Positions 1 to 64,000 of a stretch of DNA of 64,000 nt are shown here, in pieces. The DNA is from a virus (Duplodnaviria; Caudoviricetes), in the IMG/VR virus record IMGVR_UViG_3300042975_000096; one strand, given 5' to 3'. The notes beneath the pieces are model-generated. The model had not been told where the DNA came from. It searched no databases and saw only the letters and a program-made list of their open reading frames with translations. The number at the start of each line of letters is the position of its first letter. Position 1 is the first letter of the stretch. The position numbers and the translations under genes are program-made.

Positions 1-808
1 TATAATCCTCAAATATTCTAAGTCCTGTGCCGTTTACAGAAATTTCTATAAAACCATTATCTGCATCCAAACGAATCATTGCCACACAATCTTGTTTTGC
101 GCTCATTGACCCATTACTATCATCTCTATCTTGTTCCCCCGTCTTAGCCCACGCTCTTAAATCCAATTTATTACTCCAACGATTATGAATATAATTATTT
201 CCAAATCCTTTGGTTAATATTTCTCCCGGTCTTAATGGAGGATAACACATTTTATAATTTTCGTTTAAATAACCTAAAATCATCGGACGATTGTTTTTTG
301 CAAATCCAACAATTACTTTAGCACCAACCGGCGGTAAATAATTTATTCCGCACCAATTAGTCGGTCCAGACCACAAAAATGGATATGTCAAGTCAACCGT
401 CTCTCTTGTTGAAGTATTTCCCATTTCGTTTAATGTTCTATCCTCTGCATTATATGAAACATTACCATTATCAGATTTTCCCTCTCCACCTATATTTAAA
501 ATTCCACTACCTAGTCCTTCAAATCTTAAACAAACCTTACCGACATTCTCATTCACCGCATTTGTTGTGTCAAGCGGATTTAATCCAATTGGCGAAATTC
601 TATTAACAGTTGGATTATCAATTGTGGCGATTCTTAAACATATATCATAATTTTCATCTATGCTTGCTTTTTTTGTTTGACCATATTCATGTGGTATAAC
701 AGGAAGTGCTTGTGGTAACAAAATTCCCGTTTTTGACCAGTCTTCTATATCCATTTCTTGTTCTTGCGCTTTTATTTCTTCCATAGAAGTTTTTATCATA
801 ACTAACAT
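1..808 (-). CDS. Baseplate spike / gpV (gp5 OB-fold)-like protein, 3'-truncated by window edge
   Basis: Not in the ORF track; translated by hand from ATG at 808 behind an AAGGAAGG RBS. Contains GINYLPPVGAKVIVGFAKNNRPMILGY, matching the P-x-x-G-x-x-V-x-V-x-F...P-x-I-L-G pattern of gpV/gp5 OB folds. Lies downstream of the hub gene. Confidence 0.7.
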   Translation of the reverse strand, partial: MLVMIKTSMEEIKAQEQEMDIEDWSKTGILLPQALPVIPHEYGQTKKASIDENYDICLRIATIDNPTVNRISPIGLNPLDTTNAVNENVGKVCLRFEGLGSGILNIGGEGKSDNGNVSYNAEDRTLNEMGNTSTRETVDLTYPFLWSGPTNWCGINYLPPVGAKVIVGFAKNNRPMILGYLNENYKMCYPPLRPGEILTKGFGNNYIHNRWSNKLDLRAWAKTGEQDRDDSNGSMSAKQDCVAMIRLDADNGFIEISVNGTGLRIFEDY

Positions 809-831
809 TTCCTTCCTTATATATACTCTCT

Positions 832-866
832 AAAAAAAGAATACATCAATTTATTTGATGTATTCT
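832..866 (-). terminator. Intrinsic terminator
   Basis: AGAATACATCAA/TTGATGTATTCT stem followed by a T7 run on the minus strand, just after the 873 stop. Confidence 0.75.
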
Positions 867-872
867 AATCAA

Positions 873-1352
873 CTATTTTTTCAGTTTTTTCTTAACAACA
901 TCTTTTGCCTTTTTTGAAGCTTCTTTAACCTTTGTTTCAACTGCTTTTTTTGCAGAATCTTCTATTTTTTTCTTTGCCTTAAATGCGTTAAAATTATCAA
1001 TCTGCGCATTAGCACTTTCAATGTTTTTTACTGAATCTGTAATACTAGACATCGCTTTCGATATACCTGCAATATTTCCACCTCGTAAAGCACTAACGGC
1101 TGATACAATATTTTTTACATTTTTGACCGTAGATATAATGCCTTTTATGGAATTTATTTTTGCTTTATTTGCATCTATTTTTCCTTTTATATCATTAACC
1201 GTGCCTTTGATTTTGTCTATTAAACTAGAAGCCTTTTTTTTAGTATCACTTACTCCAGCCTTTTTATCAACTTGTGATTTTGCAGCTTCCACTTGTTCTT
1301 TTTCTTTGTTTTGTATAGTTTGCGCTATTGTTTTTGGCGTTTGGTCAGCCAT
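873..1352 (-). CDS. Lys/Ala-rich helical hypothetical protein, probable paralog of 1365..2117
   Basis: ORF with GGAG RBS; shares KGK(I/V)D..K.KIN..KG(I/L)-like segment and composition with the neighbour; inside baseplate region. Confidence 0.6.
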   Translation of the reverse strand: MADQTPKTIAQTIQNKEKEQVEAAKSQVDKKAGVSDTKKKASSLIDKIKGTVNDIKGKIDANKAKINSIKGIISTVKNVKNIVSAVSALRGGNIAGISKAMSSITDSVKNIESANAQIDNFNAFKAKKKIEDSAKKAVETKVKEASKKAKDVVKKKLKK

Positions 1353-1364
1353 ATCATCACTCCG

Positions 1365-2117
1365 TTATAATTTTGTAGGTTTAATATTTGCTTTATTCAT
1401 ATTGTCTGTAATAGTTTTATTCATTTTGGCAATCATTTTATTGGAATATTCCTTAACTGCTTCTGATTCCACCTTTGATTGTAATGGCATCTTTTTTAAC
1501 ATTTTTTCAGAATATTCTGCAACAGTTGCAGCATTTTTTGCTTTTTCTTCTGCTGTTGTTGAATCATATTCTTTATATGTAGCTGATGTAGCATTAGCAT
1601 TTCCTGTTTTTCCTTTATAATTGGGGTCTATAGCTTTTATGCTTGCATCATTTTCTACTGAACCAGACTTTGACTGCTTAGACACTAAAGCCAATGCACT
1701 TGAGCCTGTTTTGATTGCATTAGCAATACCAGTCATTAATGCTGCCGTTGCTGCAACTTTTGTTAAAACTCCTAATGCCGGGACTTTTTGTAATTTGCCT
1801 ATAAGTTTTCCCATAACATTTGAAGCTAATACACCTAACGCTCCAGAAATAACTCCACCCAATCCGCCATTCAACAATCCTTTTGCTTTATTTATCTTAT
1901 CTTTTGCATCATTTAGCTTGTTTTTTGCATCATCAACTTTTCCCTTTACGTTATTTATTGTGCTTGTTACTTTTGCGGTTACGTTGCTTGTTGCATTTTT
2001 AACAACATCTGTTCCTTTTTTTATCGCTTCTGTTTTTGCTTTATTTGCTAATTGATTAGCTTTACTTTTTATTTCTGCACTTTTACTGTTTTTTGCTCTG
2101 CTATCACTAACTGACAT
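1365..2117 (-). CDS. Lys/Ala-rich helical protein with central Gly-rich hydrophobic segment (probable virion/baseplate-associated)
   Basis: ORF with AGGTG RBS; hydrophobic stretch GLLNGGLGGVISGALGVLAS...VLTKVAATAALMTGIA. Confidence 0.6.
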   Translation of the reverse strand: MSVSDSRAKNSKSAEIKSKANQLANKAKTEAIKKGTDVVKNATSNVTAKVTSTINNVKGKVDDAKNKLNDAKDKINKAKGLLNGGLGGVISGALGVLASNVMGKLIGKLQKVPALGVLTKVAATAALMTGIANAIKTGSSALALVSKQSKSGSVENDASIKAIDPNYKGKTGNANATSATYKEYDSTTAEEKAKNAATVAEYSEKMLKKMPLQSKVESEAVKEYSNKMIAKMNKTITDNMNKANIKPTKL

Positions 2118-2123
2118 AATTTA

Positions 2124-5100
2124 TCACCTAAAATAAAAATTCAATTTATACATATCTAAATTAACATTATAATCCTTTGCAAGTTTTGCACATTGAGCTG
2201 TTGCGGTATCACCTAGTTGATTCATTTTTTTCCCTAAACTAGCATTAAATCCATAATCCGTTGCTTCTTGTGTTTTTAACCAACCGTCTGGAGGATTTTT
2301 ACCATATTGTTTCTTATACAATGCAATTGCATATGATTTACTCCTTGCAAAATTAACCTTGACCATTTGATATTCTGACGTTAACGATTGCAAATCCTTC
2401 CATTCTGATGAACTTGCTAACAACTTTTGGTTTTTAATACTATTAAACTTATCCTCAACACCATTTTGCCTGTCAAGATTACTAGTTCCGCTATCCGATG
2501 CCATTTCTTGCGCAACACTTGTTGCTGATTGTTGTTCAACCTGTTTGTTATTACCTGTCTGTTGGTCTTCTTTACTTGTTGTTTGCGATTTTTCTTCTTG
2601 TTTTGAACTAGTTTTTTCACTATTAGTCGTTCTTGCATTTTTTGCTTCACTTGTATCAACGGTTTTTATGGTTTTTGCCTGACTTCCTGTTTCTTTTGTA
2701 ATCACTGAATCATATGTTCCATCTTTTATTGAATTCGTAATTGTATCAGTTACTTCCAATTTACCTTCCACATTATATTGTTTTCCATTTGTTACTTCAT
2801 TTGTTGAGCTGTCAAAATCACCAACAATGCAACTCGTACTTACAATCTTTCCCTTAACCGCATCACTATATCTTTCTGTTGTGGTAATAGCTTTTTCCTT
2901 ACCATTCTTATCAACTATTTTTTTAGTTATCGTTTTTTCACTCAACATATCATCTGCAATTCTTTCAGTTGAAGTTTCGACAACATTACCGTTTGAATCT
3001 TTGATTATTTTTTTTCTTATGCTATTAGCATTATCAATTTTCTCAACATATTCAGTTACAGCATTGTCCCCATCTTTATATTCATATTTGGTAATATTTC
3101 TCCCATCATATTTTTCTTTTTCATCAGCCGTCAAATCCTTTTTATCGCTTTTACTTTCAGGGAAAGCATTATCTGCACCAATATCAAGAACATTAGGTAT
3201 TACAATTGATTTACCTTGTTGTTGTTGCAATTCCAACTCAAATTGAGTATAACTTATTTCCAAAGAACTTCCAAAAACTTCTGTATTTAATGCAATAATC
3301 GCGTGCATTAATTCTTCCGCTAATAACTGCGCCCTTGTTGCTTTTGGAGCAGATACTTGAAAATCTGGTGATTTCTCAGCAAAATCCTTCCTATCTGCAA
3401 CATTTCTAAATTCACTTCTTGCGCCTTTATCTGTAGCTTCTTTTTGCATTAAATATGTTATACATCCTTCAGCATGTTCTTTATATGATTCTACGCCACC
3501 GTTTGTAACATTTGCTGTGGTTTCAGAATCCCAAATAAAATCTTTATCTGTAGGAGTCTTTTTTAAAAATACCCACGCCGTTTTATCATTATCATATAAA
3601 TAATATTTAAATTCATACAATAATTTTCCTTTACCATCAATCATTTGATAGCATTTTCCTGTAACTTCTGAGGTTCTTTTCACCCAACCATCAGCATAAG
3701 TTTTCTTATCCCAGGCATTTTTATCCTTCAAAACAATTGTTGAATTTTCGTCAGGAACAGCTTCACTTGCTACTTCTTTCGGTGATAATTGACTTTCCGA
3801 CAAATCTACTTTATAAACCGCACCTAATATTACCATCAACGTATCACCAGGTAACACCAAATGTGATTGTGTATTTTTATCATATTTTAAACGTATTGCC
3901 TGTAATTTACCTAAGTCAGGACAATATCCCAACATTGGGTCATAATACGTTTTATATAATAACAGCATATGGTCTATACATGAAGGTTTACCCATCATTC
4001 TTCCGCAAGTTAATGTCAATGTCATAGTCGATTCTTTTGCAACACCAATACTTCTAGAAATTTGTTCAACATAATATATTGATTGTGCATTTGTTGTCAT
4101 TGCCAACTGACTTGCTTTAACCCCATTATAAGAAGAATGCATTTGAGTAGCAGCACTAATTGATTGGTTCAAATCTCCACCAGGTTTTACATCCACTAAA
4201 TCTGTTTCTGTATTTTTTGATTTATCCCCTGCTTTTGCATCAGTTGCTGGTTTTGTATTTTTATCTGTTTGAGAATCATTATTTTTATCATTTTTTGCTG
4301 ATTCAGTCGCGGTTTTATCTGCTGTTGTTTTTGTTGATTTTTGGCTATTTTCATTGGTTTTTGTAACAGTACCTTCTGTCGTAACCGCTGTTCCTGTCGT
4401 AGCATTAACAGTGGTCGTTTTTTCAACTGCTTTTGGTTTACCATTTTCACTTTCCTGTTTTACGCTAGATTTTTCTAACTGCTGGAAAGAATCCCATACA
4501 GGTTTTAATGAAGTGGAAGTTGTTTCCGCAAAAGTACCTGAATTTCCGTTTCTACCATTTGCAATTAACGTACTTTCCATTGCACTTTTTTCTGTTTGTG
4601 GATAAATTGGATTGTCTGGATGTTCATCATATGCAAAGAAACGAACTGGATTGCCAATTTTTATAAATGAATCTTCAATCATATTCATGGTTGCAGAATT
4701 TCTTCTAGCCAAAGAATTCGCAACCATCATAAATGCCAACATATGTGCATTTTCTTTATTACCCATATATGGAAAAGTAATAGTGTTTGGCATTGGTCTA
4801 CAACCAAAACGAATCATAGACGGAATATCAGGGAACACCCTACGCAATTGTTCTACTGGTCCACCTTTATCGAAAACACCAAAATCTCCCTCAATATTAA
4901 CTTCATACATATTATAAATTCCTTTATCTGTATCAGTTAAACTGAAAGACATAATATATTCTTGTGGTATTTCAGGAATAAGCGCATCTGTTAATTCAGA
5001 TAACGTATTATCATAATAACTTCTAGTAACATTATCGTATTGTTCTTGTGTTTCAGGCGGTAATGAAGAATCTTTTGTTTTGCCATCCTTTGACGATTCT

Positions 5101-7412
5101 AAAGTAAAATATCCACTTTTTTTTGCTTTAGCTCTTAACACAGATATACTATCGGTATTATTATAATTTATCTGTAATGTTCTACCAACAAAACGATATA
5201 AATCAGAAGCATTTGACTCCGTTAGATTTGAGCCACCATCTGTTGGATGCTGAAAAACTGTGGCATTTGAACTAATTATTTCAGGATATCTATTGCCATC
5301 ATTTAAATATGTTGCAGCTAAATTCCATAAGGTATCTCCCTCAACAATTACATGAGTTGCAAATGCATTTCCAGTTCCACCTGTACTTTTTTCATTAGAA
5401 ACATACGTAGCTAATTCATTCGTCTCTACAGAACCACTCATCATTTCCGCACCTTTTTGTGGCAATCCTCCAGTATGTGCCAATACTGTAGCTGATGCTT
5501 TTGCTTTTAAATATTCTGCATATTCAGGCGTTATTTTCTTTACTTTTTTATTAACGTCTTCTGAACCATTATCAGTTTTTACACCTTTTTTCTTATCTGA
5601 TTCTGCTTTTTCTTCTGCCTGTTTTTCTTCTTTTTTAACTAAATATGTTTTTGAATTAACTGCGAAATATTGCTGAACATCATCAATTTTAACTTGGTCT
5701 AATAATCCACCTTCTAACTGATTTAACCCCATATTATTTTTAACTAATGCATTTACCCCCAATGCATAATTTGGGCATTTCAAAACAATATTTCCTTCTT
5801 CATCAGCAAAAAATTCTAACAACAATTTCTTTGCAGCTTTATTACATTCCTGCAATCTTTTCTCCATAGTTGCAGTAAATAATGACTCTGAACTTGTTTG
5901 TTTTAATTGATAAGTAAACGGAGGGAACTGAATATTTTCAATTCTATCTTTTAAATACCATGTAGGTATACCTGCATCTAAACACAATCTTCGAATAATC
6001 CAACTTACTGGTTTACCTGCAAATACATTGGTTAATGCCAAATTTCTCCATGAATATCTTAATGCCTCTTTTTGTTCATCCGAAGCCTTTCCTGCACTTT
6101 CAACCCCTAAATGCTGTGCAACCGCATATGGATTAAACAATTCAAACGTTCCAAAGTGTTTTGTATCTTGTGCAGAAAATCTCAAATCTAAACCATTTGA
6201 GCCTGATGCTCCAGGTGTCATTGAAGGGTTCATTGTTACATATGATAAATCTAATAATTTCAGCTGGTCTGACCCAGTAATACTAATTGTACATCCTGCT
6301 GTTTTACCTGAACTATGAGTTTTGGTAACTGCATCAATATAACCAAAAAATATTTGATTCATTTTGAAATCGCCCGTAGCACTATCTCTTTCAAAATTAG
6401 ATTTTCCATATACCCAAATTTCATCCATTGGTTCCCAGTCACATTTTTCGGCAACCTTCCATCCACTTACTTGATGGTTTTCACCTAATCCCTCATTTTT
6501 GTTACCGTCAGTGTCTCCAGCATTTTGTCCTTGTGTTAATGGCAAAATTAATTCATATTTATCTCCATTCGGTTGTGTTACATAAACCGTTCCTGTAATG
6601 CCATCATCATTTTTTCTTGTTTTGAATGTTGCTCCACCTAATGATTTACCATCATCGCGATTCCAAAAAGATTCACCAGTCTTATTTGCTTGTGCCAATA
6701 CATCTTCATTATTTTTTACCTGGGTTGCATCTGTTGTTGTTCCCATAGAACTAGGATTAGCAACATCTTTTGCTAATTGCGCATTATTATCAGGGAATTC
6801 ACCACTAACCATTGTACTTAATGTTGGCGTTCCTGCTGAAACAACAGAACTATGTTCATAACAAAAAACTCTTTCTGCCCCTTGTAAATCAATCTGACAA
6901 GTACCCATTGAACCAGCAATACTATGCGACGTTCTTAATGCAGTAAAATTATCTAATTTATATGTACGAACATAATGTCCATCACCAATTTGACCTGCCT
7001 CATCGCCTTTTTGCAATGTCATGTTAACTTGTGCATTTGCTGCATAAAATAATTTTTTCCTGATTAATACTACATAATCCTGTTTAAAATTAACAATCTT
7101 TATATTGCCTGTTCCAGAAGCGTATTGCATTTGAGTACCTTCTAGAATTTGCGGATAATCATATTTTTTAAAATTTGCTCCAGAAAGTATATTTTTTGAC
7201 ATTGACCATACTTCTGAGCCAGCAACCTCCCCCGGATTTGAAAAGTCTTCGTCATTTAATACCTTCGGCTGGCTATCAGAAGTCTGTTCTTTTGCTTTTG
7301 CTTCCGCATCTTGCTTATTTTTTGCAGGGTCAGAATTTTTTTTTGTATCCGTTTTTGTTTTATCAGTTGTTGTACCAGTTGTTGTATCAGTATTTTTATT
7401 TTCTTCTGCCAA
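2124..7412 (-). CDS. Large baseplate hub-like protein (gp27/gpD-type, inferred) with LysM domain(s)
   Basis: TTG start behind GGGAG. Hub-like motifs IFFGYIDAVTK..TISITGSDQLKLL, LEFFADEEGNIVLK, IKIGNPV, IYYVEQISRSI..TMTLTL. LysM HVIVEGDTLWNLAATYLNDGNRYPEI (~5165-5358) and LysM-like HLVLPGDTL (~3800-3870). Located between tube-initiator-like gene and spike. Confidence 0.7.
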   Translation of the reverse strand: MAEENKNTDTTTGTTTDKTKTDTKKNSDPAKNKQDAEAKAKEQTSDSQPKVLNDEDFSNPGEVAGSEVWSMSKNILSGANFKKYDYPQILEGTQMQYASGTGNIKIVNFKQDYVVLIRKKLFYAANAQVNMTLQKGDEAGQIGDGHYVRTYKLDNFTALRTSHSIAGSMGTCQIDLQGAERVFCYEHSSVVSAGTPTLSTMVSGEFPDNNAQLAKDVANPSSMGTTTDATQVKNNEDVLAQANKTGESFWNRDDGKSLGGATFKTRKNDDGITGTVYVTQPNGDKYELILPLTQGQNAGDTDGNKNEGLGENHQVSGWKVAEKCDWEPMDEIWVYGKSNFERDSATGDFKMNQIFFGYIDAVTKTHSSGKTAGCTISITGSDQLKLLDLSYVTMNPSMTPGASGSNGLDLRFSAQDTKHFGTFELFNPYAVAQHLGVESAGKASDEQKEALRYSWRNLALTNVFAGKPVSWIIRRLCLDAGIPTWYLKDRIENIQFPPFTYQLKQTSSESLFTATMEKRLQECNKAAKKLLLEFFADEEGNIVLKCPNYALGVNALVKNNMGLNQLEGGLLDQVKIDDVQQYFAVNSKTYLVKKEEKQAEEKAESDKKKGVKTDNGSEDVNKKVKKITPEYAEYLKAKASATVLAHTGGLPQKGAEMMSGSVETNELATYVSNEKSTGGTGNAFATHVIVEGDTLWNLAATYLNDGNRYPEIISSNATVFQHPTDGGSNLTESNASDLYRFVGRTLQINYNNTDSISVLRAKAKKSGYFTLESSKDGKTKDSSLPPETQEQYDNVTRSYYDNTLSELTDALIPEIPQEYIMSFSLTDTDKGIYNMYEVNIEGDFGVFDKGGPVEQLRRVFPDIPSMIRFGCRPMPNTITFPYMGNKENAHMLAFMMVANSLARRNSATMNMIEDSFIKIGNPVRFFAYDEHPDNPIYPQTEKSAMESTLIANGRNGNSGTFAETTSTSLKPVWDSFQQLEKSSVKQESENGKPKAVEKTTTVNATTGTAVTTEGTVTKTNENSQKSTKTTADKTATESAKNDKNNDSQTDKNTKPATDAKAGDKSKNTETDLVDVKPGGDLNQSISAATQMHSSYNGVKASQLAMTTNAQSIYYVEQISRSIGVAKESTMTLTLTCGRMMGKPSCIDHMLLLYKTYYDPMLGYCPDLGKLQAIRLKYDKNTQSHLVLPGDTLMVILGAVYKVDLSESQLSPKEVASEAVPDENSTIVLKDKNAWDKKTYADGWVKRTSEVTGKCYQMIDGKGKLLYEFKYYLYDNDKTAWVFLKKTPTDKDFIWDSETTANVTNGGVESYKEHAEGCITYLMQKEATDKGARSEFRNVADRKDFAEKSPDFQVSAPKATRAQLLAEELMHAIIALNTEVFGSSLEISYTQFELELQQQQGKSIVIPNVLDIGADNAFPESKSDKKDLTADEKEKYDGRNITKYEYKDGDNAVTEYVEKIDNANSIRKKIIKDSNGNVVETSTERIADDMLSEKTITKKIVDKNGKEKAITTTERYSDAVKGKIVSTSCIVGDFDSSTNEVTNGKQYNVEGKLEVTDTITNSIKDGTYDSVITKETGSQAKTIKTVDTSEAKNARTTNSEKTSSKQEEKSQTTSKEDQQTGNNKQVEQQSATSVAQEMASDSGTSNLDRQNGVEDKFNSIKNQKLLASSSEWKDLQSLTSEYQMVKVNFARSKSYAIALYKKQYGKNPPDGWLKTQEATDYGFNASLGKKMNQLGDTATAQCAKLAKDYNVNLDMYKLNFYFR

Positions 7413-7430
7413 AAAAATCTACTCCCTTCA

Positions 7431-9158
7431 TTAATTTGTCTTAGTTGCACTTCCACCTTGTGTTGGTGGTGTTGTGTTTGTAGAGCTACTTGTTGATGTA
7501 CTTGCTGATGTACTTGCTGATGCGCTTGCTGCTGATGCGCTTGCTGCTGATGCGCTTGAACTTGTATTTTGGGTTGATTTATCACTCTTCGGTGTAAATA
7601 AATTATTCATCACCGTACCTGCCAATACTGTTGTAAATAAATTACGCAATGAAGCACCACCGCCAGTAGCAGTCGTTGAAGTTAAATCAGGCTTATCTAC
7701 TTTTACTTGTCGTGTAACCGTAAATTGCATTTCATAATAAATCAATGGCGTTTCTGCTGATTTATTATAAGAAAACGAATCAAAATGACCAATATAAATT
7801 CTATCATCAAAATAAATAATTACCTGTCTAGGTCTATACGCATCCGTCAATTGGTCTTCTATATCTGACCAATTCGTTGCTGCCCTATTATGGTCAATTG
7901 TATGTTGCGCATTATAAGCTTGCACGGTACTAACCACATTATTTAATTCAGTTGCAGTCATGTTACCTAATGTATAATAATTTCCGCTAGTTGCTTTCAT
8001 TGGAAATGCAGTATCTTTTGCTCCTGTAAAATTACCCGTTAGCATTTGTAATACACCAGTTAATAAATTACCTGTTCCACCATTCATTTGAGTCATAATG
8101 GATTTTAAATTATCATTTCTAGCACTACCACCAAATAAACCAAGAACTAAATCTGCTGCAATACTACTAGTAATTGCAGAAGATGTTGTACCCATTCCTG
8201 TCTGTAATTCTTTAAGAACCACATTAAACATTCCTTTGAAATTAGTAGCATCGCCTGTTGTATCCGCTGCTGCTTTCATTAAATTTGTTAAATTCGTTGA
8301 AGTGCTTGCTGTTTGTGCAGTCTGATTATATAATCCACTCAAATTTAATCCAGCATTTGCAACTGCGTTAAATAAATTTGCATTACTTTTTGCATTAGCT
8401 GTTTTTGTTCCAAATATTTTTGCACCCAAAGAACGGTTAGGGTCTCCTGTATAACCTAACCATTCTGAAGTAGCCCCCATAACTTTTCCTAAATATTTTG
8501 ATATTGGAGATTTACTTCCTTTAAGTGAATCTAACATTCCTGTTAACGAATCAGATATTGAAGCACTTTTTGCAGATGAAGAACCACTTAAACTTGTTAT
8601 TTGATTTGTATGTACCGTTGATACACTAATATTCTGATATTTTAACAATGCACCAGAATTATGATACACTTCTTCCAAAGCTTCAATCCCTTTCATTGAA
8701 GCATATCCTACCGTACCACTTAATTTCAAAGTCCAAACATCATCTCCATAATGATGGAAATAAATTCCTCCACGTGTATACACTTTTTGTTTTACCTTTG
8801 CTGTTGTTATACTTAACTTAGACGGATTTATATACATAACAATCTCTTTCTTTTCTGTTGGAGTTTGATAGTATTCTAATGACATAGGAACACGTTCTTT
8901 TAATGACATATATCTATCAGCTGCCATTTGTGCAGCGCCTAAATTACTTGTAACATAATTGTTATATCTAGAAAAATGTTCCATATATGTTTTTGTATTA
9001 ACAACCGTTGATAAATTGCCGACAATTGTTCCTGGAATATTAATAGCCGAGCTTATATTGTTTGTTCCACTACTTGTTGAGGAATCATCTTTTCTTAATG
9101 CATTTGATAACAATATTGTACCAACATTTGCTAAAATATTATAATCCAACTTCTTCAC
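7431..9158 (-). CDS. Tail tube initiator / baseplate protein (gp48/gp54/gpU-like fold) with large internal insertion
   Basis: MYINPSKLSIT...HYGDDVWTLKLSG and YIGHFDSFSY...YYEMQFTV resemble the two halves of tube-initiator folds; directly follows the last TMP. True start may be TTG at 9149 (AGGTG RBS). Confidence 0.6.
   Translation of the reverse strand: MKKLDYNILANVGTILLSNALRKDDSSTSSGTNNISSAINIPGTIVGNLSTVVNTKTYMEHFSRYNNYVTSNLGAAQMAADRYMSLKERVPMSLEYYQTPTEKKEIVMYINPSKLSITTAKVKQKVYTRGGIYFHHYGDDVWTLKLSGTVGYASMKGIEALEEVYHNSGALLKYQNISVSTVHTNQITSLSGSSSAKSASISDSLTGMLDSLKGSKSPISKYLGKVMGATSEWLGYTGDPNRSLGAKIFGTKTANAKSNANLFNAVANAGLNLSGLYNQTAQTASTSTNLTNLMKAAADTTGDATNFKGMFNVVLKELQTGMGTTSSAITSSIAADLVLGLFGGSARNDNLKSIMTQMNGGTGNLLTGVLQMLTGNFTGAKDTAFPMKATSGNYYTLGNMTATELNNVVSTVQAYNAQHTIDHNRAATNWSDIEDQLTDAYRPRQVIIYFDDRIYIGHFDSFSYNKSAETPLIYYEMQFTVTRQVKVDKPDLTSTTATGGGASLRNLFTTVLAGTVMNNLFTPKSDKSTQNTSSSASAASASAASASASTSASTSTSSSTNTTPPTQGGSATKTN
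7488..7558. repeat. In-frame tandem repeats (15-bp GCTGATGCGCTTGCT about x3; 12-bp GATGTACTTGCT-type x2) encoding SASAASASAASASASTSASTS
   Basis: Directly visible in sequence. Confidence 0.85.
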
Positions 9159-9198
9159 CTACCTATAAAAACAATACAGTAAAAAATAAAATTAATGA

Positions 9199-12100
9199 TT
9201 ATACATTCTTAATATTTACGAGATTAACATCACATTTTATTGATTCTAAAAATGCTTTTATCTTTGCTGCCATTTCTTCACTTGATTTCCCTTTTTTCAA
9301 TTGTCCTGTTATTGCCATTGCAGCAGTACGCTCACCTTTTTGCATTTGTTCTAATTTTTGCTTCTGCAATTCTCGCATAGACATTTCCATTGTATCTTGT
9401 TGGCTTTTCAAATTAGCTTTCGTCGCATCCTCTACTTGTTTTAACGACCTCTTTGCAGCATCATCTGTTGCCTTTTGTGCACTTTCATGATATTTAGAAA
9501 TATATGTTTCATTTTTCGGTTTTTGTGCATCCATTGCTTCATAACGTTTGCGTATTTCATCTATAGATTCAAATTTACTACCAATATCCACATACATTCC
9601 ATCCACAATTCTTCCTTGCCCTGTTTTACCACTAGAAACACCCATAGATTGCAATGCATTCGCAAAACGTTTCGCGTTATCTTCTGCCTGTTCTGATAAT
9701 GTTTTTGGCTTAAAATTCTTCAGCAAACCGCTTAAATCACCTGAACCAAATGCGCCTAAATTAACACCCCTATTTTTTAATTGTGCCAAAACGCTTTCAA
9801 ACGTTGCCAAATACTTTGATTCCAGTGTTGTAAAATATCCATTTTGTGCCAAAATATGAACAAATGCAGCTGCATCGCCTCTATTTGCTGCTGCTGCCAA
9901 TGCTTGTCTATCTTTAGCATAAGCAATAGAATGGTCTGCCATAAAATTAGCAGCCTCTTCCAGGCTATTAAACGTAGCATAACCACCGTCACCTGCATTA
10001 CCATAATTGTATCCTGGTTTATGTTGATTAAGCATACCCCATCCTGATTCAGATATTAACTGTGCCAAAATATAATCAGCTCTAACACCAGTTTTTGCAG
10101 AAACAATTTTACAATATTGAACCATTTCAGAATCTTGTGGTAAATCACCCATCAAATTATCTGTAGGCGTTGTTGAAGGGGAAGAATTATCTGGACCATA
10201 TCCTGTAGGAACATCCCCATTCATATAACCTAAAGCTCTATTTAAATAATGGCTTGTTGTAACCGAATCAGCAGCTTCATATATATCACTACCATTTTCT
10301 CTTGCTGCTTCAACAGCATTATCAACAGCCCCTTCACCTGCATTATAAGCTGCTATTGCTAATCGATAATCGCCATTATATTTATCTAAAAGGTCTCTAA
10401 ACATTGTTGCTCCAAGATTAATGTTTTCAGAAGTATTCATGTTGAGGACTTCAGGATGCCATTGAGGATTTATTTGCATAAACCCATATCCACCTACATC
10501 ATAACCACCATCATTATCATAATCATGTAACCCTAATATTTGACCACTATGCTCACTTAATGCTATCGCAGCAAATGCATTTGCACTAATTCCATGTGCA
10601 TTTGCAATATATTCAAGTTCATTAGCCGCTTCAGGACTTTGACTTTGAACTAATGCTAAAGCACTTCCTCCACCGCTACCATCACCAGACCCACCCCTAC
10701 TAGGGTCTTCCTGATATGCTTCTTGTTGCGCTTCTTCTTCAAGTCGTTCTCTTGTTTCTCTTTTTAATATGTCTTCCCAAGAACCATTTTCGCCACCACT
10801 TGTAAGCACTTCTGACCAATTACTCATTATTTTACCAGCAACTGCATTTTCATCTGTTCCACTACCAAACGTTAAACCTGCCAATTCATCATTTAGTGGT
10901 TGCAAATCACCCTGTTTACATCTTGCATAACTGGCAATCTGTTCCATTTCATGTTGTTCTTTTTTTAATTGCTTATATTTATTATAATTATCGGCATCAC
11001 TTATATCAGGTTCTCCATCAAATTCTTCTAATTGATTTGTAACTTTGTTATAATGTTCTTGAGCAGCTTTTTCAATACCTGCATAATATTCAACTGGACT
11101 ATCTGGATTAAATATTGTATTAAATTTAGTTTCAACACTTTCTTTCTCTTGTTCATTCAGTTGTACATTTTTATATGGCTTGTTCCCTCTACGATTTCTA
11201 TTTGCCAGTGCAGCTCTTCTTTTATACTCTGCAAACGCTTGCTGTGCTGTTGCTAAAAGAACCGCCAACGATACGTGAGCTTTTGTAAAATCGTCCATCA
11301 TTTGTTTGAATATTCTTTTTTCAGAAGCGTTAAGAGAATCATAATCAATTCCATTTTCTGCTAAGAATTGTTTGATTGCACGTCCTTGTTCTGTATCGGA
11401 CTTTATCAAATCAATCATTGAATGCCCATACATATCTGTATCTGCATTCAAAGTTTTTAAAAATTCCATATTTGCAGCAGAAACCTTATTACCGATTCCC
11501 AACAGCTCTTTTAATTTATCTCCACCCTTAGAAGCAAAACTACTTGCTGCCATTCCTGCAATTGGAGCTACATATTTTCCAACAACAGGTATTCTAGATG
11601 CTGCTCCACTAGCTAATGCATATGCACCGCCCTCTACTGCCGTATCAACACCAACTCTTGCAACGTGTTCATACCACGGTCTAGTTTCACCATTTGAAAA
11701 TTCGTTTAATGCAGAAAACAAACCTGTCATTGCAAATGTTCCTCTATTGTCTTTCAAGAACCCTTTTATCCTATTAAACACTTTCATTCCAATAGATTGT
11801 GACCTTGCTTTTAATTCAGCTTGTTTTTTCACTAATTGTTTTGTTTCTTTATCATATTTCATCTTTTCTCCCATCAATGCATGGGCTTTTGCTAAATTAC
11901 GATTCCTTTTTTTATCATTGTTTTTTTCTAATTCTTTTACTTCTTTTTCTATTGCTTCAGATACTTTTTTGTTTTTACTAAATCCTCTTGTTACGGCAAC
12001 CGTAGCCAAACCTAATGTCCCATAATACAAATAATTGCTGAATCCTGTAGAAGCTACATAATCTCTTATTTTATTATCTTGATGCAAATCTACAGGACTA

Positions 12101-15100
12101 CCATCTTTATTAACAAACTGCATTTTAGCCGTTCCTGAATCAAACATATCAGCCATAGTTTGTACATACGTTTCATCTGATTCCCCTGCACCAAGTTCAG
12201 CAGCTTCACTTTTTCCTGAATTTGCAAGAGTAGCACCACCAATCAACGCAAGTAATCCTAATTTTCCTTTTTTTCCTTTGAATATGTTAGGGATTTTACC
12301 AAATAATTTTGAAGCCTTGTTTTTTAGTCCACTGAAAAAACCACCTGTTTTTGACTTTGCTTTTTCAGCGACTTCCTCAACTTCATCAACTGTTTTATTT
12401 GATACATTTGTTTTTTTATTCCACCAATTTTTAATTCCACGTTTTGCACCATGTAAAGCTAATGCACCTAAACCAAAAGCCCCTGCACCCATAGCTAATG
12501 TTTTCCATGGATTATGTGCTGCCCATAACAATGCACTATGAACAATAGGACTCTTTGATAACTCGCCAAGGAATTTTATTATTTTTGTAATTCCTTTAGC
12601 CATCGCATCGATTATCTTTTTCATTTTATTTGCTAAATCATCCATTTGTTTCTTATATTTTGTATTAATTAATTCAGCTAATTTATTCGCTTCTAATACT
12701 CGCGTTGCTTTTATCTTTTGCATTTCAGATAATTGTTTTCCTGCTTTTGCAAGCGAGTCCTCAAAACCTTTTAATCCTTTTTCAACGTTTTCACTTTTAT
12801 GAAGTTCTTCTTCATCCATTCCTGCTAAATATTTTCCTGCTCCCTCTGTATCGCCATTGGAGAGTTTTGATGTTAAGACGGATGCATTTTTTTGTGTCAT
12901 TCCATCTCCCATCATGCTTTGCATCATGACAAAATTACTTATTCCGTCAGATACCCCAAGACCGCTATTTAGCATATTATATTTCATGTTTAGGCGTTCG
13001 CCCATCATTTTATATCTATTTTTAAACGGGTCTCCGTTTTCATCAGCAACCATTAATGCGCTTCCCATAGCTGCCCACATGCTACCTGTTTGCCCAGCCA
13101 TTACCGCATAATATGCATTTGTTTTATTTTTGCTAAAATTAGTTTGTACTGTTGCAATATTTGTTGTAAGATTTACCGCATCTTCAACACGCATTCCATC
13201 ATCAACCATACTTGAAACCATATTAATAGCAAGATTTCCACCAAATCCCATGTTACGCAATGTATCCGTTAAACGAGAAACCTGTTTCATATATTTTTCT
13301 ACAGGAACTTGTGCCTTTTGTGCATCTGCCATAACGGTATAAATCGTAGTCGTTGCGGTTTCTGCATCTGAACGATTATTTTTGTACCAAGTATTTAATG
13401 CTTCTGCCATCGTTCCATTACTTATGCCATACAAATTTGCAGGAGCAAATAAAGTATGAGTAAAATAATTTAAATCTCGTGCATTTGCATTTGGGTTTGA
13501 ATTATAAGAACCACCAACTTGTTTAGCTAAATCTCTGTACATTTTTGATGGTTCATCAAAATCAACCATTCCATAAGTCATGGCATAATATTTATTACCC
13601 ATATTGTATGTCAAATCTCTTGCTCCACTTGCGCCATTTGCGCCAATAGAATAATTCGACATATAATTATTGTATAATGATTGACCGTTTTTCTTATAAC
13701 GGTCTTTTACAATATCTAAAAAACTCGTAGCAGAAAAAAGACCACCCATGCCAAGCATTGCCAATCCTTTTCCTATTACTCCCCAAACACTAGATACATC
13801 TTTAAATAATTCTTTATAGAAACTTACTTCTTTATTATTAATTGCCTCATCTAAATCATCACGTTCGTTTTCTAATTTTTCTAATTGTTCTTTTAATGCA
13901 GATACAACTTTTGAATCAGGGTCTATTAATGACTGTGCATTTATTGCCTTTACTGTATCATCAATTGCTGTTTCAATCGTTTTTCTGACTTCAGAAGCTG
14001 TTTTTTTATCTTGTTTGTTTGAAAAATGTTTTAAACCAAGTTTACTTACATTATCTGCGACATCAATAACTGCATTATTTGTTCTCATTTGATTATTAAT
14101 CAAAAGTTGACTGTTTTGAGCCAGTATATTACTCTTACTAAAATGTTTCCCACTTGCCATATCAACTGAGTTTTGAACAGTGTCATGCGCTTGACTTGCA
14201 TAAGAATATACTCTATCTAGATTATCAACGCTATCGCTAAAACTATCTGAAAACAACGAATTACTATTTCGTCTAGACATATTTAATTCATTAAGCATAG
14301 CTGTTGCACTATGATTAAATCCCATTGAAGCTAATTCACGACCAGCCATTTCTGTCGTTATTTGAGAATTACTATCAACGTTTTTAAATTCACTAACTAA
14401 TGAAGTTAATTCTTGTTGCGCTGATTTTTTATAATTCTCGTGTATATGCCTAATTGCATCAGCCATAGAATCTTCAGATAAGCTAAAATCATAAGTCTGA
14501 CCTAATACATCTGATACTTCATTTATTAACGGTTTTACTACTGTTAATTCTTTTTGAATCTTATCAACTCTAGAAAAAACCTCATTGAATTTTTCAAAAT
14601 CAAAATCTTGTGTACTTTTAGAAAAACCCATGATTGTTTGCTGTGCAAGTTCATGTACTTGTTTTAAGTTCTCTAAATATCCAGATATATTTCCTTGTTG
14701 CCGATTATTTTTTATATTATTTTTTACTTCTTCAATTTTACCAACAATAGTTAATGCATCAATATTTGGTGTATCACCTGTCATTTGCAACAACATTGTA
14801 TTTGATTTAGCAATGTTATCATATAAGTGACTCATTGTTTGCGAAATTGAAGTCAAAATACGTGAATCAGTTTTATTAACAATATTTTGGTCATTAATAA
14901 TATTTGATTCAATTTTAGTTTTATTAATTGTTTCCGCAGAATTTAATAAAGCACTTCTTATTTTCTTCGTATTGTCAATAAGTCGTACTAAAGAATCCCC
15001 TGCTTGCGAATAATTATTATGTATATCATTCAAAACTTTCAAATCAAACATTTTAGATAAGCTATTTAAAAGTTTTTCTGAATCCCCTGATAATTTATTA

Positions 15101-15453
15101 TTATTTTCATTAATCATACTCATGGAATTCTTAACGACTTCCATAACAGCTTTTTGCAATTTAACATTTACTTTCTGTAAAGACCCATAACTTGCTGTCT
15201 TTGTTCCATCGCCAAAAGACTGATATGTTTCAATTGCAGATTCAATATTTTGCAATTGTTGTTTGATATTTAAATATTTATTAATAACATTTCTGTTTGT
15301 GTCGGAAGTCCTTAAAGAAATTATTGTTTGATTAACTGAATTTAACAACGAAGCAACATTACTCAGTCCTTCAGACACATTCTTTAATCCATCATCACTT
15401 TTTATATTTTGTTGTATTATAGAAATTATTGATTCTTTTGTATCTGTAGCCAT
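9199..15453 (-). CDS. Tape measure-like protein 3 with lytic transglycosylase (SLT) and GH73/FlgJ-like glycosidase domains
   Basis: Long helical N-region and hydrophobic Gly/Ala segments. SLT motifs AIALSEHSG..GYGFMQI..NINLGA..AIAAYNAGEGAV (~10220-10630). GH73-like ILAQLISESGWG..YNYGN..YATFNSLEE..LAQNGYFT (~9780-10130). Start moved to MATDTK (GGAG RBS). Confidence 0.85.
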   Translation of the reverse strand: MATDTKESIISIIQQNIKSDDGLKNVSEGLSNVASLLNSVNQTIISLRTSDTNRNVINKYLNIKQQLQNIESAIETYQSFGDGTKTASYGSLQKVNVKLQKAVMEVVKNSMSMINENNNKLSGDSEKLLNSLSKMFDLKVLNDIHNNYSQAGDSLVRLIDNTKKIRSALLNSAETINKTKIESNIINDQNIVNKTDSRILTSISQTMSHLYDNIAKSNTMLLQMTGDTPNIDALTIVGKIEEVKNNIKNNRQQGNISGYLENLKQVHELAQQTIMGFSKSTQDFDFEKFNEVFSRVDKIQKELTVVKPLINEVSDVLGQTYDFSLSEDSMADAIRHIHENYKKSAQQELTSLVSEFKNVDSNSQITTEMAGRELASMGFNHSATAMLNELNMSRRNSNSLFSDSFSDSVDNLDRVYSYASQAHDTVQNSVDMASGKHFSKSNILAQNSQLLINNQMRTNNAVIDVADNVSKLGLKHFSNKQDKKTASEVRKTIETAIDDTVKAINAQSLIDPDSKVVSALKEQLEKLENERDDLDEAINNKEVSFYKELFKDVSSVWGVIGKGLAMLGMGGLFSATSFLDIVKDRYKKNGQSLYNNYMSNYSIGANGASGARDLTYNMGNKYYAMTYGMVDFDEPSKMYRDLAKQVGGSYNSNPNANARDLNYFTHTLFAPANLYGISNGTMAEALNTWYKNNRSDAETATTTIYTVMADAQKAQVPVEKYMKQVSRLTDTLRNMGFGGNLAINMVSSMVDDGMRVEDAVNLTTNIATVQTNFSKNKTNAYYAVMAGQTGSMWAAMGSALMVADENGDPFKNRYKMMGERLNMKYNMLNSGLGVSDGISNFVMMQSMMGDGMTQKNASVLTSKLSNGDTEGAGKYLAGMDEEELHKSENVEKGLKGFEDSLAKAGKQLSEMQKIKATRVLEANKLAELINTKYKKQMDDLANKMKKIIDAMAKGITKIIKFLGELSKSPIVHSALLWAAHNPWKTLAMGAGAFGLGALALHGAKRGIKNWWNKKTNVSNKTVDEVEEVAEKAKSKTGGFFSGLKNKASKLFGKIPNIFKGKKGKLGLLALIGGATLANSGKSEAAELGAGESDETYVQTMADMFDSGTAKMQFVNKDGSPVDLHQDNKIRDYVASTGFSNYLYYGTLGLATVAVTRGFSKNKKVSEAIEKEVKELEKNNDKKRNRNLAKAHALMGEKMKYDKETKQLVKKQAELKARSQSIGMKVFNRIKGFLKDNRGTFAMTGLFSALNEFSNGETRPWYEHVARVGVDTAVEGGAYALASGAASRIPVVGKYVAPIAGMAASSFASKGGDKLKELLGIGNKVSAANMEFLKTLNADTDMYGHSMIDLIKSDTEQGRAIKQFLAENGIDYDSLNASEKRIFKQMMDDFTKAHVSLAVLLATAQQAFAEYKRRAALANRNRRGNKPYKNVQLNEQEKESVETKFNTIFNPDSPVEYYAGIEKAAQEHYNKVTNQLEEFDGEPDISDADNYNKYKQLKKEQHEMEQIASYARCKQGDLQPLNDELAGLTFGSGTDENAVAGKIMSNWSEVLTSGGENGSWEDILKRETRERLEEEAQQEAYQEDPSRGGSGDGSGGGSALALVQSQSPEAANELEYIANAHGISANAFAAIALSEHSGQILGLHDYDNDGGYDVGGYGFMQINPQWHPEVLNMNTSENINLGATMFRDLLDKYNGDYRLAIAAYNAGEGAVDNAVEAARENGSDIYEAADSVTTSHYLNRALGYMNGDVPTGYGPDNSSPSTTPTDNLMGDLPQDSEMVQYCKIVSAKTGVRADYILAQLISESGWGMLNQHKPGYNYGNAGDGGYATFNSLEEAANFMADHSIAYAKDRQALAAAANRGDAAAFVHILAQNGYFTTLESKYLATFESVLAQLKNRGVNLGAFGSGDLSGLLKNFKPKTLSEQAEDNAKRFANALQSMGVSSGKTGQGRIVDGMYVDIGSKFESIDEIRKRYEAMDAQKPKNETYISKYHESAQKATDDAAKRSLKQVEDATKANLKSQQDTMEMSMRELQKQKLEQMQKGERTAAMAITGQLKKGKSSEEMAAKIKAFLESIKCDVNLVNIKNV

Positions 15454-15469
15454 TTCACATTTCTCCATT

Positions 15470-15505
15470 AAAAAAAATTACATCTATTAAAAAAATAGAT
15501 GTAAT
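15470..15505 (-). terminator. Intrinsic terminator-like hairpin between chaperone 2 and TMP3
   Basis: ATTACATCTATT/AATAGATGTAAT stem followed by a T run on the minus strand. Confidence 0.6.
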
Positions 15506-15525
15506 CATTAAAACTATGAGCATTG

Positions 15526-15942
15526 TTATGCATCAATTGAAGCATTTTTACTTGCTGTTTCTTTTTTCGTTGTCTTTTTGTCAAGATTTTTGAGTTCGTC
15601 ATCTTTCTTCTGACGAATAACCTCAAATTCTCTATACAAGTCATTAACAATCGTTGGATTAACTCCATTAAACAAAATTTCCTTTTCTGCTTCGCCAATT
15701 TCTTGACCATCAATTGTTATAAGTGCTCTTTCAAGAATTTCAATCTGCATCTTATACATACGAGTAATTTCATCACGATAATCTGGACCTGAACTGTTTT
15801 TCAGAGCACTCAAATATTCCTCAGAGGAAATTAATTTGAATCCCCACGTTTTACCATAACGAACTACGTCTTCAGTATCTTGTCCAATATTTACTAAGTC
15901 CTCAATCATTTGAGACACAAGTTTATTTGTTTTAGCTGGCAT
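15526..15942 (-). CDS. Tail assembly chaperone, short (gpG-like) form
   Basis: Paralog of the N-terminal ~120 aa of 28185..29141 (WGFK..S/N..E, ALI.I.G/N.E, KE..F....I....L..E(F/Y)); sits between TMP genes. Start set at MPAK. Confidence 0.7.
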   Translation of the reverse strand: MPAKTNKLVSQMIEDLVNIGQDTEDVVRYGKTWGFKLISSEEYLSALKNSSGPDYRDEITRMYKMQIEILERALITIDGQEIGEAEKEILFNGVNPTIVNDLYREFEVIRQKKDDELKNLDKKTTKKETASKNASIDA

Positions 15943-16029
15943 TTTATCACCGGCTCCTTTCACAATAATTGTTTATTTCTTTCTGCTACATAGGAAATAT
16001 ATTATACTCAACAAAAAATAATAGTATGT

Positions 16030-19000
16030 TTATTTATAATTAACATTTGTTGCAATTAACGGATTGTCCATATATTCCCTTGCAATTTCATCTACTTTTT
16101 TCAAAATATCTCTAAACACCCAATTCTTTTTTACAATTTCTTCTGGATGTTGTGTCAATTCTTCATTTACTCTTTTTTCTATTGATTTCAGGTTTGCCTT
16201 TGCTGTTTCATTTCCTTTTTCAACCGTTCCGCTTTTTATTGCAGTTTGTATTTTTTTATTAGAAGCATCAATTTCTTTTTTTATAGAATCTATAGATTCA
16301 AATTTACTTCCAATATCTACATACATCCCATTAACAATTCTTCCTTGTGCGGTTTTACCGTTAGACACACCCATAGACTCTAACGCTTTATTAAATCTTT
16401 TTGAATTATCTTCAACTTGTTCTGATAATGATTTCGGTTTGAATTTAGATATATCTAATTTTGGTGCTTTAACATTCGGGAATGGGTTGGACGTGCTTCC
16501 ATCTCCACCACCACGACCATCTGCTCCTGTAAGTAAATATTTATTAGGTGTATATCTTGCTGGTCCGCCTAATCCATCACTAGAATAAAAACTGACATCC
16601 AAATGCAAACTATCCTCTACTCCTGCTGCACCTCCATGTTGAGCAATTAATTGTTCCAATAAATCCTCTTCGTCTGCCGACATATCACGTGCAATATCCA
16701 CTTTTGCGCCAGAACCATGGCTTCCAGGATTTGTTCCATTATGGTGATACCAATGTATACCATCAGGTTTTAGTGTCTCTGCACCACCCGTGATTGTTAT
16801 TTTATGACCAGTTTTTTCATAAAATTCTTTTGCAACCGCATTCATTGCTGCTGCAACTTTAGGATTGACGTGAACCAAATCAGTAGCACCAGGTATGCTT
16901 TCTGATTTTTCCATATAAGTCATGTCAAATCCACCCTCGCCATTACCTAAATAATCACCAGAAGCTCCAGGAAGACTTGTATTTCCAGCTGCTTGTATTT
17001 CTTTGACTTTTTCTTCTATCTCTTCACTACCAACTGTGTTCCAATACGACTCATATTCTTTATTGTAATGTTGTTCAGCTTCCCATTCCATAAATTTTTG
17101 AAATTCCCATGATTCTGAACCACCTATTGTTGCAGAATCAAATCTATTACCATTATCACCTTGAAAAGATGCTTTCCATCTTCCCCATTCTCCATTCATA
17201 AAATTATAATACGCTTTATCACCATCATCATCTGAATTAGCCATTTCATGAAATTGATTTGCTCTATCAGTAAACCAACTTTCATCATTAGTATGATAAT
17301 AATAATTCGCAATATCACCAAATAATCTACTTGCATTACCTGACAAATCTCCTGAACGTCTTTGATACCAACTTCCTTTCGTTTTATCATCAGCTTTCCA
17401 TTGCTCTTGAACTTCGCCAAATATTGTATATTTAGAAGTATCATCTAAAGTCATTGTTCCATCTGCTGCTTTTACTAATTTTGCATTTGATAAATCTTTA
17501 CCATTAGTTGTTCTTAAATTAGCACAAGCATTTCTAATATTAGCTAATGATTGCGCTGCTGCATTTAATGCTTGCGCCATATCGCCATAAATGCCCATGA
17601 ATTCTATAACTTTATCTTCCCAAATCTTCTTTTCATATTCACTAAGTTCGCCCATATTCACTCCATGCGTAGCCAAACTGGTTTGAACATAACGTTTAAA
17701 ATCAGAATTAGACAACCCCAAATATGATGCTAGATTTTCCATTATTTCTTGTTGTTTTTCGATTTCCACGTCCGACATATTCCCTTTAATAATTTTTGCC
17801 TGTCGTGCTAACGATTCATCATCTTCGGTATTACCAAAAAACTTATTAATTCCTATATTTGCTCCGGTCATTGCTAAAGAACTACCAATAAACGGTATAG
17901 CAGAACGTAATCCTTTTGCTATTAACCCTCCACCAGGAACTCTACTCATAAGACCTGTCAATACCACGTCTGCTAGTGTACCTGCACCTGCTTCAGCAAC
18001 ATCTGTTCCAATTCTCCTGCCCCAACTTTGATTGGGGTCTCCAAACAACATATCTTGTCCAACAGCAAGTGCTAAATTACCGCCAAAACCTTTTATATGA
18101 TTTTTAATTTGCTGGCGTTTTGACATTTTTTTGTACTTTTCAAATTCAGCATCATATCTCTTTAAATCTTCTTTAAATTTATTCTCACTGTTATGGTATT
18201 TTTCAACTTCTCTTTCATATTGTTTTTTACTTGTTTCAAATTCCTTATTCGCTTGAACCAATTTATCATAAGCAGCTTTTTGCTTTCTATATTTTGAGCT
18301 GCTTTTTGCATTTTTCTTTGATGGCGCATTTCCTGGAGATGGTGGTTTTTGTTTATCAAAAATAGGTTTTTTTTCATTAAAAACAGGTTTTGTAGGCACG
18401 GACAATGATTTTGATTTACAAAAATGTTTATAAATTTTATATAGTCCCATAGGTAATCCTAACATTGTTGCGCATATAAAAATTTTATCTTCCAAAGAAG
18501 CATTATTTCTATCTTGAGGTGAACTTGTTACAATTTGCACCTTTGCTTTTCCTGTTTCAAACAAATATGAAATTTTACCCCACCATAAATTATCATTATT
18601 TTTATTTTCTTCTTCTCCAGGAGCTACTTGTGGTGAAGCAAATGCCGTTGATGCACCAACAACTCCCATTGCTAATGCTGATAAACCTATTACGCCAACG
18701 CTTTTTGCGCCACCTGCAATAGAAGAAGGATGTCTAATTGTATTAGCTGAACTTTTTAACACATAGCCTAATCCTTTTTTTGCTGCCACTCCTGCCATAA
18801 CAACACCTGCTGTTGTTTTTATTGGGTCTTCTGCAAATGTATTTAGTATTGATTTGCCAAATGGCGAATTCAAAAATCCACCAATCATTTTAATAACTTC
18901 AACCATAGATTTTGCATATTTATCTATTTTTAATCCCAACCATTTAGCAAAATGATTTAGTTGGCTTCCTAATTGAGTATCTAAAATGTTAGCAATACTA

Positions 19001-21894
19001 TTCATATGCTTTTTATATTCAGCTTTTATTTTTTGCGATTCAGCTAATTGATTCGATGCCTGTGCCAATTGTTGCAACATATCCTGTGTCATTGTTACTG
19101 GCGCCATTGGGTCATTTTGCTCATCAAAACCTTTTAACTTTTCTTTTATCTCGCCATATTTACCTTGTTGTGCTAAATTTGTCAATACAGACGATTGCTT
19201 TTGAGTGTAACCTTGTCGCATTAATCTATCTTGTAAATCCAACGCTCCTTCTGGAGTGTTTGCTCCACCCCATCTATCACCGAAAAACGATGATTCTTTA
19301 AACAATCTATCAACCATAGTATCATAATGAGAATCCATTGGTTTTCCATTCTCATCATGACTAAGCAAACCTTTGTTTACCATAGTGAACGGGTCATCTT
19401 TTTCTCCGTTCATGATTCCCCAAAATATGCTTCGACCCCAATCATGACTCATTTTGCTTTTTGCACTAGCCGTTTCAGATACCATTTGTGAAGCGTCTTC
19501 AACCCTAAGACCATTATACCCTGTTATTGACTCAACTGCATGAGCAACTTTTGGTGCACTTACCCCTAAATCTCTTAATGAGCTAGACAATTGATTTACT
19601 GTAGCAAACATTTTTTCCATGGGTACATTTGATTGTCTTGCTGAACCTTCCAATTTTCTAAATTCTTCAACCGTATCAGATACAGACATCCCCATATCTT
19701 TATAAAAGTTTTTAATAAATCCTTGTGTTGCTTCATCAGGTAAATCATATAAAAGTTTATCAGGTAACAATTGCTCTGTGAATTGTCGCATATCTTCTCT
19801 GTTTTGACTAGGAGAAGAATTATATTGTCCACCAACATTTTTTACTAAACTAGAATAAAAATTTGCAGGAGCATCAAACCCAGCTTGTCCATAAGTTAAC
19901 CCAAAAAATGATTGACCCATGCCATAAGAAATTGCATTGTTTCTCGAATGACTAGGATTTAACCCCATTGAAGCATCTGACATAGAAAGTTGATAATTCA
20001 TTTTACCGTTTGCTTTATATCGGTCTAATATTGTTTCTAATGCATGTAATGGGCTAAATAAAGCTCCTATACCTAATGCACTTAATCCACCTGCTAATAT
20101 ACCTACAACTAAATTTTTAGCTTTACCCATTGCTCTAAATACAGTGGCTAAATTTTCAAAAGGCTTTTTTAAATTATCTACTTTTTCAACCTCTTGTTTC
20201 AATGCTTTTTGTCTTTCTTTTAATGCCTTATAAACTTCATCATGCTTTCCTATTTCTTCAAACGCAACAACAATCTTGTTTACAAAATCTAATGATTGTT
20301 TTGCAGATACTTTCATTGATTCAAAATCTGCACTATCTTCTTGATTCATTCCTGCATATTGAATCCATGAAATATTTAAATTATTTAATAATCCAACTTG
20401 TTTATCTGCTACTTGTATTCCTATTTGTCCTGCATGTTCTAAATTTCCACTAACACCTGCATCAAAAACGCTTTCATTTCCATCTTGATATGTAGCAACA
20501 CTTTTTGACACTTGTTCTAATTGTCTATTTCCCAAAGAAATCGTTCTTGATAGTTCTCGATTATGATTGGCAAAATTAGAACCGCCAAATACAGAAAATT
20601 TATCCATATTTAACCGATTCGTTAAATTAAAATACACGGAATCATTTAAATTGGGCGAACCGACACTGTTTGCTCTACGTATATCATACGCTGCTACATA
20701 ATTATTAGAAGCTGAATTATTTGTAGTTATTTTTTGTTTCAATTCTGATGCCGATTTTTGCAATTTTTTTAAATAAATTGTTCGCTCTAATTTTTGAAAA
20801 TCGTCAAATATTGGTTTAATACTGACTGTTGAAAAATTTAATTGCGAAATTAAATCCCCAATATTATTGTTGTTTCCCTCTTTGTTCAATATAGAATCTA
20901 ATATTGTTGATGTTTTTTCACTTAATGACATGTAATCTTTAATTGAATGAACTACTTTTTGAGAATCATCTTCTGAAATACCATCTGCATCAAGAATATC
21001 CTTTAATTGAACAACAACCTGCATTAAATTTTCATTCATTCCACTAAGAGAGTTTACCGTTTTATTTAAATCTGTTCCTTTTGCGCTTGCTAATTGTTTC
21101 TTTGTATCATTAATAGCAGATAGCAACGTTGAATTATTTGATTCTAATTGACTTATTTTTTCCAACACACCATCATCAATTACTTCCAAGTCATCTATGA
21201 TTTGTGTGCCGTTTTCCGATATGCGTTGCATTTGTTCAAGTTGAGACCGCAAAGAATCACTTAATTGACTGGTTAGCATATTATTATTCGTTATATCAAC
21301 ATTTCCACTTGATAATGCTTTTATTGCCTTTGGTATTAATTCAGAACCAAATGCATCACCAAAATTTTTAACCAAGCCATCTTTTAATTTTATATCAACA
21401 TCATTAATTATATTACCAATAGAATCTACATGATTTACAATGTTGTTAATAATTGTTCTGTCACACGCTAAATCTTGCATACTAGTGCTTAATTTAGCTA
21501 ATTGTCTTTTTACTTTTTCATCATCTGTTAATGATATTTGACTTTGAACAACCTCTGATAATTGATGTAAATCTCCTAAAGAACTTAATGACATGATTAT
21601 TTTATCATTTATTTGTTTTTGAGATTTTGTATAATTGTTGACGAAATCATCTAACTTTATTGATTGTATATTATTAAATGCTTCTAATACATTGTCTAAA
21701 TATTGTTTGCACAATATAATTGTATCCGTCATTTCCTTAGAAAAATCTTCAGTAGAAGCGGAAAATAAATTTAGCATAGATTGCACGTCATTAACATTTT
21801 TGACCATCTTATTTATTTGTCGTTGTTCTTGTTCATAATCAAGTGTTGTTTGTGTTTCTACCAAACTTGAACCCACTTCAACCGAGTTTTTCAT
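16030..21894 (-). CDS. Tape measure-like protein 2 with M15-type (Hedgehog/DD-peptidase fold) zinc peptidase domain
   Basis: Shares core motifs with TMP1 and TMP3. C-terminal ITITGG..SHGSGAKVDI..HLDVS (H-x6-D...H) at ~16580-16880. Confidence 0.8.
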   Translation of the reverse strand: MKNSVEVGSSLVETQTTLDYEQEQRQINKMVKNVNDVQSMLNLFSASTEDFSKEMTDTIILCKQYLDNVLEAFNNIQSIKLDDFVNNYTKSQKQINDKIIMSLSSLGDLHQLSEVVQSQISLTDDEKVKRQLAKLSTSMQDLACDRTIINNIVNHVDSIGNIINDVDIKLKDGLVKNFGDAFGSELIPKAIKALSSGNVDITNNNMLTSQLSDSLRSQLEQMQRISENGTQIIDDLEVIDDGVLEKISQLESNNSTLLSAINDTKKQLASAKGTDLNKTVNSLSGMNENLMQVVVQLKDILDADGISEDDSQKVVHSIKDYMSLSEKTSTILDSILNKEGNNNNIGDLISQLNFSTVSIKPIFDDFQKLERTIYLKKLQKSASELKQKITTNNSASNNYVAAYDIRRANSVGSPNLNDSVYFNLTNRLNMDKFSVFGGSNFANHNRELSRTISLGNRQLEQVSKSVATYQDGNESVFDAGVSGNLEHAGQIGIQVADKQVGLLNNLNISWIQYAGMNQEDSADFESMKVSAKQSLDFVNKIVVAFEEIGKHDEVYKALKERQKALKQEVEKVDNLKKPFENLATVFRAMGKAKNLVVGILAGGLSALGIGALFSPLHALETILDRYKANGKMNYQLSMSDASMGLNPSHSRNNAISYGMGQSFFGLTYGQAGFDAPANFYSSLVKNVGGQYNSSPSQNREDMRQFTEQLLPDKLLYDLPDEATQGFIKNFYKDMGMSVSDTVEEFRKLEGSARQSNVPMEKMFATVNQLSSSLRDLGVSAPKVAHAVESITGYNGLRVEDASQMVSETASAKSKMSHDWGRSIFWGIMNGEKDDPFTMVNKGLLSHDENGKPMDSHYDTMVDRLFKESSFFGDRWGGANTPEGALDLQDRLMRQGYTQKQSSVLTNLAQQGKYGEIKEKLKGFDEQNDPMAPVTMTQDMLQQLAQASNQLAESQKIKAEYKKHMNSIANILDTQLGSQLNHFAKWLGLKIDKYAKSMVEVIKMIGGFLNSPFGKSILNTFAEDPIKTTAGVVMAGVAAKKGLGYVLKSSANTIRHPSSIAGGAKSVGVIGLSALAMGVVGASTAFASPQVAPGEEENKNNDNLWWGKISYLFETGKAKVQIVTSSPQDRNNASLEDKIFICATMLGLPMGLYKIYKHFCKSKSLSVPTKPVFNEKKPIFDKQKPPSPGNAPSKKNAKSSSKYRKQKAAYDKLVQANKEFETSKKQYEREVEKYHNSENKFKEDLKRYDAEFEKYKKMSKRQQIKNHIKGFGGNLALAVGQDMLFGDPNQSWGRRIGTDVAEAGAGTLADVVLTGLMSRVPGGGLIAKGLRSAIPFIGSSLAMTGANIGINKFFGNTEDDESLARQAKIIKGNMSDVEIEKQQEIMENLASYLGLSNSDFKRYVQTSLATHGVNMGELSEYEKKIWEDKVIEFMGIYGDMAQALNAAAQSLANIRNACANLRTTNGKDLSNAKLVKAADGTMTLDDTSKYTIFGEVQEQWKADDKTKGSWYQRRSGDLSGNASRLFGDIANYYYHTNDESWFTDRANQFHEMANSDDDGDKAYYNFMNGEWGRWKASFQGDNGNRFDSATIGGSESWEFQKFMEWEAEQHYNKEYESYWNTVGSEEIEEKVKEIQAAGNTSLPGASGDYLGNGEGGFDMTYMEKSESIPGATDLVHVNPKVAAAMNAVAKEFYEKTGHKITITGGAETLKPDGIHWYHHNGTNPGSHGSGAKVDIARDMSADEEDLLEQLIAQHGGAAGVEDSLHLDVSFYSSDGLGGPARYTPNKYLLTGADGRGGGDGSTSNPFPNVKAPKLDISKFKPKSLSEQVEDNSKRFNKALESMGVSNGKTAQGRIVNGMYVDIGSKFESIDSIKKEIDASNKKIQTAIKSGTVEKGNETAKANLKSIEKRVNEELTQHPEEIVKKNWVFRDILKKVDEIAREYMDNPLIATNVNYK

Positions 21895-21914
21895 TTACAA
21901 ACCCTCCATATATT

Positions 21915-24900
21915 TTATCTATTTGCAAGCTGTGAATTAATTGCAAGTATTGCACTTATCACATCTTTTGAAGTCTTTTGTGTCGCAGCTTTTACAGAAT
22001 TAACCTGTTTATTAATATCTTCTAATTGTTTCTTTACTTTATCTCCACTATTATCAACAGCAGTTATTTCAATTTTAACCTTTTCTTGATTTTCAGCCTT
22101 ATTTTCTTCTGTGGCTTTATCTTGTGCTTCTTGAATCTTGCGCTGATTTTCCTTATATGCTGCATTATTTTGATTATTAATTGCATCTTTTTCTGCTTGC
22201 GCCTTATCGTTTGCAGCTAACAATGTTTGGTCTGCGTTTTTATATGCATGATATGTAGGTGGTTTTGGTTCATATTTTGCATCAAGAACTTTATTCATTT
22301 CAAGCGGACCAGTACTTGCCTTTCCATCTTTATTTAATGCAACCTTACCATCACCCGTAAATGCACCGTTTAATCCATATCCATATCTATCAAAATCTTT
22401 TTCTCCAGAATTCATACGGAAATTTTTACGAACACCTGCTAATGTTAAACTTTTTCCATTAGCTGATAATGCAGTTGTTCCATCAATAATTAACTGACCT
22501 GTTGCCACTTTATCTTTTAACAATTCTGCATTACTTAATCCACCACCCATTTTACCAAGTTGTGTTAATAATGCATCTCTACCTTTCATTGCATTATTCA
22601 ATGCTTCTTCAGGCGTTTGCGCCGTATTACTCCCAACACCATCTCCTGCACCTGGAGTATAATTATCAGGCACATCTCCACTAGCTCCAACTTTAGATGC
22701 ATCACCATATGCTAACCATCCTGATGGGTCAAAATCCTCTTTTACAACTCCATAATCTTTACCTTTTGCATGAATAACCTTACCATTACCTGCATAAATA
22801 GCACTATGACCAACACCATTATCTCCGGGATAAGAACCTTTACTAAACAATATATCTCCAGGTTTAATATTGGAAAAATTAGTTGATAATGCTCCGGCGT
22901 TTTTCATTTGGTCATATTGGTCATCTGCCTGTCTAACCAAAGATACACCACCAGCAGCATATGAAGCTTGAGTTAATCCACTACAATCATAAGCATTTGG
23001 TCCAGTTCCTCCGAGAAGATATTCTTTTCCGATTGCTGATGTTGCAAAATCTACAATTTTTTGTCTTTGATTTTCTTTATTATTTGTAGGTGGTGGGGTT
23101 GCATTATATTTTTTACGTATAGCTTCTGCATCATCTGTTTTACCATTTCCTGAACCATCGCCAGTTTCATTTGCTTTATTTTGCAATGCTCGCGCTGTTG
23201 CCCATTTTTTTCTATCTTCTAATCCTAATCCATATTGTTTTCCCCAGTCACCATCAATTGCTTCAGAAGAAAATTTAGCGAAATCTTTTGCCCTATTATC
23301 ATCACGTAAATGTTGGAATGCCGTGCCTGAATCGCCATATTCAGACACATATTTGGTTCCTCGTTCCCTGTCATATTCCTGCAACATTTGATATTCGTCT
23401 CTACCTAAATTTCTTTGACTTAATGGTATATCTTCATTATTTCTTTGTCGATATTGCTCATCATAAACCATAAATCTATCTGAAATTGGGCTACCATCTT
23501 TAAAATTATCACCCTGTTCATCATCATAAACATGATTCCAATAATAACTACCATTTTGTGCAGTATTATAAATAATTGGGGCATGTTCATTATCAGAATC
23601 ACCGTATTCAGTCATTACATAATCTAAATATTGTGCGTGTGTATCACCATCATTTTCAGCAGCATATGTACCATCATTTTTAGCTTTATCTGTTGCTGCT
23701 GAAGTCTGCTGACCTGCCAAGAAACTTGCAACCAAATCACTCAATCCCATGGATTTCAACTGATTAAAGATATTATCCATGTATTGTTGTTGGTCTTTAG
23801 TTAATCCATCTAACTTCATTCCATGCTCACGCAATGCTCTATCTGCCGATTTAGCTCTATCATCATTAGAATTTACTAAACTATTTGAATTTTGTGTATA
23901 TTTTTCTTTTGCACCATCAACTGTTTGCGTATATCTATCATGTTCTCGTTTAATACCATCATCATCAGATATACCAAACATTTTTTTTGCTTGATTTGCT
24001 AACCATTGACCTCCAGCAGAACCCGCTGCTCCACCTAATACTGTTCCTGCTGGTCCAACTGCGGAACCAGCAGCAGCGCCTAACAAGCCACCACCAACAG
24101 TTCCAATCATATCTAATGCGCCACGAGCAAATCTTTCGCCACCAGTAAATCTATCAGGATGTTGATAATAATCATATATCTCTGAACCTGCCGAAATCAA
24201 TCCTCCAACCGCAGGTGCACCGTATCTAAGCATTTTACTACTGTTTTTACCAAAAGTAGATAAATCACCTAACATTCTTGATTCTTGATTCTGTTGTGCT
24301 TTACTATTTTCTCTATTGCTACGATTAGCATAATTAGCACCAACCGTTGCCAATCCAAATGCACTTGCAGTTGCAACCAAACCATTATCAGACATAAAGC
24401 CACTTTTTTTACCATCACTGTCTTTATCTCCAGGCAAATCTATTGTTGGTGAGTTAATCTTATTTATGATTTGTTGTTCTAAAATGCTATTGTTTTTATC
24501 TACATCACCTGTATTCGGAATATCCGCATTCGGAGAACCATTGTCAGGTGGAGTTTGGTCATCATCACCACCACGATTACCCCCATAACTAGTATGAGAA
24601 TCATCAGCCCAATCTTTATCTTGTTTATCAAACTCACTAGGTTTATTATCTTTCTGACGTTTTTCCCATTCATTCATAAACCCTGAATAATTACTCATAT
24701 ATTGAGATGATGCTTGTTCACCATTTACAGTTTGAGTTTTTGCAGTACCACTAGAAAACATTTGATATAGCTTATATGCACCATAGGCAACACCGCCCAT
24801 AGCTGCCATTCCCAATGTTAATGGCAATGCTTTTCCTAAAAACCCTGCCGCTGCTCCAACTCTACCTTTACCACCAGATGGTAAATGCGTTGCTGCGTTA

Positions 24901-27900
24901 GAAGCTGTGTCTTTAATAAAAGCACCTGCTCTATTTTTTGCAAATCTAGCTGCCATCGGCAATCCAATTGCTGTTGCACCAACAACTCCAGCCGTTAAAA
25001 ACGGATGGTCTCCTATCGTACTTGTTACTGTTTGACCAGCTTTTGAATTAAGAAAATCATCTAATCCTTTAGCAAATTCACCAATTTTAGTGACAATTGT
25101 ATCCAATGCGTTAGCAAATCCTTCACGGAATATGCTAAGTGGGCCAGTTAAATAATCATTAATTGCTTCCCCAACATGTTTTTCTGCCATAGTTACATCA
25201 GCTTCAATTTTTTGTGTAGCTGCTAACTGCTTGGATGCTTCTGCAATTTTTTGTTTGGCATCAACCATAGCTTCTGCTAATTGTTGTTTACCACCATCTT
25301 TATGTGCATCTGCTTTTGATAACAAATCTGCAACTAAGCCAGTATGACCTTTTTGTGCAGCATCAGCAATCATGGAACTATCTTTGTCGGTATAACCTCT
25401 TTGTCTTAAACTCTCAATAAACATTGAAAGTCCGGCACCATTATTTAATCCACCTCCAATAGAACCCTTAAACATAGCTTCTTGCATAACACGTTGTGCC
25501 ATAACCTGATAATAATCACCACGTGGAGCACCTTTTTCATCATGAGACATTAATCCTTGACTTATTAACGAAATTGGGTCTCCACCTTGACCAGCCATCA
25601 TACCAAAAAACGCACTACTGTTATAGTCCTTTGCCATGTTAGTGTTAGCTCTTGCTTGACTTTGAACTAAGCTCTGAGCATCTTCTACACGCAATCCTCT
25701 ACCTACCAAAGCGTTCATTGAACTCAATACTTGTCTACCGTCAACTCCGCTTTCACGCAAGCTATTTGCCATTCCTGTAACTGTTTGTACATATTTTTCA
25801 ACAGGAATACCAGCAGAATTTGCAGTTTGTGCTAAACTAACTAATGTATATGAAGCTTCATTAGCAGACATTCCCAAATCCTTATAGAATGTCTTCATCA
25901 TATTAGCCACTGTAGAGCTAGAAATATCATAAACTTTACTTATTGCAAAAGTGTTTTTTGCAATAATGTCCATATCAGCGGCCGCCATGTTTGGAGATGA
26001 ACCATAATGTCCACCGACACCATGAGCCATAGCATCTCTATATTTCATCGGTTCATCAAAACCAATCATGCCAGAAGTCATGGAATAATATTCGTCTCCA
26101 AGCGTTCTTGAAAACTCTTTCATTCTTGCAGGATTAAAGTCCGCACCCATATAAGCATCGCTTTTTGCCATGTTATATCTGCGCTTACCCTCATCTTCTT
26201 CTAACCCCACACCTTTTTCAATAAAGCTAATCGGATTTAATAATGCGCCTAATCCCAATAAACCAAGTCCACCTGCAAGCAAGTTCTTGAATTTTTTAAC
26301 GCCACTCCAAATATCAGAAAAAATTGTTGCTAAATTACTAGATTTATCTTTTACTGAATCTACCTGATTTTTAATATCACTTAAAGCTTCACTTTGTGCT
26401 CGTAATTTCCCTAAAGTTTCATCATTTGGGTCAATTTCTTCCACGGCTCTTATTGTAGCATTAACATTTTTTAATGCTTCTTCTACAGATTTACCAAATC
26501 CATCCAATATTTTTTTATCATCAGGAGATAAACTTTTTCCACCGCCACTTTTCAAGTTCATTCCACTTGCAGTATTAATTACCGCATCAGCATTTGCGCT
26601 TGAAATTGTAGACATTCCACCCATAGCTGTTTGCATAGCTTCTCTATCTTGTGCATTTTTTGCGCGTTCCAGGTCTTGTGTCCATTTAGGCATTTGCATT
26701 TGTGAAAGAACACCTGTTCTTTTAGCAGTCTGAAGATTTTTTCCCAAATCAGATTCATTACCAAGTAAATTTCCCGTTTTAACATATTTATAAAACAATC
26801 CACCTGTTTTGCCATTTTTCGCACCTAATGCTTCTAAAGCATTGTTAGTTCCATCTATTCCACTAGCAACACCAGAAGCCAAAGTTCCATAATTTCTAGA
26901 AGCAATATCTAAATCCACTTTTTTTCTAGTTGCATTTTCAGGGTCAGGATTATTTATATTTTCGAATTCAGCCATATCTTGTTTTATTTCTTCTGAAATA
27001 GAGCTAGATATAATTGAATTTATTTCCTTTTTTGCATTCTCAACATTTTCCTGAAACATTTTTAACCCATCGGTTAAAATTTCAATTTGTTTTTGATATG
27101 CACTACTTTGTGAAGAATCTCCACCTTCTTGCCTTGAATGCCAATCTAATACTCGTATTTGACCTTCAATCATTTGTTTTGAATTATCTATAAAATCCAA
27201 CAAATGATTTGAAGCTGAACGTTTAACATCAGAGCTATTATTAGTCTTGATTTCGTTCAACATACTAGTCATTGAACCAATCAAAGTATTACTAGTATTT
27301 TGAGTTAAATTTGCTTGCTGTTCATTTGTCAAGCCACCGTTCTTAATAGCCTGTGTTGTTTGGTCTGCAACATTTGAAATCTGTTTCAAAATGTCCATAC
27401 CTGCAACAGTGGTAATGGAATTCATAACAGAGTCAATAAATTCTTTACTGTTTGCATTCATCTGATTAACTTTAGACATGTGTTCAAACAGTGTATTAAT
27501 TGTTTCAGATTGGTCTTTTAATTGTTGTGCTTGATTCTGAAAAACTTCCTGTGCTTGTGCACCTGCTTGTTCAGCAGATTGACTTGCAGAATCAGCTTCA
27601 TGTCCAAATTGACTTGCTGAGCTCTGTGCTTCCTTCATTGCATTATTAAAAGAATTAGCTTTAGTTGAATTTTCACTCATTTTTTCACTAATTTTAGACA
27701 ATATATCATTTACTTGTGCAAATCCAGAATCAACGTCTCCAATAATTGACTTTATTGAATCACTAGAGCTAGAACTTAATCCCTGTCTAATTCCTTCATC
27801 AATTGCATCAGCAATTTCACTTGAATTGACATTGTTTTTGATATTATCAAAAACACTTTTTAATTCAGCAATCTTACTTTCAACATTACTTGTCTGCAAC

Positions 27901-28163
27901 TGTTGACCTTTTTCTGAAAGTTTAGCAGAAACATTTTGAATATCGCCAACCAACTGTGATAATGTTTTTATATCACTCTGAAAGTTCTGGTTCATATTTT
28001 TATTATTATCTGTTATTGACTTTAATACAGAGTTTAATTCTCCGACTTTCTTTTTAACATTATCTAAGTTATTAATAATTTCCGTGCTACTTCCATCATT
28101 AATATTTGTAGAAGTAGCACTGTCCTTAGTAGACGTGTCATAACGATTAAATTTTGAATCCAT
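21915..28163 (-). CDS. Tape measure-like protein 1 with NlpC/P60 (C40) peptidase domain
   Basis: Canonical TMP position after sheath-tube-chaperone. Coiled N-region and glycine zipper GGGLLGAAAGSAVGPAG. IGKEYLLGGTGPNAYDCSGL..PGDILF..GHSAIYAGNGKVIHA at ~22700-23070. Confidence 0.88.
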   Translation of the reverse strand: MDSKFNRYDTSTKDSATSTNINDGSSTEIINNLDNVKKKVGELNSVLKSITDNNKNMNQNFQSDIKTLSQLVGDIQNVSAKLSEKGQQLQTSNVESKIAELKSVFDNIKNNVNSSEIADAIDEGIRQGLSSSSSDSIKSIIGDVDSGFAQVNDILSKISEKMSENSTKANSFNNAMKEAQSSASQFGHEADSASQSAEQAGAQAQEVFQNQAQQLKDQSETINTLFEHMSKVNQMNANSKEFIDSVMNSITTVAGMDILKQISNVADQTTQAIKNGGLTNEQQANLTQNTSNTLIGSMTSMLNEIKTNNSSDVKRSASNHLLDFIDNSKQMIEGQIRVLDWHSRQEGGDSSQSSAYQKQIEILTDGLKMFQENVENAKKEINSIISSSISEEIKQDMAEFENINNPDPENATRKKVDLDIASRNYGTLASGVASGIDGTNNALEALGAKNGKTGGLFYKYVKTGNLLGNESDLGKNLQTAKRTGVLSQMQMPKWTQDLERAKNAQDREAMQTAMGGMSTISSANADAVINTASGMNLKSGGGKSLSPDDKKILDGFGKSVEEALKNVNATIRAVEEIDPNDETLGKLRAQSEALSDIKNQVDSVKDKSSNLATIFSDIWSGVKKFKNLLAGGLGLLGLGALLNPISFIEKGVGLEEDEGKRRYNMAKSDAYMGADFNPARMKEFSRTLGDEYYSMTSGMIGFDEPMKYRDAMAHGVGGHYGSSPNMAAADMDIIAKNTFAISKVYDISSSTVANMMKTFYKDLGMSANEASYTLVSLAQTANSAGIPVEKYVQTVTGMANSLRESGVDGRQVLSSMNALVGRGLRVEDAQSLVQSQARANTNMAKDYNSSAFFGMMAGQGGDPISLISQGLMSHDEKGAPRGDYYQVMAQRVMQEAMFKGSIGGGLNNGAGLSMFIESLRQRGYTDKDSSMIADAAQKGHTGLVADLLSKADAHKDGGKQQLAEAMVDAKQKIAEASKQLAATQKIEADVTMAEKHVGEAINDYLTGPLSIFREGFANALDTIVTKIGEFAKGLDDFLNSKAGQTVTSTIGDHPFLTAGVVGATAIGLPMAARFAKNRAGAFIKDTASNAATHLPSGGKGRVGAAAGFLGKALPLTLGMAAMGGVAYGAYKLYQMFSSGTAKTQTVNGEQASSQYMSNYSGFMNEWEKRQKDNKPSEFDKQDKDWADDSHTSYGGNRGGDDDQTPPDNGSPNADIPNTGDVDKNNSILEQQIINKINSPTIDLPGDKDSDGKKSGFMSDNGLVATASAFGLATVGANYANRSNRENSKAQQNQESRMLGDLSTFGKNSSKMLRYGAPAVGGLISAGSEIYDYYQHPDRFTGGERFARGALDMIGTVGGGLLGAAAGSAVGPAGTVLGGAAGSAGGQWLANQAKKMFGISDDDGIKREHDRYTQTVDGAKEKYTQNSNSLVNSNDDRAKSADRALREHGMKLDGLTKDQQQYMDNIFNQLKSMGLSDLVASFLAGQQTSAATDKAKNDGTYAAENDGDTHAQYLDYVMTEYGDSDNEHAPIIYNTAQNGSYYWNHVYDDEQGDNFKDGSPISDRFMVYDEQYRQRNNEDIPLSQRNLGRDEYQMLQEYDRERGTKYVSEYGDSGTAFQHLRDDNRAKDFAKFSSEAIDGDWGKQYGLGLEDRKKWATARALQNKANETGDGSGNGKTDDAEAIRKKYNATPPPTNNKENQRQKIVDFATSAIGKEYLLGGTGPNAYDCSGLTQASYAAGGVSLVRQADDQYDQMKNAGALSTNFSNIKPGDILFSKGSYPGDNGVGHSAIYAGNGKVIHAKGKDYGVVKEDFDPSGWLAYGDASKVGASGDVPDNYTPGAGDGVGSNTAQTPEEALNNAMKGRDALLTQLGKMGGGLSNAELLKDKVATGQLIIDGTTALSANGKSLTLAGVRKNFRMNSGEKDFDRYGYGLNGAFTGDGKVALNKDGKASTGPLEMNKVLDAKYEPKPPTYHAYKNADQTLLAANDKAQAEKDAINNQNNAAYKENQRKIQEAQDKATEENKAENQEKVKIEITAVDNSGDKVKKQLEDINKQVNSVKAATQKTSKDVISAILAINSQLANR

Positions 28164-28184
28164 TAATAAATTCCACCACCTTTA

Positions 28185-29141
28185 TTATTTAATTTCTATT
28201 GCATCTAAATCATCAGGATTTACACCTGCTTTTTGTGCATCTTCATTAATTGACTTTATTACTTTTTCATTCTCTTTATCAGCCATTTTTGTATTAGCAA
28301 TTGCCCTACTTAAGAAATCTTCCTTAGATTCTGTAGCATTACCCTTTCTAACGTCATCTGACAATTCTGTTATCTCATCTTCATTCATAAACATTTTCAT
28401 TTTTTTGTCAAAATCTTCATCAACCGTTGTATCTTTATATGAGATAATTTGATTCGGGTTATTTGGGTTCACTTCTTCGTGAGCTTTTGTTTTATTTACT
28501 TTATTCGGCTTCAATCCTTTAGCTTGTGCTTCAAGTGAATTTTCTTGCTCCCTTACTTTCATTGCCAATTCAGGATTCATATAAAATGCCATATAATCCA
28601 TTTTGTTTTTTAATTTTTCTTCTTCTTCTTTTTCATCTTCTAACAATTGATAATAATAATAAAACCACTGGTGGTCATTCATCTTTTTAACTCTATCTTC
28701 TGTTGGTAGTGCTCCTGCTGATTTCATCACTTTAAATCTAACACGAGAAAAGAAATCTTTACTCATTTCTTTTATCTGTTCTAAGTTATCAATTGCTTCT
28801 AACTGCATCTTATCTAATTTTTGATATTCCGTAAACAGTTCATCGATAACCTGCGTTGGCAATTTTGGAAAAATTAACTCTTTTGATTCATCATCAACTT
28901 CAATATTATTGATTGATATTAATGCTGTTTTAACAACTGTTATTTTAAAATTTAACCAGCTGGTTGCATCATCATGAACAATCGTAGAAATAGACCATAC
29001 CTTTGCATGTTCTTGACGATTTAATGTTTTAAATCCCCAATCTTTATTAAATCTATTGATTATTTTAATGCCATATCCATTAAAAATTATTTGTTCTAAT
29101 AAATCTTTCTTTTCTTCTTCTTCTTTTTTCTTATCGTCCAT
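28185..29141 (-). CDS. Tail assembly chaperone, long (gpG-T-like) form
   Basis: Lies between tube and TMP. N-terminus is paralogous to the 138-aa chaperone; C-terminal part (LPTEDRVKKMNDHQWFYYY) resembles T-type extensions. Confidence 0.7.
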   Translation of the reverse strand: MDDKKKEEEEKKDLLEQIIFNGYGIKIINRFNKDWGFKTLNRQEHAKVWSISTIVHDDATSWLNFKITVVKTALISINNIEVDDESKELIFPKLPTQVIDELFTEYQKLDKMQLEAIDNLEQIKEMSKDFFSRVRFKVMKSAGALPTEDRVKKMNDHQWFYYYYQLLEDEKEEEEKLKNKMDYMAFYMNPELAMKVREQENSLEAQAKGLKPNKVNKTKAHEEVNPNNPNQIISYKDTTVDEDFDKKMKMFMNEDEITELSDDVRKGNATESKEDFLSRAIANTKMADKENEKVIKSINEDAQKAGVNPDDLDAIEIK

Positions 29142-29168
29142 TATCTCACCAACTTTCAATTATCCTTA

Positions 29169-29182
29169 CTAATAATAAAATA
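29169..29182 (-). promoter_or_regulatory. Candidate phage late promoter TATT-N7-TAG (upstream of chaperone-TMP1-TMP2)
   Basis: TATTTTATTATTAG, just downstream of the tube terminator. Confidence 0.5.
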
Positions 29183-29209
29183 AAATGTCTGTTACGTTTC
29201 ATTACCAAT

Positions 29210-29243
29210 AAAAAAAAGAGATACAATTAAGTATCTCTTTTTA
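29210..29243 (-). terminator. Intrinsic terminator after tail tube genes
   Basis: AAAAAGAGATAC/GTATCTCTTTTT stem flanked by A/T runs. Confidence 0.8.
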
Positions 29244-29245
29244 TA

Positions 29246-29917
29246 TCAATAAACGTCAGCATAAGAAATCGTTGCTTGCTCTGCCACCGTAATATTCTGT
29301 ACGGAATACGTTTTAGAATAACTCTGAATCCAACAATCAATATAAGTTTCTACATAATATACATCATCAGAACCTTCACGTCTTGTTTTCACCTGAATTT
29401 CCAAAGGAACTTTTTGGTCTTTCAAAGTCTTAAACGTTAATCTCGTTTTTGTTTTATAACCATCAGCTTCACTTTTAACCGTTGGCGCATCCCATGTATT
29501 TGATGTACCATCTTTTGAATCATAAACCTTTGAACCAACCTCATTGAATGGAACACCATTAGTAGTTAAACCCAATGCATTCCAAATTGAAGATTCATAC
29601 AAAGCAATACGATTAACTGAAATTGTACCACCATTAGTATTGTTAGGAACTGCTTGCACAACACCTTCCCAACCAATAGCTTGCAACTTGTTAATGTTTC
29701 TTGATTCTGAAACGTTAAAAGATTGAATCATTCCTACAATACATCCATTTGCATAAATAAATATGTTAGTGGATGTCATTGCCCCTGCATTATCATATGA
29801 GGACAATGGTTTCATAGTGTTATTTGCTACACGAATATCATTTCTCGTAGCTCTATGAGTGTTTGTAGAAGTGTTTTGACCAAAGTTATTAAAGTGTCTA
29901 GTTGAATCATAAGCCAT
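29246..29917 (-). CDS. Tail tube protein, paralog B
   Basis: Follows the sheath; beta-rich; IVGMIQSFNVSESR..IG.EG..VP..GGTIS..R, ETYIDCWIQSYSK, ITVAEQATISYADV. Confidence 0.8.
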   Translation of the reverse strand: MAYDSTRHFNNFGQNTSTNTHRATRNDIRVANNTMKPLSSYDNAGAMTSTNIFIYANGCIVGMIQSFNVSESRNINKLQAIGWEGVVQAVPNNTNGGTISVNRIALYESSIWNALGLTTNGVPFNEVGSKVYDSKDGTSNTWDAPTVKSEADGYKTKTRLTFKTLKDQKVPLEIQVKTRREGSDDVYYVETYIDCWIQSYSKTYSVQNITVAEQATISYADVY

Positions 29918-29933
29918 TATCTACTCACCCCCA

Positions 29934-30566
29934 TTAACCATTATTCGTAATAACACTACTATATACGTCAGAATACTGAATCGTAGCCTGTTCTGTTACA
30001 GTAATTGTTCCACTTGCAATTGCTTTAGAATATGTTTGTAACCAACAATCTGTATATGTTTCAACATTATACGTTGTGTTTTGGTCATCAGGCAATTTCG
30101 TTTTTACCTGCAACTCCAAAGGAACACGTTGTTCTTTCAAAGTCTTAAACGGATTTCCTAACGTATTTGTTGAACTACTATATGCCGTTGCTGAATTATA
30201 CACCTGACTATCCGTTGTTGCAAACTGACCAGTCGGTGTCAATCCTAATGCATTATATAAATTACCATTAAATATTGCAAAACGTGACAATGAAATCTGA
30301 CCACCACGAGTATTACCAGGAACAGATTGGACAACACCTTCTGTTCCCAGTTCCTGTATCTTAACAATATCTCTAGATTCAGATGGAGTAAAGGATTGTA
30401 CAAATCCAATTCTCATGTTATTTGAATATATTTCAATATTTGTACTAGTTACAGGTAGAGATGCGGAGTTATCCGCAATCTCTGGCATACCTGTGGCACG
30501 TTGAGTATTTAATGCTTTATTTGTACTTGAAGTATAAGCTGATTTTGTACCGCTTACTAATGCCAT
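29934..30566 (-). CDS. Tail tube protein, paralog A
   Basis: Immediately after the sheath; same motifs as paralog B (FKTLKEQRVPLELQVKT, ETYTDCWLQTYSK). Confidence 0.8.
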   Translation of the reverse strand: MALVSGTKSAYTSSTNKALNTQRATGMPEIADNSASLPVTSTNIEIYSNNMRIGFVQSFTPSESRDIVKIQELGTEGVVQSVPGNTRGGQISLSRFAIFNGNLYNALGLTPTGQFATTDSQVYNSATAYSSSTNTLGNPFKTLKEQRVPLELQVKTKLPDDQNTTYNVETYTDCWLQTYSKAIASGTITVTEQATIQYSDVYSSVITNNG

Positions 30567-30606
30567 TAAAAATCACCTGCCATTAAAATTTTATAATATT
30601 CTGAAA

Positions 30607-32745
30607 TTAAGCACTCATACCAAAGCTAATCGTAATATAGTTCAATGGAGAAACCGCTTCTATTTCAAAGTTAACAAGAACTTCGCGTGGGTCATCCGCA
30701 CTATCTTTTACCGTCGGGCCTGTATAGCTTAAGATTATTTCTTGTGAAACAAACTGACTTAAAATACTATTAACTGTGAATTTAATGTTTGTTTTAGCAG
30801 CAGGAAGATTCTTGATACCAACATACATTTCATCACATGATTTACGAACCTGTGCAATAACATAGTCTTTAATCTGTACGTATGTGATTTCTGTTGTGAT
30901 AATCTCATCATCTTTTGTGGTAATACCATGACGAACACGGATACCATTAGATTTTTCCTCAACAACACAGCAACCTGATTCAGCAAGTGCATTCTTTTCA
31001 ACTTCCGTATATGTATCCAACAATGAGTTAAATCCACATGCGATTTTTTTACGTGTTAATGGCTCTGCTGGGTCATGCGTAAATGCAACCGTAGCAACAC
31101 CCAATGCTAAATAGCAACCTGGCAATGTACGAGTATTAATTCTACCTGTTGACAAGTTTTTAACATCATAAGAAACACGACCAGGAGTTACATAAACAAC
31201 ACGTTCATCAGAATAAGCTTCTGCCTGTTGTTTCATACCCAAAGTCTTATCAGCAGCAGTTGCTGCTTTATTAATCTTCTGACCTGCATAAGAAGATAAG
31301 AATACCATACGCTCATGTCTTCCACTTTCAGCAGACATTGTATTAACATGAGATTGAGCATAAGAACCAACATTCGTTGAAGTTGTCAATGGAACAATCG
31401 CATTAACATTATCAACACCTGCAACATCCTTAGTCAATTTATCAATAGCAGCCTTCATTTCATAATCAGAATCATTTTTAGCCTGTACACATACGACTGG
31501 ATTTACTCCTGCCTTAAATGCAAGTTCTGCACCTAATGCCAATGAGTTTGTTACAATTGAAGAAGCCGTTACATCATAGTTACCATATTCTTGAACAACA
31601 TCGTCATAAGAATAGAAAACTTTTGGTTCATAATCTTCAATGGCTTTTTTGTATTTATAAGAAATATAATATACATTATTTTCCGCAATCGCTTCACCAA
31701 ATGTAGCAGCAGTTGTAACAATACGAACCGTATCACCTGTATTAACGACATCTTTATCAAAATCAGGAAGCAAGAATGTAATACCAGGAATAATATTCAA
31801 ATATTCTGATACTGCATCTACCTTTTTCGGGCCATAAATAACAGTGTTATCGGAAACTCTTGTTATCTGAACTTCTTTTGTTGCACTATCAACTACTTCC
31901 AAATCATACGTTCCACTAATAACCTCATCGGAATCAGTTACTAAGAAATATTTATAATCTTCAGCAGATTTTACTTCTTCCTTATTCACAGGAACGAATG
32001 ATTCTCTCAATTTCTGAGAATACCCCGGAACCGTTTCATCAAAAACAACTTGCGGTTCAATTTCCGTTTTTGCGGCAATTGTTGTAATAGTTACACTATC
32101 ACCAACTTTTGTAATTGATTCACCTGTAGTATCAGGAACAAACAAGTCCGTTATTTTCAATTTCAAACCAGGAACAGCAGTTGTATTAAAATCATTACTA
32201 ACGCCCCATTCACCAATAATCTTCTTAGAAGAATTATCAGTTACACGATAGCAACCACAATTAATATGTGCTGAATCGGAATGGTCAAAAGCGTCTTCCA
32301 AATATGTAATTTCTAACGTATAAGAACCATCTACAATTGCATATTCTTGATTATCATTAACAACGGCTTCAATCTGTTCTTTTAATTTCAAACTTCTTTC
32401 ATTTGCCTGTGCAGTAATTGCATATTCACCAGGTTGAATTGTGTTCCAAGCAATTTTATTACCCTCTTTAAGAGTAAAGGCTTTACCTTCTTCAAATTCT
32501 TTAGAACCTTTTACAATAGAACCATTGCTTAAAGCTTTATCTGTAACAGAAATAATTTCAAAAACATTTTTATATGCTAATGTGTCATATGATTGCGAAT
32601 CGCTTTTTTTAATTGCTTCATTATATACTTCAAAATAATTTGCACCCGTACCAATCAAACCTAGCGCACGTGTTGCGCCTACATTATTTACGGTGCTTGC
32701 TGATTTTACAAAACGAGCATAGGCACCAGGAACTCTATATGGCAT
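30607..32745 (-). CDS. Contractile tail sheath protein
   Basis: N-terminal VPGAY motif; C-terminal sheath core (EPLTRK, IRVRHGITT, DDPREVLVNFEIEAVSPLNYITI); 712 aa. Confidence 0.9.
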   Translation of the reverse strand: MPYRVPGAYARFVKSASTVNNVGATRALGLIGTGANYFEVYNEAIKKSDSQSYDTLAYKNVFEIISVTDKALSNGSIVKGSKEFEEGKAFTLKEGNKIAWNTIQPGEYAITAQANERSLKLKEQIEAVVNDNQEYAIVDGSYTLEITYLEDAFDHSDSAHINCGCYRVTDNSSKKIIGEWGVSNDFNTTAVPGLKLKITDLFVPDTTGESITKVGDSVTITTIAAKTEIEPQVVFDETVPGYSQKLRESFVPVNKEEVKSAEDYKYFLVTDSDEVISGTYDLEVVDSATKEVQITRVSDNTVIYGPKKVDAVSEYLNIIPGITFLLPDFDKDVVNTGDTVRIVTTAATFGEAIAENNVYYISYKYKKAIEDYEPKVFYSYDDVVQEYGNYDVTASSIVTNSLALGAELAFKAGVNPVVCVQAKNDSDYEMKAAIDKLTKDVAGVDNVNAIVPLTTSTNVGSYAQSHVNTMSAESGRHERMVFLSSYAGQKINKAATAADKTLGMKQQAEAYSDERVVYVTPGRVSYDVKNLSTGRINTRTLPGCYLALGVATVAFTHDPAEPLTRKKIACGFNSLLDTYTEVEKNALAESGCCVVEEKSNGIRVRHGITTKDDEIITTEITYVQIKDYVIAQVRKSCDEMYVGIKNLPAAKTNIKFTVNSILSQFVSQEIILSYTGPTVKDSADDPREVLVNFEIEAVSPLNYITISFGMSA

Positions 32746-32779
32746 ATATTTCTACCTCCATCCATTTTATTTTAAATGG

Positions 32780-33433
32780 CTACTTATTTTCACCATTTTT
32801 TTCATTATTTTTTTCATCCCTAGTAACATGATTATGTTCTATCCACTTATCATCAACTTTTAAATTCATGTCAACATTAACATTAAATTCATTCGGGTCA
32901 AGCAAGTCAACATCTTCAATCCATGTAGACCAGGTATTTATTCTTAACTGCGAAACATAAATTTTATCACTATTGTAATCTATTGTTGTTTCTCCAGCAT
33001 AAGACAAATCTTTAACTATTACCCCCTGGTTTTGAATATAACGCCTTAATGAAAATCTCAACGCTTTCGCAACCAAATCAGTAAAAACCTCTCTATCCAA
33101 CGGATTTCTACAACCAATATCTATCGTTAATGCGAATTCATAAATTCCCTGATAACGATACGCAATTATTGCACCTGTGCGTGGGTCTTTTATCTCCGTA
33201 CACATATCACCTAATCCACTAGTTACCATGTTGCCCGTTGATGCACTTATAATAACTGTTGGGAATGCTCTTAATTGCTCTGGTTCAGAATCATAAAAAG
33301 AAGCCTCTGTAAAATGAGCATCACTTATTTGACTAGGTAATTTATTCATATAATTTTTTGGATTATTAAAATATAATCTCAAAAATTGTATGAATACATC
33401 TTTGGTGTGCTTAATCGCATTTTCCATTAACAT
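32780..33433 (-). CDS. Tail terminator / tail completion protein (gp15-like by position)
   Basis: Immediately upstream of the sheath; FPTVIIS and LTIDIGC..DRE..DLV pattern typical of tail terminators. Confidence 0.6.
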   Translation of the reverse strand: MLMENAIKHTKDVFIQFLRLYFNNPKNYMNKLPSQISDAHFTEASFYDSEPEQLRAFPTVIISASTGNMVTSGLGDMCTEIKDPRTGAIIAYRYQGIYEFALTIDIGCRNPLDREVFTDLVAKALRFSLRRYIQNQGVIVKDLSYAGETTIDYNSDKIYVSQLRINTWSTWIEDVDLLDPNEFNVNVDMNLKVDDKWIEHNHVTRDEKNNEKNGENK

Positions 33434-33460
33434 TTACACACACCTCTTTTTTATTTGGTT

Positions 33461-33474
33461 CTATTAAAGAAATA
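33461..33474 (-). promoter_or_regulatory. Candidate phage late promoter TATT-N7-TAG (upstream of tail terminator-sheath-tube operon)
   Basis: TATTTCTTTAATAG; the same fixed-spacing motif occurs in about 10 intergenic regions of the window. Confidence 0.5.
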
Positions 33475-33581
33475 TTTTTATTTATTTTTATTATTTATAC
33501 ACACTATTGCATATAAAATATGCTAGTTATCCTAACACGATTTTATAAATTTTAATTACGCATTGTTATTTTTTAATACCA

Positions 33582-33920
33582 TCAATTAACCGAATAATTA
33601 TTGTTATCTACCACAAAATCAATATATTCGTTTAAATCATTTAATAAATTTTCATCGGTGGCATCTTCTTCTTTTGCATCTTTATTAACATAAAAATATT
33701 CTTTCCTTACTGAATTTTTAAATGCGTTATCAGAATTAAACCTTTCCTTACCAATAGTCTTTAATTGTTTTTTCAACAATTCTTTTCCTGTTTCCGAAGA
33801 AAAATATGCTGATGGAACATCTTTAGCAGTAAAATCAATCCAATCTGCACTAAATTCAAATTTAACATTACTTACCTTAATTTCATTACTTTCTGCTACT
33901 CTAATTAATCTTTTTTTCAT
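33582..33920 (-). CDS. Hypothetical protein with MKKRLIRVA leader
   Basis: ORF with AAGGAAG RBS. Confidence 0.6.
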   Translation of the reverse strand: MKKRLIRVAESNEIKVSNVKFEFSADWIDFTAKDVPSAYFSSETGKELLKKQLKTIGKERFNSDNAFKNSVRKEYFYVNKDAKEEDATDENLLNDLNEYIDFVVDNNNYSVN

Positions 33921-33942
33921 TTTTAATTCTTCCTTTACTTTT

Positions 33943-34776
33943 TTACAAATTTGGATACAAAGTTGTTCGCTTCATATTATAAATAGGGTCTTTCATATCA
34001 AATGCCTTTAGTTTTAATTCCTGATGAAATAAATATCCTCCAGCTTGATTTATCATAGATGCAGTCACTTGATATATTGTTCCTGTTGGACTAATCAATA
34101 TATCTCTGTTCATAATCTTAGTGTTTGAAATCGTCCACGCTCCCGGTGAATTGTCTTGAACCAACATTTGGGTACTTATACCCATTGACGTTTCAACAGG
34201 CTTCAACCGGACGTAGAGCTGGAATGCAGGGTCATATCCACCAACATATCCTGTTCCATAACAAACAGGACAATCTTGCGTTCCTGCACGACCGCGAATT
34301 TCATCATAACATTGCGTACAATGTTCACCATCATTCTTCCTAGTGTATAAATCAAATAACATTCCTGTATTTTTCAAAATCCATAAACTACGTTCATTCA
34401 TTTTGAAAAACCATCTATCTGTATTATGTACCTGAAAACATGTTGGTCTTGATAATGCACCCTCAATAAAATCACCATCTGATTCATATACGGCAGACAC
34501 TTTATACCAATTAGCAACATTTGGATTTCTACTAATATCAAAATCTTCAAATCTATTTGTCACTAATGGTTTAGCATTAACCTGATAAAAAATACCATTT
34601 TGAGATATTCCTTTATATAAATTATAATAAATGTTTTTTATTTCTTTGTTTAATACATGCTTATCTGGATTCCTTACTTCATCCCATGTCACAACAATAT
34701 GTGAATTATCTCTTGGATACGAAATTATGACATTTTGTGGTGGTAACAAATTCTTTTTAAATACCTGTATATTCAA
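33943..34776 (-). CDS. Neck / head-closure protein with FN3-like N-terminus and CxxC...CxxCxGxG zinc finger
   Basis: PPQNV..VTWD..Y.LY..WYKVSAV (FN3-like); CTQC..DCPVCYGTGY; position upstream of tail terminator. Confidence 0.55.
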   Translation of the reverse strand: MNIQVFKKNLLPPQNVIISYPRDNSHIVVTWDEVRNPDKHVLNKEIKNIYYNLYKGISQNGIFYQVNAKPLVTNRFEDFDISRNPNVANWYKVSAVYESDGDFIEGALSRPTCFQVHNTDRWFFKMNERSLWILKNTGMLFDLYTRKNDGEHCTQCYDEIRGRAGTQDCPVCYGTGYVGGYDPAFQLYVRLKPVETSMGISTQMLVQDNSPGAWTISNTKIMNRDILISPTGTIYQVTASMINQAGGYLFHQELKLKAFDMKDPIYNMKRTTLYPNL

Positions 34777-34787
34777 AAATAATCACC

Positions 34788-35564
34788 TCATAACTTAATC
34801 ATAACATTCTTATTAAACAATATTGAACTGCCATTCAACTGTTCACTAAAACCATGTAAATCATCCAAACATATTTTTGTTGACTTTACAGGAGATTGTT
34901 TTGACCGTATTTTTATTTCATAATTACCATTTTTTAATGCAAATTTATATTTACCATCTTCATCTGTTTTTACATATGTTTTTAATTCTCCATCTTGTAA
35001 AACAATTATTTCTGCATTTTTTATTGGCGTATGTTTATTATCAATCAATTGTCCATAAATGTTTTTATAATCAGTACCGCAAAAAGAAACAGTATCTTTA
35101 TATTTTCTATAAATTAGACCCTCAATTAATAAATAATATTGGAATTTCAATCCATTACCAATATATTGATTTCTTTTGATTATTTTTTTGTTATTTATAT
35201 AAATTTCAATATTATAAATTCCAGGTTCAATATATGCTATATATCTACCACCATTATCTGTATAACAAACTTCTGAAACAACATCTCCAAATGTACTTGT
35301 TTTTTCATTATTTTTTATAAATACAATCTTTGCATTTGTATAAGTTTTATCGTTATCCTGTAATTTTCCCACAATTGGTTTAACCTTATATCTTTTCATA
35401 TCTAATAAAGACGGGTTTTTAATCACATTGTTATTTGTATATAAATTTGAAATAAATGTTTCTTCTGTTACTACTTCAAAAAAGCATTTATTAACGTGTG
35501 AAGATTGCCTACCAATTGCATCAAAATAACATTCAAAAGTTATAGATTTATCTTGTTTCAACAT
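34788..35564 (-). CDS. Ig-like / carboxypeptidase-regulatory-like repeat protein (probable virion)
   Basis: Two repeats of G.L.D...NA.I..TD..G.Y....PG/NG.Y.I. Confidence 0.6.
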   Translation of the reverse strand: MLKQDKSITFECYFDAIGRQSSHVNKCFFEVVTEETFISNLYTNNNVIKNPSLLDMKRYKVKPIVGKLQDNDKTYTNAKIVFIKNNEKTSTFGDVVSEVCYTDNGGRYIAYIEPGIYNIEIYINNKKIIKRNQYIGNGLKFQYYLLIEGLIYRKYKDTVSFCGTDYKNIYGQLIDNKHTPIKNAEIIVLQDGELKTYVKTDEDGKYKFALKNGNYEIKIRSKQSPVKSTKICLDDLHGFSEQLNGSSILFNKNVMIKL

Positions 35565-35567
35565 TCC

Positions 35568-35966
35568 TCACCCCAAATTAATTAACTTATGTTCAATTAA
35601 TTTATCTTCTTGAAATTTCTCTGCCTTAAATTTTATAGCATTATCATCAATAATCATTGTATATTTATATCTATAGTTATCATCAATTGTATTAATTCCA
35701 ACATTATAAATAATAAATTGACTATTATTAAACAAACTATATTTTTGTGTTTTAAATTGAAAAAAACTAGTTATTTTTTGTTTTAACTTAAAATCAAAAA
35801 CTTTATTATTAATAAAAAAATTAAGGTTATCCTTAACACCACAAAAAACATTTCCATCTGTAAAATAACAAATCTTTATATCTCGCGTATCTTCTAAAAA
35901 AGAATTGTCATATTCAGAAATTAAAATATCATTTTTTGTTAATATTTCCCAATGCATTTTACTCAT
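35568..35966 (-). CDS. Hypothetical protein
   Basis: ORF overlapping upstream gene stop. Confidence 0.55.
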   Translation of the reverse strand: MSKMHWEILTKNDILISEYDNSFLEDTRDIKICYFTDGNVFCGVKDNLNFFINNKVFDFKLKQKITSFFQFKTQKYSLFNNSQFIIYNVGINTIDDNYRYKYTMIIDDNAIKFKAEKFQEDKLIEHKLINLG

Positions 35967-36474
35967 AGTTGTATAAAAAATTCAAATTAAAGCTATATTG
36001 ACTTTGCTTTATTAATGAATTTTCCCTTAATTTAATTTTTGTCTGAATTGTAGCATGGTCAGATACGCCTAATATTGTTCCATACTCATCACTTGCATTT
36101 CCCTGAATATCCTTAAAATTTTTATTACTCATGCTTATGTCTTTGAATTTAGATTTTACGTCTAATGTTGTGCATCTAGCATATAAGAACGGGGATAAAT
36201 TTCTTGATTCAGGAGGAATCTCTATCTCCAAACTACAGTTTGTAGCATTTTGTGCAATGGTTTGTGGCGTTCCACCATCCCATGCAGGTTCGTTATTCCA
36301 AATATCGAATTCAACTATATATTCCGATTCTCCACCTTTTAATCCATTGCAACGACCATAATATATTTTTTTATTCATTGATGTACTAGCCCATCCTAAT
36401 AATTGATGTCCATCAACATTATCCAACAGCCTAGTATAATATGTCATACGAGGATATACCAAATCAATCACCAC
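35959..36474 (-). CDS. Hypothetical beta-rich protein (possible virion)
   Basis: ORF; ends in aromatic beta strand FNLNFLYNYE. Confidence 0.55.
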   Translation of the reverse strand: MVIDLVYPRMTYYTRLLDNVDGHQLLGWASTSMNKKIYYGRCNGLKGGESEYIVEFDIWNNEPAWDGGTPQTIAQNATNCSLEIEIPPESRNLSPFLYARCTTLDVKSKFKDISMSNKNFKDIQGNASDEYGTILGVSDHATIQTKIKLRENSLIKQSQYSFNLNFLYNYE

Positions 36475-36510
36475 ACTTCACTTAATTATGTATTTTCATA
36501 ATTTAAATAG

Positions 36511-36549
36511 AAAAAGAGCGATTAATAATATCTATATTAATCGCTCTTT
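36511..36549 (-). terminator. Intrinsic terminator
   Basis: AAAGAGCGATTAATA/TATTAATCGCTCTTT stem with T run. Confidence 0.75.
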
Positions 36550-36592
36550 CATTTTTCTCTCTATAAATTAATACATGTTTTTCCAATGTGTA

Positions 36593-36844
36593 TTAAAACA
36601 CCACATATGTTTCATCATTAAAAATCTTATATGCCGTTCCGCAATTTTTACAAATCTTGTAACCTTCTTGGTCTTCTAATGGTGAATATTCACATTTTGG
36701 ACAAGTTCCCGTTCGAACTTCAGCAGAATCTAAAGATTTTAATTTCTCCATATTTTCTCCGTCTTGTGGAGTTACCTCAATCTTTATATCTTCCAATTCA
36801 CCATTAGTAATTGCTTTAATTAATCTTTTTTTCATAGAAATCAC
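36593..36844 (-). CDS. Small zinc-ribbon protein with MKKRLIKA leader
   Basis: CPKC-x13-CKNCG; probable start at the second Met (MKKRLIKA). Confidence 0.65.
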   Translation of the reverse strand: MISMKKRLIKAITNGELEDIKIEVTPQDGENMEKLKSLDSAEVRTGTCPKCEYSPLEDQEGYKICKNCGTAYKIFNDETYVVF

Positions 36845-37188
36845 TCATTAACTAATTGAGCCAACTCGCCTACAAAATTATCATCATCATACAAATTATC
36901 ACATGCATATTCCATATCCGCTGCATCATAGTCACTCAAATCAGGTAACTCATTTGCCAATGCTTCAATAACATCTGTCATAAAGTCATCATCCTCGGAC
37001 ATTGTTTCTGCAACCTCATCATTAGAAACCTGAGTTTCAAACAAATCAGGATATTTATCAACAAAATCGTCCAACAAATTCAACATTTTCGGACTCGGAT
37101 TTTTTGCTAATCCTTTTAATTTCTTACTAAGTCCATGGTCATCATGATGCATATTAAAGCCACCAGATGCAATACTCTTTTTACTCAT
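36841..37188 (-). CDS. Acidic hypothetical protein
   Basis: ORF with AAGGAAG RBS. Confidence 0.6.
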   Translation of the reverse strand: MSKKSIASGGFNMHHDDHGLSKKLKGLAKNPSPKMLNLLDDFVDKYPDLFETQVSNDEVAETMSEDDDFMTDVIEALANELPDLSDYDAADMEYACDNLYDDDNFVGELAQLVNE

Positions 37189-37264
37189 ATATATCTACTT
37201 CCTTTTGAATTATTAATCATTTTTTACTATTAATAAAATAGCTCAATTTAGTCAATCTATTACG

Positions 37265-38380
37265 TTAAATATCAATTATTTGCTCACTTGTTTTAAAACC
37301 ATTACTATTAATAACAAATTTATATTTCCCTTTATTTAAATTTAATTTAAAACTTCCATCAACATCCGTAATATCTTCGCAAACATATTCGTAAATGTCT
37401 TTTTCTATATTATATACACTTGCTATAATTGAAGCACCCTCAATTCCATTTCCATGGGCATCTAATATATAATCAACGACTTCATTTTCTCCATTACCAT
37501 TATAAACGGTTTTCGTTTTTGTTTTTGTATCTTTAGAAACAATTTCCTCTATGGTTTTTTCCCCACTATTATAAACATTTAATTTAAACTTTTTCAATAT
37601 TCCTGTCGGAGTTTTTATTTTCATAACATAGTTTCCTTCATCTAAAAAAACTTTCCATTTCCCATGATTATCTGTTTTTGTTTCAATCAATGCAGTTTCA
37701 ATATCATCAATATTAAATATTGATATTTCAACATCAGGTATTCCCATATCATTTTTAGAAGTAAATTCATCTTCTATTTTAAACAATCCATTGCCTAACG
37801 CTTTATCAGAAATTTTTTCCAATCCAATATTATTAAATTGAATTTCTTCATTTTCATCACCTATTTGTGCGCGAACAGACCTTGATTCGTATCCGTTCAT
37901 AGAAAATACAAATTCATAATCTCCTGGATATAATTTACTCTCCCATTTTCCGTCTTCATCTGTCAAAGTTGAAAATACAACATTGTTTGATTCCAATTCA
38001 ACAACTTTTACAGTTAAACCTTTTAACAATCTATTATTATTTATATCATTCACATATCCATATAAATATATGGAATTTATATCTTCAATATTTTTTACAA
38101 CTATATTAAATTTATCTAGAACATTTAATGTCTCTCCATTAAACATTCCTCTATACACAACAACATATTGCCCATAATTATCACAAATATTTGTATCAAA
38201 GGTGTATGAATATCCCTCATCTAATGCATTCATAGATTTCCATGGTAAATCTTCGTACACAACCTCATCTGCTTCATGTAAAACTCTAACTTTAGGATTA
38301 TCAACCTTAATAATTTTATTTTCCACTCTAAATTCACAATACAATAACGCTTTATCGCCCTTGAAATAATCCATAACCAT
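37265..38380 (-). CDS. Ig-like / carboxypeptidase-regulatory-like repeat protein (probable virion)
   Basis: Three repeats TDEDGKW..LYPGDY, TDNHGKW..LDEGNY, TDVDGSF..LNKGKY. Confidence 0.65.
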   Translation of the reverse strand: MVMDYFKGDKALLYCEFRVENKIIKVDNPKVRVLHEADEVVYEDLPWKSMNALDEGYSYTFDTNICDNYGQYVVVYRGMFNGETLNVLDKFNIVVKNIEDINSIYLYGYVNDINNNRLLKGLTVKVVELESNNVVFSTLTDEDGKWESKLYPGDYEFVFSMNGYESRSVRAQIGDENEEIQFNNIGLEKISDKALGNGLFKIEDEFTSKNDMGIPDVEISIFNIDDIETALIETKTDNHGKWKVFLDEGNYVMKIKTPTGILKKFKLNVYNSGEKTIEEIVSKDTKTKTKTVYNGNGENEVVDYILDAHGNGIEGASIIASVYNIEKDIYEYVCEDITDVDGSFKLNLNKGKYKFVINSNGFKTSEQIIDI

Positions 38381-38418
38381 CCCTCCATCATTTTACAAAA
38401 ACAAAATAGCATTTACGC

Positions 38419-38460
38419 AAAAAAAAATAAGACTCGCTTAACCAAACGAGTCTTATTTTT
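38419..38460 (-). terminator. Intrinsic terminator
   Basis: AAAAATAAGACTCG/CGAGTCTTATTTTT stem with long T run. Confidence 0.8.
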
Positions 38461-38467
38461 AACAAAA

Positions 38468-38989
38468 TTAGAATTTGAAATTCAATCCCGTATTCTTCAT
38501 TTTGCTCTCAACATGCTTACGCATAACATGAGCTGTTGAAATTCTATTATGCGGAAAATGCTTTTTAGCAAGATTTTTAATTGCTTTATCGCAAGCTTCC
38601 AATGTATCTTCTGTTTCAGCAACAACTGTTTCTGCAATTTTCTTAATTGCTTCATCGCACTCATCAGAAGTAATATCACTCTTTGCCGTTTTCTTGATTG
38701 CTTCTTTCGTTACAGATTTATCAAACGTGCAAGAAACGCCCTCACTAATAAGTTGTTTCTGTAGCTTGGTCAAAGAAGCACTTACATAACGTGCCGGGAA
38801 ATACTTCTTAACCAATTCCTCTGCATCAAACAAAATCTTTTCCATACGCATATCTAATTTTTTAGCCAAACGCTGTGCAAGAACATTACTCTGTTTTGCA
38901 ATCACTTCACGAGAAGCCTTAACTTCCTTCTTCGCTACTCTTTCAGCGTGTTTCTTAGCAATAACATTTTTAAGCTTATCTTTCGTCAT
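38468..38989 (-). CDS. Basic helical protein with internal duplication (probable head/internal protein)
   Basis: Two KK(Y/H)FP..(V/I)S repeats; AAGGTGG RBS. Confidence 0.55.
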   Translation of the reverse strand: MTKDKLKNVIAKKHAERVAKKEVKASREVIAKQSNVLAQRLAKKLDMRMEKILFDAEELVKKYFPARYVSASLTKLQKQLISEGVSCTFDKSVTKEAIKKTAKSDITSDECDEAIKKIAETVVAETEDTLEACDKAIKNLAKKHFPHNRISTAHVMRKHVESKMKNTGLNFKF

Positions 38990-39018
38990 TATTCAAAAAC
39001 CACCTTATTTTAATTTGA

Positions 39019-39873
39019 TTATTTGTCTGCCAACATTGCAGCAATAATACGGTTAACGTGTTTTACAGAAGCTTCTTTCTTATCTTCCTTTGCTTCTTTA
39101 GATTCGTCTATTTCATCAGCCTCATCTGTTTCTTCATCCAATGGAGCTTCGTCAACGTCCTCAAACGTAAACGTATCTTCCTCTGGAGCTTCATCTTCGG
39201 CAACTTCGTCAGCTTCCTCAACTTCATCTTCTGCAACTTCATCAGCAGGAGTCTCTGTTTCAGTTTCTTCAACCACAGGAGCATCCTCAACAGCTTCATC
39301 CTCAACAACAACTGGAGTTTCTTCATCAACCTCAACAGTCTCTTCAACAGCCGGTGCTTCTGGAGCAACAACCTCTGTAGCACTATCCATCAATGCTGGA
39401 TTCTGATAACGAGCATCCGGTGTCGTGCAATGGTCTACTGCATCTTCTTTTGCGATTTCCTGAGAAGTTTCAGCTTCAGCCTGTTGGAAATCTGGAATTT
39501 CAGACGTTTCACGAACGTTATAATCATAGACATCACCTGGGTCAGTCATTGCACGTTCTGCTGGGTCTGTAACTTTCTTCGTATCAATCCCTGCAATCTT
39601 CTCCATAACAACGCCCAATCCCTTTTTTGTGTTGTCTTTATAAGAAGCATCTACAACTTTCCACTTAAAATTCTTATATTTTACAGTATTACCTTCTACT
39701 GCTTTCGGGAGCATAGCCTTATCAATAATGGCAATATCTGCCTTTTCAATGCTTGCAACCGTAGTCTTTTTAACAGAAGCCTTTACCGTCTTAACATTTG
39801 CGTTTTTCTTAGAATCAATCTTTGCTTTTCGAGATTCAACAAAGCTATCCAACCATGACATTTTCTTTTCCAT
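39019..39873 (-). CDS. Highly acidic protein with basic N-terminus (scaffold/internal head protein-like)
   Basis: E/D/A/V-rich disordered C-half (ADEVAEDE twice); basic KxVKAS motifs in the N-half. Confidence 0.55.
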   Translation of the reverse strand: MEKKMSWLDSFVESRKAKIDSKKNANVKTVKASVKKTTVASIEKADIAIIDKAMLPKAVEGNTVKYKNFKWKVVDASYKDNTKKGLGVVMEKIAGIDTKKVTDPAERAMTDPGDVYDYNVRETSEIPDFQQAEAETSQEIAKEDAVDHCTTPDARYQNPALMDSATEVVAPEAPAVEETVEVDEETPVVVEDEAVEDAPVVEETETETPADEVAEDEVEEADEVAEDEAPEEDTFTFEDVDEAPLDEETDEADEIDESKEAKEDKKEASVKHVNRIIAAMLADK

Positions 39874-39900
39874 TTATATTACACATCCTTAAAAATTTTC

Positions 39901-40458
39901 TTAATTCTTCTTTGGTCTACCTGCTTTTTTTGCAGTATTTTTATTATTTTTAACTGATTCTTTAGAAATCTTGGTTTCTTTTTTATCAGCTTTAACAACC
40001 ACTTTATCTGTCTTTGTTTCTACCTTTTTGCTATCATCTGATTTATGTTCAGACTCTAAAGCAACCGTATTAAGCTTCTTCTGTTCTTCTTTTTTGCTTG
40101 TTTCAGAAGCCCCATCAGCCTTAACAACCGTATCATCTTTTTTTACTTCCGCTTTTTTATTTGCTTGTGCAGAAGTATATTTAGAAGAATCAGTAGCATT
40201 TACAACAGTTTCAGTATTTTTCTTTGCTTTTGGCAATTCAACAACACCATTCTTCGGTTTAATAGAAGTTTTAGTTTCTTTATGCTGTTTTGCCTCACAT
40301 TTAGAATGATGCAAATAATCACCTAAAAAGATTTTAATATCTTCTGAACTCTCAAATTCTTCATCTGAAAAAATTTTAGAATCCTTATCTGGAGTAAATT
40401 CTGTATTCAAATCTTTTACAAAGACATTGTAATTACCTGCTAATTTAACCTTATACAA
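39901..40458 (-). CDS. Lys-rich low-complexity protein ending in AT-hook-like KKAGRPKK
   Basis: TTG start; GRP core at C-terminus. Confidence 0.55.
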   Translation of the reverse strand: MYKVKLAGNYNVFVKDLNTEFTPDKDSKIFSDEEFESSEDIKIFLGDYLHHSKCEAKQHKETKTSIKPKNGVVELPKAKKNTETVVNATDSSKYTSAQANKKAEVKKDDTVVKADGASETSKKEEQKKLNTVALESEHKSDDSKKVETKTDKVVVKADKKETKISKESVKNNKNTAKKAGRPKKN

Positions 40459-40543
40459 GTATCATCAGTCCTTTACATTTTTAATTTATTCATCTATTTA
40501 GAAAATACATATTATTATAAAAAATATAACTCAAATAAAAAAA

Positions 40544-40972
40544 TTACAATGAATACTCAATAGTCGGAATCCCTTTTTCTTTTGCCATTGATAATTCTTT
40601 TATGCTCTGTTTTCCCCCACCAATTTTTATAAACAAATCTAACATACTTATAAATTCTTTACTTTCATCACCAAAGTTTTTACCATATGCATATATAATA
40701 TCACAAGGATACAATTCATATTCATATCCTTCTTTAGCCATAACACCAACTAAATTAAATCTTTTCCCCAATCTAATATTTTCCTCATTAGCCTTATCAT
40801 ATACCATTTTAGGGATTCCCAAATTTGTTGCTCCTGTAATAATATTTACCAACTCAGAAGTATTACAGAATTCATTCTCAATTTTATCAAATACTGCATC
40901 AATCAATTTTTGTGCATATTTTTTATCAAACTTAGAATCTGAATAACCAACAAAACCTATATTAACAGCCAT
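40544..40972 (-). CDS. SLOG-superfamily (DprA/LOG-like) protein
   Basis: IGFVGYS, IITGATNLGIP..Y, FIKIGGGKQSIKE...AKEKGIP. Confidence 0.7.
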   Translation of the reverse strand: MAVNIGFVGYSDSKFDKKYAQKLIDAVFDKIENEFCNTSELVNIITGATNLGIPKMVYDKANEENIRLGKRFNLVGVMAKEGYEYELYPCDIIYAYGKNFGDESKEFISMLDLFIKIGGGKQSIKELSMAKEKGIPTIEYSL

Positions 40973-40993
40973 TTTAATATTCCACCTTTCAAT

Positions 40994-41926
40994 TTACGAT
41001 TGTTCCGATACAGTATTTCTTTCCCAAAAAACACCATTAACGAACCCCTGAATTGAATCATCATTATTTGCCATATCTAATCTCTGTTCAGCCCACACAC
41101 AAAACTGTTCATCCATTTCAATGCCAATATAATTTCTCTTTAGTTTTTTTGCAACAACCGACGTTGTTCCACTACCCAAAAATGGGTCAAATACAACATC
41201 ATTCTCATTTGAAGATGCCAATATCATCTTAGCAATCAATTTCTCCGATTTTTGTGTTGGGTGTGCTGTGTTTTCTGCCATAGACCAAAATGGAATTGTA
41301 ATATCATCCCAAAAATTAGAAGGACATGTATCTCTGAAATTACCTTTCTTACCTTCTACCCAATCTTTAGGTATGCCATCTACTTTATATGGTGCAATTA
41401 CCTTTTTACGAATCTTAACCGCATCCAAATTAAAAGTGTATTCATCGCTTTTCGTACAAAACCAAACATCTTCTAATGAATTTTTCCAATTTGCTTTTGC
41501 TCCACGACCCTTTTCTCTTTGCCATGTAATTCTACTTCTTACATCAAAAAACTCTCTTAATACATTGCCAATAACTAAAGAGGATTTCCAATCACAACAA
41601 ACATAAATAGACCCATCATTTTTCAATAATGGATATACTGCTTCAATCCACTTTCTTGTATAATTTTTATAATCCTCATCATCTTCTTTATGAAAAGTCA
41701 TTTTATTGAATTTCTTTGTTAAATTATAAGGAGGGTCAACAATCATCAAATCAACACTATTATTTGGCAACTTTGAACAAACGTCAAAAGTATCGCCTAA
41801 AATTGTTTTATTCAATACATTATTCAAATCATTCTGATTTTTTTCAACAGAAATGGTTCTATCTAAGAATTTTTGTCCATCTTCTATTGAAGTTTTTATT
41901 GTTTTATTTCTTGAATCATCACTCAT
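40994..41926 (-). CDS. Orphan N4C/N6A DNA methyltransferase (beta class)
   Basis: DPPY motif IV precedes HPTQK and VFDPFLGSGTT motif I. Confidence 0.92.
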   Translation of the reverse strand: MSDDSRNKTIKTSIEDGQKFLDRTISVEKNQNDLNNVLNKTILGDTFDVCSKLPNNSVDLMIVDPPYNLTKKFNKMTFHKEDDEDYKNYTRKWIEAVYPLLKNDGSIYVCCDWKSSLVIGNVLREFFDVRSRITWQREKGRGAKANWKNSLEDVWFCTKSDEYTFNLDAVKIRKKVIAPYKVDGIPKDWVEGKKGNFRDTCPSNFWDDITIPFWSMAENTAHPTQKSEKLIAKMILASSNENDVVFDPFLGSGTTSVVAKKLKRNYIGIEMDEQFCVWAEQRLDMANNDDSIQGFVNGVFWERNTVSEQS

Positions 41927-41960
41927 TTTTATACTCCAACCTTTTTTATTTAAAATAAAT

Positions 41961-41984
41961 ATAGGGCATAAACCATCGCCCTAT
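41961..41984. promoter_or_regulatory. Short hairpin in the 5' leader of the MTase gene
   Basis: ATAGGGC/GCCCTAT inverted repeat. Confidence 0.3.
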
Positions 41985-42070
41985 ATAAATATTATATTAC
42001 TTTGATTAAAAAATTTATCATACTTTTCAATATTTTTTCGACATTTTGTTTTTTCATCATCTTATATATA

Positions 42071-42108
42071 TTAAAAAACCAACTCTTTTATTTGAGCTGG
42101 TTTTTTAA
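42071..42108 (-). terminator. Intrinsic terminator
   Basis: Minus strand AAAAAACCAGCTC..GAGTTGGTTTTTT. Confidence 0.75.
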
Positions 42109-42115
42109 ATCACAA

Positions 42116-42496
42116 TTAAATATCCTCACTAGAATAATACTTGTATATCTTTAGATTCTTAATTGAATAATCAACCCCATCAACTTTATCAGATATTGAT
42201 GTTAAATCGTTTTTCAAATCGTCAACTGAAGTATTAATATTGTTCGTTATGATAACGCTGTCATTAACTCTATTCAATATTCTAGTCTGCTCTTGTTGTA
42301 TGCGATTCAAATCTCTTATTAATGATTGATTCGTATTTTCCTGTGAATTTATCTCTTGTAACAACTTAACAACAGCTTCTAAACAATAAGATGTTTTTTC
42401 ATAAGTTTTATTGATTTTATCCTCTAAAGAATCCATCCTATCATTTATTTGTTCAAAATATTCTTCTTGTATCTTATCCAACTGTTGTTCTTCCAT
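42116..42496 (-). CDS. Coiled-coil hypothetical protein
   Basis: Heptad pattern throughout. Confidence 0.6.
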   Translation of the reverse strand: MEEQQLDKIQEEYFEQINDRMDSLEDKINKTYEKTSYCLEAVVKLLQEINSQENTNQSLIRDLNRIQQEQTRILNRVNDSVIITNNINTSVDDLKNDLTSISDKVDGVDYSIKNLKIYKYYSSEDI

Positions 42497-42498
42497 TA

Positions 42499-42720
42499 TT
42501 ACATTACCTCAGAAGATGTATAACTAATGTTATATTCTCCCTTAGAATTGATTTTAACCGTTGCCTTTTTTCCTGCTCCATCATCAGCAGTCACCTTCTG
42601 CAAATTGTGCAAAATAAGGAAATTCATCATATCGCCTTTTGCAAACTGTTCCCATGTTGCATTAGACATAACCCCATTATCAATTTTTTGCTCACTGATT
42701 GACATGTTTTCTTCTGACAT
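42499..42720 (-). CDS. Small hypothetical protein
   Basis: ORF with GAGTG RBS, coupled to next gene. Confidence 0.6.
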   Translation of the reverse strand: MSEENMSISEQKIDNGVMSNATWEQFAKGDMMNFLILHNLQKVTADDGAGKKATVKINSKGEYNISYTSSEVM

Positions 42721-42801
42721 AATAACACTCTTCTTTCTAAGATTTTTTATTTTTTATGTCTTTATTATATTCAATACGATTTTTTTTATAACAAAATAAA
42801 A

Positions 42802-44610
42802 TTATTTTTTTACAACGCACCAACGCTGAAATAAATTATATTTTATTTCACTATCTTTCATTTTTGAAAAAACTATATCAAATAATTTTCTATCAAAATC
42901 AGAATACAACATAATATATTTATATCCAGCCCATATTGAATACGCTTTTTTATCATTCATTAAACTCAATAAAACTTCTTTATCATCTGTGCTTAACAAT
43001 TTAGTCATTTTAGAAGGAAAATTAAAAAAATCTTCGCTAGAAACCTTAATTAGCCCCAAATTTTTCTTTTCTTCTTGTGTTGATTCTTCATCTATTTTTT
43101 TAACAACATCCATCAACCTATTAACAAAAATAGGCTCTTTTATTTCCAAATTATTATCAATGATATATTTAACAACACTTTTTTGAAGAATGCCAGTTAG
43201 CTCATCATAATTATGCTGTTTTAATAACTCTCTGCATTTTGTTCCACTAATACTTTTAATTCCTTTTGTCATTTTTTTTCTAGGAATACATATAACATTT
43301 ATTCCTCTTTGATTAAATAAATATTTGGCTTGTGTTATATGTTGCCGTGTAATGTTATCATCTGTTTCAATACCACAAATAAAATGGTCAATATTCATCT
43401 TGTTAAATCCTTGCCTAACGACATCCAATAATTTATAGGTATTCAATCCAACAAAATTTTTACTATGTCTTAACATTAAATCATTATATTCAGGCCAAAA
43501 AGTTTGATAAGAAAACATCTCTGGCATATCAACAACAATTACATTTTCCAAATCATTAACACCAATTCTAACAAGGTTTGAACAATCCTCTTTATCAAAA
43601 ATTAAATTCATTCCTTCTTGCATAAGAAATACAACAAAAACATCGAACATTCTTGCCCCTGTTTCAACTAAATATCTATGTCCAACTGTAAATGGATTAC
43701 AACTCATAACCGAAGCACCAATTGTTGTTGTAGAGTCAACGACAATATTTTTCTTCTTTAATTCGTTTTTATATTCACTTATTAAAGAGTTTACATTATA
43801 ATCAACCACTGAAAATGACCGCTCAAATAAATAATGTAATTTATCGAAAATAATCTTTGCAATATTTTTATGACAATATGCCGTATAATGCGCAGCATCG
43901 ACAAAATTTTCTTTTTCATGTTTTCTTAAAAAATAATCTTTTGTTTTTATTACAGGAAACAAATCAATTAATTCTCCTAAAATACACGGCGCACATCCAA
44001 TAATTACAATATCTCCTTCTTTTATTGAAAAATTAATAATTCTATTATACATATTTATTAATGTTTCATTGTTTGTCGCGCAATTATATATTGAATAATT
44101 TTTTAAATTAAAGTTTCTCAAATAAGATGATATTGTTTCATTATCATTTACATAATATCCAAACATTGTAGAATTTCCAAAAAACAAAACGTTATTTCGC
44201 TTATCTATTTCGCCCTCTTTTCTAACCCCTTCACAAACATTTATTGAATTTGAACTATAATCATCAAAACAAAAATATTCATTATTTTGAACTAAAGATG
44301 GATTGGCTACAGAAATTTCTTTTACATATGAATCATCATAATCAATAAAACAATTTTTATAAATATCTTTATTTTTGTTTACGATATCATAAAAATATTT
44401 TTTTCTAAACTTATCAAAAAATACCTCATATTCTAAATTTTTTTTATCATATGTTTTATAAACAGTATCCGTACATATTTTTTCAACATAATTTTCAAAT
44501 TCATTTTTTCTTTCTAAGTCCTTAACCAATGGTATTTCCAACAAATACATATTTGCACCACGATGAACAACAAAATCATATATATCACTTATTATTTGCA
44601 AATTTTCCAT
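42802..44610 (-). CDS. SGNH/GDSL-like domain fused to CitC (citrate lyase ligase)-like HxGH nucleotidyltransferase domain
   Basis: FFGNSTMFG (block I variant) and FVDAAHYT (DxxH); GASVMSCNPFTVGHRYLVE and ISGTKCRELL resemble CitC MNANPFTLGHRYLVE / ISAS.VR. Confidence 0.7.
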   Translation of the reverse strand: MENLQIISDIYDFVVHRGANMYLLEIPLVKDLERKNEFENYVEKICTDTVYKTYDKKNLEYEVFFDKFRKKYFYDIVNKNKDIYKNCFIDYDDSYVKEISVANPSLVQNNEYFCFDDYSSNSINVCEGVRKEGEIDKRNNVLFFGNSTMFGYYVNDNETISSYLRNFNLKNYSIYNCATNNETLINMYNRIINFSIKEGDIVIIGCAPCILGELIDLFPVIKTKDYFLRKHEKENFVDAAHYTAYCHKNIAKIIFDKLHYLFERSFSVVDYNVNSLISEYKNELKKKNIVVDSTTTIGASVMSCNPFTVGHRYLVETGARMFDVFVVFLMQEGMNLIFDKEDCSNLVRIGVNDLENVIVVDMPEMFSYQTFWPEYNDLMLRHSKNFVGLNTYKLLDVVRQGFNKMNIDHFICGIETDDNITRQHITQAKYLFNQRGINVICIPRKKMTKGIKSISGTKCRELLKQHNYDELTGILQKSVVKYIIDNNLEIKEPIFVNRLMDVVKKIDEESTQEEKKNLGLIKVSSEDFFNFPSKMTKLLSTDDKEVLLSLMNDKKAYSIWAGYKYIMLYSDFDRKLFDIVFSKMKDSEIKYNLFQRWCVVKK

Positions 44611-44619
44611 ATTAACCCC

Positions 44620-45900
44620 TCAATCAAAATGCTTCAAAATAGTATTTATAATGTTTCTCTTTTTAACGTCTTTCCATAAAACAGAATCCATATCAACATT
44701 AAAATCATTTTTATTTGTGCTAAAATCATTTTTTACATTAATTATTTTTTCTAATCTATATTTTCCCCAAATATTATGTGTGGTTATTGAAACATTTTTT
44801 AATGCATTGGAATTTACATTTATTGCAAAAGAATTTCCATAATAATATAAATTTCCAGGATTTAAAACACTGTTGTTTAATTTCGACATTAATTTTTTAC
44901 AATCCGCTTCATTTTCTTCTATAACGACCCAATCTTTATAATTGTTTAGATTTATAGTATCATCTGCTTGTATTTTATCAAAATTTTTAGGAAACAATAT
45001 TTTATTGTCATTGCTCATACTTACTTCTGCAACTTTCTTTAATTGTAATTCTTTTTGTTCATCCCATAATTGGTTGTTTTTTTCATAATCTTCTTTTGTA
45101 ATTATCTTATAATCACCATTTTTTATTTTTTTACTATTCGGTAATTTATTTTTAATACTTTCAGTAATATAATCAAACTTTTGATTATCATCCAACATTG
45201 GCAATCCCAATCTAGCACCACAAATTTTACACCAGTGTTTTTGGTCAGAATAATCTACTCGCTTCCACCAATCAGGTTTTACATCCCAACCACCTGGACC
45301 ATCAAACAACAAGTCTAATGCTCCTGCCATCTCACAAAAAAATGCACCTTTTGGCGTTATCGAAGCTCCACAATTATTTTGAATCCAACACCTATTTTCT
45401 CTTTTTTCAAATTCTTCATCTGATATCCCTAAATCTTTATAATTAACCAATACTGAAAAATGTTTTGTTTTATTTTTATGGTCATTACATCGCAATGATG
45501 AAAACGTATCACAAATCAATTCCATATTGTCATAAAAATTATTTGTTTCAGCAGTTGTATATAATCGCAATTTTCCATGATTATAAGGCATATAATCCAT
45601 AGCATATTTATTTACATCACAAACAGGTTCAGTAAACATTTTATTTGTTGCCGTTCCGAATTTATCATGTAAATATTGAACCATTTTTGCAAAATCAGGA
45701 TGTAACAATGGTTCTCCACCAATTATTCCAATTTGTCCATTCCAACCATCTAGCGAATCAATTGCATTTTTAAAAAACTCAAAATCCATAAAGTATGGGT
45801 TTTGATAATGTCCACAAAATCTCATACAATTTGAACAAGAATTAATACACTTATTCGTAATATCTATTAATATCGTTGGTTTATCAGCTATCTTCTTCAA
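44620..45900 (-). CDS. Radical SAM protein
   Basis: CINSCSNC (CxxxCxxC), GGEPLLHP, further Cys CWIQ..FFCE..CKIC. Confidence 0.9.
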   Translation of the reverse strand: MKKIADKPTILIDITNKCINSCSNCMRFCGHYQNPYFMDFEFFKNAIDSLDGWNGQIGIIGGEPLLHPDFAKMVQYLHDKFGTATNKMFTEPVCDVNKYAMDYMPYNHGKLRLYTTAETNNFYDNMELICDTFSSLRCNDHKNKTKHFSVLVNYKDLGISDEEFEKRENRCWIQNNCGASITPKGAFFCEMAGALDLLFDGPGGWDVKPDWWKRVDYSDQKHWCKICGARLGLPMLDDNQKFDYITESIKNKLPNSKKIKNGDYKIITKEDYEKNNQLWDEQKELQLKKVAEVSMSNDNKILFPKNFDKIQADDTINLNNYKDWVVIEENEADCKKLMSKLNNSVLNPGNLYYYGNSFAINVNSNALKNVSITTHNIWGKYRLEKIINVKNDFSTNKNDFNVDMDSVLWKDVKKRNIINTILKHFD

Positions 45901-46732
45901 GTTCCCACTCCTTTCTATCTTTACAACTTATACCCCAATCAACAATTGTTTTTTTGTTGCAATATTTACAAAAATTAATACTTTTCCTATTATTCATTTT
46001 TATTATTTCATCAATGCTATCTATCTCAAAAATATTAATAAAATCATCATTTTTTTTAACAGCATAATTTTCATTAAAAAAAGAATTGAACTTATCAATA
46101 TTAGCAGGAATAATACAAGAATAAAAATCACCATTCATATTTAATTGACAGCAAGGCATTACATTAAAAAACTCATACATGTTTTCGTCAACATTTTCTT
46201 TTATTTTGTTCAAATCACTATTTCTATTATTACAAATAATATCATTATCATTTGTTTTTCCCAAATTAACCCTATAAAAATGTTTACCTTCATAATAATT
46301 TGTAACCGATAATTCTACATTATAGGTTTTAAGCTCATCATAAAAATCATTTGACTTTTCAATTGTCCCGTTTGTTATCAATTTCACCACAATATCTGGA
46401 AAAATTTCTCTCGTTTTTCTCACATAACTCATTACATCAGGATGCAACAATGGTTCTCCACCCATCAAACTGATACCATAAAACGGTTTGTTTTTTAGTA
46501 TTTGTTTTAACCTTCGCAACAACCTGGTAAAATCTTCTATATTAGCAAACCACTCATCCGCTAATGGAGCAAAATGGTCACATCCCTTACAGTTCAAATT
46601 ACAATGATTTGTAATATGAATATCAACAGTTCCTAATCCATTTTTAACATAATTAAGTTCTTCAATATATTCTTGTATGTTTTTTTTATTGTTTTCTTTT
46701 AGTAATTTTATCAAACCATCAACCCATTTCAC
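45884..46732 (-). CDS. Radical SAM protein (paralog of 48559..49323)
   Basis: HITNHCNLNCKGCDHF, MGGEPLLHP, TNG, C-terminal FCKYC. Confidence 0.92.
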   Translation of the reverse strand: MKWVDGLIKLLKENNKKNIQEYIEELNYVKNGLGTVDIHITNHCNLNCKGCDHFAPLADEWFANIEDFTRLLRRLKQILKNKPFYGISLMGGEPLLHPDVMSYVRKTREIFPDIVVKLITNGTIEKSNDFYDELKTYNVELSVTNYYEGKHFYRVNLGKTNDNDIICNNRNSDLNKIKENVDENMYEFFNVMPCCQLNMNGDFYSCIIPANIDKFNSFFNENYAVKKNDDFINIFEIDSIDEIIKMNNRKSINFCKYCNKKTIVDWGISCKDRKEWELEEDS

Positions 46733-47580
46733 CTTAATAACTTCAACACCAAATCATCTTTGTGAAAACATAATTTATTAATCACATCTTGTTTTGTGAA
46801 TTTTATTTCTTGCGTGACATTATCATCAAAATCAAACAACCTCAAATATTCTGTCAAGCCATCATCTTGTGATTTATTTTCCGAAGAATAATAAACCTTT
46901 TTATTCATATAAACAAACTCAAAAATTAACTTGCCAATATTTTCAGAATATATTGAATCAACAACGTTTCTCCATCGTTGATATTTTAATGTATTTTTCA
47001 ACATACTATTAAACTTTATTTCATCTGTATCTTCCGCATTTCTCTCTAGCTCATCAAACACACCATTTTTTTTATCCAACGAATCCAAATAATTTAATCT
47101 TTCTAATGAAAACTTATGATAATACACATAGTAATTGTTAGTATAAAATTTTTCATTACATGGATTTCCTAAAATTTTTATATTTGGTATATTTTGCACA
47201 TACTTGTTTTTTTTATTGTTATTCATTATGTAATCATAAAACATTAACCCAGAATCAAGCATAATTAAATTATCATACCTAAAATCAAACGTAGATAGAT
47301 ACTTCATGATGGCAAATGAAACAATTAAATTCTCTGATTTATGATTATTTATCCATTCATTTAATTTTCCAATATTACAAAATTCATAATTCATTCCTGC
47401 TATTGGTATTGATTTATTTATCGTATTAATATATTTCATATTGTTTTTCATATCTGCACAATCAACAAATATATAACATTTTATATTGCAACCATATTTT
47501 TTTAAATTAAAATACATATCAAATAACGAAGTCGTTATCCCGTTCATTTGTGGATAATAAAAGACTATATCAACATTCAT
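46729..47580 (-). CDS. Unknown protein, paralog of 50917..51789 (possibly divergent glycosyltransferase-like)
   Basis: Shared motifs NG..TS..D...NL, KFS.ER, ENIGK..FEF, DGLTE(F/Y)L. Confidence 0.6.
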   Translation of the reverse strand: MNVDIVFYYPQMNGITTSLFDMYFNLKKYGCNIKCYIFVDCADMKNNMKYINTINKSIPIAGMNYEFCNIGKLNEWINNHKSENLIVSFAIMKYLSTFDFRYDNLIMLDSGLMFYDYIMNNNKKNKYVQNIPNIKILGNPCNEKFYTNNYYVYYHKFSLERLNYLDSLDKKNGVFDELERNAEDTDEIKFNSMLKNTLKYQRWRNVVDSIYSENIGKLIFEFVYMNKKVYYSSENKSQDDGLTEYLRLFDFDDNVTQEIKFTKQDVINKLCFHKDDLVLKLLR

Positions 47581-47587
47581 TGTTTAA

Positions 47588-48571
47588 TTACCTCGATTTC
47601 AATATATTCTTCAGCGACTCTATACTTTTTGTAGCGAATGCAACATTACCATGTATTTCGCAATAAGGCTCTTTTTTTAATTGCTTAAATAAATCATTTA
47701 CTGATTCTCTATAAAAATCATTTATAATTATAATGTAATCATAACTATCATGAAATTTTTTCAACAATTCCATCTTTGAATAACGTTGTTTACATATATC
47801 AAAATCAATAAAATCTATAATATCAAAATAGCCATTGCTAATTTCCTCACTGTTCTCATAAACAACTAAGCAATGTCCTTTATATAATTGTTTGAATTCA
47901 TTATATAATTTTTTCATATATATTAATGAGTTAACTTGATTCATTACTCTTTTTAAATTTTTTCTTACATAGAAATAAGCGATTGGCTCATTACAAAAAG
48001 AATAATGTTTGCAATTTGACACATACCTAAATATTATTTCATCGTCAGCCATACGCAAATAAGAACAATCCCACTCACCATATTTTTCAAAACAGTTTCT
48101 ACTATGCGCAAAAGAGCACGTATCAACCTGATTAGAAACAAATATATTCGTTTTTGAACAATCAAGCCCTTTTAACTCTTTATTTCCTTCATCATCAACT
48201 ATAAAATATTTTGTAGTAACAACTTCTGTATTATCATTGATAACCTTTAATAAATTTTCACAGCATTTTTTATCTGTCTCATCATCATCATCAGGATATA
48301 AAATCCAATCCCCAGTAGAATGAATAACCCCATAATTTCTTGCATAACAATGACCTTTGTTTTCTTTCAATCGAAACATTTTTATATTATCCATACCTAG
48401 CGCATCAATAAATTGCTTCTTTTTTTTATATTCTTCAATCAATGAACAATCATCAACAATAATTAATTCCCAATTAGCATATGTTTGATTGACAACAGCC
48501 AAAACTGCTTTAGGAAAATAACAACTTCTATTATATGTTGGCATAATGAATGAGAATTTTATTCCATCCAT
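47588..48571 (-). CDS. Glycosyltransferase family 2
   Basis: FSFIMPTYNR, QTYANWELIIVDDCS, ARNYG, YPDDDD. Confidence 0.92.
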   Translation of the reverse strand: MDGIKFSFIMPTYNRSCYFPKAVLAVVNQTYANWELIIVDDCSLIEEYKKKKQFIDALGMDNIKMFRLKENKGHCYARNYGVIHSTGDWILYPDDDDETDKKCCENLLKVINDNTEVVTTKYFIVDDEGNKELKGLDCSKTNIFVSNQVDTCSFAHSRNCFEKYGEWDCSYLRMADDEIIFRYVSNCKHYSFCNEPIAYFYVRKNLKRVMNQVNSLIYMKKLYNEFKQLYKGHCLVVYENSEEISNGYFDIIDFIDFDICKQRYSKMELLKKFHDSYDYIIIINDFYRESVNDLFKQLKKEPYCEIHGNVAFATKSIESLKNILKSR

Positions 48572-49323
48572 TCTTCTTTACTCCTTTTTGATTGTTCCCA
48601 TTCTATGTCTTCAATAGGTTTTCTACAATACTTACAAAAATCATTTTTATTACGATAAAACTTATCAATAACCTCATCTGTCACATTATCATCATAAATA
48701 TCTAGAATATCTTCTTTTTTAACCTGATATGTTTCATTAAAATACTTATTAAAAATATCAATATACGCCTGTATTGGACATAAATACAATTTGCCATCTT
48801 TCAATTGCATTGATTTCCAATGAATCATACAACAATCAAAATCTGTTTGTTTCGCTTCATGTGTTAAAATATGTTTTCTTAATATTTTTGTTTTTTCATA
48901 TTGATTAAAATTTTTTGTTCTAACCCCAACGCTATTCAATAGTGCAAATAACTTCTCATAATTAACATTAATTGGATACCTTGTCATTTCTACCAAAACA
49001 TCATACTCTATTAAACTGTTTATCATTTCTCCCATTCTCTGTTTTAACAAACTACCATTACTTAATACACTCATCTTTGTATTTGGCATAATTTCATGAA
49101 TTGCTTTAAAAAATTCACAAACATTCGGATGAAGTAATGGTTCACCACCAAACAATCTAATATTATCTACAATTATTTTCGTGCCTAATTGTTTCAAATC
49201 TTTTTTAAATTCCTCAACATCAGCAAACCACGGTTCAGATAATGGCGAAAAATGCGCACATCCTTTACAGTTCACATTACAATGATTTGTAATGTGATAT
49301 TCAATCATTCTTACATGTTTCAT
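48559..49323 (-). CDS. Radical SAM protein
   Basis: HITNHCNVNCKGCAHF, FGGEPLLHP, SNG, C-terminal FCKYC. Confidence 0.92.
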   Translation of the reverse strand: MKHVRMIEYHITNHCNVNCKGCAHFSPLSEPWFADVEEFKKDLKQLGTKIIVDNIRLFGGEPLLHPNVCEFFKAIHEIMPNTKMSVLSNGSLLKQRMGEMINSLIEYDVLVEMTRYPINVNYEKLFALLNSVGVRTKNFNQYEKTKILRKHILTHEAKQTDFDCCMIHWKSMQLKDGKLYLCPIQAYIDIFNKYFNETYQVKKEDILDIYDDNVTDEVIDKFYRNKNDFCKYCRKPIEDIEWEQSKRSKEEWME

Positions 49324-50912
49324 TTTATAATCATTCCTTTATCAAACACTAACCCATCCAGCTTTTCATTAAACATCCTAATCATATCTTTTGCATAATT
49401 GAAGATTGGCATACCACTATCATTAAATGAAGTATTTATTAATATTGGATTCCCCGTCTTTTTACCAAAATCAATTAATAAATCATGCAACCATTTATCC
49501 TCTTTAGCATCTACTGTTTGAATTCTAACTGTTCCGTCTAAATGTATTGCCCCATCAATAATATTTTCTTTTTTACAATACCCTAAAACATTCATATATG
49601 GGGCATCAACATTAATATCAAAATATTCTCCCATATACTCGCGAGGAATTAATATGCCATATGGTCTATACCATTCTCTATTTTTTATTTCGTTTAATTT
49701 ATCATGCATTTCTTTATGTAACGGTGAAGCCAATATACTTCTATGTCCTAACGCTCTCGGGCCCATTTCTATATTTCCCCTACATATACCAACAATACCA
49801 TCTTTTTCTAAAATTTCAATCAATTTATCATTATTAATATCAATCAAGTTATCCTTTATGTGCCTATAAAAATATGCTTTATCATAAATTTCAGAAGTAC
49901 AATAAAATTCATTAATATCTAAACTATTTAACTCATTTGGTTTGTTTTTTAATAAATAATTAAATATCGCTCCAACTGATTGACCTGTATCAGAAGCTAT
50001 TGGATTCCAATATATTTTTTTAAACCACATTGATTTAGCCAAATAATAATTCAACATGCAATTCAATGCGCATCCACCTGAAAAAACCAACGTATCACTA
50101 TATTCTTTATATTTATCAAAAACATTATTTAATACATCATCTATCCATATTTTTTGAAAAGTATATGCCAAATCATATTTATTATGCTTTAATTTCAATT
50201 GGTCAATATAATTATTAATATACTTTTCGATATTTTCTTTTTCAGCCCAATTATTCCAATTTATACTTTTTATTTTTTTCATAAAGTCGCGTATATCTCT
50301 AATTTCTATAAAGTTACTAGATATACCGGCATAAGCCATAAATTTACCTTCCATGCCATCATAATATTTAGTTTCTAAAAAATTACTTGATAATATCTCA
50401 TAAAACAATCCATAACTAAATCGTTGTTCTTGAAATATTTTTTTTAATTTATTGTTTTTATATAAAAACACCGCATGGTTTCCATCACCTTTACCATCTA
50501 TTGATACACATAATGCATTATCTAATTTATTTATTATTGCAGTTGGCAATACATGATTTTCTTGATGATGCATTTTTTTCATTTCACAATTCTCTAACAT
50601 TTTAACAAACTCAAATGATTCTTGTTTCAAATATCCATCTTCGAATTGAGTATAACACCACACAACTACGTCAAATCTATCCACATTAAACAAATCTTTA
50701 ATCATTTTTTGTGCTTTATAAATGTTTTTATGCATACAATCTTTATAAATTGAATCAACATAATTAGCATAATCAATCTTCTCTTGTGAATGAAACGAAA
50801 AATGTTTTTTCTTTAACAATTTATCCATTTCAATGTATCTTAGCTCTTTTGTTTCTGTATCATAATAGCATACATTATAGTCTTGATAGCATTGTATTCC
50901 TAAAATTTTCAT
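49320..50912 (-). CDS. O-carbamoyltransferase, CmcH/NodU/TobZ family
   Basis: HHQENH, DGKGD, EGKFMAYA, SGGCALN, EMGPRALGHRSILA, KNREWYRP, H.DGTVRIQTV, INTSFN. Confidence 0.93.
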   Translation of the reverse strand: MKILGIQCYQDYNVCYYDTETKELRYIEMDKLLKKKHFSFHSQEKIDYANYVDSIYKDCMHKNIYKAQKMIKDLFNVDRFDVVVWCYTQFEDGYLKQESFEFVKMLENCEMKKMHHQENHVLPTAIINKLDNALCVSIDGKGDGNHAVFLYKNNKLKKIFQEQRFSYGLFYEILSSNFLETKYYDGMEGKFMAYAGISSNFIEIRDIRDFMKKIKSINWNNWAEKENIEKYINNYIDQLKLKHNKYDLAYTFQKIWIDDVLNNVFDKYKEYSDTLVFSGGCALNCMLNYYLAKSMWFKKIYWNPIASDTGQSVGAIFNYLLKNKPNELNSLDINEFYCTSEIYDKAYFYRHIKDNLIDINNDKLIEILEKDGIVGICRGNIEMGPRALGHRSILASPLHKEMHDKLNEIKNREWYRPYGILIPREYMGEYFDINVDAPYMNVLGYCKKENIIDGAIHLDGTVRIQTVDAKEDKWLHDLLIDFGKKTGNPILINTSFNDSGMPIFNYAKDMIRMFNEKLDGLVFDKGMIIK

Positions 50913-50916
50913 ATAG

Positions 50917-51789
50917 TTACCCTTTCAATAATTTTAATATTTCATCATTATGTTTCATAAACAAAACCTCTTGTAATTTTGATTTTGATAATAAATTCAA
51001 ATCAAAATCAAAATTATCATCAATTCCAAATTGAAAAAGAAATTCTGTTAATCCATCATTGATTTTTTTATTCTTACAAGAATAACTGGCTTCTTTTTCT
51101 AATAGCAAAAATTCGAACATCATTTTTCCTATATTCTCATAATAATCAGCACCAAATTCTGTATATGGATTATCTTTTGATTTTTTGCTATATCTAAAAT
51201 AATCATATCTTTTATACGAAAACGGTTTAATATCTAATTTGTTCTTTTTTCTTTTAAAATATTCTTCAGATGTTAATATGCCATTTTCATTTGTGCTTAT
51301 TTGTTTCAATCTATTAATCCGCTCTTCTGAAAACTTCATATACCAAATAAAACTATTCTTTACAAATTGTGCATTAAACTCATTACAAATAGTAATAATG
51401 TCATTATCATTTATATACGAAATCATATTATTGAATTCATTTTGAGAAATCTCTTTCTTATATATAAATGCAGGATAAAATAAAAACACTTTATTAAAAT
51501 CAATCTCTATCGTTTTTGTTTGAACTAAATCAATTACCTCACTACTAATCACACAAGCATTTCCATGTAAATCGTAATGCATTTTACCATACTTCAATGG
51601 CAAATAAACAATATTTGATTCATTACCAAAATAGCGTTTGAATCTTTTAACTACTAATTTATCATCAAAGAATACAATTAATCTTATTTCCCAATTTGTA
51701 TATTTTCTTAAATTATAAAACAAATCTTCAAATGAAGTATATGCCCCATTTAATTCATATAAATAATAAATCAAATCTATTTTCATCAC
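50917..51789 (-). CDS. Unknown protein, paralog of 46729..47580
   Basis: Same shared motif set as 46729..47580. Confidence 0.6.
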   Translation of the reverse strand: MMKIDLIYYLYELNGAYTSFEDLFYNLRKYTNWEIRLIVFFDDKLVVKRFKRYFGNESNIVYLPLKYGKMHYDLHGNACVISSEVIDLVQTKTIEIDFNKVFLFYPAFIYKKEISQNEFNNMISYINDNDIITICNEFNAQFVKNSFIWYMKFSEERINRLKQISTNENGILTSEEYFKRKKNKLDIKPFSYKRYDYFRYSKKSKDNPYTEFGADYYENIGKMMFEFLLLEKEASYSCKNKKINDGLTEFLFQFGIDDNFDFDLNLLSKSKLQEVLFMKHNDEILKLLKG

Positions 51790-52925
51790 TAAACACTCTC
51801 AATACATTTATATATTTTCATCATTATATTCTCTATACTGTACTTTTTTGATTCCTTAATACAATTCTTTCTTATATTAACAATATCCTTACAGAAACTA
51901 TTGCGTATAGAAGCCGGTAAATCGTCTGTGACAAGCCATCCATTATATCCATCTATAACTATATCATTCATTGATTTACACTCCTTGTATCCAATCACAG
52001 GCGTTCCAAATGACATTGCTTCTAATGCTACAGTTGGCAAACCTTCTATTATTGATGGTATCACTAAAACATGTGCATTACGATAGAACGGTTCTACATT
52101 TTTTTGATATCCATGAAAATGAATATTGTCAAATTTGAAGTATTCAGATATATCCAAAAAACCATCATTGGCATAATTATACCCTACAACATCACACTCA
52201 TAATACGTATCTTTAATATAGTCTAATAATAACTGCGTTCGCTTTATATCCCTGTTTATTCTTCCAACATATAGAATGTTACTTCGTTTCTTATTGATTT
52301 CTATGTTGTCAGGTATTTCTATACAATTATAAAAAACGTATGATTTATCTTTATATTTTTCACTAACATATTGAGGTAATAAAAATCCTAGTCTATCACA
52401 AGATTCCAACATCATATCATAAAGTAACTCTTTATCTTTCAATGCTTTTTGAAAAAATAAATATTCTAGCCCTTGCATTTTACTAAATGTGTTTTTAATA
52501 TATTTTGGCTCATTATGAAAAAACATTATTATTGGAACATTTGTCATTTTAGATATAATTGACCAAAATATTACTTGCTGACCCCCACCTGCATTGCAAA
52601 ATATACAACGTGGTTTTATCTGAAAAACGGTTCGTGCAACTTTATTCATATATCCTCTAGAAAAATAAGTAATCATATCACTATGAACAATTATATTTTT
52701 CAAATTCAAAAAATTTCCTGGTTGCTGAAACAGATGAACTTCGTATTTTTTAGATAACGATTTGCAAATTTTTATGGTATATTTCTCCGCTCCCCATAAA
52801 TATTGTTCACCTTCATTTTTCATAATATTGCAAGTAATAATAATTTTATTTTCATCTCTATTTTGTACAAACCATTTTTTGTTTAATGTAAATTGAGCAT
52901 ATAATAAATCATTTTTTATATTCAC
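51789..52925 (-). CDS. Glycosyltransferase family 4 (GT-B)
   Basis: GAEK, ILYVGRI...K, PSIIEGLPTVALEAMSFGTPVI (E-x7-E). Confidence 0.92.
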   Translation of the reverse strand: MNIKNDLLYAQFTLNKKWFVQNRDENKIIITCNIMKNEGEQYLWGAEKYTIKICKSLSKKYEVHLFQQPGNFLNLKNIIVHSDMITYFSRGYMNKVARTVFQIKPRCIFCNAGGGQQVIFWSIISKMTNVPIIMFFHNEPKYIKNTFSKMQGLEYLFFQKALKDKELLYDMMLESCDRLGFLLPQYVSEKYKDKSYVFYNCIEIPDNIEINKKRSNILYVGRINRDIKRTQLLLDYIKDTYYECDVVGYNYANDGFLDISEYFKFDNIHFHGYQKNVEPFYRNAHVLVIPSIIEGLPTVALEAMSFGTPVIGYKECKSMNDIVIDGYNGWLVTDDLPASIRNSFCKDIVNIRKNCIKESKKYSIENIMMKIYKCIESV

Positions 52926-53736
52926 GACATGCCATCCTTAAAATATTTTTTTCCAACTTCTTATCCACCAATTTGTTTGCATACATTTCCCATATTTTAC
53001 CAAACAAATCAGCTTTCACCCATGGTTTTGGATTACTAGCATAATGAATTATCTTTATTTTTTCTGATTTTATTCTTTCTCCATAAATCCGAATATATTC
53101 ATTAAACTTCAAATGACCATAATTGTTTGCCAAAAAATTATATCCATAATCTATATATTTTATTTGACCATTAAATGCATCATTCATAATATCCTGTTCC
53201 CATAAATGATAATCTTTTGCTTCTGATTCTAACCTTATATAATAACTATACATTGTATCTTTTTTATTAATAACAGTATTCCTTATCTTTTTTAGATTCA
53301 ATAAAATATTTCCTGCATTAAAATAATTTAACCCGTTTATCTTATCTCTTACTCCTGCTACAAAACAATCCTCAATATCAATTTCAAAAATTTCTGAAAT
53401 ATCTTCTATTACAACTGTATCTGCATCAATATGAAAAACCTTGTCACAATCTAGTAATTCATGCAACAACAATTTATAATATACTACACCTGCATTATCT
53501 TCTCTGATAAAAATATTTTTATCAATATAAATTGGATGGATGCAAAAATCAATAGAGCTTAATTGACCTATTTCTCCTATATCATTAAACTCTATACATA
53601 ACAAATAAACATCGTAATTTACATCACGATGCTTATTTGTTTTCAATGAATACATTGAAACATATGTTTGATATAGATATGATTTATTTGTAATGTAACA
53701 AAGATTAAAACGTCTTTGCAAACTCATTATAAACAC
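52909..53736 (-). CDS. Glycosyltransferase family 8
   Basis: HIDADTVV, YFNAG, EQDIMN, IIHYASNPKPW. Confidence 0.9.
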   Translation of the reverse strand: MFIMSLQRRFNLCYITNKSYLYQTYVSMYSLKTNKHRDVNYDVYLLCIEFNDIGEIGQLSSIDFCIHPIYIDKNIFIREDNAGVVYYKLLLHELLDCDKVFHIDADTVVIEDISEIFEIDIEDCFVAGVRDKINGLNYFNAGNILLNLKKIRNTVINKKDTMYSYYIRLESEAKDYHLWEQDIMNDAFNGQIKYIDYGYNFLANNYGHLKFNEYIRIYGERIKSEKIKIIHYASNPKPWVKADLFGKIWEMYANKLVDKKLEKNILRMACREYKK

Positions 53737-54340
53737 TTCTCAATTCTTCTTCATCTACTGCACTATCAATTCTATCCTTGAAATCCTTAAATGCTTTATA
53801 TGCTTCATCAACGGCATTAAATTCGTCCAATGAATCTAGATATTCAGATAGCTTTTCCAAAACTTCCGTATCACCTGAATTGATTACTTTTAAATATTCT
53901 TCTTCGCGATTTTCATCTGTAATAAAATATCCTTTTGATTCCAAATAATGATTTAATTTGAAAAAATTAAATAATGCAAAATTTGAAATGGATAGTTTAT
54001 CACCAATAGAATCACCCATAATGCGAATGAAATGTGTTTTTTCTCGTTCTAGTTTATCTTGACTTGATAGCTTAACCGTTTCGACTTCTTTTATATCTTG
54101 CTCTTGTAAAATCGTTGGTTTTAAATTAACGTCATAATAAATAACACATTCAGGCTCACTTCTATGTAAATCTAATTTATTAAAAATTCTCAAATACGCT
54201 TGTGGAGAAACCTCAACATAATCCTCTTTATTCAATAAAATTGGTTCATTCTCTAATTTCAAAAATGGATTAACTAAAAAAGCTCTATCTTCTTTAACTA
54301 AAATACCACAATAGCATTTCATTTCTACATTATCACTCAT
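53705..54340 (-). CDS. Hypothetical protein, possibly tail-fibre assembly chaperone-like
   Basis: C-terminus KDRIDSAVDEEELRSV resembles the I..A...EEL end of phage fibre-chaperone families; lies two genes after the Cys-rich protein. Confidence 0.45.
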   Translation of the reverse strand: MSDNVEMKCYCGILVKEDRAFLVNPFLKLENEPILLNKEDYVEVSPQAYLRIFNKLDLHRSEPECVIYYDVNLKPTILQEQDIKEVETVKLSSQDKLEREKTHFIRIMGDSIGDKLSISNFALFNFFKLNHYLESKGYFITDENREEEYLKVINSGDTEVLEKLSEYLDSLDEFNAVDEAYKAFKDFKDRIDSAVDEEELRSVYNEFAKTF

Positions 54341-54581
54341 CTGTTTTCGTTCCTTCCTGCACTTGTTTCATAATATCATCAATATCTTTATTATTTTTAT
54401 CATTTTCTTCTGGAAATTCTAGTTCTATGTTTTGTTTTCTAGCCAAACTAACCAGCAACATATTAACAACATCCATAACCGTAGCATATGCCAATTTATC
54501 AATCGGATAAATATTTTCTCTAGCACTAATTACAAAATTTTCAATAGCTTTATCTACTGTTAATATTTTCTTATCGGACAT
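54333..54581 (-). CDS. Small hypothetical protein
   Basis: ORF with AAGGAAAG RBS; overlaps next gene. Confidence 0.6.
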   Translation of the reverse strand: MSDKKILTVDKAIENFVISARENIYPIDKLAYATVMDVVNMLLVSLARKQNIELEFPEENDKNNKDIDDIMKQVQEGTKTDE

Positions 54582-54598
54582 TTAAATCTTTCCTTTCA

Positions 54599-55366
54599 TT
54601 AATAAATGTATGCATAACACCATCCATATCTTCTAACTACATGGCAAGAACAAACTTCATCACCAAAACACGTACAATAATTACAATTACATACACATGT
54701 ATTGGATAATAAATTAGCAGCTCCAACTAAGAATCTATTGAAAAACTCAGCAAATGTTTTATCCCCAACTTCAACAGTCGCAACAAACAACGCAACCCAT
54801 TGGTCTAAATTATCCGTTTGCAATGCCATATTTCCCCACGGTTTATATTTAACAGTTCCATTTGGCGAACCTTCTTCAAACCCTGTTACTGAATCATCCG
54901 TAGAATTACCATGCGAAACACCTAGTACACAATATGTTGGATTACCTCCGTATGAAGCACTCTCCATGTGACTATAATCTGTTGCATTATTTATACGATT
55001 ATTATACAAATCCCATCTATAATCAGCTGGATGATTGTTTTTATCATATTGATACATATGCAATGTTGTTTTAAATGCACGTTTTATATCGTCAGCCGTT
55101 ACCATTACATCTGGGTCTCCACTTGTACCAATTTCAATATCATCAACGCCACCACGTAATGACCATTCTCTACGCAAAATACTCCATAGCTTTTGCATTC
55201 TTTCAAATGTTAATTTCGCTCCTTCTGCCACAACTTCCATTTGTGGATTTCTTGGGGCATCACTACCCGGATGAGAACCATAAGGTTTACAAATCGGAAA
55301 TCCTGCTGGTCTTTCAATTGTATTCCAACCGCCCTCAACATGCATTACATAAGGCCCTTGTGCCAT
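54599..55366 (-). CDS. Protein with Cys-rich C-terminus (CVCNCNYCTC..CSC..C); candidate radical SAM substrate / virion fibre protein
   Basis: 8 Cys in the last ~32 aa; two V..G.K-helix repeats; GGAG RBS; near two SPASM enzymes. Confidence 0.6.
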   Translation of the reverse strand: MAQGPYVMHVEGGWNTIERPAGFPICKPYGSHPGSDAPRNPQMEVVAEGAKLTFERMQKLWSILRREWSLRGGVDDIEIGTSGDPDVMVTADDIKRAFKTTLHMYQYDKNNHPADYRWDLYNNRINNATDYSHMESASYGGNPTYCVLGVSHGNSTDDSVTGFEEGSPNGTVKYKPWGNMALQTDNLDQWVALFVATVEVGDKTFAEFFNRFLVGAANLLSNTCVCNCNYCTCFGDEVCSCHVVRRYGWCYAYIY

Positions 55367-55413
55367 AATTAATCAACTCCATATATTTATTATATAAATT
55401 TTCAATTATTATT

Positions 55414-55427
55414 CTAATATATAGATA
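55414..55427 (-). promoter_or_regulatory. Candidate late promoter, one-mismatch variant (upstream of Cys-rich protein and glyco operon)
   Basis: TATCTATATATTAG. Confidence 0.35.
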
Positions 55428-55436
55428 CGTTTTCTA

Positions 55437-56639
55437 TCATTTTTTATCATGATTTTCCGTAATACGTTGATTAGCAATATTACAATAATGCAATTCTTTT
55501 TCAATTCCTATAAATTTTCTATCTAAAGTATCACATGCAACACCTGTAGTTCCACTTCCTGAAAACATATCCAAAACAATCTGACCTTCTCTTGTAATTA
55601 ATTTAACCAAATATTCCATTAGCTTTATTGGTTTAACTGTAATATGGTCATTATATTTACCTTTTTCAGATTTAGAAGCCTTTGCACAATAAAAAAATCT
55701 TGATGCTCCACCCTCATCACCATATGTTATTTGGATATCTCCTGCTTTTCCCAATCCACCATGTTCAAAAAACACGCCCTCTTTTGTTCGTTTACAGTTT
55801 GTTCCGCTTTTCAAATGACCACTTTGTTCATCTAATAATTCGGCAGACACTTCATCTAAAATAACATTTGACGGAAATCTCCCTTTTGGATTCGCACTAG
55901 CCATAACATTTTTCGTATTATCAAATCCACAACTCTTATCATTCATAACAACTGCATTTTTTCTACCATGTCTAGAAGTTGTTTTTAATGGTTCATTGTG
56001 CGAAATTCTACAATCATCAATGTTAATAGCACCCGTTCCATATTTCAAAACATTTTCACATACTGTTTTTTCTTCTATTGGTTTTCTCGCCACACAAATC
56101 AATTCTTGTGCAGGTTTTAATGCAGTATTCCATCCGTTCCACTTTTTAGCTTCTTCTGTTTCGAATTCTACATCTCTAACATATTCTTGACCATTATAAT
56201 CTTTTGGTCTATCATTATCTGCATGGATTTTATTATATCCCATAGAAGCCGTAGCCTTTTTTCCTTTAAGTTTCTTAAATGCTTGCGTATTGGCTGAACC
56301 ATTTTTTATTTTTGATTCAATTTGCTTTCCAACATCAGCCCCATGTGGCATACCACTACCATAAATCCATGACATCGTATCACGAATTTCAAATCCTGCA
56401 TCTTCAATAGCACAAACCATACGATGATATGTTCTTGTGGAATTAAATACAAGAATGTGACCACCCGGTTTCAATACACGGAATACCTGCTCCCACATTT
56501 CTACACTATTTACAATACCTGTTTTATCCCACCCTTTTGACATAAAACCAATATTATAAGGTGGGTCTGAAATAACAGCATCAACGCTATTACTTTTCAT
56601 TTTTTTCATTTCTTCAATGCAATCGCCATTTATAATCAT
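55437..56639 (-). CDS. Orphan N4C/N6A DNA methyltransferase (beta class, large insert)
   Basis: DPPY; GWNTALKPA; HITVKP; VLDMFSGSGTTG. Confidence 0.92.
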   Translation of the reverse strand: MIINGDCIEEMKKMKSNSVDAVISDPPYNIGFMSKGWDKTGIVNSVEMWEQVFRVLKPGGHILVFNSTRTYHRMVCAIEDAGFEIRDTMSWIYGSGMPHGADVGKQIESKIKNGSANTQAFKKLKGKKATASMGYNKIHADNDRPKDYNGQEYVRDVEFETEEAKKWNGWNTALKPAQELICVARKPIEEKTVCENVLKYGTGAINIDDCRISHNEPLKTTSRHGRKNAVVMNDKSCGFDNTKNVMASANPKGRFPSNVILDEVSAELLDEQSGHLKSGTNCKRTKEGVFFEHGGLGKAGDIQITYGDEGGASRFFYCAKASKSEKGKYNDHITVKPIKLMEYLVKLITREGQIVLDMFSGSGTTGVACDTLDRKFIGIEKELHYCNIANQRITENHDKK

Positions 56640-56644
56640 TTATC

Positions 56645-57715
56645 TTAATTCCTTCTCATCTTTTGATAGGCTTTAATATAATTGGAAATCTTTTTATACA
56701 TAGCGCACACACTATCATTATTCGATTTATTCCAATCTTCAACTTTACCATTGCTATTGATGGAATTACATCTAAAACAGAAAATTGAATCGCATTCCTG
56801 ACATTTACTGTTTTTTGCAAACATATTGTTTCTTACTAAATAATTATGTTCAATCTTATACAAACAATTATCGTCAAAAATATTTGTATAAAACATTTTA
56901 TCATCTGCATACAAACAACCATGGCAATACGTTACTCTACCATCTAAATCAACAATAAACGAATCGTCACCACCATGGCAATCAGCCCTATCTGCCGTAT
57001 CAAACCACACAAATCCAGTATATCCATGATTATCTTTTTTGTTGTCTATAAAATACTGAATCAACTTAATAAATTGATTGTTCATTTTATCAAAATCAAT
57101 TAGTCCATCACTTAATGTATCTGGTGTACATGCAAAAACAACTTTATGTTTTAACGTCTGATTGAATTTGTCATAATTGACATATTGCTGATAAATATTA
57201 TTCTCTAAATCATTTACAGTACATGTAGATTTAATTCCAAAATTAAATCCGTTATCATCAAAAAAATGAATTGCTTCTTTAACAACTTTATCCGTTTCCA
57301 TAACTGTTTTTCCTAACTGAACCCTTTGATTATTTTCTTCATTATGGAAATCATAAGAAACCTGAACCTGTAGACGTTTCCCAATCAAATTCTTTAGCTC
57401 TAGCAATTCTTTTTTGTATTTATTTACCAATGAACCATTCGTATACATAAAAAATTCAACATTATCATACATACTAAATTCTTTTACAATACGATAAATA
57501 TCTTTGAAATAAATGAGTGGTTCACCACCCCAAAACTCAACATGAACTAAATCATTGTTTTCTTGAAGAACATGGAGCAATTCAATTACCCTGTCAAACG
57601 TCTTTGGATATAATGACTCTTTGCTCTCTACCGCGCCATTCTTAACCTCAAAACAATATTTGCATCTAAAATTACACGCCTTACCCATATTGATGGATAT
57701 TCCAACTTTGTTCAA
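56645..57715 (-). CDS. Radical SAM protein with SPASM-like C-terminal domain
   Basis: CNFRCKYC, FWGGEPL, YTNG; DCHGG..TYCHGC..CQECDSIFCFRC..C. Confidence 0.9.
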   Translation of the reverse strand: MNKVGISINMGKACNFRCKYCFEVKNGAVESKESLYPKTFDRVIELLHVLQENNDLVHVEFWGGEPLIYFKDIYRIVKEFSMYDNVEFFMYTNGSLVNKYKKELLELKNLIGKRLQVQVSYDFHNEENNQRVQLGKTVMETDKVVKEAIHFFDDNGFNFGIKSTCTVNDLENNIYQQYVNYDKFNQTLKHKVVFACTPDTLSDGLIDFDKMNNQFIKLIQYFIDNKKDNHGYTGFVWFDTADRADCHGGDDSFIVDLDGRVTYCHGCLYADDKMFYTNIFDDNCLYKIEHNYLVRNNMFAKNSKCQECDSIFCFRCNSINSNGKVEDWNKSNNDSVCAMYKKISNYIKAYQKMRRN

Positions 57716-58764
57716 TTATTCCACCATCCTTTTTTTGTTATATCTATATTATATTCTTTGTTCATAAATAAATATAAACTAGATACCATATTATAAATTT
57801 CCTTTAATAATAAACAATATCCATCAACAATATCTCCGTTTTTATACTGCACATATAAACATCCTTGATTACAGAACTTATTTATTTTACATTGATTACA
57901 TTTATCATTTATCGTTATGTTATGTTCCGCTACAAATTTAATGTTATCATGATAATATTTATTCTCATTACTATCACACAATCTATAATAATCGTTTGTA
58001 TAAAATCTAGAACAAGGATATATAATTCCACTCGGAGTTAAACTAAATCCATTTTTACCTGCAAAACAAACAAAATTTCGTTTTCCTGAAACAATATTAT
58101 CTAATACTCTTTCTACAAACCCTATTCTTATCCATCTATGATAATTTTTATAATGAAAAATTAAGAACTCTTTCAATTTTAAAAGCTCTTTTTTTATCAC
58201 TATTAAATTGTTTTCATTCCAAACATCATCTTTTACAAAAGATATATCCATATATAAATCATCACAATCATTTTCCATCGCTAATTTATAAAAGTAATTT
58301 ACAACCTTCATAATGGATGGATTGTGATTGCTTATCATTGCTTTAGCTTGTACAGGAACAATATTGTTTTTTACCAATTGCTCGAAATTTGAATGATTAT
58401 TATCACATTCTCCATCACAACTAATACCTATATTAATATGATGAAGTTTTAAAATGTTTTTTATTTCTTCATTCAATAATAATGCATTCGTTTGCAAAAA
58501 ACTGAATTTTATATTATAATTGTTCTTCATCCACTCATCAAATAAAATAATTTTATTTATTTCTAATAGTGGCTCTCCACCAAAATAAGTAACATTATAC
58601 TCACCACTAAATTGTACATCAGTCATAACAGATAGATTTTCCACGCAATTCATTTGCTTTTTTAATGATTCAAATGTTAATACTTCTTCATCTTGGTTGA
58701 TATAACAATACTTACATTTCAAATTGCACTTATTTGTCATATGCAACTGTAATACATGTTCCAC
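57712..58764 (-). CDS. Radical SAM/SPASM protein
   Basis: CNLKCKYC, FGGEPL, QTN; CFAG..GIIYPC..CNQC-x5-C-x3-C..C. Confidence 0.93.
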   Translation of the reverse strand: MEHVLQLHMTNKCNLKCKYCYINQDEEVLTFESLKKQMNCVENLSVMTDVQFSGEYNVTYFGGEPLLEINKIILFDEWMKNNYNIKFSFLQTNALLLNEEIKNILKLHHINIGISCDGECDNNHSNFEQLVKNNIVPVQAKAMISNHNPSIMKVVNYFYKLAMENDCDDLYMDISFVKDDVWNENNLIVIKKELLKLKEFLIFHYKNYHRWIRIGFVERVLDNIVSGKRNFVCFAGKNGFSLTPSGIIYPCSRFYTNDYYRLCDSNENKYYHDNIKFVAEHNITINDKCNQCKINKFCNQGCLYVQYKNGDIVDGYCLLLKEIYNMVSSLYLFMNKEYNIDITKKGWWNN

Positions 58765-58795
58765 ATTAAAACACTCCTTTTTTATAATTATATTA

Positions 58796-58823
58796 AAAAG
58801 CTCTACTGTATGGTAGAGCTTTT
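58796..58823 (-). terminator. Intrinsic terminator
   Basis: AAAAGCTCTAC/GTAGAGCTTTT stem. Confidence 0.7.
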
Positions 58824-58827
58824 GTTT

Positions 58828-61503
58828 TTAAATTGTTTTATTAATGCTTATATCTAATAAATATGTGGAACGATTTTTAAGATTTAATGGATAATTATAA
58901 TTATATTCTAACATAAATCCATGGGCATCCTTATCTATCTCTCCATTAATACTACCTATTTCTTTCATTTTTACTTTTCTTTTATCAATTCCACCTATAT
59001 ATAATTGTGGATAGTCAGAAGTCGAAAGAATATTCATTGTCCTTGCTACACTATCATATTTATAAGAGTTGGATAACAATGATTCGAAATTTAATAGTTG
59101 TTCATCTGTATATTCATATAATGCATCAAATATCATATTGGTTTTGAATTTGTATTGCGAAATCCTCTTTAAATTCGCCAAATCTAATTTACTTACAATT
59201 AATTCGTCATTATAATAATTCAATATATACGCAGTCTTATAGTCTATGCTTACTATTTTTGCATGACATAAATCGCTATATCTAAATTCTTTATTCGTTG
59301 TTCCTACACCATATACATCTTCTGTTGACAGTTTATATAACAATATCGTTTTGTTATATATATTACAAATTCTATAAATACCATAATCATCTTTGTTTTT
59401 GCTAGACATTGATTTTTCAAACTTTAAATAATACCTGTCATTCATAAGTTCCATAATATTCATCGGATTTTGATTCTTTATTGTATCTTTATATGTATAT
59501 GTGAGATTATCACTCTTGATATCATATTCATATCGCTGAACTTCAATGTTAAAATTGTTATCATACATACATACACTTGCCGTTGTCAATATTGTCATTG
59601 AAGTATTAAAATGAACTTTTGTATTACTTTCTTCATTTTTGAATTCTACATTTAGTGGTATTTTAATAGCATAATGGAATTCTTGCATTGTAAATTTTCT
59701 AACAAAATTATCTTCATTCATTGAAGCAAAATCATGTTCTAACACTTCATATTCTGATTCGGCTGTTATATAATATTTTACATTATTACTCGTAACATAT
59801 CCAATATCATCAATATATTTTAACATATTCGTTCTGATTTCATTAAAAATATTAGCAATCATATCGCTACAATCAATTACCGTTAATGTACTATCTTCTA
59901 TACTTATTTTTTCTAATGCATTTAAATTATCATAATTTATAAATCTTATTCGTAAATTATTATTCGTGTCAAATCCCATACACATATTATGCTTAAGATA
60001 TTCTAATGTCGGATTGTATAACGTCGTTTTGTAATCCATTGTATCATAATTTATTCCATCATATTTTACAACATGAATTCCATATTCATCAAAATTTATA
60101 AAATAAAAGCTTTTATCATTATACATGATGTATTGTGCTTTATCAAAATATTCTTGTGATTTTTCTATCAAAATATGTTTATTCTTCATATCTAAATCAT
60201 ATAAGCTAAATGGATTTAATGCGTCTTCTTTATTATAAACCATAAAACCTGTCGTTGCATTACTAGATATTGTTTTATCTTCATAAACAGCATCTAAATA
60301 TTTTGTATTACCTTTATCTGAATAACGGATAATATTATTTGCTGTCTTGTTCGTTTTTAATGTTAATTCATAATCATCATGCGCTTGTATATTAAACGTA
60401 CAAAAATAATCATCTCCACAAATCAATCTTAATGAAAATCTTCCTTCATCTCTCTTTGTGGTATTCTCATCTACTATATATTTAATAATACCCTCTCCAT
60501 TTATATCAAATATATTTGGGGATTTGTTCGTTTGGTTTTTATTATATGTCTTTAAATAATCAATGCTATAATTTTCTGTTTGAAAATGATATTTTTTATC
60601 TTCATGAATTAAATCAATGGTTAAATATTTATTCCCATCTCTATTATCAATTACTAATTCAAAAATATCTTTATCAAACATACTATTTTTGTTATTTATT
60701 CTACCTACAATTCCACCATATATGTTATACGTTGATGAATCTGTGTTACTATATGCAATGGTGTTTAATGAAAGTGTATTGGGTTTTATCATTGTACTAA
60801 TTATCTTTTCACTTTTCAACCCATTGCTAGTTACTATCTTTACTTTATATAATATTACTCTTGACTCTGCCATTGTCGTGTCAAACAATAAATCCCTGTA
60901 TCTGTATTGATGATTATGTACTTCCATCTCTCCTAATAAACTCCATTCTGTTGGAGCTTCATATCCATGACGTATTAATGAATTACTTCCATACTCTACG
61001 TTTTTATTGTATGATTTTGGGGATATATGAGAAAGTGGACAGAGATGGTAATATATCAAGATAGAGTCAATGTTGTATTGTGTCTCTAATCTTAAAATAA
61101 TATCTAGATAGCTATAGTTCTCGTGTAGTCCATATGTAGACAAGCTAACAATTTTTATATCGTTCTCTATATAATTATTCAGAATTTTCAAATAAAAATC
61201 ATTCTTATATATCTTGCCCGTATTAAGAATCACTTCAACTGCATAATTGAAATTACCCTTCTTTACAATATTTTTATCTTTAATTGTATAAAACCCGTTA
61301 CTTTCTTGATATACATCTACATCTTTATAAACTTCACCATTTTTATAAACAATAATATTATTTATTGGATATTCATTGTTTTGTATTTGCACATAAAACT
61401 CAAAATTATATACATATTCTCGTTTATAAAAATTATCTTTATCACAATACACCTCATGTGTGTATCCTTCAGGCAAAGTAAATATTATATCATGATTGTT
61501 CAA
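58828..61503 (-). CDS. Large Tyr/Asn-rich beta-structured hypothetical protein (N-terminal Ig/FN3-like repeats possible)
   Basis: 891-aa ORF with AAGGATGG RBS; NIIVYKNG..FNYAVEVI and ILYKVKIVTSNG.KS resemble FN3 strands. Confidence 0.6.
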   Translation of the reverse strand: MNNHDIIFTLPEGYTHEVYCDKDNFYKREYVYNFEFYVQIQNNEYPINNIIVYKNGEVYKDVDVYQESNGFYTIKDKNIVKKGNFNYAVEVILNTGKIYKNDFYLKILNNYIENDIKIVSLSTYGLHENYSYLDIILRLETQYNIDSILIYYHLCPLSHISPKSYNKNVEYGSNSLIRHGYEAPTEWSLLGEMEVHNHQYRYRDLLFDTTMAESRVILYKVKIVTSNGLKSEKIISTMIKPNTLSLNTIAYSNTDSSTYNIYGGIVGRINNKNSMFDKDIFELVIDNRDGNKYLTIDLIHEDKKYHFQTENYSIDYLKTYNKNQTNKSPNIFDINGEGIIKYIVDENTTKRDEGRFSLRLICGDDYFCTFNIQAHDDYELTLKTNKTANNIIRYSDKGNTKYLDAVYEDKTISSNATTGFMVYNKEDALNPFSLYDLDMKNKHILIEKSQEYFDKAQYIMYNDKSFYFINFDEYGIHVVKYDGINYDTMDYKTTLYNPTLEYLKHNMCMGFDTNNNLRIRFINYDNLNALEKISIEDSTLTVIDCSDMIANIFNEIRTNMLKYIDDIGYVTSNNVKYYITAESEYEVLEHDFASMNEDNFVRKFTMQEFHYAIKIPLNVEFKNEESNTKVHFNTSMTILTTASVCMYDNNFNIEVQRYEYDIKSDNLTYTYKDTIKNQNPMNIMELMNDRYYLKFEKSMSSKNKDDYGIYRICNIYNKTILLYKLSTEDVYGVGTTNKEFRYSDLCHAKIVSIDYKTAYILNYYNDELIVSKLDLANLKRISQYKFKTNMIFDALYEYTDEQLLNFESLLSNSYKYDSVARTMNILSTSDYPQLYIGGIDKRKVKMKEIGSINGEIDKDAHGFMLEYNYNYPLNLKNRSTYLLDISINKTI

Positions 61504-61519
61504 TCAAATCACACCATCC

Positions 61520-61822
61520 TTATTCAGCTAAGAATAAATTATTTGTTTCTATGGCTTTTGGTAACAATGCTCTTAGCCCTTCCATACATGCAACTGCATC
61601 ATCATAATCTGAAAAATGCATCCTATTATTCTTAGGCTTTTCTTCTGACTTAAATTTTACTGTTAAAAATTCAGCAAACTCATTTGGTAACAAATTCAAG
61701 GTCATAGCCAAAGTATTATTTGTATTAAATTGAATTTCCACTCCACCAGTTAATCGATATGCAAGCACAAAGTATCCATATTCATCTTTATCTACTTTAA
61801 AATCAATCAGCATGTTTTTCAC
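61520..61822 (-). CDS. Hypothetical protein
   Basis: ORF with AGGAG RBS. Confidence 0.6.
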   Translation of the reverse strand: MKNMLIDFKVDKDEYGYFVLAYRLTGGVEIQFNTNNTLAMTLNLLPNEFAEFLTVKFKSEEKPKNNRMHFSDYDDAVACMEGLRALLPKAIETNNLFLAE

Positions 61823-61837
61823 TCCTATTATCTAAAT

Positions 61838-61867
61838 AAAATAGGCACTAAAAAATAGTGCCTATTT
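61838..61867 (-). terminator. Intrinsic terminator
   Basis: AAATAGGCACTA/TAGTGCCTATTT stem. Confidence 0.75.
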
Positions 61868-61868
61868 G

Positions 61869-62102
61869 TTAATTCGTATGTAATAACATCCATCTATATA
61901 CAAAATCATCATTCAATAAATTCATTTGCTTATCAACCAACTGAAATTGACCCGAAACTAATTTATTACAATAGCAATTCCATACAGGCCCTTGAATCAT
62001 AATACTTAATCTTGTATCTGCTTTATCAAAATAATGACCTAACGGGTCACGATGATATTTATATCCTAGTTTTATAAAATGACCAATTATTTGTTTTGTC
62101 AT
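61869..62102 (-). CDS. Small hypothetical protein
   Basis: ORF with AAGGG RBS and terminator immediately downstream. Confidence 0.55.
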   Translation of the reverse strand: MTKQIIGHFIKLGYKYHRDPLGHYFDKADTRLSIMIQGPVWNCYCNKLVSGQFQLVDKQMNLLNDDFVYRWMLLHTN

Positions 62103-62266
62103 AATTAACTAACCCTTTCACGAATACAACGGAAAACCATTACCTTTATGAATTTATAATATTGTTTTAAATATTTATCAAATAAACCAATGGTTTTGTT
62201 CTTGCTAGAATCATTGTGTTCTCTTGTTAAAAAATAATCATTTTTTCTTTCAGCAACTTAATTAAG

Positions 62267-62815
62267 TTATTCATAACTAAAATTCAAATCTTCACACGTT
62301 ACTAGCATTTTAATAAATGGAGTAATCATTTTTTTAGGAAACATAATATCTTGTTGTTTTCTAATTTTTGATGTTGCCAAACTATGACTATCACCATTCA
62401 TACGACAATGGTCATAAAAATCACACAAATGAACCATCGTAGAATACAAATGAATATCTTCCGCTTTTAATCCAAATGGTTTACCTGTTCCATCTAAATT
62501 TTCTAAATGCTGACCAACAACATTTGCTACACGTTCAAAACCTTCCGCGCTATTAACAATGTTTTTTGAAAAAATAGGATATATGTCCTGTAGCTTCACT
62601 TTTGTTCCACATACATTAATTTCATCCTGATTACCAAATTTTCCAATTTCATGTAAAAATCCAGCCATATAAAGAACCCCTCTGTCCTTCTTTTCAATGT
62701 CGAACTTTTTACTAAACTCATAACACATCATAGCAACACGTTCTGAATGATGAAATATAGAAGGTGTTTGGGATTCAATTTTATCTAATATATAATTAAA
62801 TTTTTCCATCTTCAT
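62267..62815 (-). CDS. Stand-alone HD-GYP-like protein with degenerate motifs
   Basis: HSERVA, AGFLHEIGK (HD to HE), QHLENLDGTGKPFGL (HHE..DG.GYP to HLE..GKP), CDFYD. Confidence 0.8.
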   Translation of the reverse strand: MKMEKFNYILDKIESQTPSIFHHSERVAMMCYEFSKKFDIEKKDRGVLYMAGFLHEIGKFGNQDEINVCGTKVKLQDIYPIFSKNIVNSAEGFERVANVVGQHLENLDGTGKPFGLKAEDIHLYSTMVHLCDFYDHCRMNGDSHSLATSKIRKQQDIMFPKKMITPFIKMLVTCEDLNFSYE

Positions 62816-62965
62816 AATAAATCAATTCACGACCTTTTTTAATAATATAATATACCACCAAAATATATTCTACTATTGAAATAGTAAAAAGACATGTAAA
62901 TAATAATAGATTTAAACAAAAAATAATATAATATAAATATAATTATTATTCGGAGGATAACCTTT

Positions 62966-63679
62966 ATGTCAAAAAAACCAGATTATATACAATTAAATGA
63001 TGATTATAATGAATTGGCAAGTGATATTTCAAGCATTACAAAAAAACATGAAAAATTAAAAGCTAAATTAGATGATATTGATGCTGAATTTACAATATAT
63101 CTTAATCGATTGATTATATACATCAAAAATGAATTTTGGAACAAATACTCTTATAAAAAATATACATTTTTAATTTCTAATGAAAAAGATGGAACAAAAA
63201 AAATTAAATTTTTTGACCAAAAAGATATGAAAATAGCTAAAGCTAAATACGACAGCGAACAAGAAGATAAAAAAGACGTATTAGAAGATGATTTCAATTT
63301 CTTTTGTGACGATGATTTAAATGACAAAAAAGAATTTGATAACATGATTGATTTTTTACAGAATAACATATCAACTGTAAAATTTGAATGTGATATAAAC
63401 CACAAACAAGAAAACACAATTAGAAAATTAACAATTGACACTGATAGATTAGAAGAACATTATCATTATGCAAAGACAATTATGCAAGATTTGGAAAGCG
63501 AATATACTGATTGCATGACCGAAATCATTTCTAGACTTGAAAATGATGATGAATATGATTTTAATATTGAAACTGATGAAATAATGTCTATTCGTGATGA
63601 AGAAACTATGATATGGCATTTAATTTATTATCGTCTTGATAGTGATACTATTGAGGATTCTAATGATAAAAAAGACTAA
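62966..63679 (+). CDS. Acidic hypothetical protein (only credible plus-strand gene)
   Basis: Strong GGAGG RBS; divergent from HD-GYP gene; ends at a bidirectional terminator. Confidence 0.75.
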   Translation: MSKKPDYIQLNDDYNELASDISSITKKHEKLKAKLDDIDAEFTIYLNRLIIYIKNEFWNKYSYKKYTFLISNEKDGTKKIKFFDQKDMKIAKAKYDSEQEDKKDVLEDDFNFFCDDDLNDKKEFDNMIDFLQNNISTVKFECDINHKQENTIRKLTIDTDRLEEHYHYAKTIMQDLESEYTDCMTEIISRLENDDEYDFNIETDEIMSIRDEETMIWHLIYYRLDSDTIEDSNDKKD

Positions 63680-63702
63680 CCAATATTGGTTAGTCTTTTT
63701 TT
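63668..63702. terminator. Bidirectional terminator between convergent genes
   Basis: Perfect palindrome AAAAAAGACTAACCAA-TA-TTGGTTAGTCTTTTTT. Confidence 0.85.
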
Positions 63703-63706
63703 ATTG

Positions 63707-63991
63707 TTAATTTGAATACGAATAGTTAGCAATTGCATCCAAAGTATTCAAAACTGCATCCTTATTATTAAACAAATGTTTCAATACTTTTCCGCTACCG
63801 TTACCTTTTGCTTCCTGAATCTTCTGAGCCATAGACTGCATATCAGTAATAATCTGTTTCATGTTATCAGCCTTATTTTCTGCCTGACTAACCATATTAT
63901 TAATGTTTGCTTCAGCCTTTGCTCTAGAAGCACTAAGTTGCTCTGCAAATGCCAACTCATCTTCTGTATACTTACTCTTATCTTTAATCAA
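63707..63991 (-). CDS. Helical hypothetical protein, possibly 5'-truncated by window edge
   Basis: ORF ending at the terminator; true start may lie outside the window. Confidence 0.55.
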   Translation of the reverse strand: MIKDKSKYTEDELAFAEQLSASRAKAEANINNMVSQAENKADNMKQIITDMQSMAQKIQEAKGNGSGKVLKHLFNNKDAVLNTLDAIANYSYSN

Positions 63992-64000
63992 ACATGCGCG

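Follow-up and report, generated by a model that had tools for sequence, protein, structure and literature searches.

A ten-gene operon with a putative role in strain-variable glycosylation of virion proteins in an uncultured jumbo myophage

In mycobacteriophages, soluble phage-encoded glycosyltransferases are found among the structural genes, and capsid and tail-tube subunits reportedly bear glycans at their C-termini (Freeman et al. 2023, as summarised in PMC12619734). The O-glycosylation systems of Gram-positive SRR/SD-repeat adhesins (GtfA/B, GlyE, GalT1; SdgA/SdgB) use soluble GT4, GT8, and GT2 enzymes as well, which act in the cytoplasm and assemble the glycan step by step, directly on the Ser-rich tracts of the protein. 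To our knowledge, radical SAM (rSAM), carbamoyl, and acyl tailoring is not known in these adhesin systems. Enzymes of such types are described elsewhere: SpeY (spectinomycin, PDB 7wzv) and BtrN (butirosin, PDB 4m7t) are small rSAM enzymes of about 250-320 aa that oxidize a secondary alcohol of a sugar or cyclitol; TobZ, NodU, CmcH, NovN, and GdmN share a two-domain build of Carbam_trans_N and Carbam_trans_C; and CitC, the [citrate (pro-3S)-lyase] ligase, bears a nucleotidyltransferase domain.

Here, we describe a locus that resembles these systems in part. The window—the whole stretch of 64,000 nucleotides analysed (IMG/VR record IMGVR_UViG_3300042975_000096)—belongs to an uncultured, roughly 430-kb jumbo myophage and carries ten co-directional minus-strand genes at 42802-53736. 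The gene order given by a first-pass annotation (GT8, GT4, X, carbamoyltransferase, rSAM, GT2, X', rSAM, rSAM, fusion protein) is borne out, with all ten ORFs present where Table 1 places them. Our reading, to which we give an even chance, is that this operon serves the direct cytoplasmic glycosylation of virion proteins—its putative target—with a strain-variable, tailored glycan. The glycosylated C-termini of the mycobacteriophages have a possible counterpart in this phage, one of whose structural proteins ends in a Ser/Ala/Thr-rich tail. The phage differs from the mycobacteriophages in combining five glycosyltransferases with a carbamoyltransferase, three rSAM enzymes, and an adenylating didomain protein, in the pairing of the operon with SPASM-type rSAM enzymes and a Cys-rich protein, in its swapped distal half, and in its host, which is probably not a mycobacterium. 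Compared with the adhesin systems, the phage glycosyltransferases score far below the equivalog cut-offs (SdgA: 49 vs 800 bits), and neither a GtfB-like partner nor the accessory Sec system was found.

The ten genes appear to form the enzyme half of a conserved block of ~16 kb between the head and tail modules, with the tail sheath gene (30607-32745) and tube-like genes downstream. The block is presumably expressed late, a timing read solely from gene position and −10-like motifs. Packing is as tight as had been noted, the junctions being −32, −17, −1, +4, −4, −13, +7, −4, −17, and +9 nt, and a scan of the minus strand from 58764 to 42802 likewise returned no credible terminator. The terminator-like hairpin 5' of the block is followed downstream by two elements, one TATAAT-like and the other an AAGGAG ribosome site. 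Near 42105-42072, 3' of a coiled-coil gene, lies another hairpin, this one with a T-run. The operon and its upstream genes might share one putative transcript. As promoter-like TATAAT elements directly precede both the Cys-rich gene and the first rSAM gene, this single transcript is plausible at most. A 73-aa ORF (42500-42719) lies in the gap past the operon end. The AT-richness seen earlier is confirmed by GC content: 26.0% for the operon, against 33.8% for the tail/TMP genes and 30.9% for the window overall.

Table 1 Features of the locus and of a candidate acceptor gene (positions in the window).
Feature	Coordinates	Strand	Basis or remark
Candidate glycan acceptor, virion structural protein, 575 aa	7431..9158	-	Weak phrog_1011 'virion structural protein' match
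Didomain protein, 602 aa, variable gene	42802..44610	-	Pfam Citrate_ly_lig 84.7 bits, residues 297-483
Third rSAM, 426 aa, variable gene	44620..45900	-	CX3CX2C C18/C22/C25, given TTG start 45900
Second twitch-type rSAM, 282 aa	45884..46732	-	Pfam Radical_SAM 44 bits; CX3CX2C at 44-51
X', second compact GT-B glycosyltransferase, 283 aa	46729..47580	-	Paralogue of X; variable gene
GT2 inverting GT-A glycosyltransferase, 327 aa	47588..48571	-	Pfam Glycos_transf_2, 98 bits
Twitch-type rSAM, SpeY/BtrN-like, 254 aa	48559..49323	-	CX3CX2C at 15-22
NodU/CmcH/TobZ-type O-carbamoyltransferase, 530 aa	49320..50912	-	Pfam Carbam_trans_C 164 bits, Carbam_trans_N 50 bits
X, compact GT-B-fold glycosyltransferase, 290 aa	50917..51789	-	AF2 model and VIA-align
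GT4 retaining GT-B glycosyltransferase, 378 aa	51789..52925	-	Pfam Glycos_transf_1, 79.6 bits
GT8 retaining GT-A glycosyltransferase, 275 aa	52909..53736	-	Pfam Glyco_transf_8, 77 bits
Two conserved small genes, 82 aa (p82) and 211 aa (p211)	53705..54581	-	Between Cys-rich gene and GT8
Cys-rich-tailed protein, 255 aa, candidate acceptor or partner	54599..55366	-	Translation
N6/N4 DNA methyltransferase	55437..56639	-	Pfam N6_N4_Mtase; lineage-specific insertion, outside system
Two overlapping rSAM/SPASM-type genes, 350 and 356 aa	56645..58764	-	Pfam Radical_SAM, Fer4_12; phrog_1802
Terminator-like palindromic hairpin	58796-58823	.	Ends preceding 891-aa gene, 5' of block

The operon encodes five catalytically intact-looking glycosyltransferases (GT8, GT4, X, GT2, X'). 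Pfam supports the earlier GT8, GT4, GT2, and NodU/CmcH carbamoyltransferase assignments, the last with both domains above cut-off. The GT8 protein bears a DAD motif at 104-106, is 60-86% identical to its homologues in the related loci covering the position, and has LgtC and the pneumococcal PsrP glycosyltransferase entry 5gvv as its best PDB sequence matches. For the GT4 protein (E-x7-E at 294-302), WlaC/PglH and SdgB are the best PDB matches and SdgA is among the weak NCBIfam matches; the GT2 protein (DDD at 94-96) matches heparosan synthase, GalT1 (5hea), 5tze, and 6h1j. Hence, the best solved relatives of all three include Gram-positive direct protein O-glycosyltransferases (5gvv, SdgB, GalT1). 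Members of these families, however, also modify lipid-linked glycans, teichoic acids, and small molecules, and LgtC, PglH, 5tze, and 6h1j match equally well.

X and X' had been left as unknowns; fold and a conserved E-x7-E identify both as compact GT-B glycosyltransferases, which brings the number in the operon to five. X finds no match in Pfam, NCBIfam, or PHROG. Its AF2 model (pLDDT 86.5) retrieves only GT-B glycosyltransferases or UDP-GlcNAc 2-epimerases among the top VIA-align neighbours (50/50)—6eji (Z 13.8), BshA (13.6), and PimA (12.9), but also TarM and a DNA enzyme, T4 alpha-glucosyltransferase (Z 12.1). E218-x7-E226 is invariant in X, whose homologues form only 15 clusters among 5.8 billion proteins, a family seen in one phage clade only. 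X' shares 26-29% identity with X and with the orthologues of X (E 1e-15 to 2e-27) and has the motif ENIGKxxFE in common with X.

All ten operon proteins are soluble: no 19-residue window in any of them shows membrane-like hydropathy (maximum 1.93), and none matches an initiating transferase, flippase, or polymerase family in the Pfam, NCBIfam, and PHROG profiles. With only soluble proteins, and with no initiating phosphoglycosyl-transferase, flippase, or polymerase recognized among them, the chain would be built directly on a soluble cytoplasmic acceptor. The absence of nucleotide-sugar genes, as first described, holds for the operon, but relatives carry such genes ~20-30 kb away among capsid genes. 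There, genes for a UDP-sugar dehydrogenase and a DegT aminotransferase lie a few genes away from a weak Phage_capsid match, taken as the capsid gene; both adjoin it in a 98%-complete relative, and one relative carries four tandem DegT genes.

TarM, TarS, and TarP, the last of them encoded by a prophage, are likewise soluble and add sugars to lipid-linked teichoic acid inside the cytoplasm. With TarM structurally close to X, and with the GT2 protein matching 5tze and 6h1j—entries we take to be TarS and TarP—the enzymes might instead remodel the host cell envelope by decorating a host polymer at the cytoplasmic face, for example a secondary cell-wall polymer, lipid-linked wall teichoic acid, or the precursor of an S-layer glycan. 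Such remodelling could prevent superinfection, change the receptor, or help with release, and surface-polymer loci typically have strain-variable cassettes, too. We nevertheless consider it unlikely. The operon lies within the virion structural module, apparently cotranscribed with a conserved, nonenzymatic gene of higher GC, and a membrane-associated or polyprenol-recognizing component was not found in it; the sugar-nucleotide genes of the relatives adjoin the capsid gene; and an envelope function would be odd for the late virion block of a lytic jumbo phage, timing and lytic lifestyle both being assumed.

Turning to the tailoring enzymes, five rSAM genes had been called within about 14 kb, and CX3CX2C is present in all five. 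Within the operon, Pfam Radical_SAM matches those at 48559-49323 and 45884-46732, whereas the one at 44620-45900 stays below cut-off (24.4 bits) with a canonical CX3CX2C; its nearest Atlas clusters are viral rSAM families. Foldseek places the AF2 model of the 254-aa enzyme (pLDDT 93.7) closest to SpeY (E 2.8e-16, TM 0.81) and next to BtrN. CX3CX2C and a four-cysteine auxiliary cluster—here the family-invariant C165, C182, C230, and C233—are common to them, but identity is only 22-23% and the phage enzyme falls into a separate, often glycosyltransferase-fused family. At E<=1e-30 this family comprises 393 representative clusters; none of the curated NCBIfam models scores above cut-off. Repeated bacterial GT2/GT8 fusions appear to tie it to glycans: among 35 long relatives, picked for length, the fused domain is GT2 in ten, GT8 in three, and GT56 and DUF6716 in one each. 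In Harryflintia acetispora, a GT2-rSAM fusion is followed by UDP-sugar dehydrogenase, GT4, GT2, and DegT aminotransferase genes, and in cyanophage S-SCSM2R a distant homologue sits amid five annotated glycosyltransferases. The 282-aa rSAM is a paralogue of the 254-aa enzyme (about 31% identity) with the same best PDB match. The two rSAM/SPASM-type proteins, which carry C-terminal Cys clusters, are encoded outside the ten genes at the head of the conserved block, a position kept in every related locus covering it.

The carbamoyltransferase has the two-domain build of TobZ and its relatives, matches phrog_1601 with 300 bits and GdmN, NovN, and TobZ in the PDB at E about 1e-25 to 1e-29, and is at most 29% identical to homologues from cultured phages. 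phrog_1601, 'Nol-like carbamoyltransferase', is common in cyanomyophages. The 602-aa protein consists of an N-terminal alpha/beta domain, a CitC/PPAT-like nucleotidyltransferase domain with invariant NPFTxGH and GTxxR, and a further C-terminal 120 aa; its alignment profile matches phosphopantetheine adenylyltransferases, and its about 10 full-length homologues are unannotated and all but one from metagenome sources. Of the SGNH-CitC fusion first proposed, the CitC part stands, with Citrate_ly_lig far above the Pfam cut-off of 20.9. The full CitC model TIGR00124, however, reaches 79 vs a cut-off of 262, with model positions 116-332 alone matched, and citrate lyase genes are absent nearby. The N-terminal 290 residues have no profile match in Pfam or PDB, so that a CitC-type N-terminal domain is not detectable and the SGNH part falls back on invariant S147, N176, and D238-x-x-H241, four residues that might point to acyl transfer.

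Antibiotic biosynthesis is the setting of the closest characterized relatives of both the twitch rSAM enzymes (SpeY, BtrN, BlsE) and the carbamoyltransferase (TobZ, GdmN, NovN), and the S-SCSM2R authors read their homologous rSAM gene as an 'antibiotic synthesis gene' (PMC12801897). The operon could then be a compact natural-product cluster for an aminoglycoside-like or nucleoside-like glycoside, a phage-made small molecule directed against host or competitors. This is very unlikely in our view, as the operon holds no scaffold enzyme (cyclitol synthase, polyketide, nucleoside core), exporter, or resistance gene by Pfam and NCBIfam, the bacterial rSAM family is fused to GT2/GT8 within polysaccharide-type loci, and neither the placement in the virion module nor the conserved pairing with the Cys-rich protein would be explained.

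Eight related loci keep the order rSAM, rSAM, Cys-rich protein, p82, p211, GT8, GT4, X, carbamoyltransferase, and two twitch rSAMs, with distal genes that vary. The Cys-rich protein is syntenic in every related locus with the upstream flank in hand, and p82 and p211 (phrog_25260), both without a Pfam match, are kept wherever the position is covered. As all related loci stem from one phage clade with a collinear genome, the shared synteny argues only weakly for functional coupling. The Cys-rich gene has a GC content of 37% (0.372), well above the enzyme genes; its family, with matches in one phage clade only, is conserved at the ends (N-terminal FPICKPYG, C-terminal CxCNCNxCxCxGxE..CxCxVV..GWCYxY) and varies in the middle, from 255 to 525 aa.

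In the present genome, the operon is flanked by two DNA methylase genes. Together with the nearness of X to T4 alpha-glucosyltransferase, this would suit a scheme in which a modified base in the phage DNA carries the tailored glycan, so that restriction is evaded; diversifying selection would be expected on such a DNA-modification cassette, and phage glycosyltransferases placing diverse glycans on DNA are known (Pyle et al. 2024, cited in PMC12619734). Both methylases, however, are lineage-specific, mobile insertions, since they are missing at matching positions in more distant relatives (the N6/N4 methyltransferase in L004, L005, L010, L011, and L013) and one is relocated in L012, between the two rSAM genes. 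The operon furthermore lies in the structural module, not among replication or nucleotide-metabolism genes. A search for thymidylate-synthase homologues, suggested along with the first-pass annotation, found none in the 98%-complete relative G001 while control genomes were positive; the Thymidylat_synt family includes the dCMP/dUMP hydroxymethylases. The DNA alternative is weakened by this, and we leave it only a slight chance.

The variable genes are distributed unevenly. X' is present in the window and L005 and absent from L001, L004, L010, L011, and L012; the 426-aa rSAM has orthologues in L005, L010, and L012 and none in L001, L004, and L011; the 602-aa protein is absent from L004 and L011. 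A sister strain is 86% identical in nucleotides down to window position 48610 and 92.6% below 42934, whereas the stretch 42934-48610 is 66-70% identical or unalignable. Protein identity is 43-54% inside this cassette vs 86-100% outside, with flanks 86-93% identical. The 254-aa rSAM gene (48559-49323) opens the variable cassette. The distal, probably decorating half of the operon is thus swapped between sister strains, similar to a serotype cassette.

Returning to the glycosylation of virion proteins, the soluble glycan-building and tailoring enzymology first proposed stands (five glycosyltransferases, a TobZ-type enzyme, SpeY/BtrN-like rSAMs), and its protein target is favoured only circumstantially: because of the operon's place between head and tail modules and its synteny with the Cys-rich protein, and because of the sugar-nucleotide genes near the capsid gene of a relative and the Ser/Ala/Thr-rich tail of a structural protein. 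This 575-aa protein ends in SSASAASASAASASASTSASTSTSSSTNTT... and reaches 67% S+T in one 30-residue stretch, the highest within the whole window. Its sister-strain orthologue is 90% identical with a different, Thr-rich tail; in the G002 orthologue, further sequence follows an S/T-rich stretch and forms the end. It might hence be a glycan acceptor.

From gene content, folds, motifs, synteny, cassette boundaries, and rSAM-glycosyltransferase fusions, we infer the reactions, step order, acceptor, and biological role of the pathway. GT8, GT4, X, GT2, and X' would add sugars singly from nucleotide sugars, and the TobZ/NodU-type enzyme would O-carbamoylate a sugar hydroxyl with carbamoyl phosphate and ATP. 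The two SpeY/BtrN-like enzymes might abstract hydrogen at a sugar carbinol carbon, giving a keto sugar or an epimerization on an already glycosidically linked sugar; the third rSAM may contribute an additional radical step of unspecified reaction. In the 602-aa protein, the CitC/PPAT-like domain would activate a carboxylate as acyl-adenylate and the Ser/Asn/Asp-His domain might hand the acyl group to the glycan. The most likely acceptors would be virion proteins made concurrently—the Cys-rich-tailed protein encoded upstream, or structural proteins whose tails are rich in Ser/Thr, the 575-aa protein among them. A conserved inner glycan would be the product of the proximal genes (GT8, GT4, X, carbamoyltransferase), while the distal genes, as a recombining cassette, may alter its outer decoration between strains.

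The ten minus-strand genes between 42802 and 53736 very probably constitute a soluble operon that builds and tailors a glycan. All ten open reading frames of the first-pass annotation are present (10/10) on this strand, and the tight packing it described holds as well, with junctions from -32 to +9 nt. A GC profile agrees with its impression of an AT-rich stretch, giving 26.0% GC for the operon versus 33.8% in the tail and tape measure genes. The five radical SAM (rSAM) enzymes it had counted within 14 kb—three in the operon and a SPASM rSAM pair at 56645-58764—carry the CX3CX2C motif in five of five cases.

Genes, coordinates, and basis of assignment for the probable glycan operon
Gene product	Position	Strand	Basis
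GT8	52909-53736	minus	Pfam
GT4	51789-52925	minus	Pfam
X (GT-B glycosyltransferase)	50917-51789	minus	predicted fold and E-x7-E
NodU/CmcH-type carbamoyltransferase	49320-50912	minus	Pfam
twitch rSAM, 254 aa	48559-49323	minus	Pfam and SpeY/BtrN fold match
GT2	47588-48571	minus	Pfam
X' (paralogue of X)	46729-47580	minus	ENIGKxxFE, similarity to X
twitch rSAM, 282 aa	45884-46732	minus	Pfam
rSAM, 426 aa	44620-45900	minus	CX3CX2C with TTG start
Citrate_ly_lig-domain protein, 602 aa	42802-44610	minus	Pfam

Downstream of the operon come genes for the tail sheath (30607-32745), for tube-like proteins, and for three tape measure proteins, and capsid-proximal genes are found on its other side; those related loci that extend past the operon keep this position. 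No credible minus-strand terminator precedes its end, as had been proposed: none is found between a palindromic hairpin at 58796-58823, which marks the end of the gene preceding the conserved block, and a hairpin with a T-run near 42105-42072, downstream of a coiled-coil gene. TATAAT-like -10 elements are located directly 5' of the first rSAM gene and of the gene for a Cys-rich protein, and might be chance matches in DNA this rich in AT. Most of the 305-nt gap past the operon is occupied by a 73-aa ORF (42500-42719, minus strand), which has its own -10-like element and falls below the threshold of the ORF list.

Two of the ten proteins, X (290 aa) and X' (283 aa), had been called unknown. This is correct as far as profiles are concerned: X matches none, Pfam glycosyltransferase families included, and has 15 homologous clusters in 5.8 billion proteins. 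It does not extend to function. An AF2 model of X (pLDDT 86.5) has no Foldseek match at E<=0.001; in an exhaustive VIA-align search, however, the top 50 matches are exclusively GT-B glycosyltransferases and UDP-GlcNAc 2-epimerases, with Z scores of 13.8 for 6eji, 13.6 for BshA, 12.9 for PimA, and 12.1 for T4 AGT. The pair E218-x7-E226 is invariant among X orthologues, and its surrounding motif ENIGKxxFE is shared by X', a paralogue of 26-29% identity. The model and the shared motif thus give X and X' the two Rossmann-like domains and the C-terminal E-x7-E of GT-B glycosyltransferases, and the operon hence encodes five glycosyltransferases.

The other three retain their catalytic signatures, DxD-type motifs in GT8 and GT2 and E-x7-E in GT4. 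For each of them, the best solved relatives include a protein O-glycosyltransferase from a Gram-positive bacterium. A reading of GT2 as a SunS-like S-glycosyltransferase was dropped, because NCBIfam gave no match of this type. LOS enzymes, PglH, and the teichoic-acid entries 5tze and 6h1j—which we take to be TarS and TarP—are likewise among the best solved relatives of these three proteins. The acceptor might accordingly be sought in a polymer of the host envelope, which we regard as unlikely: neither an initiating phosphoglycosyl transferase nor a flippase or transporter nor a polymerase is found among the ten genes with Pfam, NCBIfam, or PHROGs, and a lipid-carrier polysaccharide pathway of the Wzx/Wzy or ABC type was rejected. 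The earlier claim that flippase, polymerase, and membrane proteins are missing is thereby upheld; no family match occurs, and the maximum 19-residue hydropathy of 1.93 leaves the operon without a membrane segment. Together with the enzyme families, this supports well the cytoplasmic pathway of glycan building and tailoring that had been put forward.

The tailoring enzymes are diverse. The carbamoyltransferase bears the Kae1-like N-terminal and YrdC-like C-terminal domains of NodU, CmcH, and TobZ above their cut-offs (Carbam_trans_N 50 bits, cut-off 24; Carbam_trans_C 164 bits, cut-off 27) and matches GdmN, NovN, and TobZ as well as phrog_1601. It differs from the NodU equivalog, reaching 117 versus 1000 bits. 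For the 426-aa rSAM enzyme, which is unclassified, the C18/C22/C25 motif is kept only with a TTG start at 45900, which creates a 17-nt overlap with the upstream gene; the public gene call begins at Met26, cutting off CX3CX2C.

The 602-aa protein had been described as an SGNH-CitC fusion. Its CitC/PPAT-like nucleotidyltransferase domain stands, with NPFTxGH and GTxxR invariant. Its identity as a CitC equivalog does not: the TIGR00124 score of 79 bits falls short of the 262-bit cut-off, with model positions 116-332 alone covered, and the citrate lyase genes typical of CitC neighborhoods are absent from the window. It is therefore no full-length CitC [citrate lyase] ligase as judged by score, by an acetyltransferase-like N-terminal domain, and by neighborhood. 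The N-terminal 290 residues have no Pfam match up to E=5 and, searched with a family profile, no PDB match. Within this half, S147, N176, and D238-x-x-H241 are invariant among nine homologues; they would correspond to the block I Ser, block III Asn, and block V Asp-x-x-His of the SGNH superfamily, which at the level of motifs suggests a putative SGNH domain. The longest contig on which the 602-aa protein occurs measures 431,886 bp.

The 254-aa and 282-aa rSAM enzymes are paralogues of about 31% identity and belong to one large family. The family of the former comprises 4,859 representative clusters at E<=0.001, and at least 393 at E<=1e-30, many of them in Bacillota; the 282-aa enzyme aligns with it. 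No curated NCBIfam model is reached at its cut-off. Among 51 members, C15/C19/C22 of the CX3CX2C motif and C165, C182, C230, and C233 are invariant. The AF2 model of the 254-aa enzyme (pLDDT 93.7) matches best 7wzv, assigned from its Foldseek title to the twitch rSAM dehydrogenase SpeY (E 2.8e-16, TM 0.81), followed by BtrN. Motif and fold match together show a twitch enzyme, that is, CX3CX2C plus a four-Cys auxiliary cluster on a shortened SPASM domain. In BtrN, too, the auxiliary cluster presumably has four cysteine ligands, and these would be in almost identical places.

Long relatives of this family are repeatedly fused to glycosyltransferases: among 35 picked for their length, ten carry a GT2 domain, three GT8, one GT56, and one a putative glycosyltransferase (DUF6716). 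Named carriers are the Clostridia Harryflintia acetispora and Lacrimispora. In Harryflintia, genes for a UDP-sugar dehydrogenase, GT4, GT2, and a DegT aminotransferase come after the GT2-rSAM fusion. These fusions and the Harryflintia locus support a link of the twitch family to glycans, where its predicted reaction would be the dehydrogenation or epimerization of a secondary alcohol in a sugar or cyclitol. The same locus (NZ_SLUK01000009.1) adjoins an integrase, a Mob_Pre relaxase, and a GTPase gene of the translation factor family with EF-G/EF-Tu domains, which points to a glycan locus borne on a mobile element.

A distant homologue, ORF306 of Synechococcus phage S-SCSM2R (L006:9001-9801), sits amid five annotated glycosyltransferases; 2OG-Fe(II) oxygenases, an aminotransferase fragment, and an amidinotransferase are also found in its surroundings. 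Its authors describe the homologous rSAM gene as an antibiotic-synthesis gene (PMC12801897), which may act in glycan tailoring instead. A small-molecule glycoside as the product of the present operon is quite improbable in our view. The literature searches found no assay of any twitch-family member and nothing relevant on twitch rSAM enzymes with glycosyltransferases or on SpeY. Whatever the target of the operon, this large unnamed rSAM family—near SpeY and BtrN in structure and joined to glycosyltransferases by fusion or clustering, both in bacteria and in phages—is of interest in itself.

Eight related loci from IMG/VR and JGI/ENA metagenomes separate constant from variable elements. In every locus covering the respective positions, the order is an 891-aa protein, two rSAM enzymes, the Cys-rich protein, proteins of ~85 and ~211 aa, GT8, GT4, X, the carbamoyltransferase, and two twitch rSAM enzymes. 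GT2 occurs at varying positions in every locus reaching beyond the twitch enzymes. X' and the 426-aa rSAM are present in some loci and absent from others, and so are the 602-aa protein, which the related loci L004 and L011 lack, and some inserted genes. In the sister strain (L001), the flanks are 86-93% identical at the DNA level, whereas 42934-48610 shows 66-70% identity or is unalignable, with proteins 43-54% identical and reordered. This drop in identity and the reordering mark a swapped tailoring cassette.

N6/N4 DNA methylase genes at 55437-56639 and 40994-41926 flank the operon in this lineage only. Both are absent from those positions in the related loci L004, L005, L010, L011, and L013, and in L012 a methylase gene is placed between the two SPASM rSAM genes; such genes seem to have inserted repeatedly into the late block. 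Because they are absent or displaced in more distant relatives, they are insertions rather than partners, and a tie of the operon to DNA modification on their account was hence rejected. DNA as the acceptor, which these neighbors might bring to mind, is quite improbable. With methylases missing or displaced, the link to genes of DNA modification or nucleotide metabolism is not conserved. The hydroxymethylase homologue on which the first-pass annotation had made this alternative depend did not turn up in the relatives searched: G001, which is 98% complete, and two partial relatives have no member of the thymidylate synthase family (PF00303), with positive controls. The search for TET/JBP (PF12851) is uninformative, as its control stayed silent.

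The cluster is confined to its clade in the data searched. At the nucleotide level, the operon matches none of 50,697 phage records. In cultured phages, tblastn finds no counterpart of X, of the Cys-rich protein, or of the 891-aa protein encoded upstream, and one weak match for GT8; there is therefore no cultured model phage for the cluster. The Cys-rich motif and X, sought in IMG/VR and in JGI metagenomes as two halves that might occur separately, lead to the same phage clade only. Literature searches found no paper describing the cluster and none relevant on rSAM enzymes with a carbamoyltransferase in phages.

A virion protein as the acceptor is, on indirect evidence, the best single reading, at roughly even confidence. 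The glycosyltransferases are encoded within or beside the set of virion structural genes. In G001, a UDP-sugar dehydrogenase gene is two genes away from the putative capsid gene, which is identified by a weak Phage_capsid match (22.3 bits, cut-off 24.2); a DegT aminotransferase gene lies just upstream. This 281-kb relative also has a 409-aa protein with a nucleoside 2-deoxyribosyltransferase-like domain, which adjoins another rSAM gene (L018:1443-3789) at a distance of a few kb from its capsid genes. The relative of L004 has four tandem DegT/DnrJ/EryC1 aminotransferase genes (G002:C1:28970-33811), an unusual amplification of amino-sugar enzymes.

Two proteins are candidate acceptors by their sequences. 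The first is a 575-aa virion structural protein (7431-9158, minus strand), encoded just downstream of the third tape measure gene, with a Ser/Ala/Thr-rich tail (SSASAASASAASASASTSASTSTSSSTNTT...). Its sister-strain orthologue is 90% identical, yet bears a different Thr-rich tail, and the tract looks like a glycosylation or linker segment under diversification. The second is the Cys-rich protein (54599-55366), whose gene has the highest GC content of the block (37%, versus 23-28% in adjacent enzyme genes). Its middle is variable among relatives (255 to 525 aa), with both ends conserved.

Virion glycosylation in mycobacteriophages, as summarized in PMC12619734, employs simple sets of glycosyltransferases and targets capsid and tail-tube subunits. 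The present operon would have a similar mode of working; the tests applied here do not place it in that system. Its likeness to the cytoplasmic O-glycosylation of Gram-positive adhesins is likewise one of mode of action, not of membership. The SdgA model gives 49 bits where its cut-off is 800, GtfB-like and SecA2/Y2 genes did not turn up, and instead of a Ser-rich repeat substrate, one structural protein bears just a short Ser/Ala/Thr tail. Predicted tailoring by rSAM enzymes, carbamoylation, and adenylate-dependent chemistry, along with a strain-variable cassette, set the operon apart from these known systems.

Tentatively, and with doubt outweighing belief, the entire conserved block might be one machine for a new kind of virion surface glycoprotein, with a radical-SAM-tailored glycan and an exchangeable outer part. 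It would comprise the two SPASM rSAM enzymes, the Cys-rich-tailed protein, the two small proteins, the five glycosyltransferases, the carbamoyltransferase, the twitch rSAM enzymes, and the adenylating/acyl-transfer protein. Cross-links in RiPP style would be set into the Cys-rich tail of a structural protein, and this protein would carry an oligosaccharide that is oxidized or epimerized by radical SAM chemistry, carbamoylated, and acylated, while its outer part would be swapped between strains as a "phage serotype" cassette. If this holds, the glycosyltransferase-associated twitch enzymes would form a novel class that tailors sugars after glycosylation. On the broader reading of a virion-protein acceptor, a jumbo phage would possess virion glycosylation far more elaborate than the mycobacteriophage version. 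Such elaborate tailoring by radical SAM, carbamoyl, and acyl chemistry with a strain-variable cassette would then imply selection on the phage's own surface chemistry—maybe for adsorption, stability, or escape from recognition.

Follow-up and report, generated by a model that had tools for sequence, protein, structure and literature searches.

Organization of the locus

The window, a 64,000-nucleotide stretch of IMG/VR record IMGVR_UViG_3300042975_000096 (Duplodnaviria; Caudoviricetes), comes from a giant uncultured phage. Our analysis confirmed the gene layout proposed for one of its loci in the initial annotation, with all genes on the minus strand (Table 1). Two radical SAM genes, rSAM1 and rSAM2, overlap by 4 nt; they are followed by a DNA methylase gene, the gene of a protein with a cysteine-rich C-terminus (hereafter the Cys-tail protein) and two shorter ORFs. 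A terminator-like hairpin next to rSAM1 indicates that this is probably the first gene of a new transcription unit. From this hairpin down to position 53000, a hairpin scan found no other 12-bp stem; it returned two weak 6-bp-stem matches, both inside coding regions, of which one falls in rSAM2 on the minus strand (57530-57515). The 891-aa upstream protein, considered as a further member of the module, was set aside: the terminator separates its gene from rSAM1, it matches no family and it does not resemble the 860-aa protein of L011, a 68-kb viral contig described below.

Table 1 Features of the radical SAM/Cys-tail locus in the window.
Feature	Coordinates	Strand	Description
Terminator-like hairpin	58796-58823	minus	12-bp stem and T-run, after the 891-aa gene
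rSAM1	58764-57712	minus	Radical SAM/SPASM enzyme, 350 aa, without RRE domain
rSAM2	57715-56645	minus	Second radical SAM/SPASM-type enzyme, 356 aa
N6/N4 DNA methylase	56639-55437	minus	PF01555, E 2.5e-37
Cys-tail protein	55366-54599	minus	255 aa; candidate substrate, divergent member of the phage heptad fibre-type family
Cys-rich tail (residues 223-255)	54602-54700	minus	CVCNCNY, CTCFGDE, (V)CSCHVV, then ..GWCYAYIY
82-aa ORF	54581-54333	minus	Helical, acidic-tailed
211-aa ORF	54340-53705	minus	phrog_25260, E 6.6e-13
Glycan and radical SAM operon	42802-53736	minus	Pfam and PHROG matches; downstream of the module, contiguous

The methylase does sit between rSAM2 and the Cys-tail gene, as first described, but it is a lineage-specific insertion between the enzymes and their candidate substrate, outside the module. 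It occupies this position in the window and in L001; in three related jumbo-phage lineages (L003, L004/L005 and L006) it is absent, and rSAM2 directly precedes the Cys-tail gene. The downstream operon encodes GT8, GT4, carbamoyltransferase and GT2-like proteins and three further radical SAM proteins, in a gene order common to L003, L004 and L006. Possibly it acts on the Cys-tail protein too.

A variant of a late-promoter motif had been ascribed to the Cys-tail gene. This was not borne out: a scan with the sigma-70 consensus gave 66 sites, against 75 in shuffled sequence, hence no enrichment. The short upstream similarity among relatives (TTGAAAA, GGAGTTGAT) has variable spacing.

Two divergent radical SAM/SPASM enzymes

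Both overlapping genes had been noted for their SPASM-type cysteine arrays, and both products indeed carry intact CX3CX2C (residues 13-20 in rSAM1, 14-21 in rSAM2) and seven-Cys SPASM motifs, the latter made of CX9-15GX4C, a CX2CX4-5CX2-3C block and one last cysteine. They exceed the PF04055 cutoff of 29.5 bits, with 40.3 bits (E 4.6e-10) for rSAM1 and 48.6 bits (E 1.4e-12) for rSAM2. The SPASM pattern is exact in rSAM1 (CX9-15GX4C...CX2CX5CX3C...C), which also scores 36.3 bits with the SPASM domain model TIGR04085 (cutoff 27). rSAM2 has an invariant variant of it, CX2CX4CX2C, which we counted as SPASM; TIGR04085 is not among the best 25 matches listed for this enzyme. Across five orthologues each, the cysteine motifs of rSAM1 and rSAM2 are invariant. 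The two enzymes share only 29% identity over 108 aa, and the maintenance of the pair across large distances indicates that they are not redundant.

For both, the best-scoring family is the PapB-type NF047865, with 113.7 bits (rSAM1) and 64.7 bits (rSAM2) against an equivalog cutoff of 340 bits. rSAM2 reaches 44.6 bits, over its N-terminal half only, with TIGR04463 (the CrpC family, 'rSAM_vs_C_rich'; cutoff 525). The nearest families of both enzymes are thioether-forming maturases (PapB type, QhpD, SCIFF/CteB and TIGR04463), and their nearest relatives work on peptides and proteins. Further sub-threshold matches are to cyclophane-forming YhhB, FxsB, GrrM and XyeB, and to anaerobic sulfatase maturases (64.6 bits over the full length). 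Because both enzymes fall far below every curated family cutoff, the reaction type is not readable from homology. Among PDB entries rSAM1 matches CteB (5WGG) best, in an alignment that starts at CteB residue 98; rSAM2 aligns to CteB residues 100-420. These starting points imply that the RRE region is absent in both.

A cysteine tail of a fibre-type protein family

The 255-aa protein ends in the cysteine-rich tail originally quoted, extended by five residues (..GWCYAYIY), and has eight cysteines within its last 32 residues. It has no match in Pfam (PF13884, Peptidase_S74, included), PHROG or NCBIfam; profile searches of PDB sequences found no relative, and only 12 relatives occur among 1.84 billion representatives. 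The tail is nearly invariant in alignments of homologues whose bodies share only 28-54% identity, and is therefore not a chance feature. Other conserved parts are an N-terminal FPIC[KR]P[YF]G, a mid-protein E..LRG, and P[WY]GN. The AF2 model, from an 8-row alignment, is poor (pLDDT 47; below 50 in the tail). A site near the N-terminus, S-D-A-P-R, fits the (C/S)x(A/P)xR pattern of an anaerobic sulfatase maturase substrate; the long homologues from L003, L004 and L006 do not preserve it, and we dropped this idea.

Small phage proteins carry a CxC[N/D]CNY heptad array, of which the tail is a short and degenerate version. The tail contains one perfect and two degenerate heptads, and the preceding helix ..N.L....C.C.CNYC is also present, which places the protein in the heptad family. 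This unnamed family, which includes phrog_26958, combines tandem heptads with rSAM1-like, rSAM2-like and 211-aa-like partners, and all three partner genes are present in the window. A PHROG search of the window protein itself gave no match to phrog_26958; hhalign relates it to the L011 heptad protein with 89.7% probability, and the window tail aligns with the perfect heptad arrays of L011.

Tyrosine and asparagine are as invariant as cysteine within the heptad. This would suit a tail modified by chemistry other than thioether formation, namely C-C (cyclophane-type) links from Tyr, oxidation of Cys or Ser as in anaerobic sulfatase maturases, epimerisation, or the priming of Cys, Asn or Tyr so that the downstream transferases can glycosylate them. 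The sub-threshold matches to cyclophane and sulfatase maturase families fit such a scheme, as do the GT8, GT4 and GT2-like genes downstream in the same operon. We nevertheless regard it as unlikely: the families with the highest scores form thioethers, as does the best PDB match, and the single experimentally solved case of a SPASM enzyme with a Cys-repeat protein gave ranthionine (PMC13692751).

Several relatives have the character of fibres. An S74 chaperone domain directly follows the heptads in L011 (37.7 bits) and, weakly, in P0015 (E 0.011). Many IMG/VR heptad proteins carry it as well, as judged from the motifs SDxRLK…GV[ML]AQELLGTKYE…YSKLPV and not from Pfam scores. This self-cleaving domain is a mark of trimeric fibres. 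The heptad genes of L011 and L034 lie among tail-fibre and baseplate genes, and candidate substrates in the family measure 255-832 aa. Heptads are also present in gene 3-9 of phage IBB_35, whose sequence we inspected; its product is one of 38 proteins detected by mass spectrometry in purified virions, with 2.6% coverage (PMC3322345 Table S2). Its tail and the shared partner genes are all that ties it to the window protein. Altogether, the S74 domain and the virion homologue uphold the initial view of a full-size fibre-type protein rather than a short precursor. The placing of the tail at a fibre tip found no such support, as heptads lie mid-protein in 534- and 832-aa relatives.

The N-terminal motif and C-terminal core of the window protein, which has no S74 domain, resemble a leader/core layout, as if a RiPP-like toxin, cofactor or host-acting factor were cut from the C-terminus and released. 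We consider this highly improbable, since neither the ORFs nor the Pfam matches of the module reveal a protease or transporter gene, relatives with the fibre chaperone domain are located among tail genes, and a homologue is found in virions.

Co-inheritance of the enzymes and the heptad protein

Both enzymes, the 211-aa protein and the heptad/Cys-tail protein occur together in the window's clade. Neighbouring proteins there are very similar over the first ~40 residues shown (no identity was computed), so that this synteny partly reflects shared ancestry. The same four genes recur on L011 at 23-36% identity: an rSAM1-like enzyme (30%), an rSAM2-like one (23%, E 1e-21), a heptad protein and a homologue of the 211-aa protein (E 3e-14).

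Of 50,697 phage records searched, the same 15, all Firehammervirus, are the only ones matched by rSAM2, by the 211-aa protein and by the heptad protein. The heptad query was the 832-aa relative from L034; the window's 255-aa protein matched nothing in this set. rSAM1 matches these 15 and two additional scraps, which we rejected as orthologues: they encode bacterial-type 477-aa maturases on unverified faecal sequences. In the Firehammervirus CP21 the four genes lie scattered across 36 kb, rSAM2 corresponding to CP21_110/111 and the 211-aa protein to CP21_143 (E 5.5e-14). CP21_105 is annotated as a sialate lyase.

In IMG/VR, at least 32 of the 47 heptad loci (those with two or more tandem heptads) contain a cassette-type radical SAM gene, at a median distance of 1 kb. 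Where at least 4 kb of sequence flanks the heptads on both sides, the proportion is six in seven; no radical SAM gene lies within 4.7-6.4 kb in L056, a well-flanked locus. Thus synteny, a shared restricted distribution in cultured phages and adjacency in most heptad loci all bear out the link first drawn between the Cys-tail protein and the SPASM pair. That the same gene set recurs in distant phages suggests that these viruses probably modify a protein of their own particle chemically.

The main rival to such a modification dispenses with enzymes: the cysteine tail would bind metal or form disulfides as a structural part of a trimeric fibre, much like the His-x-His iron sites in the needle of the T4 long tail fibre, and the radical SAM enzymes would serve the adjacent glycan pathway or another small-molecule pathway. 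In the relative P0013, HxH replaces the second CxC, a swap typical of metal ligands and not of thioether donors (scans of viral contigs found no genomic context for P0013 or P0015). Proteins of the L018 type join HxH fibre repeats with Cys runs, alternating cysteines would line one face of a beta strand, and the module is contiguous with the large sugar and radical SAM operon. CrpA, a cysteine-repeat protein compared below, is also suspected of binding metals (PMC13692751). Still, we find this account improbable: across very different genomes the SPASM enzymes track the heptad protein and not the sugar genes, their nearest relatives act on peptides or proteins, and the window's radical SAM genes linked to sugar genes belong to another, non-SPASM type.

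The 211-aa and 82-aa ORFs

The 211-aa protein is a conserved fourth member of the module. Its AF2 model (pLDDT 84) consists of a small beta domain and long helical hairpins. It had been called chaperone-like, a label we could not sustain: Foldseek against the PDB returned nothing below E 0.29, and the ESM Atlas nothing at all. The virion proteins listed for IBB_35 do not include the product of the homologous gene 2-36 (PMC3322345), and the 211-aa protein is probably not in the virion.

The 82-aa ORF described after the Cys-tail gene is present. It is conserved in alignments only within the window's clade, and has no matches in Pfam, PHROG or NCBIfam. Neither a conserved helper nor a PqqD-like RRE could be recognized in it, given the lack of a Pfam match and of profile similarity to the small ORFs of L011 and L041.

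Proposed maturation pathway

We propose that the two SPASM enzymes modify a fibre-type virion protein, most likely by thioether cross-linking; we lean towards this reading over the others. That they act on the Cys-tail protein is its firmer part, which we hold to be probable. The thioether nature of the product, suggested by the enzymes' nearest families, is more tentative, though a serious possibility.

The 255-aa protein would be a divergent, short-tailed member of a group of small fibre-type virion proteins with C-terminal CxC[N/D]CNY heptads. Its tail would be modified before the protein leaves the anaerobic or reducing cytoplasm of the host. Each phage-encoded enzyme, predicted to hold a SAM cluster and two auxiliary clusters and to work without an RRE peptide-recognition domain, would most likely remove hydrogen from acceptors in the heptads, namely Asn, Asp, Tyr or Thr. 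Joining the cysteine sulfur to carbon would then create thioether (ranthionine-type) bridges, locking the tail, or three fibre chains, irreversibly. The 211-aa coiled-coil protein, a putative conserved accessory outside the particle, may serve in presentation or assembly. The purpose would be mechanical or chemical stabilization of the adsorption structure.

More broadly, tailed phages of several unrelated lineages (jumbo phages, many T4-like phages and the cultured Campylobacter Firehammervirus group) may staple a fibre-type virion protein covalently with their own radical SAM/SPASM enzymes, a generalization we advance with some reserve. If true, a viral structural protein would for the first time be seen to receive enzymatic thioether (RiPP-type) cross-links, a new kind of virion maturation beside proteolysis, isopeptide chainmail and glycosylation. 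The finding would also add to the very few proteins (peptides aside) now known to have enzymatic thioether bridges, and offer a source of compact RRE-less enzymes acting on folded or folding proteins. Provided that the tail is modified, radical SAM 'natural-product' chemistry would be part of particle building in some viruses. The idea is directly testable, since CP220, CP21 and IBB_35 exist in culture and particles have already been seen to contain their heptad protein (the IBB_35 detection).

Comparison with known systems

Tail fibres and spikes of the endosialidase type carry the S74 domain (PF13884), found directly after the heptads in relatives of the Cys-tail protein and implying a trimeric fibre fold. 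The window protein differs in lacking S74 and in its aromatic end (..GWCYAYIY).

Campylobacter group II phages were reported to have 5-12 radical SAM genes, left unexplained (Timms 2010, PMC2853527; Carvalho 2012, PMC3322345). Like the window, the Firehammervirus phages CP220, CPt10, CP21 and IBB_35 have orthologues of rSAM1, rSAM2 and the 211-aa protein together with a 534-aa heptad protein; unlike it, they are T4-like, the genes are dispersed and the heptads, six or seven of them, lie mid-protein. We found no paper linking their radical SAM enzymes to the 534-aa protein, nor any published description of radical SAM modification of a virus particle protein. The proposed pathway, if correct, would explain these genes, listed since 2010 as puzzling 'metabolic' ones.

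PapB/PapA (freyrasin), CteB/CteA (SCIFF, 5WGG) and QhpD/QhpC provide the best-scoring families and the best structure for both enzymes. Substrates of ranthipeptide and sactipeptide maturases are rich in Cys, like the phage tail, and their acceptors are Asp, Asn, Thr or Glu; QhpC is no peptide but a protein subunit (PMC13692751). In contrast to these maturases, the phage enzymes score a third or less of each family cutoff. The classical RiPP hallmarks (a short leader/core precursor, RRE recognition, a protease or exporter) are likewise missing from the phage system, whose candidate substrate is structural.

The closest published case is archaeal: in Methanococcus voltae, the SPASM enzyme CrpC (TIGR04463) installs ranthionine cross-links, identified by mass spectrometry, on CrpA, a 28.8-kDa Cys-repeat protein (Dieter et al. 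2026, PMC13692751). There, as here, a SPASM gene stands beside that of a full-size protein with a C-terminal Cys-rich part, and the product is a modified protein, not a peptide. CrpC has an N-terminal RRE (PMC13692751), whereas both phage enzymes have none; the CrpA repeat spans 17 residues with C-X-X-Q/D, and the phage heptad seven, CxC[N/D]CNY. Finally, CrpC/CrpA is cellular and of unknown function, whereas the phage system is viral, with two enzymes and a virion-type candidate substrate.

Two old paralogous radical SAM enzymes precede the Cys-tail gene

The window belongs to a low-GC myophage that encodes a tail sheath and several proteins of about 2000 aa; none of 50,697 phage records matches it at the DNA level. 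All genes of the region are transcribed from the minus strand.

Gene order around the radical SAM pair, in the direction of transcription
Feature	Position	Strand	Remarks
891-aa protein	58828-61503	-	first in order, upstream of the cassette; no family match
Terminator-like hairpin, strong	58796-58823		3' of the 891-aa gene, before rSAM1
rSAM1	58764-57712	-	radical SAM/SPASM
rSAM2	57715-56645	-	radical SAM/SPASM-type; 4-nt overlap with rSAM1
N6/N4 DNA methylase	55437-56639	-	between rSAM2 and the Cys-tail gene
Cys-tail protein, 255 aa	55366-54599	-	
82-aa ORF		-	after the Cys-tail gene
211-aa ORF		-	shares 8 nt with the 82-aa ORF

The initial annotation had described an overlapping pair of radical SAM genes with SPASM-type cysteine arrays, separated from the Cys-rich gene by a methyltransferase, and both points hold. 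rSAM1 and rSAM2 each match PF04055 and carry a CX3CX2C motif together with a full seven-cysteine SPASM-type array. All motif cysteines are invariant across five orthologues that are 49-92% identical. The two enzymes resemble each other at only 29% identity, over the N-terminal 108 residues; judged from their sequences, they are old paralogues and not the result of a recent duplication. The top family for both is that of the PapB-type ranthipeptide maturases (113.7 bits for rSAM1 and 64.7 bits for rSAM2), followed by QhpD, SCIFF/CteB and CbpB, and for rSAM2 also TIGR04463, every one of these scores being far below the curated cutoff. CteB (5WGG) is the closest solved structure in both cases. 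Since the alignments begin only at CteB residue 98-100, both enzymes are devoid of the N-terminal peptide-recognition domain.

The inserted methylase occurs only in the window and in its closest relative, L001, and is missing at that spot in the clade relatives L003, L004 and L006. A second N6/N4 DNA methylase gene lies elsewhere in the window, at 40994-41926. The 318-kb relative L003 has two paralogous small kinase-like ORFs that the window does not possess (7229-7669 and 13068-13559, with weak WaaY/RIO matches), one inserted between rSAM1 and rSAM2 and the other placed after GT4. The 891-aa protein gives no Pfam, PHROG or NCBIfam match; its counterpart of 898-910 aa stands upstream of the cassette in every clade relative. 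The 211-aa ORF is followed, with no strong terminator in between, by a long operon that encodes glycosyltransferases, one carbamoyltransferase and three more radical SAM enzymes, these of non-SPASM type. The model of the 211-aa protein is confident, with a small β domain and long helical hairpins, and a search for known folds gave no match to it.

A rare protein family with a conserved cysteine tail

The Cys-tail protein has no match in Pfam, PHROG or NCBIfam. A word-based search returned five near relatives, and an exhaustive profile search among 1.84 billion representatives yielded only 12 proteins. The family members are 193-525 aa long, with body identity falling to about 28-30%. They keep an N-terminal FPIC[KR]P[YF]G and the central motifs E..LRG and P[WY]GN; their conserved tail reads CVCNCNYC[ST]CFG.E..C.C..V...GWCY.Y. 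In P0013, a metagenomic member of 193 aa, the first five tail cysteines are retained while H-K-H replaces the second C-x-C, a ligand-like swap. AF2 gave a low-confidence helical body and left the tail unmodelled (pLDDT 47).

Heptad relatives are fibre-type proteins

We recovered 41 distinct proteins bearing the CxC[N/D]CNY heptad, mostly 170-350 aa long. They share a central E..RRG motif and a helix, ..IN.L...N.AG, ahead of the heptads; in many, SDxRLK and a complete S74 intramolecular chaperone domain follow immediately. S74 domains are characteristic of trimeric fibres and spikes of phage tails. The domain is weak in the relative P0015; in L011, a distant viral contig, it scores 37.7 bits with its frame broken between the two halves. 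The break, of about 27 nt (L011:10340-10380), splits the domain over two frames and may reflect a sequencing error, a frameshift or a genuine split. In several IMG/VR loci (L060, L068), three or four paralogous genes for heptad fibre-type proteins stand in tandem, with differing bodies and the same heptad/S74 end. Tandem paralogues are a frequent arrangement for receptor-binding tips, and these sequences suggest interchangeable tips.

Enzymes and heptad proteins are linked beyond the clade

In L003, L004/L005 and L006, from contigs between 38 and 318 kb long, the Cys-tail gene comes immediately after rSAM2. These phages are closely related, so this synteny is weak evidence on its own. Scanning IMG/VR with the rSAM1 alignment led to L011, a 68-kb contig whose cassette sits behind a tail-fibre gene. 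In this cassette, the enzymes resembling rSAM1 and rSAM2 are 30% and 23% identical to them, the rSAM2-like one being a SPASM enzyme (E 1e-21). Also present are a third radical SAM gene, a 211-aa-protein homologue (E 3e-14) and a heptad protein of 183 aa with six perfect C-x-C-N-C-N-Y heptads. The helix and tail of this heptad protein can be aligned with those of the window family (hhalign 89.7%).

When species genomes were scanned with the tail alignment, L034 emerged, part of a T4-like phage in an Anaeromicropila MAG, where an 832-aa heptad protein lies amid baseplate and head genes. rSAM1-like and rSAM2-like genes are on a different phage contig from this MAG, binning being no proof that the two contigs belong to one phage. 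Some phage radical SAM genes in these genomes fall outside the fibre module. On the MAG phage contig L041, QueE- and QueD-like genes (14747-16131) accompany radical SAM genes of the cassette type, with a QueC-like gene some 11 kb upstream of them (2605-3288); all three were named by eye from translations.

The 832-aa protein matches phrog_26958, and tblastn with it returned only 15 records, all Campylobacter Firehammervirus. Among the 50,697 records, rSAM2 and the 211-aa protein of the window each match exactly those 15, and rSAM1 matches them plus two bacterial-type scraps. CP21_105 and the 534-aa product of IBB_35 gene 3-9 contain six to seven heptads. In phage CP21, an rSAM2-like gene is 2.2 kb from the heptad gene, with rSAM1-like CP21_151 and 211-aa-like CP21_143 30 kb away, adjoining baseplate genes. 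CP21_105 (L042:8950-10554) has six or more spaced CxC(N/D)xN motifs after its heptads; the sequence lends no support to its annotation as a putative N-acetylneuraminate pyruvate lyase. The 38 proteins listed for purified IBB_35 particles include the gene 3-9 product, with 2.6% of its sequence covered against 2.5% for the portal protein; gene 2-36, the 211-aa homologue, is missing from that list (PMC3322345). Papers on these phages still leave the radical SAM genes unexplained (PMC2853527, PMC3322345).

The initial annotation held that its proposal would be refuted if homologues commonly stood without neighbouring radical SAM genes. Searching IMG/VR for a DNA pattern that encodes two heptads in tandem retrieved 47 loci. 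Within the available stretch, 32 contain a cassette-type radical SAM gene; 24 have an rSAM1-like, 22 an rSAM2-like and 28 a 211-aa-like gene, all lower bounds because the loci have uneven flanks. Those without a radical SAM gene are mostly short or truncated at the heptads. Seven loci are flanked by 4 kb or more on each side, and six of them have a cassette-type radical SAM gene, L056 being the sole exception. The median distance is about 1 kb.

Proposed modification of the cysteine tail

The evidence best supports a reading in which the two SPASM enzymes would act on the Cys tail of a fibre-type protein of the particle, modifying it ahead of assembly. Peculiar to this window are the host phage, a jumbo phage and not a T4-like one, the short degenerate tail without S74, and the methylase that separates the enzymes from the candidate substrate gene.

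By analogy and from sequence, the chemistry would most likely be thioether formation, because the nearest enzyme families make thioethers and because the heptad sets cysteine donors beside Asn, Asp, Tyr and Thr acceptors. The main counter-indication is the HxH that stands in place of the second CxC in P0013, which indicates metal ligation, at least for that position pair. Thioethers and metal ligation could both be true, for different cysteines.

Other phage SPASM radical SAM genes adjoin full-size proteins with different Cys repeats (L012-L018, L020, L021, L025, L026 and L031). Among these, the proteins at L014 and L017 (about 510-560 aa) have C-x3-C/Q arrays ahead of Ig-like domains, the one at L018 has CTCTCT runs after HxH fibre repeats, and the one at L031 has CNCNCDCNCD.

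Among the papers we searched, none connects radical SAM enzymes of phages with a virion protein that carries Cys repeats. The thioether reading is also favoured by a precedent, described in a paper where phages go unmentioned: the SPASM enzyme CrpC installs ranthionine bridges on CrpA, a Cys-repeat protein of 28.8 kDa (PMC13692751).
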